This document shows, piece after piece, positions 1 through 64,000 of a stretch of 64,000 bases of DNA; position 1 is the first letter of the stretch; each line of letters starts with the position of its first letter. This stretch comes from Geosiphon pyriformis uo1. Taxonomy: Eukaryota; Fungi; Glomeromycota. The stretch covers positions 378,757 to 442,756 of the forward strand of contig JAAOMT010000134.1 in NCBI GenBank assembly GCA_016748015.1. The letters run 5' to 3'. A program made the position numbers and the translations under genes. Below the pieces are notes generated by a model. That model had not been told where the DNA came from. It saw only the letters and a list, made by a program, of their open reading frames with translations, and made no database searches.

Positions 1-3000
1 GATATATAGAAAATATCATCACTATGCTACAAAATGACTCAGAAAAGACCTATATAATAGAACCCAACAAAAAAATAGCACAGGCAATATTCCTACCTCT
101 GGTTAGAGTAGCTCAGTTAGTATCAATGAGAAAGAGGAAGGAACTAGGAATAACAGTGAAAAAAATACAAGGATTCGGATTAATGGGTAGAATAGATGTA
201 CCAGTTAATATGGCAGAGAAAAAAATTGTTGGCCAAGGAGAAATTATCTCAACCAGTCAAGCTATTTCCATTTCATCATATAACCAGTACATGCTAGCAA
301 TAGAAAAGAAGAGAAAAGACCAAGCACAAATTTTTGAAGCAAAAGCCAGTCTTTGTGAATCAGGAGAGGTTGGACTCATCAATCTCCACATACCAGCCAA
401 AAATTACAGCCACATCAAAATTCCCATCTACAACAATATAAGAAATGTCATAGAAATACCAACTGGAACCATTATTAGATACTTAAACACTGAAATGAAA
501 GATCAACCACCAAATCCCATTCCAGACTTTCCACAACTTTGTGGATATGTTGATATCACATCACAAACAATATATAGACGAAGTGAATGTTATTTGCTCC
601 AACCAGAACAATTGGAACAAATGAACATGGGAAACTTAGATCCACTCCAACATATGCAACTCAAGATGTTGCTCAACCAGTTCAATGACATCTTTGCCAG
701 CAAAAATGAGTTTGGCCAAACTGACATCATTCAGCATCAGATCAATACTGGAGATATAATGCCCATCAAACAGTGAACATACAGAGTACCACCAGCCAGC
801 CATGAAATCATTTGTCAAGAGATCTACCGAATGCTTAACAATAGGTTAATTCAGCCATCAATGAGCCCATGGTTGTTATCAATAGTACTTGTCCGAAAGA
901 AGAATGGAAAAATCTGATTTTGTGTGGACTACAGAAAACTAAATAGTGTAACTTGTGGAGACAGCTATCCAACTTCACAGATACAAGAACTATTTGATGC
1001 TTTTGGCAGGAACAAGTGGTTCTCAACATTAGACTTGGACAGTGGTTATTGGCAAGTGGCCATAGATCCAGCCGACAAAGAGAAGACAGCATTCACTATG
1101 AGAGAAGAGAATTTTGAATTTGAAATAATACCCTTCAGCTTAACCAATGTCCCAGCCACTTTCCAATGACTAATAGAAATTGTTTATACTGGCTTATTGT
1201 GAAAATCAGTAGTTGTATACTTGGATGACACCAACATATTCTCAAAAACATTTGATGATCATCTTTATTATCTTCAACAAGTGTTTGAAAGACTGAGAAG
1301 AGCAGGACTAAAGTTAAATGCAACAAAGTGCTTCTTTAACAAGACAGAACTAAAATTCTTGGGACACATAGTCAGCAAAGATGGCATCAAAATGAATCCA
1401 GAGAAAATAGAGATAGTAAAGAACTTTCCAGTACCAACCAATGTGACTGAATTGAAATCATTCTTGGGATTTGCAAGCTACTATTGATGCTTTATAAAGA
1501 ACTTTTCAAAGATAGCTCAACTGCTCAATAATCTGCAAACCAAGAATACCAAATATAAATGAACAGAAAGTCAACAAAAAGCTTTTGATATTCTGAAAAG
1601 AAAGCTTATTCAAGCTCCAGTACTAATCTACCCAGATCACAACAAACCATTCATCATCACCACTGATGCATCTGGCCAAGCATTGGGAGCAGTACTATCT
1701 CAGAAGGGACCAAACGGCAGAGAACATCCAGTAGCATATGCCAGCCAAGGTCTAACACCAGCCGAAAAAAACTATAGAACACCCAAATTAGAACATTTAG
1801 CAATCTATTGGGCAGTCATGAAGTGGAATAAATACTTGAGCCAAAAGTTTGCTATATATACAGATCATAAAGGGTTAACATCACTTCAAAAGCAAGAATT
1901 TGATAACAGCTGCCAGTTCAGATAGAAAATGGCACTATTACAATATACTTATACTATACACTATAAGAAAGGAAAAGACAACGGAAATGCTGATGGTTTG
2001 TCGCAAATGAGACAAATCTAAGAACATTTTAACACAAAAATATAACAAAACCAGAACAATACCAACGAAAAATATAATAAAAGATGAATATACAAAAATA
2101 TCAACAACTTTAATATTATATAAACACTCAACAGTTCAAGGAGAATTTATCTCAAATGGAACGAAAGAGTATCAAACAACAATCAAAATATTTTATTACT
2201 TACCAAAATATACTTTATCAAAAAAATAGAAAAAATCCAGATCAACCAACCAGAGTAATTACAGAGCCAGAAAAAGAGACAATATTATTCAATATGCACT
2301 CAAATCCAACAGCAGAACATTTTCATAAAGAAGCAACCATAGAAAAAACCAGAAAAAGATACTATTGGTCATCAATGTATCCAGATATCATTCAATATGT
2401 TCAAAATTGCGATGCCTGTCAGCGAAGAGGAGGTATGAAACCCAGTGAATCATTAAGACCAATCAAAGTGGGACAACCATTTGACCATATTGGAATTGAT
2501 TTAATTGGACCATTAACAATCACCAGCAGAGGAAACAGATACATAGTAGTAGCTATGGACTATCTCACTAAATAGCCAGAAACAAAAGCAATTCAAAGAG
2601 CAGATGCAGAATCCGTTGCCGAATTCATTCATCAGGATTTGATTTGTCGATATAGATGTCCAAAAGAACTATTATCAAACCAAGGAACTCATTTTGTAAA
2701 CAGAACATTAACAGAATTGAGCCAAAGATTCGGAATCAAGAGACCATTATCATTACTATACCATTCACAAACCAATGGATTAGTAGAAAGATTCAACAGA
2801 ACATTGTGTGAAGCAATAGCTAAGCTCAGCCAAGAAAACCAAAACAATTGAGATTTGTTTATACCATCAGTACTATTTGCTTATTAGACAATAAAACAAG
2901 ATACTACACAAGCAACACTATTTGAATTAGTATATGGGAGAACAGCAATGTTACCAGTAGAGAGAAAAATTAATACATATCCAGCTGAATCAATAACAGA

Positions 3001-3466
3001 AGAAAATTTTCAAGAAACATTGCTAAGAAAAACATATGACTTAATAGAAACATTGGAAAACAAACAAAGAAGAGCAGCTGATAATATTCAAAAATCACAA
3101 GAAAAACAGAAAGAAAGACATGATAGTCAACTACCAAACAAACCAGTTGAATTCAAGATTGAAGACAAAGTATTACTACATCGTACCAAAGCGGAAAAAC
3201 AATGGAGTGGAAAATTTGATCCCAAATGGGATGGACCATTTCACATAGAAGAAATTCTAGGAAATAAAGCTTACAAATTAAGATTGGATAACAAAATTTT
3301 AACCAAAGCAGCACATGGAGATTGACTGAAACCATATCACAACATCACACTACCATCTACCAGTAATATTCTCCAACTAGGAGTACAGAGAATACTAGTC
3401 CAACCAGATGAGATTCCATAAGATCTGGAACCAATCATTATTATCAACAACAACACGTTAAATTGA
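1..3466 (+). pseudogene. Gypsy copy 1 pol (dUTPase-RT-RNase H-integrase), interrupted by stops
   Basis: ORF fragments 24-776, 924-1169, 1221-1487, 1683-1925, 2156-2575, 2639-2851, 2948-3325 are colinear pol pieces separated by CGA>TGA and TGG>TGA/TAG stops. Confidence 0.93.
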
Positions 3467-3519
3467 TTCAGCAAAAGAATATATAAAGACACAGTAGACG
3501 CGACAGGAAATATCAGAAA

Positions 3520-4149
3520 ATGGAAATTACAGACAATATTCACTCACTAGCACAACAACTCTTTCAATTGATCCAACACCGGGAAATAGAGATTACAATC
3601 AATCAACAAACTATTCAATATCAAGATACTAGAAAGACATTACAACTCAGAACAAAGAAAAAAACTGAAAATATGGTGGACAAAATCATTGTGAAAGTAA
3701 AATTAGCAATAAAAGAGTCAACAAAAGAGGCACTATATTAAGAGCTGACTAAAGAAACTTGGAATTGGTGAATACAACAATTTCCAAGAAATTATTGTTA
3801 CTTTTACTTGGGGCAACACATAAATATCCAGAATCTATATACAGATAAAACAAAGCAATTATTCGACAAAAAAATACTACAACAATTAGAACATTTTGTG
3901 AGAAAAAACAACTTAGCCACACAGGCTCGAGCCATATACCAAATACACACAGCATTTCAAGATAGACCAGAAATATTGCATAGCAAAGCAATAGATATGG
4001 TTACCAGTAATCAATTGAGAAAGATCACCAATGCTCAATTTGAAAAATTACAGACCCAAATAACACAAGTAATTCTTGAAAACAAAATCCAGAAAATACT
4101 TTAAGAGAGGGAATTAAATGAGTTGAATTTCGACGGAGCTCAATATTAA
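3520..4149 (+). pseudogene. Extra ORF (~210 codons) between integrase and PPT of Gypsy copy 1, unknown function
   Basis: ORFs 3520-3741 and 3808-4104 share a frame that continues to DGAQY-stop at 4149. A homologous frame exists in copy 2 (14086-14724). Confidence 0.75.
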
Positions 4150-4162
4150 AAGGAGAAAATAA

Positions 4163-5059
4163 TATTACTCATAGAAATATAGGAAATATATTAGCATGAT
4201 TATTAGCCAATCAAAAGTAGGCATAATAAATGTGGAATTCCAGGATTCTTTTTAGAAATTGCAGGATTCCAAGAATTTCAGGATTCTTTGATGAGAAATT
4301 GCAGGATTCCAGAATTCCAGAATTCTTCTTATAGGAATTGCAGAATTCCAGGAATTCCAGAATTCCTGTTGTAAAGAATTGAGGAATTGAGGAATCTCAA
4401 TTATGTATATATAACAGTAGTGTTAGAGAAAAGACAGAATTGATAAGACAGAATCCTTAGTCCAGAACACAAATTATTAAATAAATAAATATTTCATATC
4501 TCAAAACCACTCTCCACTATTAACACTTCATGTTGATAGTAATTGATACTTAACTATGCTAGAACAATAGCTCTTGATCATGGCTATTGACAAGATATTA
4601 ACAAATTGCCTTGGCTTATTTTCTCTATTTTCTTTATTTTTATTTTTCTTTATTTTATTTTCTTTCTTTCCATGATTTTGTTGTTATATACTCATTGATT
4701 AAAAAGATTAAGTGCTGAGTTATCGATGTCAAGGATAGCCTGGTAAAAGATCCAGAAATAAGAGTAGAATTTTATATATTATTGAATAGCTTACTAGAAG
4801 GGCACGACTGCCAGACTAAATCTGGCCACCACGCTAAGAAAGAAATTGGGAAAACTCTTGGAAAGATACATCTACTATTGACATTATTGAATCTCTGTTT
4901 GTTATATAAAGAACTCCATTAAAATCTTCAGATATAACACCTTTAGATACAAAACCTTCAGATATAACACTTATAAGACATCATCAACAGAAGTAGCTTT
5001 TGAGCACCAAGTTATGGGTTTGTTATTTAATTCAATAGCAGAAATAATTACCTGTAACA
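4163..5059 (+). repeat. 3' LTR of Gypsy copy 1
   Basis: Follows the purine tract AAAAGGAGAAAA (~4148-4159). Starts TATTACTC (TG mutated to TA) and ends TGTAACA. Homologous to the LTRs at 5924 and 14739. Confidence 0.9.
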
Positions 5060-5923
5060 CCAGGAACTTTTTCCACTTTAGAAACATGGCAAGCTAAAGA
5101 ATTGTTTATAATAACCACCATCCCAGCCCCAAGAAAACCTTTATTCAAACCAGATGAGAAAATCCGAACTCTCTTAAACTTATTTATAATCTATGGCCTA
5201 GTGCTAAGTCTTAACTTTGTTTCTGTAATAAATGAGACCATATTCTCAGATTCTTTATGCCAATACATAATATCTTTTTGTTTAGCAGGGACATTGATAC
5301 CTCAAACATTACATGTAGCAACCTTCCAAACTAGATCACTTATTGAGATAAAAAAGATTTCTAGAAACCTGAGCTGGCACACAACAGATCTAACTTCCCC
5401 AAAACAGAACCAACAGAAGCTTCAAGAGCCACCAATTTTGACTCAAGACTGCCAATCTTGAAGATTAACACTCTTATGCCACTTGAACTAAGAACTGAAG
5501 CATCATTAGCAACAGAAAAAAAGGGTGCAGAATGAGCATCAGGAACATCTAATATTATATCCAAATCCACATTAGAATTCACAACTGCAGACAAAACTGA
5601 AATAAGAAACTGAGAGACAGAAGTTGAGTGGCTCTATTAAGAGATAGACACCAGAGGTACCAGTACAATACCATTCAATTGTTTTACAATGTCTAACACC
5701 TGATCAGACAAAAGCTCAAGAGAGTGTTCTAATATTAACAAATGTGCATCCAAAGAAAAGTTCAATAAAGTGAGAAAGGAGCATTTATCATCAGAATCCA
5801 TACCAACAATAGAAAAAAAACCAGAACCTGCCCCAGCAGAGTGATTATAAAAGGTGGATGCAACCAGAACTACTTGAGTCCAAGACCTGCCACCAAAAGC
5901 AGCCGGATGAGAAATGAGGATGT
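5060..5923 (-). mobile_element. LINE (non-LTR retrotransposon) A, distal fragment: ORF1 C-terminus plus start of ORF2 APE endonuclease
   Basis: Minus strand reads ISHPAAFGGRSW...SLESKLVALEASV (ORF1 end), then DLVWKVATCNV*GIN...TETKL...GFLGAGMVVIINNSL (APE). Homologous to 28158-29280. Confidence 0.88.
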
Positions 5924-6751
5924 TGTTACTCATAAAATATAGGAAGTATATTAGCATATAAATTAGCCAATCAGAAATAGTCATAGTAAATGTGGAATTC
6001 CAAGATTCCTCTTAAGAGAAATTGTAGAATTCCAGAAATTTCAAGATTCTCGTACAAAGAATCACAGAATTCCAGAATTCCAGGATTCTTTTCAAAAGGA
6101 ATTGCAGGATTCCTGGTGTGAAAAATTAAGAAATTAAGGAATTTCAATTATGTATATATAGCAGTAGTGTTAGAAACAAAAAGAGACAGAATTTTTTAGT
6201 TAAAAACCTTCCAGTTTAAATTTGATCTAAGCAATCTTCCACATTACAAATAAATAATTATTTACTATCTCAATTCATTCTCCACTATCAACATTTTATG
6301 TTGATAGTAATTGATACTTAACCACACTGAAACAATAGCTCTTGATCATGGCTATTGATGGGATACTAACTTGTAATCGCTTTTACTTGTTTCTTTATTT
6401 TCTTTTTATTTTTTTGTTATTTCTTTGGGTTTTACTAAATTGATTAAGAATTAAGTGCTAAGATACAAACATCATAGGGACTGGTAAAAGACCCATGAAA
6501 CAAGAGTAGAACACTCATAGATTTGAGAATAGCTTACTAAGAGAATTATTGGCCACAATGCTGAGAAAAAAATTTGACAAAACTGTGGTTTCAGGAAGCT
6601 ACGGATAAAACCATTAATTAAATCTCTGTCCAAAAACTTCACACCAAAACCTTCAGAAAACACACCTTTAGATATTAACACCACATATCAATTAAGCACC
6701 AAGTTACAAGTTTGTTATTTGATTTGAGACCTCAAATAATCATCTGTAACA
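5924..6751 (+). repeat. 5' LTR of Gypsy copy 2
   Basis: TGTTAC...GTAACA terminal inverted ends; direct repeat of 14739-15601. Confidence 0.95.
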
Positions 6752-6753
6752 TT

Positions 6754-6770
6754 TAGTGCTCCTTGTGAGG
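6754..6770 (+). promoter_or_regulatory. Primer-binding site, probably tRNA-Ile(UAU)
   Basis: TAGTGCTCCTTGTGAGG 2 nt after the LTR. Restoring TAG to TGG gives the complement of a tRNA 3' end CCUCACAAGGAGCA-CCA, which resembles eukaryotic tRNA-Ile(UAU) ends. Confidence 0.7.
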
Positions 6771-6799
6771 TATAATTCTACAGAGAATCAGCACCAACA

Positions 6800-9700
6800 A
6801 TAGTCATTCAAAAGTGGCAAAATCAGAAAACATAGGAGCAAACCATTTAGGATTTGCTAAATTCTTATTTTAACAGTACAGCCAACAATTAGAATTAAAC
6901 AATAACCACTTTCCAGCAGAATCTGCCTTTAACTTCTATGTTAATGATAAAATCACAGACTGCTTAAGAGGAACAGTTAACATTAAGTCTGCAAGGAAAA
7001 ATTTTTATACAGAATTATTTCAATATACCAGCTTACCAAAAAACTACAGTTTCACACTAATCATCAGAGAAATCAATCAAACCATTGAAAGATATACACA
7101 ACAACAATTCCCTATCACCTATGCAGACAAAGACAAAGGAAGGTTGCAAACACCACCAGTAATATCAAAACAAATACAACCACCCACTTAGAAGAAAACC
7201 AGAGTTGAATCACCAACAAAACCATCATACTACTCTATATCTAGAAGTGCCATCAACATCACATCAACATTACATTAACAGGTGCGTTCATATTACATGT
7301 GACATTAACATTTGGACAACTCCCATTTCAAAGTAAACAAAAAAAAGCAGAATTACTAAGAACCTATGGTGATTATTTTGAAGGATTTAAATTGTGATCG
7401 CCAATGTTATCAGGATTTCAATTACCACCACCTCAACCAGATTTTGGAAACATAAGTCCCTGAGAGATAATAGAATCAGAAAAAAAAGAAAAAAAAGAAG
7501 CCGAAGATTGGGAATTTACTTACCAGAATCTGATTCCAGAAAACCTGAACTTTAAAACCCTGAACTTTCAGACTCAGCAAAATCCAAATTTAGAAAATCC
7601 ATGAATTAAAACTCTGAACTTTCACACCCCTCAAAATCCGAACAATACAAACCCCAAAACAATTAATTAACAAAACTTATCTCTAGTAATTATCATCAAT
7701 CAACCACCAATTGAACCGATTATTGAACTGATTCAATAACAGCCATTTTAATCATCTCAACAACCACAACAGCCATTTCAACAGCCACAATAACAAGTTC
7801 AACAATCAAACTTGGATCCAATAGTCTATGCTCCAATAGTAAAACTCAAGAAATTTACCAGCAAAGAAAACAATGCCCAAATATGGCTCAATGACATTGA
7901 AAATGCCATCATGACCAATGGATAGAACAATGTAAGAGCACTCCAAGCCATTTCCTATTTCTTACAGGATACCACCAACTCATGGTATCAAAGTTTAGTT
8001 GTCAAACCTCAGACATTCCAGAAATTAAAAGTTGCCTTCTTGAGATATTTCAGTAATAATAACAGTATTAATCACCTAGCCAACATCTTCATCACAATCA
8101 ACTGAAGCAGTTACCACTTACTTGAAATGCTTCCACAGGAATTTGCATCAAATCCAAGCAATCCAAGCTGATTATTTTACAGCACCTCAGATTCTAAACC
8201 AGTTCATTCGTAGATTGCACAGTAGCATCTTTTAATGTGTACATCCAATGCATTCAGCAGATCTTCAAGCTGCCATGACAAATACCAGAGATTTTGAAGC
8301 AGCCAAACTCGAAGCTAACCATGCCCAAGCTGTCAATCTAGTGATGAATGGATCATCTGAATTGGATTCTAAGTTAAAACAATTCAGTAATTCCATCAAC
8401 CAGAAATTAGAGGGATACTTAGCTAACAATCAGACAATCTATTAACCTTCACAATGATGCAATAATCAAAGAAATGCAAATTGTTTCCAGGATTAGTCAC
8501 ATCCATCATCTTTGACCAATCAACAGTGGCAGTAGGAGATATGTGTTTGCCACTACTGTGGTAAACAAGAGCATTTAAGAGTTGACTGTAGATTAAGAAT
8601 AGATAACTAATAATCAGAAAATTAATATCAAAACCTGATCCCCGGTTTCCAACTCTGAATTACCAATTCAATCCAGCACCATATCAACCAACTTACCTGC
8701 CAATGACACAACAGCCAATATATCAACCACCCATATATCAACCTCCAGTTTATCAACCACAGCCACCAGTAATATATTAACCACTGCAGCCACAAATAAT
8801 TTATTAGACACCCATAGTTCAAACACTGCCATTCAACCCAGCTCAAATAACATTAAGAAACCTTAGATCAAGAATTACCCAAAACTGGAAATCGGCAATG
8901 GTTGTTTACCAATCAATCTCCAGTTCATCCAACCAGCTGTCAGAATCACAACAGTGAAATTCAGGAACTGGGTATACTTAAAACCCGAGGTTCCAGAACT
9001 ATTTAAGTTTCCTGGTTATCCCAGAAGATGCCCAATCCAATAATCCGGAAACCAACCAATAATCAACACTTACCAGCAATATTCTACCAGCTACTATCAC
9101 TGAGAACAAATTACTGGATGCCATTTTTCCATTTGAACTTGAGAAACTGTTAGCCATGCCATTATTTAGTGGAGCCATTCTCAAAGAAAAACCTATCACC
9201 ACCATGTACACCAATGCCAAAGTTGATAGCCATTTAATCAAACTAATTTTAGATAGTAGATCAGCCAGCAGTATCATTACAAGACAACTCATGAACCAGT
9301 TAGGTTGCTGAGTTGATTGAGCTGTCAATGCACAAATCATTATGGCTGATGAAGCAACCAAAACTCCAATCAGTGAGATTGATAACTTTTCTATAGAAGT
9401 CAATAGCATTATTGTGCCAATCAAAGTATTAGTCATGAAAGCCATTCAATATTAAGCACTTGTTGGCAATAACTGGCTGTCCAAAATCAATGTAATGCTT
9501 GATTGAAACACGCAAGAGCTCCAACTCAGCCAGAATGGTCAATACACACAGATACCAGCCACATGTGGCTATTTTAAAACACCCAACATGCCAGCATCCC
9601 TTATTGAATTCGAGAAAGAAGAAAAAAAACCTATCTGGGAAGCATACCAAGTTTCATGGGCCAATAAAGACCACAACAAGTTACCACTGGTACTTTCATG

Positions 9701-12700
9701 GGGCAACAACAGGAAAAGAAAGAAAAGAGAAGAACCTACCTGGAATTCTGACCAAGCCTGGAGAACCAATGACAATTAAGAGGAGCTAATAGATTGGGAA
9801 TAGAAAAAAAAGACAAAAGAAAAAGGAAAAAGGAAGGAAGAAGGATCAATATCCACTAGCATCACCACTTATAATTCTTACACTATACCACAGCAATCTG
9901 CTTATTGCTGTCCAAAATTGGTATGCATCAATTGCAACAAGAAATTGTTATCAATGGGTGTCTGCTGTAGCAACAATAAGGAATGCCAGATGGCAACCAA
10001 GTTTTATTATCACTTATATGTCATAGAACATTTCAAAAGACCAAAATGAATAAAAAAATGGAATAATGAGCCATGCTTGGCTTGTGGGGAAACTCTCCTT
10101 AATGAAAGAATGTGAAATGACATTCCTGGGAGAGGAGGAACATGCGACAAATTGTGTCAATACACAATTCTCATAAGTGACTGGGTAAGAAAAAAAACAC
10201 CCATAGACACTGCTTGAAGACATACAGTCAAATGATTGGACAGATGTCCACATAATGATGATAAAATCTAGTGAATGGCACTCGCCAAAATCAAAGAAGC
10301 ATCATCAGAAGAAATAAAAACAATTAAAAATAACCCACCTGAACCCATAGAACTTGACTGAGACCCAGAACCAGCCATAAATCTACTAGATCCAGAACAA
10401 TTTCATGAACACTATTAGGAATTAGCACCCACTAGAAAGGAACAAGAGCAATGGTTGGAAAAAATCAACGCTCGACTATGTGACTTTCAATACTGTAATA
10501 AGTGTGATCTTAATTACAATCCACCAATCTGCATAATCTACATGATCCCAGAAAAAGAAGAATCAATCAACAGCTGTACATTAGAATTGGAATTAAATTT
10601 CAATCCCAGTTTAAACTCTGACAATAATGACAAAAACAATGGTTCTAGCTTTGCTCTAAATAACAATGAAACTTATGACGATTCAAACTCTGATTCAAAC
10701 TCCAAAACATTTATTGCACTTTCTGACCTCACCAAGGAACAGGAACTTAAATGGTTCAGCAATAATGGTGAAGGTATTAGGCCAGAATGTGCACATAATA
10801 CTGATGCAGAGTTTGATCTGAGATATCCAGGGAAGAATGCCATAAAATTGGAACCCTATTTGTGCACTTGTATTGATCTTAAAATAGCATTAAAAATTCT
10901 AGCAACAACAATGGTTCAGTTAATATCTAGAAGTAGCTTAGCCAAAAAAGGAATCAACATTAAAAGAGAAATAATTGACACAAGATATGTAGGAAATATT
11001 ATTGCTATGTTACAAAATAACTCAAAAAAAGCATATATTATAGATCTAAACGAAAAGATAGCACAGGCAATATTCCTATCTCTGGTGAAAACCAGAGAAG
11101 AATTAGGGATTACTGCTAGAGAGATACAGAAATTCGGATCAACAAGTAGAATAAACATATCAGTTAATATGGCAGAGAAAGAAGTTATTAACAAAGAAGA
11201 AATTATTTCAACTCATCAATCAATTTCTATTCCACTATATGACCAGTATATATTAGCCATAAAAAAAGAAGTAAAGAATCAAGCTCAGTTGTTTGAAACA
11301 GAAGCCACCATTTGCAAATCAGGAGAGATTGGACTCACTAATCTCTACATATTAGCCAAAAGCCCTAAAAACATCAAAATTTTCATCTACAACACAACAG
11401 GAAATATCATAAAAATACCAAAGGAAACTGTCATTGGATATTTAACCACTGAAGTTAAGGATTAACCACCAGACCATATTTCAGATTTTCTACAGCTTTG
11501 TGAATATGTGGACATCACATCACAAACCATTTATGGGTGAAGTGAATGTTATCTGTTCCAACCAGAACAATTGGAACAGATAAACATGGAGAATTTAGAC
11601 CCACTCTAACAGATGCAACTAAGGATGTTACTCAGCAATTTCAATGACATTTTTGCTAGTAAAAATGAATTTGGCCATACCAACATCATTTAACATCATC
11701 CAACATCAGATTAAGACTGGAGATGCAATGTCAATTAAACAAAGAGCATACAGAGTACCAGTTAGTCATGAGATCATTTGTCAAAAAATCAATTAGATAC
11801 TTGTCAACAGGCTAATTCAGTCATCAATAAGTCCACGGTCATTACCAGTGGTACTAGTTTGAAAGAAAAATAAGAAAATCTGCTTTTGTGTGGATTACCA
11901 GAAACTGAATGAAATAACCAAAGGAGACAACTATTTAACTCCAAAGATCCAAGAACTATTTGACACTTTTGGAGGAAATAAATAGTTCTTAATACTAGAT
12001 TTAGATAGTGGTTACTGGCAAGTAGCCATGGATTTAGCCAACAAAGAGAAAACAGCATTTACCATAAGAGAGAGAAATTTTGAGTTTAAAGTCATGCCAT
12101 TTGGCTTGATGAATGTCCCAGCAATATTTCAATGGCTTATGAAAATTGTTTATACTAAAAATGTGAAGTATAAATAAACAGAAGCTCAACAAAAAGCATT
12201 CAACACACTAAGAAGAAAGCTTATTTAAGCTCCAGTGTTGATGTATCCAGATCACAACAAACCATTTATCATTACCACCAATACATCAGGCCAAGCATTG
12301 GGAGCAGTACTATCACAGAAAAGACCAAATAGAAGAAAACATCTAGTAACTTATGCCAGTAGAAGCTTAAGTCCAGCTGAAAAGAACTATAGAACACCAG
12401 CATTAGAATACTTAGCAATCTATTGGGCAGTTATAAAATGGAAAGAATACTTGAGCCAAAAGTTTGAAATATATATGGATCACAAAGAATTGACTTCAAT
12501 CCAGAAGCAAAAATTTGAAGACAACCGCCATGTCAGATGGAAAATAGAACTTTCAACATTCAATTATATGATACATTATAAAAAGGGAAAAGACAATAAA
12601 AATGCTAATGGATTGTTGTAGATGAAACAAATCTAAAAAACCAAAAATATAACAAAAGATGAATATACAAAAATACCAACAACTCTAATATTATATAAAT

Positions 12701-14037
12701 ACCCAATTGTTCAAGAAGAAATTATTTCAACAGAAACAAAAGAACATAAAACAACAATCAAAATATTTTATCAACCATCAAAATATACTTTACAAGAAAT
12801 TCAGATCAACCAATTAGAGTAATTATTGAACCAAAGAAAGAGACAGTACTATTTAACATATATTCAAATCCAACAGCAAGACATTTTTATAAAAAAGCAA
12901 CCATAGAAAGAACCAGAAAAAGATACTATTGGCCATCAATGTATTCAGATATTATTCAATACATTCAAAGTTGTGATGCTTGTCAAAAAAGAGGTGGAAC
13001 CAAACTCAATAAATTATTAAGACCAATCAAAGTGGGACAACCATTTAACCATATCAGAATCAACTTAGTTGGACTATTAATAATCATCAACAAAGACAAC
13101 AGATATATTGCAGTAGCCATGGACTATCTCACAAAATGGCCAGAAGCAAAAGCCATTCAAAGAGCAGATGCAGAATCCATTGCCGAATTCATTTATCAAG
13201 ACTTAATATGTTGACACGAATGCCCAAAAGAATTACTATTAGATCAAGGAACTCACTTTGTAAACAAAACATTAACAGAACTAAGTCAAAGATTTAGAAT
13301 TAAAAGACCATTGTCATTACCATACCATCCACAAACCAATGGATTAGTTGAAAGATTTAATAGAACACTGTATAAAGCAATTGCCAAGATCAGTCAAGAA
13401 AACCAGGACAAATGGAACTTGTTTATACCATCAGTATTATTTGCTTATTGGACAATAAAGCAAGACACTACACAAGTAACACTATTTAAATTAGTATATA
13501 GTAGAACAACAACATTACCAATTGAAATAGAAGCCAATACTTATCCAACAGAACCAATAAATAAAGACAATTTTCAGGAAATGTTACTAAAAAGAACATA
13601 TAACTTAATGGAAACACTAAAAAACAAATGGCAAAGAGCAGCTGATAACATCCAAAAGTCACAAAAAAAACAAAAAAAAAGACATGATAACCAACTACTA
13701 GAGAAACCAGTTGGATTCAAGATTGGAAACAAAGTACTTTTACATCATACCAAAGTGGAAAAACAATGGAGTAGAAAATTTGACCCCAAATAGGATGGAC
13801 CATTTCACATTAAAAAAATTCTTGGAAATGGAGCTTATAAATTAAGATGAGACAACAAAATCTTAGCCAAAGCAGCACATAGTGATTGACTGAAACCATA
13901 TTACCATATAGTGTCACCATCCACCAATAATATTCCACAATTGAGAGTACAAAGAATACTAGTTTAACCAGATGAGATTTCACAAGATCTGGAACCAATC
14001 ATAATTATTAAACCAAACACATAAAAGTTGAACAATA
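6800..14037 (+). pseudogene. Gypsy copy 2 gag-pol (gag, protease, Cys-rich domain, dUTPase, truncated RT, RNase H, integrase)
   Basis: ORF fragments 8248-8445, 10455-11465 (dUTPase motifs DAEFDL, SRSSLAKKG, IIDTRYVG, IAQAIF, KFGST), 12235-12621, 12939-13214, 13311-13793. Boundaries approximate. Confidence 0.9.
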
Positions 14038-14085
14038 AAGAAAGTATATAAAGACATGGCAGACATGACAAAAGACTTCAGAAAA

Positions 14086-14724
14086 ATAGAAATTACTGAT
14101 GACATCCACTTACTAGCACAACAACTCTTCCAACTGATACAACAACAGAATATAGAAATTATCATTAATCAACAAACTATTAGATACTGAGATACTAGAA
14201 AGACATCCAAATACAAAAGTCAAAAGAAAACAGAAAACACTATTGACAAAATGGTGTTGAAAATAAAATTAGCAATAAAAGAACCAATAAGTATCAACAC
14301 ATATCAAGAGTTGACTAAAGAAACTTGGAAATGGTAGATACACAAATTTCCAAGGAACTTTTGTTATTTCCACTTAAGAAGACATTTGAATATTCAGAAC
14401 TTATACACAGATAAAACAAAACAATTATTCGACACAATAATACTACAACAACTAGAACAATTTGTGGAAAAAAACAATATAACAACACAAGCAAGAGCCA
14501 TCTATTAATTGCATGCTGGATTCCAAGACAGACCAGAAATTCTACTTAATTCAGAAATGGACTTCATTATAGCTAACCAAATGAGAAAAATAACCAACAC
14601 CTAATTTGAAGAATTACAAAACAAAATAACACAAGTAATTCTTGAAAAAGAAGTTCAAAAAATACTTCAAGAAAAAGAATTAGAGTTAGAAGATTTAAGA
14701 GATCTTGACGGAGCTCAATATTAA
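14086..14724 (+). pseudogene. Extra ORF after integrase in Gypsy copy 2 (start ATG mutated to ATA)
   Basis: Homologous to 3520-4149 (EITDDIHLLAQQLFQLIQ...FQDRPEIL...DGAQY-stop). Confidence 0.72.
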
Positions 14725-14735
14725 AAAGGAGGGAA
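14723..14735 (+). promoter_or_regulatory. Polypurine tract of Gypsy copy 2
   Basis: AAAAAGGAGGGAA immediately upstream of the 3' LTR. Confidence 0.85.
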
Positions 14736-14738
14736 TAA

Positions 14739-15601
14739 TATTACTCATAAAATATAGGAAGTATATTAGCATATAAATTAGCCAATCAGAAATAGCCATA
14801 GTAAATGTGGAATTTCAGGATTTCTCTCAAGAGAAATTGCAAGATTCCAAGAATTTCAGGATTCTTGTACAAGAAATTACAGGATTTTAGAATTCCAGGA
14901 TTTCTCTCAAAAAAAATTGCAGAATTTTAGAAATTCTAGGATTTCTGGTGTGAAGAATTGAAGAATTGAAGAATCTCAATTATGTATATATAGCAGTAAT
15001 ATTAGAAGCAAAAAGAGACAGAATTTTTTAGTTAGAAACCTCCCAGTTTAGATTTGATCTAAGCAACCTTCCACATTACAAATAAATAATTATTTACTAT
15101 CTCAATCTATTCTCTACTATCAACATGAAATGTTGATAGTAATTAATACTTAACCACACTGGAACAATAGCTCTTGATTATGGCTATTGACAGGATATTA
15201 ATTTGCAATCACTTTTACTTGTTTCTTTATTTTCTTTTATTTTCTTTTTATTTCTTTGTTATTTCTTTGGGTTTTACTAAATTGATTAAGGATTAAGCAC
15301 TGAGATACAGATGTCATAGGGACTGATAAAAAACCCATGAAACAAGAGTAAAACACTCATAGATTTAAGGATAGCTTACCAGGAGGATTACCGGCCATCA
15401 TGCTGAAAAAGAAATTTGATAAAACTACGGTTTCAGGAAGCTATGGATAAAACCATCAATTAAATTTCTGTTCATTATACAAAGAACTCTAAACCAAAAC
15501 CTTCAGAAAACACACCTTCAGATATTAACACCACATATCAATCAAGCACCAAGTTACAGGTTTGTTATTTGATTTGAGACCCCAAATAATTATCTGTAAC
15601 A
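14739..15601 (+). repeat. 3' LTR of Gypsy copy 2
   Basis: TATTACTCATAAAATATAGG...TGTAACA; direct repeat of 5924-6751. Confidence 0.95.
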
Positions 15602-17045
15602 ACATTTTTCTTGGCATACAATTTAGCCAGACAAAGGCAATTTTCCTCTGAACTATTTTTTTTAAATGGCTTGAATGGCTTGGAAGTGGATGTAATTGTG
15701 ACATCACACTCCAAAACAGAATGACCAAATTTCCCACAACGTTCACACTGAACCAGATCCATTTTTGTCCAAGAAAGTTTAACACCACCAAATATTGGCT
15801 CAATGCAATAAGCAGACTCCAGATCCTCTTCAGATTCAAAGCCAATTACAGCACAATAGATCCTATTGCCAGTATTAACAGAACAATTGATTACACATGT
15901 TTTTCCACCAGCCCTATCCAAAAGAGTGCCAAGATCATGTGCCATTGTTTCCATTAGTAGAGTAAACAAAAGCACTCTAAACTGATTCCTAAAAGCCCAA
16001 GTTTCATGATCTCCTACAGCTATAGCCACACATACAGAGTTTTTCTTAATGAAAAAAGACTATCTAGATACCAGTTGCTTAGCCTAATCTGAATTAGCAA
16101 ATTCTATCACAGTCTTTTGCCACATGTTAATCAATTAAATTCTGATCGACTTAATATTACCAAATTCAGATACTGCAGCGACGATTATTTCCTTAGGCAT
16201 ATCCATGGAAATTTTTTTTATAACCACAGCCCAATCTGAATGAATACTTTGTTTTTTGAGATTAGTGTTCATGAAAATCCCTTTTTCTCTGGCCAATAAA
16301 GTGGTTATATTTATGCTTTCTTCAAAAGTGAAGATAGATCTGATAACCCCCTCAAATTTTGAGGGAGTAGTGGTCCCCCCAAAACCATTAATAGTTGAAA
16401 AAATTTTTCTAATAATTTGAGTTTTTGCTGTAATTAATTTACCTTTTACTGCCAAAAAATTAATATTCAAAGCAAATAATTTTTTGACTGATACTTCCAC
16501 TGAAGTTTTGATGATCTTCAGGTCTATCTACTTCTTGTCTAGAGAGATAAACAAGTAAGAAGGGAGCATAATTTCATTATTATTCATACTATAATTGGAG
16601 AAACCAAGAGGAGAACCTAGAACAACACTAGTGTTCACTTTTTTTGCCTTAGGAGTATTAGTTGCTGAGCCCAAAAAAAACCCACTGTTTATATCTTCCA
16701 TGGCAATATTGTTTTCACCACTATTGGACTCACTTTTTAAATCTGAATACATGCTGCCAGAACCAGGTTTGTATAAAAAAACGTTTCTTTCACCACCTAA
16801 GTGCTTAACATTATTTAGAACCACTCTCTTTTTCTGGAAAAAAGAGCCACCAGCAGAACTATGAAAAGCACCCTTGGGCACTTTTTTTTTAGACATATCA
16901 CTGCCTGAAGCAGCTTTTAAATCCATGACAAAAGAGTTGTTATTTAAAAAAATATTGAAAAGCTAATAAGAAAAAACAAAAAAACTTCTTTTTCAGAAAA
17001 TGCATTTTTTCGAAGATTTTTGGAAGTAAGAGAGAAAGAAGTTTT
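15602..17045 (-). mobile_element. LINE A, 5' part: 5' UTR plus ORF1 (RRM-like region, CCHC zinc knuckle)
   Basis: ORFs 16528-16926, 16135-16500 and 15565-16029 (CERCGKFGHSVLEC). The frame rejoins 5923 across the Gypsy insertion (AKKNV|LISHPAAFGG). Confidence 0.9.
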
Positions 17046-19050
17046 TTTTAAAATAATATTTTTATAATTTAAATATAAATATTTAAAATTTTTTTATTAA
17101 ATTTAATTTTTTAATATATTAATTTAATTATTATTATTAAATAATTATGTTATTAATTTTAAAAACTATATAATTATAAAAAACTAAATATTTTAGTTTT
17201 AAAAATATTATATATTTATAATATAATATTAAAATATATACATATTAACTAATTTTTTAAGTAAATTTATATTTAAATTATATATTTATATAATAAAAGT
17301 AGTATATAAAAAATTCTGAATAATAATTAAAAAACATTTATATATTAAAGTTTATTCTAATGTTTTGTGTTTATATTATAATAAGATTAAATTTTTAAAT
17401 TATGTTTTTATATATAATAAAAATATAATTATTTAAAAAACTTTATTTGAACTTTATATAATATTTTGGCATTTTTTAATTAACAGTTTTGTATAAAAAT
17501 TTTGTTTTAAAAATTGTTATAAGAAAACATATATTGTTTTTAATAATGTTAAAATTATTATATTAAAATTGATTAATTTTATAAATAGCTTAATTATTAA
17601 GTATTATAATAAATAAATAAAAAACAATTAATTTTTTTTAAATAAAAAATATTTTAATTTTGTTTTTTTACTAAAATCAATTAATAAACAAAAACAGTTT
17701 CAAAAATTTCAAAAAATTTTAAGTAAACAATAATATATTATTATATATTAAAACACAATTTTAATATAAATTAACTTAATTTTTGCAAAAATATTTAAAA
17801 TTTACTTATTTAAAAAAACTTTAATAGTTAATAATTGTTTTTTAAATACTATTAAAAACAATAATAATTTTAAAACAAAAAAATTGATTTTTATTTTATT
17901 AATTTAATTTTTTTAATTATGTAATTTAATATAATTAATTAAAATTATATATATTAAAATATAATTTGTTTTGTTTTTAGAACTAATATAATTAATTAAA
18001 ATTTAAAGTATTTATATATATATAAATTAAAAATTTTATTTATAAAAACGGTTTATGTATTTTTAATATTTTATTAGTTATTTAAACTTAAATTAATAAT
18101 TTATTTTTTAAATCAAATATATTTAATGCTTTAATTTTATTAAAGTATTTAGAAAAAACCAAATTATTTTTAGCAAAATTTTATAATATTTTTAATTTAA
18201 TTTTTATAAAATTTAATATTATTCTTTTATATAGTTTATATATTATATATTTTTTTATAACTAATAACAATTAACTTAAAACTTTAAAATTATATATTTT
18301 TGTTAATAAAATTATTAAAAAATAAAACCAGATATTACTAAAAAAATAAAAGCTTTAATATAAAATATTAAGTTAATAAAACAATTAATTAAAACTTTTG
18401 AAAAAACAAAAACTTAACAAATTGTTTTAAAAAAACAGTATTATAATTAAAAACCAGATAATTTAAACTTTAATATTTATAATAATTTTAATATTTAAAA
18501 GTTTTTTATTAATTTTTTTGGTATAAATATTAATTTTAATAATTATTTTATTATAAGTTTTTTTAAACTTAAAAATAATAATAATAAACTATTAATAACA
18601 ATTAATATTAAAAAAATAACTATCAATTTAAAAAATTAAATTAATTATTATAAAACTAAACTTAAAAAAAATTTGTGCTTTTGGTTAAAAACCAAATTTT
18701 AAAATATAAAAATATTTATTTTAAATAATAATAAAGATTTTTGAATTTTTGTGTAGCTTTAATTATTAATATTAATATAATTAAACATATAAGCTAAGTT
18801 TTAAAAATAACAGACATATTAATTTAATTAAAACTATTATTTAAAAAAATTATCAGTTTTTTGTTTGGGTTTTATGCTAATACTTTTATTAGTGAATAAA
18901 TATTTTAAATTAAAACTGTTAATAACATAATAATCAAAATATTTAATAAGGATACTTTTGTAATTATTAAAGAAAATTTTAATAAATATAATAACAAACA
19001 ATATGCTAATTTTAAAAAATTTAAGAATTTGGGTTAAAAATGAAAAACAT
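17046..19050. other. Extremely AT-rich tract (possible end-stage mutated repeat)
   Basis: Almost no C or G for ~2 kb; no ORF in the track. Confidence 0.6.
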
Positions 19051-19113
19051 GACCAGTAGATAAATATTTATGACATTGTTTAATCAAATATAATTATTTC
19101 AATCAATTGTAGC

Positions 19114-20355
<1,242 letters not shown>

Positions 20356-20471
20356 AACTTTTGAAACAATCAAATTTTCAATTTTATGTTTTCAGATTTA
20401 TATCGTCATCACTTAATCTTAACAGTATTTAAATTTTCAAAAATTGAGAAGCAACTTCTGATAAAAACGGG

Positions 20472-21156
20472 ATGGTTCGAAAATGTAGGTGTAAATGTAA
20501 AACCTTTTGGATATTTTTGAAATTTTAATGCTCATATTCTTTAAATTTGAACCTGTAATCAGATTATTGTGACTACTGCGATAGATCATTCCCAGATAAC
20601 GCGGAAGCTCGTCGTAAACATTTAGATGGGGCACAGCATCAAACTGCTGTTAAATTGCACTATGACTCTTACCGAAGTAAGATTTAAAAAAAAATCAATT
20701 TTAAATTCATAATCTTTTAAAATTACTTTCCTTTTCAAAGATCCTGCAGAGATTTTAGTCGAGAATGCACGCCATCCACCATGTCGTAAATTTCTAGAGA
20801 CTGGCCATTGTCAATTCGGATTAAGCTGTCGGTACTCGCATGTACCACCGGGTATTGACTTCTCAGTCTTTGATCCCAATTGTAAGTGATATTCTCTCAG
20901 ATTAAAAATTGAAACATAAATGTGTTATTTGATTAATTCAAAATGTTGATATTTTTTCCAAAAAGTATACCTATCCCAAAATCCTTATCTTTTAATGCAA
21001 CAGCAACCCCAACTTCAGAAACCTCGACCCCAACCCCAACAACTTCAATTAACACGGTACAAACTTCCACCAGGGTTGCCAAAAGATCTTCCACCTTCCT
21101 TAAGACCACCGCCACCTTCTGGATATGATTTCTCAAACGCTCCTCAATGGGGATGA
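20472..21156 (+). CDS. ZMAT5: Zinc finger matrin-type protein 5 (U11/U12 snRNP 20K) homolog, 4 exons
   Basis: Spliced [30 protein letters not shown] (U1C/matrin finger), CCCH finger CRKFLETGHCQFGLSCRYSH, and C-terminal LPPSLRPPP...WG-stop. Confidence 0.88.
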
Positions 21157-21540
21157 TTTAAGAAAGACAAAACGTAAGTTAATGTTTTAAACTTCCCGAA
21201 AAAAGTGTCAGACTTAATACATACAATTTGATTTCAACTTTTTATAAATAATAAGCTTTTTCAATAGATTATTATTATATTATAAAATGGTTTTCAAGAA
21301 AAAATTTATAATTATTTATGCAATGTTATAAATACAATTATGAAAATTTTACAAAAAACACCAATTTTTATGTTATGAATTTGTAACAAAACTTTTAAAA
21401 TAAGTAGTGTTAATTAATAAGTAAGTAATAATTCAATCAATTTAAGCAAATAAATTAAAACAAAAATATTAAAAAAATCAATATCAAAATAGTTTAAAAG
21501 CTTAAAAAGAAATACTTTTTGTCTTCTTAATTTTATAACC

Positions 21541-23850
21541 ATGACCAGAGCAAAGAATAAAAAGATTGCACCCATTACTTTTTCTATAGTAACTAATAAA
21601 GTTTCTACATAAAAAAGTTTCTTTATTATTAAAGCAGCTAAACATAACATCTTGGCTACATTTTCCTTGAATATTGATAGTGATAGGCTGCCTTTGGTGG
21701 CCATTAAAGCATCTTCCTTATCTTTGACTGGTTTTTTACCAGTCAAAGTTTCTTCAAAGAGACACACTTAAGTTAGTTTTAGTATTGTCTCTACTTCTTT
21801 TAAGAGCCCAAAAATTTTTAATAGTAGACTAGTTAACAAGCTGGTTTTTTCTATTATAGTTTTTACACCTAGTACTATTAGTATTACTTTTTCAAACAAA
21901 ATAATCAAAAAAACCAAAAATTTAAAAAAGTAAGAGCAGTTATTTGTCTCTGCTATTGTTATACTGAACTTTTTTGTAGTTTCAACTAAGATCTTAGATA
22001 AGATCTTTATTGTTTTATTTGGCATATTATCCAAAATAGGCCAAGATCAACTATTGGTTGTGTTGCCAAATATGATGCTTTTTGGCAAATTCTTATTAAT
22101 TTTAAAAGCAAAACAATTATCTTCTATTGAGTCATCTGTTTTTAAGAACTGGGCCAATTAAATAAAAACTGAATTATCTTTTTTGGTTTCTGGTGTTATT
22201 GCTAATAGTATTTGGAAAACTGTTACTAGTTATCAAAAGTTTACTAAGTAAATAATCTTTACTTTAATATTTAGTAATACTTTCAAAATCAAATTGGCTT
22301 ATATTAAGGATGTTTTTTGGTTTATACATAATTTTTTAAGTGTAAAGTCTGTATTAAAAGACAATATAAAGCTTTTTTGTATGGAGTTTGCTTCTTAAAG
22401 TTCTTTAAATGCTGTATTTCTGGTTGAATTCACAAGTTTTATTTGTCTTGTTACTCTTAAAATTGCCAAGTTTTTGGTAATTTCTGAGTTTGGTTCTTTT
22501 TCTGCTATTATTATACTGTATAATGTGCTCTTGGATGTGTTTTTTGTCAATATTAAGTCAGTTTTTGGTGTTTTTGGTGAAGTTTTTCATGTTGTATTAA
22601 AGTTTGCTGGTATTTAACAATACATAATTGTTTATTTTAATGAATTAAATACTGTTATATCTGTTTTTAATTACTAATTAGTATTGGTAGACAAAGATAA
22701 TGTTCGAATTTTTCTTCTTATGAATCAAAAAAAACTATTCTGTTTTGTGATAAGTTTAGAGCCAAGTTAATTAATTTTCTTTCTGGCTGTATTGCTTTTG
22801 AGATTAGTAATATGATTTTTCAAATTGATAGTTAGATTTGTTTTATTCTTTATTTATCTAATTCTGGTTGTTATTTCTAATTTGCTTTGATTACATTTGG
22901 CTTTTAAGTTGATTTGGACTTTGCAGTTGTCAACTGAGAAGATGCCATATTTGGTAAGAAACCTTTGATTGTTAACACTATTTTAGATGCCAAAAGATAG
23001 AACATTTGGTTGCAAACTGTACAGTTTTTTTATCTTCTTTTTCCATAACTCCCAAAATATTTAAATCATGTTTTGTAAATAGTGTTTTTTATATCAAGAC
23101 TTCTGTTCATTCTAATTTTTCGGATTTTTTTTCTTTGGTGGCTTCTGTTTTTCCTTTTGTAATTGTTAATAACTCTTTGTTTTTCTCTTGGCTGGTGTTT
23201 CTGGAATTTGATTTGGTTAAGTTGTCAGCTTTAGTTGAATTAATTGTTAAACCTGTTAGTATATTAGTTATTGTATTTAAACATTTTATTAAAGATGATC
23301 TTATCTCAGACCTGTGTTGGCTTGAGTATAGTATCCCAATAAGCTCCATACAGTTGTTGGATACAAGTGGATGTCGATGTCACTCTTAATTTAAAGATCA
23401 ATAAGCTTATGATTTATCTGGATTTTTTTAGCAAGATAATTGGTAAGTTGGAAAGAGAGGTGGTTTTTTTGAAAAAAAAGTATTACATAAATAATGTTAA
23501 TATGTCTGGTATTTTAGAGTATTTACTTAATGTAAATAATAATGTGTTTTCTAACTTGATGTTTTTTTGAACACACAAATCTGTTAATGTTAAAATAGAT
23601 TCTTTAAAAACAGCTAAATGGCTGGTTAGATTGGTTTTTTATAGTATTATTTTATTTGATATTATTCAAAAGATGTCATCTTTGGATAAGTTTTCTTTTG
23701 TTATATCAATTTAGCATAACCTAAACTGGTTTAAGTAGCTGGTTATATGTAGAAAGTATATAAACTACATTTAACACTGAAATACTTAGTTTGTTTCTAA
23801 TTTTTAGATAGTAATTAAATCTTACTTATTAAATCTAATAAAAAAAAATA
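21541..23850 (+). mobile_element. ORF1-only LINE derivative (HAL1-like architecture), degenerate
   Basis: Frame from ATG 21541 encodes IILYNVLLDV...FGVFGEVFHVVLKFAGI*QYIIVYF...*LVLVDKDNVRI, which aligns with LINE ORF1 VVIKKISMD...SEFGNIKSIRI*LINMWQKTVIEF...SFFIKKNSVCV. Ends ~23714, followed by an A-rich tract ~23838-23848. No ORF2. Confidence 0.7.
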
Positions 23851-23949
23851 GAAATAATTTGATCTAAAAATAAAATAATAAATAATTAATAATTAATAAT
23901 TAATATTAAATAATTAACAAGTAAGGCCCAATTACTATTTAAGACTATA

Positions 23950-26900
23950 GAAACATATAAGCTTTTATATTAAATATGGCTTATGTGTTTTTTCACATGT
24001 GACCAGTCACTTAAGCCAATCAAAACAATACTAAGCACTAAAACTATTAACAATAGAAATGTTATGCAAAAAGCCAAATTGAATACTAATTAAATAAAAA
24101 TACAAACCAAAACAAACATAAATATCCAGCCTAATATCAAAATCAAAAATCATATCATAAAATTACATAGAAGCTAACCCAGACATGGCTGGTATTTTGA
24201 ATTTATTATACAGCAAGAGACTGCATTTTTTTTAAAATAACTTTAACTTGATAGTTAACAATCATATGGCAGATCTATAACCCTTGATAAAACTTCAAAC
24301 CAGCTTAACAACAAAATCAGCACCATTGGAACCACCACCCATAAGTCATATTACATCAATTACCCATATCTTCATTACAAAGTTCTTAACAAATACTATA
24401 TACAATTAATCTAAAAATCCAGCTTCACACAAAGATTAGACCACTATACTATTAATAGTATCAATATCTAACAAATCATTTCAAGTTTTAATAGTCAACA
24501 AAATTAAAATTTCCCTAGTGCCAATATTATAAGCACAAAAAAATATGTGGTTAAAGTTCTCAGCCAATTCATATTAAATATACAGCATGTTAGAATAGCT
24601 TCAATTATACTAATGTTTCCTCTTGGCAATAGATAAATAGTAATAGAAAGCTTTCATAAAATAAGATTGAACCAATATAAAAACAGAGCTGATAAAACCA
24701 GCTCAAAACTGACCATTAGAATGTCACACATGAAATGTCTTATTCACATTAAACAAATTATGCAGTATATTATTCACAATGCTAATTGCACACTTGAAAT
24801 TCCAACCAACAAAATTTATGGCATCAAAAAAACACCTAGTAAAATAATAAACATTCCCAAATACAAGTCTGTTTTTAACAGAAAAAAAGTGGCAAGACAC
24901 ATCAATCAACAATGTAAAATCAGATACAGTAACAGCATTGGTCAAAAAGTTAGCATGCTCATTATTTACAACTCCAGAATGGCTTTTTACCTTATTTTAG
25001 CAAACCAACAATTTCTTAGATATAATAGTTTTGTGGATATACTTCTTTTTAATTTAACATTTATTGCAAAAATCAGGATTTGTTTTTCTCTTAAACAATA
25101 AGCACATGTTTAATAATGTCTGACTGTTTATGAACAAATTAACAGAGCTAAAAGCTAAAATACACTCCAATACAAAAGTAATAACATACATTTCTACCAA
25201 AGTTAAAGAAAACAGGCCATATACTTTAATACCAACACTAGCATCAATGCCCAAAAAATAGACAGCAGTACCACCATGAGTATCTATAGTTCCTAAATCT
25301 TTAACTAAATTATTTATATAAATCATCATACTATCAGATTTACACCTCAAAAAATAATTACCAACAGAATTAAAATTGCTCAAACAATAACCAGGAGCAA
25401 GATAAGAAGCTAAAAAGTAGTCACTAATTAAACTGCCATTCTCAATAAATTTGACTATTAGACTAAACCAACCAGAAACTGGTCCCTTAAGATCCAATCT
25501 CTTCTATTTGCAAAAATTACTTTACATAAAACACGTGTCTTAATAATCCAAAAATTAGTTTGTAAAAATGATACCAAATTTTTTCAAAGCACTTACTATA
25601 TCTAAATAATACTTCAAGCCTAATACATTAGCAATAGCAATGTCATTACCAACTCAAAAAACATTTGGCAAATTAATATTTAATAAGAGTCTACATAATG
25701 TCAGAGTGTTGATTACACTAGTTAGAAAACAGTTTATAAGGTTAATTGACAATGTAATTGAAAAACTAAAAGGTTGTCAGAGCATTCAATTGATAGTCTG
25801 CAAATCCATGGTTCTATGTTTAAAAAATCTGCCAAGAACACCTTTCGAATTGGCAAAATTTGCCAAATTTGCCAGAGTTTTCAGTTAGTATCTGTTTAAA
25901 AGTTTTAAAACCATATAATTTAGGATGAAAAATGGTCTTATTGAAAAAATCTTTAAATAAATTGGCCTTTAGCTTCAGCTTTTTCTTTAGCAACTTGTCA
26001 TATTTTTTACATATACTTATAGAGACATGACTAAATTACAATCTGTAACTAATTATTAGCTGCAAAATAGTAGATATTAAATATAAAAATTGTTTGTTAG
26101 ATACTGCTTTCCTCAAAACTAAATTTACAAAAAACCTAATATTAAACTGAGTTTTAATAAGATTGGATCTCAAAAAACCATTAGTAAACAAAAAAATGTC
26201 TAAGTATCTATGAAATTTGTCTTTTTTGGCAATTAAAATGTAAAAACCACTTATTAACAACTGAGAAATTTTTATTCTTTGATTAATGAATATGATTATT
26301 GTCTTATCCATATTGATTAAAATATTATTAATATGAAAAAACTCACTAGCTAAGTCTAAAATACACTGAATGGTAAACATATTATTTTCAATCCAAATAG
26401 TATTATTCACAAAAACTCCAGCTGCAAGAAAAAAAGTCAAGCCATTTTTTTGATTCTGTCTGCCAGTTTTTGTAAAAAACTTTGAATTCAATCTATATTC
26501 ATATAAACTTTTATGTCTCTTAACTTTACAGAGCAGTAAATTATAAAAAATTCTTTACAACAAAGATGAGAAAACTTCACACTAATTCAGGTTATTATGA
26601 ACAGTGTATTTATTAATAAGCCCAAAATTTGTTATCACATAATTAAACTATTCATTGTATATGATCTCAAAAAACTTAATAAAATAGAAACATATTTTAA
26701 TTTTAACTAAACTGTTTTTTAAATGAAACCAACTAATTGAATTATATGTCTTATATATATTCTGCAGAACCAGTTATAGCTTACAGTCTTTTTTCAATGT
26801 ATCTTTAACAATAAAGCCAACAGCAGATATAAAAGATTAAGTAAATATGCTTTTTAATACTAAAAAGTTATCACCATGTAAAACATTAAACTTACTACAA

Positions 26901-29900
26901 GCCAAGAAAATTTTATTCAAAAAAATTTTGAACAGGATTTTACAGACTATTTTAATCAAAACTATTAGTTTAGTGTTCATTAAAGTTCTTTTTTAATCAT
27001 ATTACTTTGGTATTATAGAAACCCAAGTCTTTTTCTATTATTTAAGAACAGCATCCAACACCAAACACCCATTCAAAATATTTAATAAACCACCTAAAAC
27101 TTGTTTATTACTATTTTTTTAAAGCTTATTTAGAATACCAGATAGACCAGCAGCTTTTTTATTAGGCAAATCTTTGATAATCTGCAAAAACTCATCAAAC
27201 TTAATTTTACACATAACATTTAAAAAAGTCTCATTATTAATATGGCTTAAAGAAGCATATTGATTAAGCCAATAATTAGACAAAATATTTGGTACTGCAT
27301 ACTTTCTTGTCTATTTTTTCATAATAGTATTAATTGAAAATTTGACTATTTGTGGCTTTAAAACCAGCTTGTTATTAACTACCAAATAATTAAAAACCAC
27401 TTTTCAAAATGGACAATCCAAGACATTTCTAATTTTTTTTTTATCAGAACAAAAATTTTCTATGCATTTGTTTATAAATTTTTTAATAAGATTATCCTTA
27501 GCAGTCTTAGATCTATAATATTTGAATTTGCAATACTTTTTTTTAATACTTAACAAATAATACAAGATTTCTCAGAACCAACACCAGTACTAATTATAGC
27601 ACAGACTTTAATAGTTTCTTCTTTATTAATAACAACCTAGACATTAATAAGACAATTAGTCCTTAAAGTTTGATTCAAATTGATACTTCTTATAAATTTG
27701 GCCACTAACAATTCTAGCTTAAAAAACTTTAAAAACTGTATATTCTTTGAACTGTCAAACTTAGAAAACCAAAGCCTAAAAAACACTTTATTAGCAAAGC
27801 TAATCACTATGTCTTTAAGAATTTTCTACATCAATTCCAAGTTATCACTACTTTTAATACCATTAAAATTCACTATCTTTTCCAAAAACAAACCCAAAAA
27901 ACACTTTTTGAAACATGACTATTTATTAACATTAGCATTTTTAATTTTAAATTTTCATCTATTTCTATTAGCCTGTTTGCACATGTTGTTAAGTGAATGT
28001 TTAAAAGACCACCCAAACCAATTGCAATTAAAACCACTTTGTGATTAATGTTAAAAAACTCAGATGCAGAATTAATTCTATAACCAGCAATAATGGATGC
28101 CAAATTCTGGTTCACAAAAATAAAATTGATGACTTTTTTAACACCTTTGGAATTGTCCTAAGTAGAAGTCTTGACTAAAAAATGTCTATGAAATGAGTTA
28201 ATTAATCTTAAATCTACACAAAACTTGAAATTTGTACTCTTCTTTGTATTATCCTTATTGAAATCTCTATCTAATACTATGAAAGTATTGGAGTTGACTG
28301 CCTTGGCAATCAAAGAATTGATAACCAATATTTGACCAAATTTTGCTTTGGCAAAAGCATCAGCATACAAATCTAAAATTATGACTAACAATTTCCCTTT
28401 AAATAAAAGTTTAACTAAAATAATTTTATCAAGAATCTTTTTTATCTTAGACACATGCTGAGCCAGAGAATTGTTTACAATAATAGCCACTCCAGCACCA
28501 AGAAAACTTTTATTCAAACCAGATATAAAGATCCTGATCTCATTAAATTTGTTCATAATTTATGGTCTAATACTAGATCTTAATTTTGTTTCAATAATAA
28601 TTGATACCATATTACCTAAATTTACATGTCAACATACAACATCTTCTTGCTTGGCTAGAACATTGATGCCACAAACATTGTATATAGCAATCTTCTAAAC
28701 TAAATCACTTATAAAGACAAAAAATATACCAAAAAACTTAAGCCAGCATATAAATAATCTAACTTTACCAAAACAAAACTAATGAAAGCCTCAAAAGCCA
28801 CCAATTTTGATTTCTAACTGCTTACTTTAGTGGTCAGAATCTTCAAATTATTCAAACTTAAGGCAGAAATTGATTCTATTATAGCCAAAAAAAGAGTTGT
28901 AAGGAGCCCATGCAAAGCATTTAAAACCATATTTAAGTTCAAATTTAAACCCAAAGACACAATCACAGTAGGAGAAGAAAGTCGAAAAACAGGTGCCAAG
29001 AGCACCAGATTAATCATGTTTAGCTTTCTCACAATACCCAATACTTGATCAGCCAAAAACTTTAGGGACTACTCTAAAAATGCCAAATAATTATTAATTG
29101 ATGAACCATTTTGAACAACCAGTATATGATCTTTATTATTTGAAACACCAGAAAAAAAAAACCAGAACCAAAACTGAAACAAGAACTACTAAAAAAAAAA
29201 AAAAACAAGTAAGACCACTTGCATTCAAAATTTGTCACTAAAGACAAAAAAACAAAAAATTAGAACACTTTTTTTTGTATACAACTTGGCAAGCTAAAAA
29301 TGGTTTTTCTCTAAAATAAATTTTTTATAAGGTTTTAAAAGAAACAGAACTAATGTATTTAATATATTATATTCAAGAGCAAAATATCCAAAACACCTAT
29401 ACTTTCCACAATAAACCAAATTAAAGCTAGCCCAAGAAAATTTAATCTCCACAAGAATTGGCTTCATGCAAAAAGCAGATTCAAGTTTTTTTTCAGATTC
29501 AAAGCTAATTACAGCACAGCAAACTCTATTACCAAATTCAATTAAATAATTGATGATGCAAGTTCTTTTACCAGTCTTCTCCAACAAAGTGCTCAAATAA
29601 TGAGCTGTTGTTTTCACTGACAAAGTAAACAAAAGTGCTCTAAACTAATCTTTTGATGTTCAGATATCATAATCTCCCACAGCTTTGGCTATATACACAG
29701 AATCTTTTTTAATTAAGAATAACTATCTTGTGGCCAACAAATTAGCCTAATTCAATTTAACAAATTCCATCACAGCTTTTTGTTACAGCCCAATTAATTG
29801 TAAACAAATTAACTTAATTTTTCCAAACTCAATTATTGTAGTGATAATCATTTTTTTTGGCATATTCATGAGAATTTTTTTGATAATTACAGTCTGATTT

Positions 29901-30668
29901 GACCTGATTTTTTGTCTTTTAAGATTGTTATTTACTTTAATACCTTTATTTTTAGCCAATAACACAGCTTTATTTATGCTCTCTTCTAAAGTAAATGTTA
30001 ACCAGATAATCTTTTTAAATTTTGAAAAAGTAGTGGTCTCTCCAAAACCATTGACAGTTGAAAATAATTTCCTAATTAATTGAGACTTTGCAGTTACTGA
30101 CTTGTTTTTCATAGCTAAAAGATTAATATTCAATACAAAGAATTTTTTAACTGCCACTTCAATCTGATTTTTAACTATTTTTGAATTAATTCATCTTTTG
30201 TTAAGAAAAATAGATAAGCAGAAAAAGAGAGAGATTTCATCTTTATTATCTATATCAAAAACTAGAAAACCAATAGGAGAACCAATTACAGTGTCAATAT
30301 TGACTTTTTTTATTTTAGGTATATTTATCTTAGAATTTGACTAGGTCTCACTCTTACTACTAGCATTATCATTAATATTTATGTTAACAAATTAGCCAGC
30401 AATTTTTTTTGAACTTTCAAAACTCAAATCCACTTTATTACCAAAATGCTTAATATTCTCAAGTAACAACTTCTGCTTTTGAGCCAAGCTTCTACTAATA
30501 GAACCTAAAACTAAAACTCTGGCTACTTTTTTTCTGGCATCAAAACTACTTATAATGACAGTCAATTCAACAAAATAGTAAAAATTGCAATAATAAAAAC
30601 AGAAAAACTTCTTTCAAAATTTTAAACTCTTTTTTGGGAATTTGGAACAAAGGAGAGAAAGAAGTTTT
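23950..30668 (-). mobile_element. LINE B, near full length (ORF1; ORF2 with APE, RT, RNase H, C-terminal Zn finger), degenerate
   Basis: ORF1 pieces 29783-30157, 29294-29632, 28814-29056. APE 28158-28712. RT 26036-27300 (AGVFVNNTIW = decayed FVDD). RNase H 25054-25497. Same family as LINE A. 3' boundary approximate. Confidence 0.9.
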
Positions 30669-31800
30669 ATTTAATATATATTAAATATAATTTATATAAT
30701 AAATTATGTGTATTTAATTACGTAGAATTATTTAAATTTATGGATTTTTTTAAATATTTAATCCAAATTAATAATAATTCAAATTATCTGTTTTTTTAAA
30801 AAAAAAGATTTTTATATTAAATTTAAATACAATAAAATAATATTGTAATTGTTTTATAAAATTAAAATAAAATATTTAAAATTTATTATAAAATTTATAA
30901 TTTTTGAATTAAATTATAATTCTTTAAAATATTGATTATTAAAACAAAAAAATATATAAAATACTTGGTAATATTTGACAAAATTATTTTTTTCTTGTTA
31001 ATATATTGTAAAATTTAAAAATATTTATAACAATCAATAAAAATAAAAAACAATAAAAACAATAAAAACAATAACAATAACAATAACAATAATAAAAAGA
31101 TTAAAATTAGATTAAATTTTAGCCAAAAAAAATATTTTTACAATATTTTGCTTAATTTTTTATTATTAAAAATTATTATAAGTAATTATTTTTTTAGTTA
31201 TTTTTTAAAACACTCAAAAAAAGTATATATATATATATTTTTAAACAATTAATAAATAAAAAAATTTGGTTAAATTATTAAGTTAATTAATAATTTGTAA
31301 ATAATTTATTAAAAATCAAGTTAAATAACCAAATTAATAATCAAATTAATAATCAAATTAACAATTTAATTATTAATTAACCAATAATTAATTTTAAGAA
31401 CTATTATAATATATAACTAAATTAATATTATTAAATAATATAAAAATAATAAATAATAAATTAAAATATAAAAAATAGTTTAATATTAAAATAATAAATA
31501 CTTAATAATTAATATTATAAATTTTAATTAATAAAAAGTTAATAATTTGAGAATATTGAATCATTAATCAAATTAATACATAAATATTAAAATATGCAAC
31601 ATTATTAATACAACTTTTTTAATTTATAAAGTTTTTATTTTTTGTAATTGTTAAATTTTTTTTCAAAAATTATTGTATATGTTTAAATTAAGTTACTCAA
31701 ATTAATATTTTAAGTGTTTTACATTGAATTTTTTCATAACTTTTGGTGTAATTTTCCTAAAGAAAAATTATATCAATTTTTATAAAGCTTTCATTACGAT
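30669..31800. other. Extremely AT-rich tract with (AACAAT)n-type repeats
   Basis: Nearly devoid of G/C; AAAAACAAT/AACAAT units ~31040-31095. Confidence 0.6.
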
Positions 31801-31904
31801 GAAAACGTATTTCTTTTTTCTTTAAAATCTTTTTAGTAACAGCTTGTATGGTAAAAATGCTTTCATGTTCCATTGTTAATCATACTGTCAATATGGATGG
31901 CACT

Positions 31905-32299
31905 TTCTGCAGCTTTAAGACCTGAATCAAGCTTTGATGGACCTTTCCTGCCACAAAAATCAAGTATTTTTGAATCTTGGGAATGCATTAAAGACGTTTT
32001 GACAAATATCACACTTGAAACAGTCTGTAAAAAGTGGTGCGGAATTTTCTAGGCCCACACCCACCCGTATAATATCTCTGTTAGGCTCGCTCAAAAAAAG
32101 CCATAATATCAGAGTATCACTCCCAGATGATTATGGGATTTTTGTAATCCCCTCACATACATCTTTATGGGAGCGACTAGTTTGGCTCTTAACAAAAGAA
32201 AGCATTGTCTGCTCGAGGCTTGCCTGCTTATCTATGCTTTCTCTCATTAGGAATGTGATCACACAGACAGACACCAATTTTCTGGATGATACTGCAGAA
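31905..32299 (-). ncRNA. Candidate structured RNA element (MTR4 3' UTR or independent ncRNA), family unidentified
   Basis: At least five 8-12 bp stems that pair fully only on the minus strand through G-U wobbles; see findings. Confidence 0.5.
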
Positions 32300-32356
32300 T
32301 TTAACCTCTTTTGAGCTAAAACGACTATTATAAATCCCTCGTGAATACGTACCAAA

Positions 32357-35300
32357 TCAAAGGTATAGAGAGGCTGCGAATACTATGTCACGCCTAATTT
32401 TCTCCATCGCTTTAGTTATAGATGGAGGAAATAAAAAGACATGCTTGAATATATCTAAATGATTTGCTCCCGGAAACATAGATTAAAAAACACGATAACT
32501 AACCTTCAGAAAATTTATTCTCTAATTCTATATTACCAATGGTTTTTGTTGCTGAGACCATTGTCCGAAGAACTTCATCTAAAGTCCTAAAATTTCTAAT
32601 GATATTGCCTTCGTACATGCTGGTGTATTTGCAAATTTCCGAGAATTTGGCCCCCTAAAGGTTTCAAGTTAAAATATTACCTCGAGAGCAGTGAAAGAAA
32701 AATCGTATAAAAACGTCTTACTTTACACCATGCGTACACAATTTCCATCATATCAGGATGAAATTTTTGAACATATTCTTTTTCATCTACAACCAACTTG
32801 CATTCCAGGCTGATCGCGGCAATCCGTCGCGCTGTTTCTTTAAGTTGCTGAAATGGTTTTCTAAATTCTTCTTGTAATGTCTCACCTGTTTCCTCTCCTT
32901 CAATTTGAAGAAAACAACTCATGAGAGCAGCGGTAGTTTCAACAGAGAGATCATTAAAGACACCATTCATTAGCATTTCCGTAAGTTCTAATTCGTGACC
33001 ACAATTAATTTCACAGGCGACGCGACCTTTCACATCTACAACATCATTGGCAGTGATGTATCCTAATCGCCGTAGAACTCGTTTACGACACCTAAGCTCC
33101 TCAAGCTGCATAATAGAATGTGCGGATTGTATTTTTTTCTTGAGTGCCTTGATTTTGGCTTGGACGGCCACCTTTCTCGTATACATTTCATATAAATCCG
33201 GGAGTCGTGGTGAATTGTGAAGAGAATTTAGAAGAAGTTTTGATTCAAGAATCTCAATTTTCTAAGATTTTAAACGGGTACGTTAATATAAATCAATTTT
33301 TGTTTTGACAATCAATGAGCCTTGATTGATTGATGAAGCTCACCCTCAAGAGCTTTTTAAAGCCTTCATCCGTGATGCCCATATCAGTTACAGGATCCAA
33401 CAAAGGAAGCCCATTATTAAATCTTTGAAATACTTCCTGCATGCTTTTATAAACTGCCTCTCTTTGGTCCAGAGGTTTCAAATCTTTTGGAGGGAAAATA
33501 CGGATTTCGCTAATGCCATCAACACATGTTAGATCGACGGGAACAACCTGATGCAAAATTTTTATTATTCAAGGCCTTTCATTTGAATGGCAAAATATAG
33601 ACGCATCAGCTCAAGATATCTACCATCATTTCTCCCTTTTGATTCTCAAGACATGGGCGTACTCCAGTCGTGCTTCCATCGGCATTCTTGGCAACAGCTG
33701 ACTTGGGGTCACAATGTAACAAAACATCAACGATATATTGTATCCTATTTGTTGGTTTTGATACCGAAAAATTGTTTCCAGAATGATCTTGTTCTTGCTG
33801 TAACGTAGTGAATTCGATAAGCTTCATGTAGAAATGAAGCATAATTCATTAGTCACAAAAAGCTACCTTCTTTTTCTCAGCGGTGACTACCATTCCCCAT
33901 CCAAAATCCATGTTGTCATGCTTCACCCTAATCAATCTTCCTGGTTGTAGGAAAGGTAGAGAAAATTGAGGTTGATTTATCACATCTCGCATATCTTTGG
34001 TGTACATTTCGAGCTGATCACGTAGCTCATAATAATCCGCAATCACTTCTTCTTCGGGTATTTCGATGGAGACCTTTTCTTCTTCTGCTCTTTGAATTTC
34101 TGAAATAAAAAAATAAAAGTTGGTTATTGATTTTGAATCAAAGGCGTTGCATAGATTTTAATTTTATCTTTCACCTTCTTCCAGGGCAGGTAAGCTGGCA
34201 GTGTTTTGGAATTGATAAAAACTACGTTGAAGAATATATTCCGGACTAAGACCTTCCACTCTTGTCATGTTCAAAATCATGTTGTAGCCGAGGTGAAAGG
34301 CTGATGCTAGCTGATCAGCATCGCCCTATGTTTTTCATTCGATTTAATCAAGAATATAACAATGAAACGACGTTGAACAATATTTTATACTCTGAACATA
34401 CTTTTATCATATTCTTAACCACAGGTGGATCCATCCTTTCTGTCACTATCATAAAAACAATGCCTCTTTCGTCAAGCCCTCTACGTCCTGCTCGACCGGA
34501 CATTTGAATGTATTCTCCCGAGGATATCTGAGATAAAGAATGCGTTAAATTTTCCAGGTTTTAATTAAATTCATTCTACGAAAACAAAACTTTACACTCA
34601 CATATCGAGTAGTTTGTCCATCAAATTTTTTCAAGTTCGAGAAAACAACCGTCTTCGCGGGCATGTTTAATCCCATAGCAAAAGTCTCGGTCGCAAATAA
34701 AACTTTGATCAAACCTTCCTGGAACAATATCTCGGTTACTTCCTTTAAAAAAGGCAATAGACCCGAATGATGAATACCAATCCCTCGTTTCAAAAGGGGT
34801 AATATAGCATCGATCTGAGGCAGATTACGGTCATCATCTGAGAGAGAGCTAATAGCGTTGTGGAAAACTTGGGACACCATGTCTCTTTCATTATCTATTC
34901 CATAAAAATAATTTTCAGCAATGAACAAAGAATGATAAATTTCTAAAGCTGGATTTCTTGGATAAAAATGGTATCATTAAACTTGCCATCATTAAAATCA
35001 AAGGTAACGTCTTGTGCAAAAGCTTCGCAATCTTTTTTTCCAAAAGAGAATACAATCACAGGATTATAATTTCTCTGCATGATCATCTTTACGATTTTAT
35101 ACATATCAGAAGGTCCTGTTAAGAGAAAGAGGAAGAGGGATGTTTTAATGAAACACAACAATCAAGAGGTTTGATAAGAAATAATTTTTTTTTTGACTCT
35201 ATACCCTTTGGTTGTTCAATTCGACCTCTTTTAGTTTTTTTTCCTTTACTTCCCGCCGGATAATCCCCATCCCAGTCTTTTTTCAATGCAGAAATTGACT

Positions 35301-36659
35301 GTTGAAAGATGTCTTCACGAAATACACCTTTCTCGTCAACAACCATGTAAATCCCGTCAGTCCCTGACGGAAATACATAATGCTGTAAAGGTGTGGGGCG
35401 GAAATCGGTATACACGACATGGCAAGGCTAATAATATTGACGTGAATAAATTAAATAAGATGGGAGAAATAAAAAAAATAAATAAGATAAACTAAAATTT
35501 TTTACCTGTTCATGTATTTTGCATATCCATTCGGCGAATTCCATCGCGTTCGGAATAGTTGCCGATAAAAATACGTAATGAACTTGGTGAGGTAATAAGA
35601 TGATTGTTTCTTCCCATACAACCCCACGAGCTACCATCATTAATTAATGTTAAGAGTTAATAATTTGAATTTTCGACGACAAAAATTTGTGAAAAATTCC
35701 CAAAAATTACTTACTCTTGTCACGCATATAATGAATTTCATCAAAGACAACCCAAGCCACTTCACGCATAACTTCACTACCACGGTAAAGCATACTACGT
35801 AGAATCTACAGAAAATTGAGGGATCTTGAATTTACATAATATATTTCACCGCATATTTTGTAAAATACTAACCTCGGTTGTCATGACTAGGCAACTTGCT
35901 GTGGGGTTGATGGTTACATCTCCAGTCATCAATCCCACATCCCCAAATTCCTCTTGTAGTTCTCTATACTTTTGATTGCTCAGAGCCTATATTTAATGAG
36001 AATGAAAATTAGTTTTTCATGTAAATTTATGGATAGAAACTCGGGGATCAAAATTTTATAAAGGAAAATACTTTAATAGGACTGGTATAAATGACTCTTT
36101 GCTTATTTCTTAACCCTTGAGCAATAGCATATTCAGCGACAACTGTTTTCCCAGCTGAAGTGTGAGCACTAACCAATACAGACTCTGATCTTTCAATACA
36201 TTGAATAGAAACTTTTTGAAACGGATCTAATGTGAAAGGATATGTACGCGGCGGATCCGGTGGCGATACATGCTCGGATAGAGGAATGTATGGATAAGTA
36301 GGGGGAAGTGCTACTTGATGACGGACCTTTTAAAAGAAAAAAAAAATCTAGAGGCCTTGTTTGTTATTAGAAAATTATTCAAGTTGTGAAAATCTGACCT
36401 GGTGAGTTAACAGAACACTTTTATCTTCAGTGGGAAGATCAGAGGCCAAATTGATAGAGGCAGGAACTTCTCTAACAGCTTTTGTTTCGAAAACATCAGT
36501 CACAACCGGCAGTGGGGTCACGGTATATATCTTGGCCTTTTTTGTTTGTGATTCACGATCATCAATAGGATCAAGGTCGATGATTTCCTTGTTGAACCCA
36601 ACACCCAACCCTCTCTTTTTTGATCCAGAAGACGAATTAATACCGTCCCCTCTATACAT
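32357..36659 (-). CDS. MTR4: Ski2-like DExH RNA helicase Mtr4/Dob1 (TRAMP/exosome cofactor), multi-exon
   Basis: [87 protein letters not shown], arch/KOW region, C-terminal [13 protein letters not shown]-stop (TGA at 32357-32359). Confidence 0.96.
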
Positions 36660-36825
36660 TTTGACTTTTTATGTGGGAACACTCAAACAACTCGTTTTTT
36701 GATCTTTTTTTCTTTTGATAGTCACCAAATTGAAAATTTCATTTATCACGTGATTATGAGAAATTTATTTTAATGATATTAAATCATTTAATCAAGTTAA
36801 CGTATTATTATAATTTTTGATTGTA

Positions 36826-36948
<123 letters not shown>

Positions 36949-37268
36949 TAACAAAAATAGTTAAGAAATAAGGAATTTATTTTTTTCTTAATAATTATAA
37001 TATAAATATATATATTTACATAATTAAAAAAAATAATACAAAATTATATTGTTGATTATATACAATAAATCAAGATATTATATTATTATTATTATTTATG
37101 TTTTTGTTATTTACAAAAAAAATCAAATGTAATATATATATATTTTTAAATTGTTATAATAAAATAAGATTCTTTCTTAACATATTTTATATAATATATA
37201 AAAATTCATATTTTTTTTACAAAAAAAACAACAAATTTAAAAAACAATATAATAAATAAACATGTTTA

Positions 37269-37308
<40 letters not shown>

Positions 37309-37449
37309 GTAATAATAATAATAATAATTTTTTATTGACAAAAAATAATTAAAAAATAAGAATTTTATTTTTTTCTTAATAATTATAAATATAGATAATT
37401 AAAAAAATAATACAAAATTATATTATTGATTATATACAATAAATCAAGA

Positions 37450-37484
<35 letters not shown>

Positions 37485-37647
37485 TATGTTTTTGTTATTT
37501 ACAAAAAAAAATTAAATGTGATATAACAAAGTAAGATTTTTTCTTAACATGTTTTATATAATATATAAAAATTCATATTTTTTTTACAAAAAAAACAACA
37601 AACAATATGATAAATAAACAAGTTTTAATAATAATAATAATAATAAT
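36949..37647. repeat. Imperfect tandem duplication of a ~380-bp AT-rich unit bounded by (AAT)n tracts
   Basis: ACAAAAATAGTTAAGAAATAAGG...TACAATAAATCAAGATATT...AATTCATATTTTTTTTACAAAAAAAACAACAAA occurs at ~36950 and again at ~37338. Confidence 0.85.
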
Positions 37648-37709
37648 CAAAACATGTATTTTAAAACAAATAAAAAATTAGTATTTAGTTAGTTACACAT
37701 TAAGTCATA

Positions 37710-37744
<35 letters not shown>

Positions 37745-38169
37745 ATCAATAAATAGCTTTTAACCGAATTATTCAATATATGAGATAACTTTTAATAACA
37801 CTATAATACCTTTTTTATTTTTGTTCTTTATTTTATTTTTTTTGAAAAAAAAATTTAAAGTTATTATTATTTATTATTTGTTTTATTAAATTATTTACAA
37901 GAGATTATACAAATAAAAAAAAGTTCACGAATTAACTTATATTGGATATAGAATTTCTGGAATTAGATTAGAGCGTTGAAAAAAATTAATGTTAATTCTC
38001 ACTATATTTTTTTTACTCATACATTTTATTGTCATTATGATACATTTTACGTTACTCACATATTAAAAGGTTTGAAAATTAGCCTGTCTCGGGAAAATCT
38101 ACTATCCGAATTTAGTCTTAAAAGAGAATATTTGAATTGATGATTTGGATTTTTAATTATTGCTTACAA

Positions 38170-38220
<51 letters not shown>

Positions 38221-40697
38221 TAATGATGATAATTAAATTACAGATTTCACATTGTTATCGTTGATCATCAAGAGAATTTAGGTCGATATTTTGCTTAAAA
38301 ATCTTTAAAGAATGAGAATTAGGAAAAGATGTTTCCCTAAATATACGTATAACTTTTTACCTCCTAACATGGGAAAACCTTTGAAAGCTAAGTTTAATAT
38401 TAATTTTTTTAATTCTGAATTAAAATAGTTTCAAATTAGACATAAGCCACAAAACGTTTAACCTTTTATCATTCATTTAATTTATTCGTTCGTTTGGAAA
38501 ATAGATAGATAGATATATTTTAAATTATAAGAAAACATGAAACAAAAAAAATATTTACCAGATTTGAGGAACAAGTTAAACTTCAAAACGTAAGCAAACG
38601 CAAAAAAGTACAAGCGAAGTATAAGCAACAATGGAATAATTAAAATGCGGTATTATGCGGTACAATTTTCTTTTTCGAAAATAATTTATTGCCAGTGAGC
38701 CTCGTGATAATGCTGAAAATGTATCATCATCATCAATGATTTTATGAAATTTTTTAAACTTAATTGTTTGTCAATGTTTCACACGATTATTATGATTAAT
38801 CAGTAATACACTATTAATATTATGAGAAACGCGTCACGACATTCCAATATTACAATTTTTCCATTCATCATTCCCCCCCCCCCCCATTCCCATTGATAAG
38901 ACTACATAAGGCTCAATGAAATTTTTATTTAAATTTCCCCATCAAATATCTATCAATACATGACCGAAAATTGAAAATTGAAAATTTCACAGTTACATTA
39001 CCTTTTGTTGAGCTCACAGATTTCTTAAAACAAAAATTCAACATTTATTATTTACGTTAAAAATTTGTTTTAAAAAAAGAAAATTTCTTTCACCTTTTAA
39101 ACATGGTGTTCACGGTGTAATACAAAATGTAAAAAAAAAATTTTTATGCAGGGGAAGGTAACAGCCTGTGAGGAACGCTAGGCACATTAAAGAATCGTTG
39201 AAAAATTTTACATTGTTGGATTTCTCCGAGATCACTCTTGCTTGGTGTAAAACCGCTCGCTGTTGTTGTTGTTGTTGTTGTTATTGTTATTGCATCAAGT
39301 TGCTTGATTGTTGGAATTGAAAAAAAAAATTTGTAAAAAAAAATGATGAATTGAAAAAATAAAAAAAATTTAATTAATTATACTTCATTCAAATTATCTC
39401 GGGTGAAAAAAAAAGCCCCAATTCTTAATCATTGAAAATTTCCCCCAAGAAAAAATTTTAAAGTTTAGGATTGTCTTCCGTTTATCAATTATTTGCAGTA
39501 TCAATATCGCAAAAATATTATGATCACGGTAGAAACTGTATTTTATATATATATGAAAATCATGGAATCTATGATCCTAACATTCTTTTAATCTATTGCG
39601 AAATTTAGAAAATGTTCTTCAAGTTTCTTCGAATCTTTCTTTACCATATTACGACGACATGGGGTGACGCTGTTAAAATTAGCAACTCATTTCCCCAGAT
39701 CATCTACATATCCGGCTCTGCTTACGAAATAAGAATACTGCACTTGATAGTCGGAGAACGAAAGTTTAGAACTTTTTTATGCTATTGATCGCAAGCCTAA
39801 CCCGCCAATTTCTATTTTTGAAATTACCATCGTTAATCTCCTAAACCCGATAAAGCATCTTATTTAAGCGTCTCTAAATCTGTTCCAAAAAAAAAAATTC
39901 AGTCACTTCACGCTAATCCTATTTTGGTTTAGTATTAAATAATGGTTTTCTTGCTCTGATACACTTTTTGTTGTTTAGTGGATCGTTTTGATTTCCATTC
40001 TCAGAAACTTTGTATTCTTGGGAAATTGTAAACAGGTTTTCTTTGCAGCATTGTTGTAAATTTTATTTTCTTGGAAAGTAAACGTGCTCACGATATCTTT
40101 TCCGTTTGTATTTTTTTTTGTATTTTTTTTTTTTTTCACTCAAACTATGAAAGGAATAATCTTTCATGGTCAGCAGAGAGATCACGACATTATCGTCGTT
40201 TTTGCCTTTCATTACTTTTTGCCTGTTACAGCATTATAAATTTCCCACTTATTTGAATTTATCTACTTCTCTCTTTCCCCACGTCCACGCTTTCCCCAAC
40301 TCATTGGACTAATAATAACAATAACAATAATAATTATAATACTGGGTTGGCTAATTTCGTGTGATTCATTCACCATTTGATCCTGGGAAGCTTTCATACC
40401 ATCATAAATATTTATCTCATAAAAGTAGACAATGAATATTATATCTTGTTTGTTGTTTAACATAATTCCTGTGAAAACCAATCGACAAATCACCCTGTAG
40501 GGATAAGTTAAGGCTACACTATATTGAAGTTAAATCATCTCTGAAATTTTTAAGGGTAACTTAACATGAACGTTTCGGGCAAACTTAAGGCTTTTAAAAA
40601 AAGTTTGAGCAGAGCCTGATGCGTGGGAAATAGTTGCTGCATCCCAGAACGGAATCTATTTCTGTCATCAGCCCTGGGCCCAGAACAGTAAGTTCAA

Positions 40698-40731
40698 TGG
40701 GTGGTGGGTAGGGTAGATGGGTGGATGAGTG

Positions 40732-40762
<31 letters not shown>

Positions 40763-40791
40763 GGATGGATGGATGGATGGATGGATGGATG
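40698..40791. repeat. Compound tetranucleotide microsatellite GGGT/GGAT/AGAT
   Basis: Visible directly. Confidence 0.9.
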
Positions 40792-42056
40792 AAATAATAC
40801 ATGGAATTTCTGATCATTTTTAACACATAATGTTGTCTTATTCAAGATGGCTTGGTTATGTGAAAAAATTATTAATAAACTCCGAGGAAAAAGAATAATA
40901 CATACTAGGTAAAAAAATTGATCATACGTTTGAGGTCGCATGATCTTTACACATGAACCAACGCAGGAGAAACGAGAACTTTTGTGACATGATAATGTTC
41001 TGAATACGGTCTGCAAATAAACATAATGTCATCCCTTGCCCAATTAGGGCTTCGTCATTTTCTAGGATCATTAGAATAATTTTTCCCCATCGTTTCTAGA
41101 GAAAGTGTAAATTTGTCGCGTAAATTATTGGTCAATTGCTAGGTCACACAAAGAATAAGCCGTCTCTCCAATAAATAGAAGAGGGGACCGTCTCAAAGTC
41201 AGAAATTTGGCATCATTCCAATCAAATTTGCGCCTACTTGATTTCGGAAAGACCAGCAAAAAAAAGAGCTCACACAGCTTCTGTTGCTCTCGTTGTTGTG
41301 TGTCGCTTACACCTTGTCCTTTACCCACCTCCCTCTTCCCCTTTCTTTCGTCTTCCAATTAAACAGCCAAAAAAAAACCAGAAAAACAGCCAAAAAAAAT
41401 TAATCTACTCAACTCCCAGTTCCCCTTCCACCTTTTACCAAAAACAACACTCACCAGGCTCGAGATTTTTCTCTTGAAATTGGTGTCGTCTGTCTCATCG
41501 GAACTCCAACTTCGTCGGTACCTTTCACTTTTTTTAACTTTTTGTTTTTTTGATTGTGTTCAACTTGTGTTTACTTTTTGCAATAAGAAAAGATTTGAAA
41601 GATGTGTGTAAAATAAATGGTGCTTATGAGAGTTATAGTTTATATGCCGGTGTAAGTCTTCCAGTGTGTGAACTAATGGCTTGTGTAGAATGGAATCCTC
41701 AAAGTTTTATTTATTATACTATGAAAATGTGACATCAATTACTAAACAATATCTATTTACATCTATTCAACTTTATATTCACTCTGTTAACCTCTCCTCG
41801 ACTTACCCCTGAACGCGGTTTTTAATAGTACCGGACGGAAACACCGATCATAACAGCGACATTGTGAAAAGCACTCGTCCAAACAAAGCGTCCCCTTCAC
41901 TCCTTTGGTAGACACTTTTGGTGAGCATACTTTTTTTTTATTTTAAAAAATGGGCGTTTGTGAAAGTTCCAAAATTAATGCTAATACGCTCTATTTCATA
42001 ATCATTATCATCTTCAACCCTTCAACAGGCAGTCAACAACGAACCAACAATTTCTT

Positions 42057-42121
42057 AACCCAACCAACCAACCAACCAACCAACCAGCCAGCCAGCCAGC
42101 CAGCCAGCCAATCAATCAACC
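42057..42121. repeat. Compound microsatellite CAAC/CCAG/CAAT
   Basis: Visible directly. Confidence 0.9.
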
Positions 42122-43044
42122 ACTGTGTTATCACCTGCAAAATTTGATTTTTTGGCCACGACTTATTTGCTAAACAAGGCAAACTACATATAATGTTCTA
42201 AAGTCCACTGCTTTACAAGCGGCCGGCTAATAAAAATTTTCGAGTTGGTCTGTATCAACGGTTCCACCAAGTTTTATCACCTTTTAATTATGCAAGCATT
42301 CCCACTATTTTCACCCAACAAACTCTCTTTATATTGGTATCTTGCTTAAATTGTTACACCTATTCTCATTCCACAATCCCTTAATTCAAATATTTTTTTA
42401 AAAAGTCCATTTCGGTTATCGCCACTGATTTTTAATCCTACTACCACCGACTTGGTTCCTTAACATATATAAAAAACTTTTCATCTCCCTTTTCAAAGTC
42501 GCAAATCTCGCGTCTTTATTTGTAATATAGCCACTGATAAATACATTTAACTACCGTATATATTTTTCCTCATTTTTCCTCATTTTCTTATTTTTTTATT
42601 TTCTTATTTTTTATTTCAAAACCACCCACCCACACATTACCACAATCGCTGACTCTGTTCAGTATGGCGTTTTAAAGAGGAATCCAAGTATACAAAAGAT
42701 GACCTTATTTTCATTCGATTCTACAGTGTTCACGGCCATCGCGTTATCGCCTGCTAGCTTTCTAATTGATCAGCGCTATCTAAAGACTTTGAAAATACAA
42801 AGATTCTCTTGCTACCATCCAAATCATTTATTCGCTCGACATTACCGCCCAAAGTCATTCATAAACCTCTAAAAAACGTGTTGCTAAATCTCTGTGCGGC
42901 AAGTTAACATTCATCGTGGGCCTAGGTCTACAGAAAAGCACACTCAAGCCGGTTCTTGAAACAAAAACACAGAAAATTCAAAAATAAAAGTTACAAATCC
43001 TTCCTTTTCACGCCAAAAAAATTGTACAATTATTCTATTTTCTT

Positions 43045-43045
43045 A

Positions 43046-43079
<34 letters not shown>

Positions 43080-43126
43080 CCAACCAACCAACCAACCAAC
43101 CAACCAATCGATCGATCGATCGATCA
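43045..43126. repeat. Compound microsatellite CAAT/CAAC/CGAT
   Basis: Visible directly, ~45 bp upstream of the kinase ATG. Confidence 0.9.
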
Positions 43127-43168
43127 AACAGCCAACCAATAAAGGACAATTTAAAGATACATTTCATA

Positions 43169-45510
43169 ATGGTTCAACGATCGGCCTCTGATCGAAATCC
43201 TACAAAACAAGAACAATGGTCAACGGGGCAGTTACCCTCTCAAATAATTATGCCTTTTGGACCTGGGCATATTATTGCTGATCCTGTTAGTGGATCAAAC
43301 TACGAAGTGGTTCAGCCTCTGGGGAATGGCTCTTATGCAATGGTATATTTGGTGCGCAATCTAAAAGATGACCAGTACTACGCCCTGAAGTGTCTGTCAA
43401 AAGCCAACATGGATCAACAGCAACTAGAAATTCAACGTAGTGAGGTAATTTCACAATTTTATCTTAACCTCAAAACTCCTCTTAATCATATTTTTATCAT
43501 GATCCATAATTTAGACTTGTAGAAATTTTGATTCATATTTTAACAATTCGCGATATTTAAATTTAACAACCTATCTTAGGTTTTGCTTCACGAAAGAGTT
43601 TCAGGTCACCCTAATATCGTATATCTCTATCATACTTTCGATACATCCGATTGGCTTTTCCTTGTCATGGAATATTGTGACGGTGAAGATCTTTACTATT
43701 GGCTCACACGGGAAAATGATCGTATAGACACCAGAACAGGACGTATGCTTTCGGAGCGCGAGCATCTTGAAGTTGTTCAACAGGTCTTTCTGCAGATGCT
43801 TGAAGCAGTCCATCATTGTCACAGTCGTGGCGTTGCGCATCGTGATTTGAAGCCGGAAAACTTTATTATTACGGTCGACAATAGGACTGGAAAAGTTAAG
43901 ATACAGTTGGCTGATTTTGGACTGGCTACGGATGAATTGGAATCGACAGATTTTGATTGCGGCTCCAAACCTTACATGAGTTTTGGTGAGCATTTATTTT
44001 TTTAATGAATAAACTCATTTTAAAGGAGAATAAACAAAACATTGATTTTTGTGCTCATCTTTCTACAGAATGTTATAATCCTGTTGGGGAAACCTACCGT
44101 CCTCGCATGTGCGATGTTTGGTCGCTGGGTGTGATTCTCATTAATATGATTTATCACCGGATACCTTGGTCTGCTCCACACCCCGAGGAATGTTCATCTT
44201 TTGCTGAATTCCAACGGGAAAAAGCCGACTTTCTAATGCGTAAATTCTATGAACCAAAACTTCCATACGAGGTTGCAGATTTCTTTGCAACTCGAATTTT
44301 TTGTATCCCCGAAAAAGGCCGCATAAGCGTTCACGAATTTAAAGTCTGGTGCCAAAATTTGGTACACATGATGATGGGATCCACCATTAATGTAAATAAT
44401 TTAGACCTACGTCGAATGTCAATCTCTTCGGCTACAAAGATGAATGAAGAAGCTGATATTGATTCCGAGAATCGTCATGTTTATGCTCGGAAAAAATCAT
44501 GGTCAGACGTCTTTGAGGAATCCATCGGTCTTGAAATGGACTTTACTATTCCTGTCATCTTCAAACACGAAGAGTTTAGCTCTCCTAACACTACCTTCCA
44601 AGACGAAGTGTATAATCCACCCATTATTAAGAACTCTAGGGCAGAACATGTCGAGTCGTATATATCGGAGGCTTCCAGAGAACGTGGTGATGTAAAAGAA
44701 ATAGAATATATAGATGACGAGCCACAAGTCGGCAATAATGCTAACAATAGTGATGCTGACTCCGGTTTTGGCACAGATGAAGATGGTACTGGAAACATTA
44801 TTCGCCGAGTGAGAGCCCAGCAGCATGAAGCTTCGGGCCCTAATAACACTAAAAATGCCTATTACAAAGTAGATATTTCTAAAACTCCGACCAAGGTGAT
44901 TTATTGTAGACCAAGGCCATGGGGTGAACAGAAGGATCTTAATAATCAGCGTGAACATGCCACAACTGTTAATGGGTCCCCTCCTAACGACCATTGGAGT
45001 TCTTACAAGCAACGTCGTGAGCGTTTGGAGCAGCGACGCAAAGAGAAAGAAGAAAAGAAATTGAATATGTTGGCACAGAATCGCCGTCGTGGATTAAGTG
45101 TTGGGTCAAGTGATGAACCTGGGAGCAATTCTTTCTCACGACGACCTCGTCCTCATCAACCTTCTCCCTCACATCCCAGAAGATTTTCCAAAATTGACCA
45201 TAATGTGGCTTCGCCCTCAAATTTCAAGAGAAGCTCTCTTCCGCCTAGTCCAACAAATATCAAGTATGCGAAATCAAATATAGGATCCGAGATCTACGCC
45301 GCCGGTTCCGGAACATCTGCTGGCGTTAAGAAAACATCTCCCGTCTCCCCGTCAACTGTGCGCAAGAATAATGGAGAAAATCCTATTCAATCTTCACAAG
45401 TTCCTAAAAAAGTTGCCAGATCCTCAAAGACTTCTTTAACCAAAATGTTGGAGAAAGTGGTTGCTTTTAACCGCGGAGTCAGAATTGCTGGCCAAGGTGT
45501 CTGCATTTAA
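43169..45510 (+). CDS. Ser/Thr protein kinase, fungal Ran1/Pat1-Ksp1-Sks1 group; 3 exons (43169-43444, 43580-43985, 44069-45510)
   Basis: LGNGSYAMVY, YALKCL, HRDLKPEN, LADFGLAT, CGSKPYMSFEC, DVWSLGVILINM; long disordered C-tail. Canonical GT-AG junctions restore the frame. Confidence 0.92.
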
Positions 45511-46164
45511 AACCGGGAATTAGATTCAGTTCTATAGTTAATTGATATTTTTTTGGGACGCTCAAGTTTTCTTTCAATCAACTTTGATCAAATTTCCCTT
45601 TCGCCTTTTCCACTTGTTGGTTTTTTCATATGTTTTTGTCTCCACTTTTCTCTGTTAGATTTCATGTGTGTTCTTTGACTAGATAAATTCTCCGAGTTAC
45701 TTTGTTTTCTCATGACCAGCCAATCTTATTTAAATATGTCGGCCTATTTTGCTAGGTACATTTGATTTTTCCACTTCAGCTTTATATAAGAGTCAAACAA
45801 AAAAAGCGTATCCAAAACATTTTTACCATAATTGTAAATTTCTTTGAGTTACAATTGGAAGCATGCATGTAAAGAACAATTTTTTTCCGTAAACGAAAAA
45901 AACTCGAAAATTTGAAAAAAGCGTCGATTAAGCTCAACCAAAAAGAATTTAAAATCATTTAAAAAAACTTGTATTTTTTTCAAATTTAGCTTTCCTCTTC
46001 CCTCATTACGACATCAGATGTATTTTTGGTTTCTTTGTTTTTATTTTAGCATATTTGATTATTTTGCACATTTCTGCTTTTTGCTTTAAATTTTAAAACA
46101 ACGAGTCCCCATTCCCTGCATCATTCATAAATTCATCATCCATCATTTTGCAAACACATTTCAC

Positions 46165-46199
46165 AACCCTAACCTAACCCTAACCCTAACCCTAACCCT
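46165..46199 (+). repeat. Interstitial telomere-type repeat (AACCCT) x5 plus 1 variant
   Basis: AACCCT AACCT AACCCT AACCCT AACCCT AACCCT, the complement of TTAGGG. Confidence 0.85.

Positions 46200-46200
<1 letters not shown>

Positions 46201-46260
<60 letters not shown>
46201..46260. repeat. (ACT)20 microsatellite
   Basis: Visible directly, abutting the telomeric repeats. Confidence 0.95.
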
Positions 46261-46262
<2 letters not shown>

Positions 46263-46521
46263 CACAACTACAACTACATCAACATCAGAAAAAAATAAAA
46301 ATAAAAACAAATATATTTGTACATATATATATATATTTTTTTGAATCAAACGACTGTTAAATGTTCAAAAATTTCAAAACCCTCTACTAACCGAATTATG
46401 CTTCCCAATCATTATAAAAAACAAAAATATGAAATCTAATTTTGGGGTCAGCTAGAGAGCTATAAAATAAAGTCTTCAATTTTATTTCTGAATAAATTTA
46501 GCCAGCTCCGCTACTCACAGC

Positions 46522-48291
46522 ATGGAAGATTATGCTCGCAAAGAAAGCGAATTCCAAGCTGGGATACCACCACGTCTTGTTTCCGTTTTTTATGCCGTCT
46601 TTGACGATGTCCAAGGCCCAAAAGTCGTGTACGAGGTTCCGGAAGGCTCCATAATTCCAAATTCAGAGTCCAATACTCAACCTATAATCGATTTCGACTC
46701 CGTTTACGAATATATCATTCCTAAAGAGTCTTTATGTGGTCACCTTGTCTCTTTTTGCACCGACTCTCACAAAGTCCTGGGGTTCCCAGTGTGGATCGAT
46801 AGCACAGAGTTTCGTGAATATAGACGAAACTTTTTCATGTTCAACTTGTGCTTTGTGTTTGACCGGAACGCGGATACTAGTAGTTATGATCCGGTAGTGC
46901 GAAAAATTGCTCGTGTATTGACTGGCTTGGAATTGGAAAGTGGATTTTTGTATCACGAAGGCACCAAGAAGATTATGTATAATGTAATTGAACAGTTATT
47001 AGAAGATTTGAATAGTTATTGTGAATGTCAAATCCCAATCAGTAAGTATTTAGTCGAAATGAATTCATGAAGAAAAGAAAAAGGGTACACTCATGTTAAC
47101 TAAATTTTTACAAAACTTTTTTTTGCTTTTCTCAGACTCGGCGAATACAATCAACTTGAAACTTTTCCCCACTTACCCGAACCCTCCATCAGTTTACGAT
47201 TATCAAGTGCCCATTTGCGCCGTCGATCTCGAAGCTTTGATGGATGTGAATTGGGATATCACCATGAAAAGTGTAAGTATGTGTGTGAATTCATTAAATT
47301 TTCCATTCTCTCTCTCAGTTACCATTAGAGATCGACCCTTCAATTTCCCAGATTGCCATAAAAATTAATGGGGTACATCATGTTAAGAAAGTTGCACAAT
47401 TGGCAGATGTTGATTATGGGCTCGCGAGAAAATGCATGGAGCATTTACTGTATGTACAGGAACAGTTTTTGATCGCTAGATTTTCCACTAATTTATTATA
47501 TTGGGAATTCAAGGTATTATGGTTGCATCATTATGGTAGATATCTTTCAGGTATTTTTTATTATCTCTTCAATAATTTTTTGAATCCTCTTAAAATTTTA
47601 ACTCAAGATGAACAACAATTTGGACGAACCCAGTTTTCTAATATCTACGCGATAAAACCGGATATAATGCGGGTGCTCGAGGATGAAGCAGTCCAGAATG
47701 AGTGTCTATCATATGTCACCAAACCTGGTAAAACGTTAAGATTATTCATGATTTCTCTGAGATCATGTCTTAATAGGTTTTGGAATTCCTCCCTCCTCCC
47801 TCCCCAAGGTTTAATGCCACCCTCTTTTGCAACCCTATTTTCTCTTTATTGTCAACTTAAGTATGGCCTCACACTCAAAGAATGGATTGAGGAAAACCAG
47901 GTAGCCTCGTTAAGCATTGATATAAGGTGATCAGAGTAATCGAATTAAGGGATTCCGGACTATTTATATATCTTAACCTAGAAGGTTTTTGTCATGTCTC
48001 ATTCAAGGCGATTTATAACGTTCGGCGTAATCAAGGGATTCCTATACCGAGTTCACAAATATCCCTTTCTCCCAGAAACCTCAGAGAGTTCTTTTCCTAC
48101 TAAATTGCGCAAGTAATAACAATCTGGAGCATCAGAATCTTGTATTTCCACGAGCTAATACATCTTCCCCATAAAGGATGCTTAACGGGAAGCATCATTA
48201 TGACGAGATTTGCACTCAGGAGGGATGCAGTGCCAAAGAGTTGGACGCAACGTTATCAGTGGAATCAGAGATCAAATTCATTTGGCGATAA
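46522..48291 (+). CDS. NPR2: Nitrogen permease regulator 2 (SEACIT/GATOR1 subunit), multi-exon
   Basis: VFYAVFDDVQGPKVVYEVP, YIIPKESLC, YRRNFFMFNLCFVF, LEDLNSYCECQIPI, NLKLFP, WDITM, IFQFSNIY, IDIRRFITFGVIKGFLYRVHKYP, GKHHYDEIC. Stop TAA 48289-48291. Confidence 0.95.
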
Positions 48292-49442
48292 TGAATAGTG
48301 CTTATAAGGTATGGCCGATTTTTCTATTTTTTCTGGTCCTCGTGTTTATTTTTTCAAGTTCACAAAATGCGTTGTCTTCAAATTCCGTTTTGTTGCTAAT
48401 CAAGCTTGCAAGATAGGAAAGTTTTGTTTTCAGTTGATCATAAAGTTTGTTAAGATTGGTTTTAATACATGTAGTAGTATCAGTCCCTAATTTAGTGGAT
48501 TATATATCAACAATAAATGGCGCAATAAATTTTAAACCCCACAATTTTCATTAATGCTGGAAGATTAAGAATTTTCATGATAAATTTTGTCATTGATTCA
48601 AAGTGTGGCTGGCTGACGTTCCTTGAAGAAAACGGGTCAACAATCCTTCCCTTTAACGGTATGATTAATAAATGATATGAAGATTATTATTAATTTTGTA
48701 AACTAAAAGACAGATATTATATTTAAATTTAAAATATTGACTTTTGTTAAATAAATTTTTAATCTGTTTTAATTAATAAAATTATGATTCGCGGATCGAA
48801 AATCTTTAAATATGGAAAAAAAGAGTATTGTTTTGTTAAGATGTGCCTCCGATACCCATTAAAAAAACACGGCATCCTGCGTACGCTTTAAATATTTCTA
48901 TTTTCCGACTAATACGGAGCAGGTGTTTCGGGGAACACTTTTTATAAATGATTACATGTACCCGTAAAGCGATATTGGATACGCACTACGGCTGAAGAAC
49001 AGTGGTCAGGCTTTATTCTAACTAACCAACATCCTTATTACATCATCCTTTGGAGAGTAATTGACTTTAGAATAGGAGCTCTCTTCTGTAATGAGCGAAT
49101 TTAGGCTCAATTAAATTTAACAAGCTTCCTTACCCCGGGGAAAAAAGATTTTTGATTTGCCGGAATCAAGAAAGTGGATCAAAATATTATAAATATTTTC
49201 ATCAATCATCATGCTATCCAATTCTTTTTGAGACATGATTCGCTATCTGCTATGCACCAACAACCCCTTTTTTGGTTTTTTTTCCTTTAAATGGGTATTT
49301 TATAACGTGGCATTTTTTTCATTTAAAATCCGCATCAGGCGTTTTCTTGCATTTAAATTGTTTTTTTTTAAAGCGATCTCTTTTCTGATCTTCTTTGATT
49401 CACATCTTCTCACTAATTTCTCTTAATAGCCTTATTATTAAA

Positions 49443-51398
49443 ATGAGTCTTTCTCGACAACAGCGCATCACTATTTTACTTTTCATAGACACTATTTTCT
49501 TTTTTGCCGAGATAATAAGTGGTTATTATGTCGGTTCTTTGGCGCTGATTGCTGATTCGTTTCACATGTTAAATGATGTAATGAGCTTAATCGTCGCCGC
49601 TTATGCTATAAAGGTTGGTTAATTAAGTCGAATTTTAACCAAATACCAGTGTTTAATAGAATCTTGATCGTTTATTGTTCCCTTTCTCGTAGCTCGCTGG
49701 CAGGACAACTTTCGATTCTAATTATTCATACGGTTGGCAACGTGCCGAGGTTTTAGGAGCACTCATAAATGGTGTCTTCTTGCTTGCCTTATGCTTTAGT
49801 ATTTTTGTTGAGGCTCTAGAAAGGCTGTATTCGCCTCAAGGTATTGTTGCTGATGGTTATTGATCTCTTTTTCATGTCCTGGTTTCATTTCAGCTTCTTG
49901 ACTCCTTGATTCTTTTGAAGAAATTCGCAAACCTCTTTTGGTGCTCGGGGTTGGTTGTGCTGGCCTGGCTTCCAATATTATTGGATTAATATTATTCCAT
50001 GGTGGGTTTACTGTTATCAAACTTTTTTCATAACCAATGTTTTGAAGCAATAATCTAGTAATTTACCCTAATTTTATACCGTCAACTTTTTTAGAACATT
50101 CACACGAAGGACACTCACACTCATCGTCTGCTCCTCATTCTCATACGAAACAGATCGAAACGCAGTTAGATCATGAAAGAAGTTTGTCCACCCCATTAGA
50201 TGAAATACTGGTTTGTGGTCATCCCTCACAAGTTCGTCAATCCGTATTAGCCGCAGGAGCAGAACTGAAACAAAAAGAAAAAGAAGAGGGTAACGTAGAG
50301 GAAGATGAAATATATAATGATAATGATGATGATGTTGTTGTGGAAGAAGGGGACGAAACCATGGTCAATACCGGTGAAGGCTCTTCAGCAATATCAAAAT
50401 CTAGAGATAGAACTTTCGCGAAATTAAATGGTGATTCTCCCATCCCCGCCTCACAATCGCGTTCACGTCCACCCAGCTATGGTTCAGTTGACCGTGGTAC
50501 TACATTCAAAAATGAGCAGGAGGATGAAAACAATGCTCATACTCAGGAGAAGCCAGTCCAAAAAAGCCACAAAAACCTCAATATGCAGGGCGTTTTTCTC
50601 CATGTTCTTGGCGATGCGTTAGGCAATATTGGTGTGATTGCCACTGCTTTATTTATCCAATATACAACCTTTGAATGGAAGAACTTGGCAGATCCTATTA
50701 TAAGGTACTTGATCATACCAATTCATATTTTCACATTGATTTTTCCTACAAAATTCTAATCTATTCTTTTCATCAGTTTAATTATAACTTGTATAATATT
50801 CTCGACAGCTCTACCTCTTGGTATGAATATTTTTTAATTCATTTGAGCTTTATTTTAATTTAATACAGTATGTGAACTTGACTTTTAAAATCAATTTCAG
50901 TTCGAAGTGCTTCGTCTATTCTTTTGCAAGCTGTCCCATCTGGTATACCAATCGACGAAGTGCGTAGTAAATTACTCCGTGTAAGTCCTCCACCTGATGC
51001 ATTTGGATAATTTATAAAATTATATATCTGGCTATGTGCAATATCTCAAACTTTTCTGCGATTCTTAGACACAAGGGGTACAATCTGTACATGAGCTTCA
51101 TATCTGGCAGTTATCTGACACAAAGCTCATAGCATCTGTTCATGTGCATCTCGATCAATCCCGTAATTACATGACAGTCGCAGCAAACATTAGAAGAATA
51201 TTGCATTTATATGGAATTCACTCAGCGACGATCCAACCAGAATATAAAAAAATAGAACCGAAATCATTGAATACTGTGACCGATTCACATGAAGAGTCGC
51301 ATTGTCTATTACGTTGTGCTGATGATAATTCATGCGAGCAACATGAATGTTGTTCTAGACCGGCGGTGGCACAGCAGCCTGTTTCGTATAAAGATTGA
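49443..51398 (+). CDS. ZRC1: Cation diffusion facilitator zinc transporter, ZRC1/COT1 (ZnT1)-like, multi-exon
   Basis: SLALIADSFHMLND, YSYGWQRAEVLGALINGVFL, His-rich loop HEHSHEGHSH, LNMQGVFLHVLGDALGNIGVI, VHELHIWQL, GIHSATIQPE, Cys-rich tail. Confidence 0.93.
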
Positions 51399-51414
51399 AC
51401 TTTGGTTTTGCGAG

Positions 51415-51476
51415 CCCCCCCCCCCCCCCCCCCCCCNNNNNNNNNNNNNNNNNNNNGCCCCCCCCCCCCCCCCCCA
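51415..51476. other. Poly-C tract containing an assembly gap (20 N, 51437-51456)
   Basis: Visible directly. Confidence 0.97.
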
Positions 51477-52575
51477 AGGTTCAATCGTTTTACAGTTTGA
51501 AAACATTATCTTCTGCCGATTCCTGAGATGGATCATGAATTCACCAAAGTAAATTCAATCGGGATCGAACTACTTGACACCTTTTTGGAAAAATGCGAAA
51601 GAATCTTTTCCCGCCTTATATATATATTTTTATTTATATATCTTTCGTTAGAGGACTATTTTATGTAATTAACTAATCTTCTCAACCACAAATAAGGCAG
51701 TCGACGTGAACCAAATCCTTATAGAGAGCTTCCGATTCAATTTATGTCCAAGATCAAAAAAACTAAGAACTTTCTCAATTGGCTTTACAATACGTTCTGT
51801 ATATCCTAGAATCTGTCAATAATTAGTAACTATAACATCTACATGTAAGAGACAATCGGAGAACTTTTGCCAGCATAGCAGTCAGCAAATTGGTCTTGAA
51901 TTAAACAGTTATTATTTGGATTTCTTTCCTCAAGATAAAAATATGATTAGTCAGGTGAGTTTTTAAAATATTACATTTGTAATTGCTAATTACTTGGTGC
52001 TTTATTAAATGTATTTAAAATTTCATCATTTATCACTTTTTTTTGTATTTTAAAAATAAATTTACCAAAATTTTAACTAAACTAATTATTAGAAATAATA
52101 ATGTAAAAAATCAATTTAGTGATAATAAACTCGAACCAAAAAAAAACAATGGTTTATCATTTATGCTTGAGATAAACTTTTGAATTAAATGATCAAACGT
52201 TAAATAATAAAATCTTTAAAGTTTTCTGTTAATGATGATAATATTTGTAATATTTGAATTTGATTTTTCTTGTTTCAAAAAATCAGTTTAATAAAAATCG
52301 CAGATTCAATGTATACGATATTCTTCAAAGAATAACAAATACGATAAAATAATAAGCTCGAAACGAATCAATTCTACAGCAATCAAGTCAACCTCTCAAT
52401 TTAAATTTCAAACAATCTGTTTATATATTAAAACTAAACTACAAACTCGAAATTTCGAAATAATTTTGATCCTAATTACATCATGATACGATATTGGATG
52501 AACTTGATAATGAAAATAATATCGCGACTAATATTTATCATCATAATTACTAACAGATTCTTTCAGAGAGCAAAC

Positions 52576-55500
52576 CTATTCTGAGGCTAAACAGCGGTTG
52601 CTATCACTAACATATTCATTGACAATGAAACGGGCAGCTTCAATAGCACGTTTAGTAATGTCCTCCCTAGGGCCTTGAATGCCTTTGCTTTTGAACAGTC
52701 TTTCAACCTCTTCAGTAGCTAATTTTTCGATGAGCTGCTGTGATGCATCGCTGTTGTGGGCTTGACGATTATGAGTTTCTTCACGTGAATGCCTATATCT
52801 ACAGATGGTCTCAGCGGCGGCACCGGCAACAAGATGTTCAGAATTTAAGGAGACGGTTTTATGAACTACGGTACGTTCACTTTCCCAACCAGATTCTCCT
52901 TCAACCTTTTCCCATTTCCCCTTCGAAGTGAAAGAGGAAACGGATTTTTCAACAAAATAATGGTGGGTTGCTTGTAATAATTCTTGTTCCAACGCGGCAT
53001 CACCAATTTGCGCCCTAATCCAAGAGCGGGCACGTTCATATTCGGTCTTCAAGTGTCCCTCATGGCTTTTGTGAACTTCCTCAATGTAAACTAGAGTAAG
53101 GGCAGTTTCGTAGACAGAGGAATCCAAGTTTCGGAGACGATCACTTTGCACGTTTTGTCGGATTGAAGACGTCAAGACATTAGTGGTGATCCGAAGATTG
53201 TTCGAGATGGATTGGTGAAGAGTGAAAGACCCATTATGTTGCTGAGCAGAAACCAAGCTCTTGATTTCTTCAACAGAAGAAGTGTCGCGAAGTTTTTGAA
53301 TAGCTTCTTGTTTCAATTCTTCAGTAACTTCAATTTCATGCTCAGTTACTTCTACCGAACTAATTACTTTTTCAATTACCAGTTTTTCAGAAGTAGCCAA
53401 AAGTTCTTTTTCTAGTTCGTGGTCACCTATTTGATTCTTCAGGTATTGGCGTGCGAGTTTGGATTGTTCTTGCCACGATTGTTTATGAGCGACCGAAGTT
53501 TTTTCGAGATATGAAATGACGATTGCGGTTTGCCACCAAGAAGGTTTCGCGGCTTTCTTAAGTTTGTCACTGATTTGATATTCATGAATAGAATCAGTGA
53601 AGTTGTCCCCTTCGATTTGAAGTTGATAAGAGACTTGGTGACTAATTTCAAAAGATCCGTCCTGTTTTTGTTTCGAGATAGCCTCTTGAGCCACTTCAAG
53701 TGGGATCGAATTTTGAATAGCAGTCAGGATTGCTTCCTGCTTTTCTTGGGAATATTCTTTTTTATCACCAATTCTTTTACGCGTGGTTTTGCGTTGAGTG
53801 GCTCCTTGTTGGAGGATAACCTTTCGTGTAACTTTTTCAACTACAAACTTTTCAGACACTTGAAGAATTTCTTCTTCCAATTTGGAATCTTTGATCTCGT
53901 GTCTGAGATAATTTCTGGCTTCATCATATTTGGCTTGCCAATGGGAATCATGGGCCGAAGAAGTCTTTTTGAGGTAGGCAAGAGTGACAGCGGTTGACCA
54001 CCAAGTAGGTTTAGCAGATTTCTTGAGTTTTTCACTGACTTCATAATTTTGTACAGAGGTGATCAAATTTTCCGAAGATGAAATGTCAAGTTCATCGGTA
54101 ATAACATTGGTCAATTCGAATGATCCGTTATCTTTCTGTGCCGATATTATCGATTGTGCAGTTTCGACAGTGGTCTTAGATGCAATAATGTCATTAAATA
54201 CAGCTTCTTGAATTTCAGAAGAACTTGCTGCTTTTGAAACTACTAATTTCTGAGTGGCCTTTTCAACCACAAATTCCTCTGAAGTTTTAATTATTTCTTC
54301 TTCCAGAGTAGAATCATTAATTTCATCTTTAAGATATTTTCGGGCTTTTTCGTACTCGGTTTGCCAATGTGATTGATGATTAGCTGAAGCCTTTTTGAGA
54401 TAAGCGAGAGTAACAGCGGTCGTCCACCAAGAAGGTTTGGCGGATTTTTTCAAATTTTCGCTGATCTCATGTTTGTGAATTGCGGCTACTAGGCTTTCAG
54501 AGGATGATATATCCAACTCTTGTGCTACCACTTGACTTAGTTCAAAAGACCCATTTTTCTTTTGAGAAGAAATTACTGTTTGTGTAGTTTCGACCGTCGT
54601 TTTTTCTTGTATCTCGGATACAGCTTGTTTTTGCCCTTCATGAGAGTGCCATAAAAGAGCACCGGTACCAGCAACAATTGAACCAATTATACCCGCAGTT
54701 ACCAACGAAGATTTTTGTTTTCCCTTCACTTCATGATCATCATTGTGTTGTTGTTGTTGCTGCTGCTGCTGCTGTTGTTGTTGAGTATTGACAGCTGTAA
54801 CTTGGGTTTCTTTTCTTTGGTCTACCTTTTTTATATTACCTAAATCTACTTGTTGTTCTGTTTCGGAGCCAACTATTTTACTAGATTGAGTTTTCGTCTT
54901 GTCAACAGTCTCTTTGAGGCTTTCCTGAGTAGTATGAGCGCCACCGGTTTGAGTTTTCGTCTTGTCAACAGTCTCTTTGAGGCTTTCCTGAGTAGTATGA
55001 GCGCCACCGGTTGCTGTTTCGACGCCTTGTTGAGTTGAAGATACTGTACCCGTGGTATTTTTGTTCTTATCGGTAATCTTTTCAGTTAAAGTATGAGCTC
55101 CTTCTTTAACTGATGCGGCTATACCTTCGGCGCCTTCATGTGCCTTTTTGCCCAAGAAGTAGAGAGCGGTTCCTCCTAGACCAGCGGCAGCAACTCCAGC
55201 AATAGCAGTGACTCCGGCGGTCTTTTTAGCAAAATGACCAGCAGAGCTAGCGATATCGGAAATCGTGGAAGTGGTATCAGAAAGTCCATGGGAGATTTTA
55301 GATTTTAAGGATTCTTCGGCTTCTACCGCAGTCTTGGATACGACTTTGTGAGTGATTTTTTCGACAACATACGTCTCGGATACTTGAAGAATTTCTTGTT
55401 CTAATTGAGCATCTTTAATTTCAGCGCTAAGGTACTTGCGAGCTTCATCGTATTTGGTTTGCCAAAGGGAATTATGGGCGGAGGACGTTTTCTTCAAATA

Positions 55501-58500
55501 TGCAATGGTAACTGCCGTTGTCCACCATGAAGACTTTGCGGATTTCTTGAGTTTTTCATTGTTGGTATATTTCACTATTGAGTTGACCAAAGTTTCAGAA
55601 GACGAAATGTTCAAATGATCTGAAACCACTTTACTCAGTTCAAAGGATCCATCATGTTTTTGAGCGGAAATAATGGAGTTAGTCGTTTCAACGGTAGTTA
55701 GTGATGCGGTCTCACTGATTGCAAGTTTTTGCGTCTGTTCTGATTTAGTGGCCTGACTTACAAGAGCTTTTTGAGTAGCTTTTTCAATGACAAACTTTTC
55801 GGAAACAAGTAGAATTTCCTCTTCTAATTTAGCGTCATTAATCTCGGATTTAAGATATTGAACAGCTTGGTCATGCTTGGCCTTCCAATGAGTTTCGTGT
55901 GAAGAAGAGGTATTCTGAAGGTACGCGATGGTGACGGCAGTTGTCCACCATGAGCTCTTGGCCGATTTTTTGAGTTTATCACTGATCTGGTATTTTTGAA
56001 CTGAAGAGACTAAGGTGTCGGAGGAAGTAATATCCAGCTCTTGAAGTACTACTTTACTTAATTCAAAAGATCCATTTTGTTGCTGAGAGGAGGCGATGGT
56101 TTCAATTTTTTCAACAGTGGTCTTGGATTGAATATCGTTCAAGACTGCTTGTTGCTTTTCCTGAGAATGCCACGCAAGAGTTCCACCAACTGCGGCCGCT
56201 CCACCAGCAGCAGCGAGACCTAGTAAGGTTGCTTTCTGTGAGAGCCATGACGAATTTTCTTTCTTTTCTTCTAAATGAGCTTCATTGGCTTTAGAGGCGG
56301 TCTGAGAGACGGCTTTATGGGTAAGTTGTTCAACTACGAAAGCTTTGGATACAACGAGAACTTCATCTTCCAAACTGGCATCCTTTATTTGTTCGCTGAG
56401 ATACTTGCGAGCTTCATCGTGTTTGGTTCTCCAGATTGAATCGTGCTCCTTGGCTGTTTGATCTAGATAGGCGATTGTGATACCAGTTGTCCACCATGAT
56501 GATTGAGCGGATCGCTTTAGCTTCTCGGTCGTAATATATCCTTGAATTGATTTTACCAATGTTTCAGAAGAGGCGAATCCGAGTTTCTCTGAAATCTCTT
56601 TGCTTAATTCAAAGGATCCGTCATGTTTCTGCGAGGAAATAATTGATTCGGTAGTTTTAACAGAGGTCTTGGATGCAATATCTTGAATAACAGCCGATTG
56701 GGTTTCTTTGGATTTGGAAGCTTTTTGAATAACAACTTTTTGTGTGGCTTTTTCGACTACGAATTTTTCTGAAATTCCAAGAATTTCCTGTTCTAACTTG
56801 GAATCGTTGATTTCTAATTTGAGATACTGCCGGGCTTGATCATATTGTTCTTGCCAGTGAGATTGATGAGCCGAAGAAGTGTTTTTAAGATATGCCAAAG
56901 TGACTGCAGTTGTCCACCAAGACGTCTTTGCTGATTTCTTAAGTTTCTCACTGACTTCGTATTTGTTAATTGATGCGACAAGGGATTGAGTCGAGTTAAT
57001 ATCAAGCTCATCTGAAATAACCTTACTTAAAACAAAAGACCCGTCTTGTTGATGCGATGATGAAATAATGGTTTGAGCCGTCTCAACTGTTGTTTTCGAT
57101 TGAATCTTTTCTAAAGCAGCCTTTTGTTCTTCATGAGAGTGCCAAGCAAGACCACCAATAGTCGCAGCAACACCGCTAGCAAGTCCAAGTCCAAGCACTG
57201 AACTCTTTGATATCCAAGATTCTCGTTCTTTCTTTTCAGTTTTCTTGGCAACTTCTTCTTTTATATGTGCTTCATGAACTTTAGCCGCAGTCTGAGACAC
57301 TGTTTGGTGTGTAATCTTTTCCACGACAAAGGACTCGGAGACTTGAAGAATTTCTTTTTCCAATTCAGCATCCTTTATCTCGGTGCTAAGATATTTGCGG
57401 GCTTCTTCATATTTAGCCAGCCATAATGAAGAATGAGTTGTTGAAGTTTGTTTAAGATAGGCTAATGTAACGGCGGTTGTCCACCAGGAAGCCTTCGAGG
57501 ATTTCTGGAGTTTTTCACTGGTAGCGTATTGTTGAACAGATTTCACCAAGGATTCAGTGGAGGACGTATTGAGTTGGTTCGAGATAACGGTACTTAGCTC
57601 AAAAGAACCGTCTTTTTTCTGATGAGATACAATGGATTGGACGGTCTCAGTTGTCGTTTTAGATGCAACCTGATCGATGGCAACTTTTTGTGTATTTTCC
57701 GATTTAGTCGCATTTTGAATGACAACTTTTTGGGTAGCTTTTTCAATCACGAATCTTTCCGAAACTTTGAGGATCTCTTCTTCTAAGGTAGCATTATTGA
57801 TTTCCGCGCTAAGATATCTACGAGCTTCATCGTATTTGACTTGCCATTGCGATTGGTGGGTAGATGAGACATTCTTAAGATAGGCAATAGTGATTGCAGT
57901 GGTCCACCAAGAGGTTTTCGCTGTCTTTTTAAGGTTTTCACTGAGCTCGTATTTTTGGACAGAGGTGACAAGAGATTGAGTGGAGGTGATATCAAGTTCT
58001 TCAGAGATAACCTTGCTTAATTCAAATGAACCATTTTTTTTTTGCGATGAGATGATGACTTGAGTAGTTTCAGGTGTCGTCTTTGATTGGATCTTTTCTA
58101 AAGCAGCCTTTTGCTCTTCACGCGAGTGCCATGCAAGGCCACCGATAGTTGCAGCAACACCACCGGCAAGTCCAAGTCCGAGTGCTGCACTCTTGGATAT
58201 CCAGGATTCTCGTTCTTTCTTGTCTTCTTTTTTGGCAACTTCTTCTTTCTTGTGAGCTTCTTCAACTTTTATTGCAGTCTGAGAGACCACATTATGAGTT
58301 AACTTTTCAACTACGAAAGCTTTGGATACAACGAGAACTTCATCTTCCAAACTGGCATCCTTTATTTGTTCGCTGAGATACTTGCGAGCTTCATCGTGTT
58401 TGGTTCTCCAGATTGAATCGTGCTCCTTGGCTGTTTGATCAAGATAGGCGATTGTGATACCAGTTGTCCACCATGATGATTTAGCAGATCGCTTTAGCTT

Positions 58501-61500
58501 CTCGGTCGTAATGTATTCTTGAATTGATTTTACCAATGTTTCAGAAGAGGCGAATCCGAGTTTCTCTGAAATCTCTTTGCTTAATTCAAAGGATCCGTCA
58601 TGTTTCTGCGAGGAAACAATTGATTCGGTAGTTTTAACAGAGGTCTTGGATGCAATATCTTGAATAACAGCCGTTTGGGTTTCTTTGGATTTAGAGGCTT
58701 TCTGAATGACTGCCTTCTGGGTAATCTTTTCGACAACAAAATTTTCAGAGACATGTAAAATTTCTTCTTCCAAATGAACGTCATTTATTTGCAAACTAAG
58801 ATATTTGCGGGCTTCATCATATTTCGCTTGCCAGTGGGATTGATGTGAAGAAGCAGTTTTCTGGAGGTAAGCAAGGGTAACTGCCGTTGTCCACCATGAG
58901 GCCTTTGTCGATTTCTTGAGTTTTTCGCTAACCTCATATTGCTGGATGGAGGTAACCAAATTCTCGGAGGTTGAGATGCCGAGTTCCTGCGAGATAATTT
59001 GACTTATTTCAAAAGATCCATCCTGCTTTTGACTAGATATAATTGTTTGCGTAGTTTCAACGGTTGTCGTTGATTCAACCTTTGCAAGCGCCGCTTTTTG
59101 CTCCTCATGCGAATGCCATGCAAGACCGCCAATGGCCGCGGTAGCAGCAGTAGCAAGACCGAGACCAAGCGTTGCGCCTTTAGACAACCAGGACTTGTCA
59201 TCTTTCTTTTCTTGTTTTTTATCAAGTGCTTCTTCATGGATTTTGGTGGCAGTCTCTGACACTGTTTTGTGGGTTAGCTTTTCGACCACAAAAGTCTTGG
59301 ACACAAGGAGAATTTCCTCTTCCAAAGAAGTATCCTGGATTTGTTCATGGAGGTACTTGCGAGCTCGATTGTATTTAGTTTTCCAGATGGAATCATGGGT
59401 ACCGGCAGTTTGAACTAGGTAGCTAATTGTGATGGCAGTCGTCCACCATGATTGCTTAGCAGATCTCTTCAGCTTTTCGGTCGTAACGTATTTTTGAATT
59501 GATTTTATTAATGTTTCAGAGGAGGTGAACCCGAGTTGCTTAGTTATATCTTTGCTTAATTCAAAGGACCCGTCATATTTCTGAGCAGAGGCAATTGATT
59601 TAACAGTTTCTACACTAGTTTTTGATGCAATGTTCTTGATAACAGTTTTCTGAGTCTCTGTAGATTTGGCGGCTTGTTCGACCACAGCTTTTTTAGTGAT
59701 TTTTTCAACAACAAATAACTCTGAAACATGCAAAATTTCTTCTTCCAAATGAACGTCCTTTATTTGTGAGCTCAAATATTTCCGTGCCTCATCATGTTTA
59801 ACTTTCCAAACGGAATCATGGGCAGATGAACTTTTTTCGAGATAAGCAAGAGTAACCGCAGTTGTCCACCAAGAGGTCTTTGCTGATTTTCGAAGTTTCT
59901 CACTTAACTCATATTTTTGAAGAGTGGCAACCAATGTCTCTGTAGAAGAAACATTAAGTTGTTCTGCGATGACTTTACTGAATTCAAATGAACCGTCGTG
60001 ATTATGTGAGGATAAAACCTTTTGAGTTGTGTGGGGTTTTGTCTTTTTCTGTAGCTCAACTATAGCAGCATTTTGCTTTTCATGCGAGTGCCAAGCAATA
60101 CCACCGCCTAAAGCAGCGCCTACGCCACTGAGTAGACCGGTTTTTAATAGACGAGACTCAATTTTTTGTTCCTCTGCATGTTTAGTTTCTTGAATTTTCG
60201 TTTCAAGCTTTTTAGTTTCCTGCTGTTTGACATTTGTATGGGTCTGATGGGCTTCCTGAACCTTGGATGCTGTTTGAGCCACCGTGGTTTGTGTTACCTT
60301 TTCGACTACGAATGTCTCTGAAACTTGGAGAATCTCTTCTTCCAACTTGGAATCATTGATCTCGTTGCTAAGGTATTTACGGGCTTCTTCATATTTAGCT
60401 TTCCAGATAGAGTCATGAGCTGTGGAAGTTTGCTTAAGATAGGCGAGAGTTACCGCAGTTGTCCACCAGGAGGGCTTGCTGGTTTTCCGCAATTTTTCGC
60501 TTGTCGTATGACTTTGAACAGAACTTACCAAAGTTTCAGAAGAGGAGACGTTGAGTTGATTAGAAATCACTTTGTTTAGTTCAAAAGAACCGTCTGTTTT
60601 TTGAGACGAGAGGATGGTTTTGGTTGTTTCTACACTAGTTTTAGAAGCGAGTTCCTTGATTACTGACTCTTGAGTTTCCTTAGACTTGGAAGCATTGGTC
60701 ACGAGGACTTTTTGGGTTACTTTCTCCACAACAAAAGTATCTGAAACCCTTAAAATTTCTTCTTCCAAACTATTGTTCTTGATTTCAAGCCTAAGATATT
60801 TTCTGGCCTCGTCATACTTTGCTTGCCAAACTGCATCATGAGCCGATGAAGTATTTTTGAGATAAGCAATAGTAATAGCGGTTGTCCACCAGGACGTTTT
60901 GGCCGTTTTCTTTAACGTTTCACTAACTTCGTATTTCTCAATTAAGCTAACTAATGTTTGTGAAGATGAAATGTCCAACTCTTTCAACACTACTTGACTC
61001 AACTCAAATGACCCATTCTTATTCTGGGAAGATAGTATAACTTTGGTGGTGTCCACTGTAGTTTTCGATTGGATTTCGGTTAGAGCAGCTTTTTGTTTTT
61101 CCTGAGAGTGCCATGCAAGAGCGCCACCTATCGCAGAAACGCCACCAACAATACCAAGGCCAGCCAAAGCAGTTTTTGAGATCCATGATGAATTTTCTTT
61201 CTTTTCTTCTAAATGAGCTTCGTGGGCTTTAGAGGCGGTCTGAGAGACGGCTTTATGGGTAAGTCGTTCAACTACGAAAGCCTTGGATACAATGAGAACT
61301 TCATTTTCCAAACTGTCATCATTTATTTGTTCGCGGAGATACTTGCGAGCTTCATCGTGTTTGGTTCTCCAGATTGAATCGTGCTCCTTGGCTGTTTGAT
61401 CAAGATAGGCGATTGTGATACCAGTTTTCCACCATGATGATTGAGCGGATCGCTTTAGCCTATCGGTCGTAATGTATTCTTGAATTGATTTTACTAATGT

Positions 61501-64000
61501 TTCAGAAGAGACGAATCCGAGTTGTTCAGATATCTCTTTGCTCAATTCAAAGGACCCGTCATGTTTCTGAGTGGAGGCAATTGATTGGGCAGTTTCTAGA
61601 GTAGTTTTTGATGCAATTTCATTGATAACCGCTTTTTGAGTTTCCTCAGATTTGGAAGCTTTTTGAACAACAACTTTTTGGGTGGCTCGCTCGATCACGA
61701 ATTTTTCCGAAATTTCGAGAATCTCTTGTTCCAACTTTTCATCGTTAATTTCTGAATGAAGATAATGGGCAGCCTGCAAATATTTGTCTTTCAAGTGAGA
61801 TTCCTCTGAAGATGTAGTGTTCTTAAGGTAGGCAATAGTGACAGCGGTGGTCCACCAAGAGGTCGTTGCTGTTTTCTTAATCTTTTCACTAATCTCGTAT
61901 TGATGAATCGACGAGATGAGAGACTGAGTTGAAGTGATATCGAGCTCATCTGAGACCACCTTGCTTAATTCAAAAGATCCGTCCTTTCTTTGGGATGATA
62001 CAATGGTTTGAATGGTTTCCGAAGTTGTCTTTGATTTAATTTTTTCTAACGCAACTTTTTGCTCTTCACGTGAGTGCCAAGCCAAGCCGCCAATAGTCGT
62101 AGCGACACCAGTAGCAAGTCCAAGTCCAAGAATAGCACTCTTTGAGAACCATGACTCTCTTTCCTTTTCCTCATTCTTTTTTGTTATTTTTTCCTCTAAA
62201 TGAACTTCATTGACTTTAGCTGCGGTTTGAGCAACTTCTTTATGCGTTACCTTCTCTACCACAAATGTTTCAGAGACCTGCAAAATTTCTTCCTCTAATT
62301 TGGCGTCTTTGATCTCCAAGCTTAGGTATTTTCGGGCTTCGTCATATTTTGTTTGCCAGTGCGAATCGTGAACAGAAGCCTTCTTCAGATATGCAAGTGT
62401 GACGGCAGTTGTCCACCATGAGGCGTTTGCGGATTTCTTGAGCCGTTCACTGGTCGCATATTGCTGGATGGAGGTCACTAAAGTTTCAGACGATGAGACA
62501 TCCAATTTTTCAGAAATCACTTTATTCAACTCAAAGGAACCATCAGTTTTCTGTGAGGAGAGGATAATGTCAGTGGTTTCAAGGGTAGTTTTAGAAGCGA
62601 CATCATTCAGGACAGCTTTTTGAGTTTCTTGAGATTTGGAGGCTTTCTTGATAACTTCCTTCTGAGTAGCTTTCTCAACTACGAATTTATCCGAAACTTG
62701 AAGGATTTCCTCCTCTAATTTGGCATCACGAATTTCGAGACTCAAATACTTGCGAGCTTGATCATATTGGGATTTCCAATTAGCTTCATGAGCAGTCGAA
62801 GTTTGCTTCAAATAGGCGAGAGTAACAGCGGTTGTCCACCAGGAAGCCTTTGAAGATTTTTTAAGCTTTTCACTAACTTCATATTTTTGAATGGAGCTAA
62901 CTAAAGTTTCCGAGGAGGAGATGTCCAAATCTTCGGATACGACCTTGGTTAAATGGAATGAGCCGTCAGTTTTTTGGGCGGACACGATGCTCTGGGTGGT
63001 TTCCGCTGTTGTCTTGGATTGTATCTTAGCAATGGCAGCTTTTTGTTCTTCATGCGAATGCCATGTAAAACCACCTATAGCCGCCGTGGCAGCCGTGGCG
63101 ATACCTAGGCCGAGAACAGTACCCTTAGACAACCAGGATTCGCGTTCTTTCTGTTCTTTTTGTTGATTCAATTTTTGACCGAGATGCTCTTCGTGAACTT
63201 TGGTCGCAGTTTGAGAGACAGTTTTGAGGGTGACCTGTTCAATTACATAGGTATTTGATGCTCGCAGAATCTCCTCTTCCAATTTCGTGTCTTTGATCTC
63301 AGCGCTAAGATATTTTCGAGCCGCTTCGTATTTGGCTTTCCAGATAGAATCATGCGCAGCAGAAGTGTTCTTTAGGTAAGCAATAGTAATGGCCGTCGTC
63401 CACCATGAAGATTTAGCAGATTTCTTGAGCGTTTCGCTAGAAGTGTATTGATTAACTGACGCTATTAAATTATCAGACGAGGAAACGTGAAGTTGATCCG
63501 AAATCACTTTGTTTAATTCAAATGAGCCGTCAGTTTTTTGAGAAGAAATAATGGACTGAGTGGTTGCAAAAGTTGTGTCCTTGGAAATTTGCTTCAAAAC
63601 AGCTTCTTGAGTTTCCTTGTGCTGGGACGCACCAGTGACAATGACTTTTTTGGTAATTTTTTCAACAACAAACGTCTCAGAAATGTGCAAGATTTCTTCT
63701 TCTAGTTTTGCGTCATTGATTTGTGAACTAAGATACTTTCGGGCTTCATCGTGCTTAGCTTTCCAGACAGAATCATGAGTCGAGGAGGTTTTTTGAAGGT
63801 AAGCAAGGGTAACTGCAGTTGTCCACCACGAGGCTTTTGCTGAATTTTTAAGCTTTTCACTGATCTCATACTTTTGTACTGAAGCAACCAGTTTTTCGGT
63901 GGATGAAATGTCGAGCTGCTCGGCGATAACTTTACTCAATTCAAAAGATCCATCAGTCTTGTGAGATGACACAATTTTTTCAGCGGTCTCGACACTTGTT
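52576..64000 (-). CDS. Giant intronless repeat protein (>3,800 aa; N-terminus outside window): 22 QxxDGSF/WWTTA helical repeats, 10 Gly/Ala hydrophobic segments, C-terminal CipC/DUF3759-like domain
   Basis: Uninterrupted ORF 52576-63972. The frame stays open to the window edge (TSVETAEKIVSSHKTDGSF), so the track's start is an internal GTG. Confidence 0.92.
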   Translation of the reverse strand, partial: TSVETAEKIVSSHKTDGSFELSKVIAEQLDISSTEKLVASVQKYEISEKLKNSAKASWWTTAVTLAYLQKTSSTHDSVWKAKHDEARKYLSSQINDAKLEEEILHISETFVVEKITKKVIVTGASQHKETQEAVLKQISKDTTFATTQSIISSQKTDGSFELNKVISDQLHVSSSDNLIASVNQYTSSETLKKSAKSSWWTTAITIAYLKNTSAAHDSIWKAKYEAARKYLSAEIKDTKLEEEILRASNTYVIEQVTLKTVSQTATKVHEEHLGQKLNQQKEQKERESWLSKGTVLGLGIATAATAAIGGFTWHSHEEQKAAIAKIQSKTTAETTQSIVSAQKTDGSFHLTKVVSEDLDISSSETLVSSIQKYEVSEKLKKSSKASWWTTAVTLAYLKQTSTAHEANWKSQYDQARKYLSLEIRDAKLEEEILQVSDKFVVEKATQKEVIKKASKSQETQKAVLNDVASKTTLETTDIILSSQKTDGSFELNKVISEKLDVSSSETLVTSIQQYATSERLKKSANASWWTTAVTLAYLKKASVHDSHWQTKYDEARKYLSLEIKDAKLEEEILQVSETFVVEKVTHKEVAQTAAKVNEVHLEEKITKKNEEKERESWFSKSAILGLGLATGVATTIGGLAWHSREEQKVALEKIKSKTTSETIQTIVSSQRKDGSFELSKVVSDELDITSTQSLISSIHQYEISEKIKKTATTSWWTTAVTIAYLKNTTSSEESHLKDKYLQAAHYLHSEINDEKLEQEILEISEKFVIERATQKVVVQKASKSEETQKAVINEIASKTTLETAQSIASTQKHDGSFELSKEISEQLGFVSSETLVKSIQEYITTDRLKRSAQSSWWKTGITIAYLDQTAKEHDSIWRTKHDEARKYLREQINDDSLENEVLIVSKAFVVERLTHKAVSQTASKAHEAHLEEKKENSSWISKTALAGLGIVGGVSAIGGALAWHSQEKQKAALTEIQSKTTVDTTKVILSSQNKNGSFELSQVVLKELDISSSQTLVSLIEKYEVSETLKKTAKTSWWTTAITIAYLKNTSSAHDAVWQAKYDEARKYLRLEIKNNSLEEEILRVSDTFVVEKVTQKVLVTNASKSKETQESVIKELASKTSVETTKTILSSQKTDGSFELNKVISNQLNVSSSETLVSSVQSHTTSEKLRKTSKPSWWTTAVTLAYLKQTSTAHDSIWKAKYEEARKYLSNEINDSKLEEEILQVSETFVVEKVTQTTVAQTASKVQEAHQTHTNVKQQETKKLETKIQETKHAEEQKIESRLLKTGLLSGVGAALGGGIAWHSHEKQNAAIVELQKKTKPHTTQKVLSSHNHDGSFEFSKVIAEQLNVSSTETLVATLQKYELSEKLRKSAKTSWWTTAVTLAYLEKSSSAHDSVWKVKHDEARKYLSSQIKDVHLEEEILHVSELFVVEKITKKAVVEQAAKSTETQKTVIKNIASKTSVETVKSIASAQKYDGSFELSKDITKQLGFTSSETLIKSIQKYVTTEKLKRSAKQSWWTTAITISYLVQTAGTHDSIWKTKYNRARKYLHEQIQDTSLEEEILLVSKTFVVEKLTHKTVSETATKIHEEALDKKQEKKDDKSWLSKGATLGLGLATAATAAIGGLAWHSHEEQKAALAKVESTTTVETTQTIISSQKQDGSFEISQIISQELGISTSENLVTSIQQYEVSEKLKKSTKASWWTTAVTLAYLQKTASSHQSHWQAKYDEARKYLSLQINDVHLEEEILHVSENFVVEKITQKAVIQKASKSKETQTAVIQDIASKTSVKTTESIVSSQKHDGSFELSKEISEKLGFASSETLVKSIQEYITTEKLKRSAKSSWWTTGITIAYLDQTAKEHDSIWRTKHDEARKYLSEQIKDASLEDEVLVVSKAFVVEKLTHNVVSQTAIKVEEAHKKEEVAKKEDKKERESWISKSAALGLGLAGGVAATIGGLAWHSREEQKAALEKIQSKTTPETTQVIISSQKKNGSFELSKVISEELDITSTQSLVTSVQKYELSENLKKTAKTSWWTTAITIAYLKNVSSTHQSQWQVKYDEARRYLSAEINNATLEEEILKVSERFVIEKATQKVVIQNATKSENTQKVAIDQVASKTTTETVQSIVSHQKKDGSFELSTVISNQLNTSSTESLVKSVQQYATSEKLQKSSKASWWTTAVTLAYLKQTSTTHSSLWLAKYEEARKYLSTEIKDAELEKEILQVSESFVVEKITHQTVSQTAAKVHEAHIKEEVAKKTEKKERESWISKSSVLGLGLASGVAATIGGLAWHSHEEQKAALEKIQSKTTVETAQTIISSSHQQDGSFVLSKVISDELDINSTQSLVASINKYEVSEKLKKSAKTSWWTTAVTLAYLKNTSSAHQSHWQEQYDQARQYLKLEINDSKLEQEILGISEKFVVEKATQKVVIQKASKSKETQSAVIQDIASKTSVKTTESIISSQKHDGSFELSKEISEKLGFASSETLVKSIQGYITTEKLKRSAQSSWWTTGITIAYLDQTAKEHDSIWRTKHDEARKYLSEQIKDASLEDEVLVVSKAFVVEQLTHKAVSQTASKANEAHLEEKKENSSWLSQKATLLGLAAAGGAAAVGGTLAWHSQEKQQAVLNDIQSKTTVEKIETIASSQQQNGSFELSKVVLQELDITSSDTLVSSVQKYQISDKLKKSAKSSWWTTAVTIAYLQNTSSSHETHWKAKHDQAVQYLKSEINDAKLEEEILLVSEKFVIEKATQKALVSQATKSEQTQKLAISETASLTTVETTNSIISAQKHDGSFELSKVVSDHLNISSSETLVNSIVKYTNNEKLKKSAKSSWWTTAVTIAYLKKTSSAHNSLWQTKYDEARKYLSAEIKDAQLEQEILQVSETYVVEKITHKVVSKTAVEAEESLKSKISHGLSDTTSTISDIASSAGHFAKKTAGVTAIAGVAAAGLGGTALYFLGKKAHEGAEGIAASVKEGAHTLTEKITDKNKNTTGTVSSTQQGVETATGGAHTTQESLKETVDKTKTQTGGAHTTQESLKETVDKTKTQSSKIVGSETEQQVDLGNIKKVDQRKETQVTAVNTQQQQQQQQQQQQHNDDHEVKGKQKSSLVTAGIIGSIVAGTGALLWHSHEGQKQAVSEIQEKTTVETTQTVISSQKKNGSFELSQVVAQELDISSSESLVAAIHKHEISENLKKSAKPSWWTTAVTLAYLKKASANHQSHWQTEYEKARKYLKDEINDSTLEEEIIKTSEEFVVEKATQKLVVSKAASSSEIQEAVFNDIIASKTTVETAQSIISAQKDNGSFELTNVITDELDISSSENLITSVQNYEVSEKLKKSAKPTWWSTAVTLAYLKKTSSAHDSHWQAKYDEARNYLRHEIKDSKLEEEILQVSEKFVVEKVTRKVILQQGATQRKTTRKRIGDKKEYSQEKQEAILTAIQNSIPLEVAQEAISKQKQDGSFEISHQVSYQLQIEGDNFTDSIHEYQISDKLKKAAKPSWWQTAIVISYLEKTSVAHKQSWQEQSKLARQYLKNQIGDHELEKELLATSEKLVIEKVISSVEVTEHEIEVTEELKQEAIQKLRDTSSVEEIKSLVSAQQHNGSFTLHQSISNNLRITTNVLTSSIRQNVQSDRLRNLDSSVYETALTLVYIEEVHKSHEGHLKTEYERARSWIRAQIGDAALEQELLQATHHYFVEKSVSSFTSKGKWEKVEGESGWESERTVVHKTVSLNSEHLVAGAAAETICRYRHSREETHNRQAHNSDASQQLIEKLATEEVERLFKSKGIQGPREDITKRAIEAARFIVNEYVSDSNRCLASE
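54886..55011 (-). repeat. Exact 63-bp tandem duplication within the giant ORF (TGGAHTTQESLKETVDKTKTQ x2)
   Basis: Visible at both DNA and protein level. Confidence 0.95.

Follow-up and report, generated by a model that had tools for sequence, protein, structure and literature searches.

Predicted hairpins in the 3' untranslated region of the MTR4 exosome helicase mRNA of the fungus Geosiphon pyriformis

Among the structured elements of fungal mRNAs is a motif in the 3' untranslated region (UTR) of rps0 (PMC5640933), and structures in the mRNAs of RPL12, RPS13, and lysyl-tRNA synthetase have been proposed to serve autoregulation in fungi (PMC8216456). Long 3' UTRs are also known to trigger nonsense-mediated decay (NMD) (PMC2685090), from which fold-back rescues the transcript (PMC2689704). 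The element considered here, positions 31905-32299 read on the minus strand, lies in a 64,000-nucleotide window of Geosiphon pyriformis DNA (the window is the whole stretch that was analyzed and comes from contig C710 in a fungal assembly of 128 Mb). A preliminary description had presented it as a highly structured RNA of about 400 nt next to the gene for MTR4, the RNA helicase of the exosome, and had offered two interpretations, a novel noncoding RNA (ncRNA) or a 3' UTR element through which MTR4 could regulate its own mRNA.

The adjoining gene is the only MTR4 locus in the Geosiphon genome (Table 1). Its spliced model was searched against databases exon by exon: the exon at 32722-33258 is identical at 179 of 179 positions to a database protein (P0241), which is G9A89_018451 of Geosiphon pyriformis and has every domain expected of MTR4 (DEAD, Helicase_C, stalk, beta-barrel, and DSHCT). 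This exon, the largest of the gene, itself matches the DSHCT and MTR4 beta-barrel domains. The spliced RNA contig of run X2 contains none of the 15 introns; one of these, at 34895-34986 on the minus strand, has a GC donor (GC-AG), and its splicing is confirmed by the contig. Elsewhere in the window, the genes at 43000-51500 are ordinary ones, for a protein kinase, NPR2, and a cation-efflux transporter, with a tetranucleotide repeat at 43046-43127, and a repetitive, intronless ORF of 3798 aa occupies 52576-63972 on the minus strand. On its 3' side, MTR4 is followed by AT-rich DNA and LINE-like debris.

Although run X2 carries the label “DNA?,” its spliced joints, together with the single genomic locus of MTR4, show that it is RNA. 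The contig in question, 3665 nt in length and spanning 36661-31840, extends from MTR4 exon 1 through the whole element. Since it is continuous from the spliced exons through the element, the element must lie inside the MTR4 transcript, whose 3' UTR is therefore at least 517 nt long. The 3' UTR half of the earlier interpretation is thereby borne out, by a contig that joins the 16 MTR4 exons to the complete element. The element is part of the MTR4 mRNA 3' UTR, on a strand that we infer; the RNA contigs are unstranded, contain no poly(A), and give neither strand nor true 3' end nor expression level. RNA depth is zero at 31600-31770. The element had been placed immediately downstream of the MTR4 stop codon, but it actually starts 57 nt past this codon, which is the TGA at 32359-32357. 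A run from a separate study (X3) yielded spliced fragments with depths of 6-8; another of its fragments, with a depth of 9, lies over 31968-32222. In a low-depth X3 contig, A32121 is replaced by U (mRNA strand), which disrupts a pair in the best stem, that of hairpin 2; since the only other X3 difference turns an Asp codon into Gly, both may be errors.

The Geosiphon UTR is longer than the 119 nt that follow the stop codon in the Gigaspora RNA contigs, and its GC content of 0.39 compares with 0.23-0.32 in Glomeromycota relatives; noncoding DNA beside other genes in the window also reaches values of 0.3-0.42. In a search for a coding remnant, none of the six frames matched a gene that neighbors MTR4 in relatives (the convergent APH gene of Ambispora was among those compared), and two small ORFs had no match in Pfam.

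Table 1. Coordinates of the MTR4 gene, of the parts of its 3' UTR, and of housekeeping RNA genes in the Geosiphon genome (positions are those of the window unless a contig is named)
Feature	Position	Strand	Remarks
MTR4 (exosome RNA helicase) CDS	32357..36658	-	16 exons, 1040 aa, Geosiphon pyriformis G9A89_018451
MTR4 mRNA 3' UTR	31840..32356	-	at least 517 nt, GC 0.39; one spliced X2 contig; strand and 3' end presumed
Long-range 9-bp helix, 5' strand	32291..32299	-	pairs with 31913-31905; predicted pair probability 0.93
Hairpin 1	32190..32249	-	unbroken 16-bp helix 32249-32234/32205-32190 with 3 G-U, weak apical part; mean pair probability 0.93; local z -3.8
Hairpin 2	32115..32177	-	lower stem 9-10 bp, middle 4-5 bp, apical 6 bp; pair probabilities 0.93-1.0; local z -6.1
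Hairpin 3	32076..32114	-	5-bp closing stem (pair probability 0.98), weak interior; competes with the outer arm helix of the preliminary description
Hairpin 4	32033..32065	-	G-rich/C-rich stem of 8-11 bp, one bulge; 8-bp core pair probability 0.87
3' third of the element	31905..32032	-	carries the 3' strands of the closing helix and pseudoknot suggested earlier; shuffle-level fold
RNase P RNA gene	C651:700572-700885		Geosiphon genome
RNase MRP RNA gene	C778:328319-328622		Geosiphon genome
SRP RNA gene	C674:118050-118344		Metazoa_SRP model 143 bits; not found by Fungi_SRP
U3 RNA gene	C608:24334-24547		E 6e-10

On the minus strand, the 395 nt of the element fold at -116.6 kcal/mol, with a z score of -3.53 and 0 of 100 shuffles as good, and on the plus strand at z -1.50; the shuffle check on both strands, which had been suggested at the outset, thus favors the minus strand. 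The overall score agrees with a highly structured RNA, but not over the length of 400 nt originally envisaged, as better-than-shuffle folding is confined to 32250-32030, with three to four hairpins at 32249-32033. The core (32108-32252) reaches z -4.2, with 0 of 600 shuffles as good, whereas the flanks give z -0.28 at 31905-32030 (114 of 300 shuffles as good) and z +0.2 at 32253-32356. The element is not one coherent 400-nt RNA; rather, the folding models suggest that three to four local hairpins probably form in the MTR4 mRNA.

The helices listed in the preliminary description are complementary on inspection of the sequence, including the approximately ten G-U pairs. Its 12-bp stem (32234-45 with 32194-205) is real and belongs to the longer helix of hairpin 1, and its hairpin at 32065-32033 pairs provided that one G is bulged out. 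In the long arm, the inner helices, which are those of hairpin 2, the most stable part of the element, are strong, but the outer helix (32190-32183 with 32103-32096) does not exceed a pair probability of 0.5 in the ensemble of the whole UTR. A pseudoknot with two crossing helices (32262-68 with 32023-29 and 32252-59 with 32008-15) is not supported by the models: helices of this size are at chance level, since a shuffled 395-mer contains on average, when one G-U is allowed, 20 helices that reach 7 bp and 6 that reach 8 bp, and the crossing pairs would be outcompeted by nested helices, which hold their 3' strands at pair probabilities of 0.83-0.99. Each shuffle contains about one perfect 8-bp helix, a frequency relevant to the 9-bp helix 32299-32291/31913-31905. 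There is an alternative hairpin at about 32143-32094; a structural switch is nonetheless unlikely because preventing the lower stem of hairpin 2 from forming costs about 13 kcal/mol. The main stems contain no A-C mismatch, and the G-U pairs had been read as arguing for selection on the RNA and against a DNA palindrome. They do speak against a decayed DNA palindrome, but they are no proof of selection, since G-U pairs turn up in whatever stem is chosen from a single strand; the choice of strand admits G-U and excludes A-C by construction, and such pairs therefore cannot tell an RNA fold from a chance stem.

Against its own shuffles the element stands above chance; against the background of the window it does so only moderately. 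Among the 117 local folds of the 64 kb with z of -3.5 or lower, hairpin 32177-32115 comes 4th; the core scores z -3.7 against -3.2 to -3.6 at five other 150-nt places (200 shuffles), and the window has about nine further helices with lengths of 14-17 bp. At the scale of 395 nt, 58 strand-windows (from 29 of the 107 windows, each compared with 12 shuffles) gave a mean z of -0.3 with a standard deviation of 1.5, and another such window within the MTR4 gene itself, 35505-35899 on the minus strand, which covers three short exons and introns, scored z -4.6 (12 shuffles), lower than the element. A 16-bp hairpin on the plus strand is found at 35900-35939. Local folds at least as strong as the element are located at 4297-4403, 5993-6113, 10683-10817, and 21683-21810, most of which score on both strands, like DNA palindromes.

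We compared the element with nine MTR4 loci, from Ambispora gerdemannii, A. leptoticha, Diversispora, Rhizophagus, Gigaspora, Scutellospora, Entrophospora, Jimgerdemannia, and one metagenome contig; the query for full-length MTR4 relatives was one exon aligned with two database proteins, and a metagenome scan with one MTR4 exon yielded two distant loci. The MTR4 proteins of Entrophospora, Diversispora, and Rhizophagus (L004, L010, and L011) look more divergent than those of Gigaspora and Ambispora, with orthology assumed, and the Entrophospora locus is scrambled in the assembly. In both Ambispora species, an APH-domain gene (L008:7755-9393 and L009:7678-9317) converges on MTR4, approximately 450-520 bp past the stop codon. 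None of the nine loci, including those of both Ambispora species, has a homologue of the element 3' of the MTR4 stop codon by blastn, nhmmer, or local alignment, the last giving z scores of -0.9 to +0.6 in the eight named genomes and +2.0 in the metagenome contig. Two covariance models likewise had no match at the nine loci (best E 1 and 1.7), and no strong fold was found 3' of MTR4 in Ambispora, where the lowest z is -2.0. The downstream regions of the two Ambispora species align to each other. MTR4 of A. gerdemannii is 78% identical to that of Geosiphon across the C-terminal half. The last MTR4 intron of Geosiphon cannot be aligned to that of Ambispora, and the two differ at 18 of some 32 fourfold sites in the gene. 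As neutral DNA is saturated over this distance, the comparison of downstream regions, which had been suggested as a check on conservation, excludes only an ancient element. On sequence comparison, an ancient MTR4-linked element is thus excluded at the MTR4 loci, which are the loci that the test covers, and within the same set the hairpins are most likely lineage specific. A lack of conservation is one of the outcomes that the preliminary description had named as counting against its reading.

The element also appears to have no second copy. Neither the whole element nor its 3' half found anything other than itself in a DNA search of the genome with common words skipped, two single-sequence covariance models recovered this locus only, and there was no above-chance match to the rest of the window; the preliminary description had likewise expected no dispersed copy and no Rfam family. 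One evenly covered DNA contig reads through the element. Within the reach of these searches, a MITE or other dispersed repeat is rejected: no further copy was found, and the ends show no more than an 8-bp repeat, with no target-site duplication. The genome has at least 68 TnpB-domain loci, and the end of a Fanzor/TnpB guide RNA is rejected on the lack of an above-chance match in 25 of these 68. The CpG ratio is 0.47 in the element and 0.02 in neighboring repeat DNA. Searches of phages and plasmids with blastn gave no match to the element; its stem pattern was not found in viral contigs, and in bacterial genomes it produced chance matches, with 0 of 80 scored with the covariance model in agreement.

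With Rfam 15, the window has 0 matches at the gathering threshold, the best E value for the element being 0.89. The preliminary description had failed to match the element to RNase P/MRP, SRP, U3, or snR30, and rightly so, as all of these are found elsewhere in the genome. The true RNase P RNA (RF00009, 127 bits) is encoded on C651 and the true RNase MRP RNA (RF00030, 132 bits) on C778. The U3 match sits on C608, and the element has no match to the U3 model. The top of hairpin 1 carries CAGG and AGCA, as in the SRP54-binding loop of SRP RNA helix 8, but the spacing is 9 nt instead of 10, there is no GNRA loop, and the closing pairs fail; sequence inspection found neither the symmetric loop nor the GNRA tetraloop of helix 8 in the element, and the real SRP RNA is on C674. 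An m1-like AUUCCUA directly 5' of hairpin 1 recalls the snR30/U17 H/ACA small nucleolar RNA, but the element has no AAACCAU motif with an ACA box behind it. A SNORA73 match of 21 bits, below threshold, was observed at C429:62968-63129 on the plus strand (L007:1501-1662), where an m1-like motif and AAACCAU are followed 7 nt later by an ACA box; judging from these motifs, this locus is probably the Geosiphon snR30/U17 RNA, missed by the snR30 model. Because m1, m2, and the ACA box occur together there, whereas the element has the m1-like stretch only, snR30/U17 is rejected, and the stretch before hairpin 1 is a coincidence. Telomerase RNA is rejected too: the telomeres are TTAGGG, and the longest template match in the element is 6 nt, with about 1.5 repeats being needed. 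No tRNA is present in the element.

Taking these findings together, we favor, with a probability of roughly 0.55, a species-specific structured 3' UTR, the hairpins of which arose in a freely evolving, fairly GC-rich sequence and would have a passive effect. It is possible that the stems impede degradation in the 3'-to-5' direction or give the UTR a compact shape, which would need neither a dedicated ligand nor a conserved shape. Consistent with this are the spliced contig, the single copy without a homologue at the nine loci, the comparable folds within 64 kb, the chance-level 3' third and pseudoknot, the housekeeping RNAs encoded elsewhere, and the GC values of 0.3-0.42 beside other genes. 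Against it stand the rank of the core among the strongest local folds of the window, its strand bias, and the adjacency of two strong hairpins, as well as a UTR longer than that of Gigaspora and richer in GC than those of the Glomeromycota relatives. The stretch is probably an ordinary one, as nothing demonstrates a regulatory role or a separate RNA gene.

The strongest competitor of the passive 3' UTR is a cis-regulatory element that arose recently in the MTR4 mRNA and is under selection, one that might bind a double-stranded-RNA-binding protein or an RNase III-type enzyme or might stall the exosome until MTR4 unwinds it. MTR4 unwinds structured RNA for the exosome, and a position in the mRNA of just such a helicase would be apt; the strand-biased fold, with its approximately ten G-U pairs and main stems free of A-C mismatches, points the same way, as do the fungal RNA-binding proteins with autoregulation via mRNA structures (PMC8216456). 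The known fungal cases, however, emerged from conservation, whereas this element is absent at nine other MTR4 loci; MTR4 is not mentioned in the two papers on fungal RNA motifs (PMC8216456 and PMC5640933), and the A32121U difference, though possibly a sequencing error, breaks a pair in the best stem. We regard such an element as unlikely, if the most credible of the alternatives.

More doubtful is a decayed mobile piece (a fold-back element or MITE, the guide-RNA end of a Fanzor, or the 3' end of a LINE) that was absorbed into the UTR. Its restriction to Geosiphon, the numerous TnpB-domain loci, and LINE-like debris about 2 kb downstream would fit such an origin, but DNA and covariance searches agree on a single copy, neither the 25 TnpB-domain loci nor the rest of the window resembles it above chance, no target-site duplication flanks the 8-bp end repeat, the DNA contig across the element is evenly covered, its CpG ratio is unlike that of the neighboring repeats, and G-U pairs are seen on one strand only.

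An independent ncRNA of unknown kind, overlapping the UTR or cut from it, seems less probable again. Its ends can pair over 9 bp, its size resembles that of housekeeping RNAs, a separate X3 contig covers part of it, and a run of seven T's at 32099-32093 could terminate a polymerase III transcript. That contig, however, has a depth close to that of the coding exons and is one of the fragments of a low-coverage run; there is no Rfam match, telomere template, or tRNA, the RNase P, MRP, SRP, U3, and snR30 RNAs lie elsewhere, and the fold does not form one unit. The proposal of a novel ncRNA thus has no support: neither a homologue nor any trace of a separate transcript was found wherever we searched.

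We give the least credence to a structure-gated feedback, in which hairpins 1-4 would act as a lineage-specific road-block that the nuclear exosome passes only with MTR4, such that MTR4 sets the decay rate of its own mRNA, and no report of MTR4 feedback was found in searches of the literature. Were it true, it would show how the main exosome helicase tunes its own level and would provide a natural substrate for testing MTR4-dependent mRNA decay. The present evidence has a smaller value, in that it assigns the stretch to the MTR4 3' UTR and rules out the known RNA families; the case further illustrates that strong-looking, unconserved folds are common in the Geosiphon genome.

Among known systems, rescue from NMD by fold-back offers one parallel, as the MTR4 UTR is long and its ends can pair near the stop codon; the predicted exterior distance, however, is 17.9, no tighter than the 14.2 +/- 4.9 of shuffles, and with nothing specific pointing there, we reject this candidate. 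The fungal structured mRNA elements (PMC5640933 and PMC8216456) are defined by cross-species conservation, whereas the MTR4 element has no detectable homologue, but the two are alike in that they consist of hairpins in the noncoding part of an mRNA for an RNA-handling protein.

Follow-up and report, generated by a model that had tools for sequence, protein, structure and literature searches.

The gene described here is predicted to encode a 7,917-aa protein of Geosiphon pyriformis whose architecture appears to be undescribed: each of its parts belongs to a known domain type, and by the features tested it fits no described family. At the level of sequence, it is confirmed as a real protein-coding gene whose tail half lies inside the window, the 64,000-nt stretch of DNA that was analyzed (contig C710, positions 378757-442756). 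From N- to C-terminus, the predicted protein contains a ricin-B beta-trefoil, a C2 domain, two helical units, a second C2 domain, two further units, a third C2 domain, a long array of units and a tail resembling CipC/DUF3759. What might such a protein do? Some scaffolding role at lipid surfaces is probable in our judgment. Our analysis favors, as a plausible and still tentative reading, a cytosolic multivalent cross-linker of membranes and lipid surfaces, with wound clotting as its most likely use.

On the minus strand, a frame without stops runs from 63999 to 52579 of the window, giving 3,807 codons with the stop at 52576, and in the adjoining contig DNA it extends upstream to 6,600 codons in total. 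The absence of an intron over 11.4 kb among intron-rich neighbors, pointed out in the preliminary description, agrees with a scan of the giant exon for AT-rich, intron-like stretches, which found none. The features are as follows, in window coordinates except where the contig is named.

52576-64000, minus strand: 3' 11.4 kb of the 19,736-nt last exon, coding for the C-terminal 3,807 aa of the 7,917-aa gene
C710:442757-451067: remainder of the giant exon, with 18 further units and 4 further inserts
C710:451179-456469 (ATG at 456469): exons 1-8, with the ricin-B trefoil followed by C2-unit-unit-C2-unit-unit-C2-unit
55327-64000, minus strand: nine pairs of helical units of ~125-140 aa (exon units 19-36), with a 16-aa linker within each pair and an insert-bearing linker after it
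63061-63123, minus strand: Gly/Ala-rich apolar insert
62077-62139, minus strand: Gly/Ala-rich apolar insert, the sole segment of the three-unit model with pLDDT<50
61111-61173, minus strand: Gly/Ala-rich apolar insert
60091-60141, minus strand: Gly/Ala-rich apolar insert, 17 aa, the weakest
59116-59178, minus strand: Gly/Ala-rich apolar insert
58129-58191, minus strand: Gly/Ala-rich apolar insert
57142-57204, minus strand: Gly/Ala-rich apolar insert
56170-56232, minus strand: Gly/Ala-rich apolar insert
55150-55221, minus strand: atypical apolar insert without the WHS ending
54604-55326, minus strand: irregular 241-aa linker holding a poly-Gln tract, two inserts and a 63-nt tandem duplication with identical copies (54886-55012)
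54649-54711, minus strand: final apolar insert
52915-54603, minus strand: last four units (37-40), without inserts, the final two more divergent
52579-52845, minus strand: C-terminal CipC/DUF3759-like domain (last ~90 residues) with a near-terminal Cys, kept in orthologs

The predicted gene model has nine exons, with all eight introns GT-AG and in consistent phases, and 23,754 coding nt. In alignment, exons 1-8 are colinear with a Funneliformis ortholog; the spliced model was searched one exon at a time rather than as a joined protein. The whole gene holds 45 helical units, 40 of them in the giant exon, together with 14 inserts, and profile and exon searches of the Geosiphon genome found it in single copy. 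The head had been invisible from the window, and the preliminary description had raised a signal peptide or VIT and VWA domains as possible upstream elements. A signal peptide was looked for in the giant protein and is absent, and neither VIT nor VWA gave a Pfam match in the exons scanned or in the ortholog P0001; the trefoil and C2 domains occupy the head instead. Searching the window frame against Pfam returned summed-repeat noise such as DUF736, with no stretch that passed, and these hits were rejected.

Could the repeat array be an artifact of assembly or annotation? We regard this explanation as vanishingly improbable. Units within the exon are on average 50% identical (maximum 95%), identity among them by codon position is 69/85/41%, and different codons are used at 55% of identical residues. 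Because of this codon-position pattern and the synonymous codons, we infer that the array arose by old duplications under purifying selection, not by assembly error. The copies are thus diverged, the nine GT-AG exons stay in frame, and orthologs of 7,754-7,762 aa lie on megabase contigs in several Rhizophagus irregularis assemblies, all of which argues against the misassembly that had been considered at the outset.

The neighboring genes in the window show no visible link to the giant gene. Those that are intron-rich encode an MTR4-like DEAD/DEAH helicase (32000-36700, minus strand), a protein kinase (43580-45507, plus strand), NPR2 (46492-47927, plus strand) and a CDF zinc transporter (50046-51395, plus strand). 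Positions 1-14000 hold degraded remnants resembling LTR retrotransposons, with reverse transcriptase, RNase H and integrase-like frames recognized by eye, and within this region a dUTPase domain lies at 10419-11462 (Pfam E 6e-15).

With a profile made from the repeat, 22 units are recognized in the window, as initially counted, the first beginning 2 nt past the window edge. The proposed pattern of a pair followed by an insert holds for the nine pairs; it breaks down over the last four units, which have no insert and lead into the CipC-like domain. What had been taken for two domains, A and B, is a single domain in paralogous copies. The pairs of the Geosiphon array are ~65-70% identical, and in a quick tree the pre-insert copies cluster together weakly. 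From 123 aligned copies, AlphaFold2 predicts a domain of seven helices, with a small hairpin where the QxxDGSF motif lies (pLDDT 88). The suggestion that this motif is a variant of the QW motif is consistent with a weak superposition of the region on C4d-type QW folds, which are alpha/alpha-toroids (Z 6-6.5).

To which known domain is the unit related? A resemblance to the C-terminal domain of VWA5A/PARP4-type proteins had been proposed, and it is the VWA5A side of that proposal that stands. The unit profile weakly matches the last exon of Geosiphon's own VIT-VWA genes, hhalign joins the two (96.6%, E 6.7e-10, 101 columns), and a predicted-structure search with the unit retrieves VWA5A-like and VWA_3 cluster models at TM 0.66-0.69. 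Homology of the unit to the VWA5A-type C-terminal helical domain is therefore supported. A specific link to PARP4 MINT (9bw6_B) is only suggestive, with Z 5.2-5.9 and an rmsd of 4.4-5.5 A over 107-108 aligned residues, values in the range of common helical matches, and no sequence match between MINT and the unit. The best solved structure is 9e5c_4t, the C-terminal part of a trypanosome axonemal chain (Z 9.4), to which a VIT-VWA query gave no sequence match. PDB sequence searches with one super-repeat and two profiles yielded nothing significant, Foldseek of the unit against the PDB gave nothing at E<=0.001, and an Atlas feature search with one unit returned unnamed clusters only. PF26490, a precomputed annotation on the ortholog P0001, may be a newer Pfam model of the unit. 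The Geosiphon genome itself carries at least four near-identical VIT-VWA gene copies on C394, C434 and C595 (L039-L042), two of them 27 kb apart on C595 with N in the middle.

MINT is a protein-binding domain that binds MVP (PMC12280208), so the giant protein could also be a protein-binding polymer, a cytoplasmic matrix or filament whose units, in the manner of MINT in PARP4, serve as docking sites for numerous partner copies, with the Gly/Ala inserts acting as self-association zippers, not lipid binders. The unit model spans the whole MINT domain at its upper Z of 5.9, the best PDB match, 9e5c_4t, is a domain of a trypanosome axonemal protein, and in VIT-VWA genes of Gigasporaceae the VWA core is followed by array-type units. 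We nevertheless consider such a polymer unlikely, since it leaves unexplained both the C2 head and the amphipathic helix that orthologs carry in the slot of the insert. An MVP match is also absent from the Geosiphon genome, in a search that, like the one for ricin-B, had no positive control and is uninformative.

All ten Gly/Ala segments reported in the window were located as uncharged runs of 17-24 residues; the one near 55185 departs from the reported WHS ending and sits inside the irregular linker. Their spacing is 321-344 aa in the window and 170 aa for the last. The inserts are Pro-free (the giant exon has 9 Pro in 6,600 aa), and some contain GxxxG motifs. Those of Geosiphon are evenly apolar (hydrophobic moment 0.22-0.33, Kyte-Doolittle maximum 1.3-1.85), whereas ortholog inserts in the same slot are amphipathic helices (moment 0.40-0.65, Kyte-Doolittle maximum <=0.7) with shuffle p-values, taken one by one, of 0.005-0.5; those of two orthologs, P0011 and P0026, have clear 11-mer repeats. 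On a rough insertion-energy scale, for relative use only, the Geosiphon inserts score +1.5 to +3.7 versus -1.2 for the hairpin of Geosiphon's own tricalbin, making them ~3 kcal/mol less hydrophobic. In the three-unit model all units are well folded and the insert alone is unmodelled, which places the inserts, in this prediction, outside the soluble fold.

The low insertion score, the amphipathic helices of orthologs and the position of the insert outside the fold make both transmembrane passes and classical hairpin anchors unlikely. The preliminary description had already doubted true transmembrane passes. A polytopic protein that crosses the membrane in 14 helices, its units facing alternate sides, would account for the uncharged runs, their KD19 of up to 1.85 and the occasional GxxxG, but it is very improbable given the insertion energies, insert flanks that are identical and not alternating, the lack of a signal peptide and the absence of a comparable segment in orthologs. 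The monotopic anchors favored in its place are not supported as classical hairpins either: there is no proline knot, and the deficit relative to the tricalbin hairpin and the amphipathic counterparts weigh against them as well. Shallow lipid-surface binding, or self-association, fits best. In Entrophospora almost all array units are followed by an insert, in Geosiphon every second one and in Rhizophagus and Gigasporaceae every third; the Funneliformis ortholog has three among 35 units sequenced, and the N-terminal units are insert-free in the proteins examined. Because of these last two observations, the units must have a role beyond lipid binding.

The three C2 domains of the head are closest to a C2 of Geosiphon's tricalbin (38% over 89 aa). 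The first shares with it two phase-1 intron positions, one directly ahead of the first strand and one within the Gly of GKSDPY, which points to direct descent from the tricalbin C2. The tricalbin gene itself, at C657:202497-207031 (L046, L047), encodes a hairpin, an SMP domain and several C2 domains. Across orthologs the C2 loops keep exposed aromatics, and of the five acidic Ca2+ ligands three or four are retained. In each of the three C2 domains Asn or Ser stands in place of the fourth, and the fifth is variable. There is only one ricin-B beta-trefoil, at the N-terminus. Exon by exon, the head is 38-55% identical to that of the Funneliformis ortholog. The tail of the Geosiphon protein scores 18.2 bits against PF12585 (cut-off 25; E 0.0025), with an Atlas feature match of 0.83, while the tails of orthologs P0018 and P0113 exceed the cut-off (28.9 and 29.2 bits). 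Ortholog tails have a Cys at or near the end, and the tail is possibly lipidated. CipC has been found at the membrane in Cryptococcus (PMC13267614). Two more CipC/DUF3759 loci in the genome are above the Pfam cut-off (C642:95083-95435 and C664:1029861-1030179).

How widespread is this architecture? The unit profile was compared with 1.84 billion representatives and gave 428 matches, many of them multi-copy. All named matches that were looked up are from Glomeromycotina, namely Funneliformis, Rhizophagus, Gigaspora, Cetraspora, Scutellospora, Racocetra, Dentiscutata, Acaulospora, Diversispora and Entrophospora, so that the multi-copy arrangement, whose range had been left as a question, extends lineage-wide over ten named genera. 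In length-limited searches no ortholog was found outside arbuscular mycorrhizal fungi (AMF), where matches were tricalbin-type proteins covering the C2 part only. R. irregularis has a complete ortholog of 7,754-7,762 aa in several assemblies, which has 48 units and whose head and tail match those of the Geosiphon protein; nine more AMF genera contributed fragments. This ortholog (OCT59_011149 / XP_066000955.1) is annotated merely as hypothetical or C2-containing, and a literature search found no paper naming its accessions and no description of the architecture, in line with the earlier suspicion that it was undescribed.

In the quick unit tree, which has many open forks, the insert-bearing units of Geosiphon form a clade of their own (support 99), separate from the Rhizophagus triplets. 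By this separation, the two arrays expanded independently, yet the two complete proteins end at a similar size, 45-48 units and 7,750-7,920 aa. The triplet repeats of R. irregularis (P0155 units 16-42) are nearly identical, a sign of recent homogenization. Such lineage-specific expansion and near-identical repeats would be expected of a spore or hyphal storage protein, or of inert bulk filler in which unequal crossing-over sets the repeat number as a side effect. We find this quite improbable, as the head and tail are conserved, the units are under purifying selection and a similar final length was reached separately.

Other combinations of the same parts occur in AMF. In Gigasporaceae a VIT-VWA core is followed by one or more array-type units, ricin-B, C2 and another unit (P0201, P0212, P0200, P0216, P0214, P0052), the array units occupying the usual place of the VIT-VWA tail domain; its presence in four genera (Racocetra, Gigaspora, Dentiscutata, Scutellospora) means that this fusion is probably real. 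Kinase-like domains are joined to array pieces in the AMF models P0004, P0005, P0031, P0037, P0083, P0094, P0188 and P0193, which could be genuine shuffling or joins made in the annotation of short-read assemblies.

How would a cross-linker of lipid surfaces work? The three tricalbin-type C2 domains would dock the head on acidic membranes, with Ca2+ probably helping. The helical units would serve as spacers and as beads that bind each other or a partner, the periodic inserts would sit in the surfaces of droplets and vesicles, whether lipid monolayers or bilayers, and the Cys-ended, CipC-like tail may provide a second membrane attachment. One molecule could then hold a dozen or more organelle surfaces and link them to the cell membrane. 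By analogy with the Gellins of Mucorales, the most likely purpose in a hypha that is aseptate and full of lipid would be to clot the cytoplasm at a wound. A C2 and trefoil head points to a regulated membrane tether or plug, and the cross-linker is further favored by the intron positions held in common with a tricalbin whose SMP is confirmed, by the well-modelled unit fold beside an unmodelled insert, by the amphipathic and 11-mer inserts of orthologs, by the membrane localization of CipC and by an insert period that varies among separately expanded arrays of similar final size. The scarcity of inserts in Funneliformis and among N-terminal units counts against it. The narrower proposal, in which Ca2+ that enters at a wound of Glomeromycotina recruits the C2 head to the membrane and droplets and vesicles are cross-linked into a plug by the inserts, is possible though doubtful. 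The substituted fourth and variable fifth ligands make Ca2+ triggering less certain. The unit also looks like a stable bundle of helices and shows nothing of the shear-unfolding beta-trefoils that Gellins have.

AMF are rich in lipid, and the same anatomy, including the amphipathic and 11-mer inserts of orthologs, would equally suit a constitutive coat or clustering scaffold of lipid droplets, akin to perilipin-4. The inserts would then lie on droplet monolayers, the bead chain would space, stabilize or bundle droplets for storage and streaming, and the C2 domains would tether them to the cortex or ER. This seems to us somewhat unlikely: there is no Pfam match to perilipin or caleosin and no proline-knot hairpin, and we know of no droplet coat with three C2 domains and a lectin-like head. 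A literature search found no AMF lipid-droplet proteome.

Why does this gene matter? How aseptate AMF hyphae stop bleeding is an open question in a 2025 review, which notes that in AMF Woronin bodies are unseen and Gellins undetected (PMC12712441). The giant gene offers one concrete candidate for wound plugging, and since it is single-copy in Geosiphon and has a complete ortholog in R. irregularis, the model species, it opens that question to testing. If the wound reading is true, the lineage-specific chemistry of the inserts might relate to the differing healing behavior of AMF families. If the protein is a droplet scaffold instead, it would bear on how lipid, the symbiosis's carbon currency, is stored and transported. 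On either reading, a VIT-VWA tail domain that is normally single-copy became a chain of 45-48 beads.

By the features tested, the giant protein falls outside the VIT-VWA, tricalbin, Gellin and perilipin families. It shares with VIT-VWA proteins such as VWA5A and PARP4 a homologous C-terminal helical domain; these have one copy of it together with VIT and VWA, whereas the giant protein has 45 copies and neither of the other two. With tricalbins and extended synaptotagmins it has the tricalbin-type C2 in common, but their SMP domain and N-terminal ER hairpin are absent from exons 1-8, and a giant helical array is present instead. Perilipin-4 and alpha-synuclein bind lipid through 11-mer amphipathic helices. 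The ortholog inserts are likewise amphipathic and sometimes 11-mer, but they are short, have folded domains between them and take a Gly/Ala apolar form in Geosiphon; the giant protein has neither a Pfam match to a PAT domain nor, with Pro-free inserts of 17-24 aa, a long proline-knot hairpin. CipC/DUF3759 (PF12585) normally stands alone at ~100 aa, and here a domain resembling it forms the C-terminus. AHNAK, with its giant repeat exon, and ferlins, with their C2-based membrane repair, are analogies only, homology being limited to generic C2 similarity. Gellin, described by Nguyen et al. in 2021, reportedly has ten trefoils, and its hallmarks are gelation induced by flow and bleeding when its function is lost. 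Gellins of Mucorales are described as large modular proteins with beta-trefoils and hydrophobic segments that gel at wounds (PMC12712441, PMC10873517). The giant protein is likewise large and modular, comes from an aseptate member of Mucoromycota, combines a beta-trefoil with hydrophobic segments and is proposed to do the same job; Gellins, however, are tandem beta-trefoil arrays, whereas it has one trefoil, an alpha-helical repeat and a C2 head. If it does clot wounds, it would represent an all-helical counterpart of Gellin that evolved independently and was built from tricalbin, VWA5A and CipC parts.
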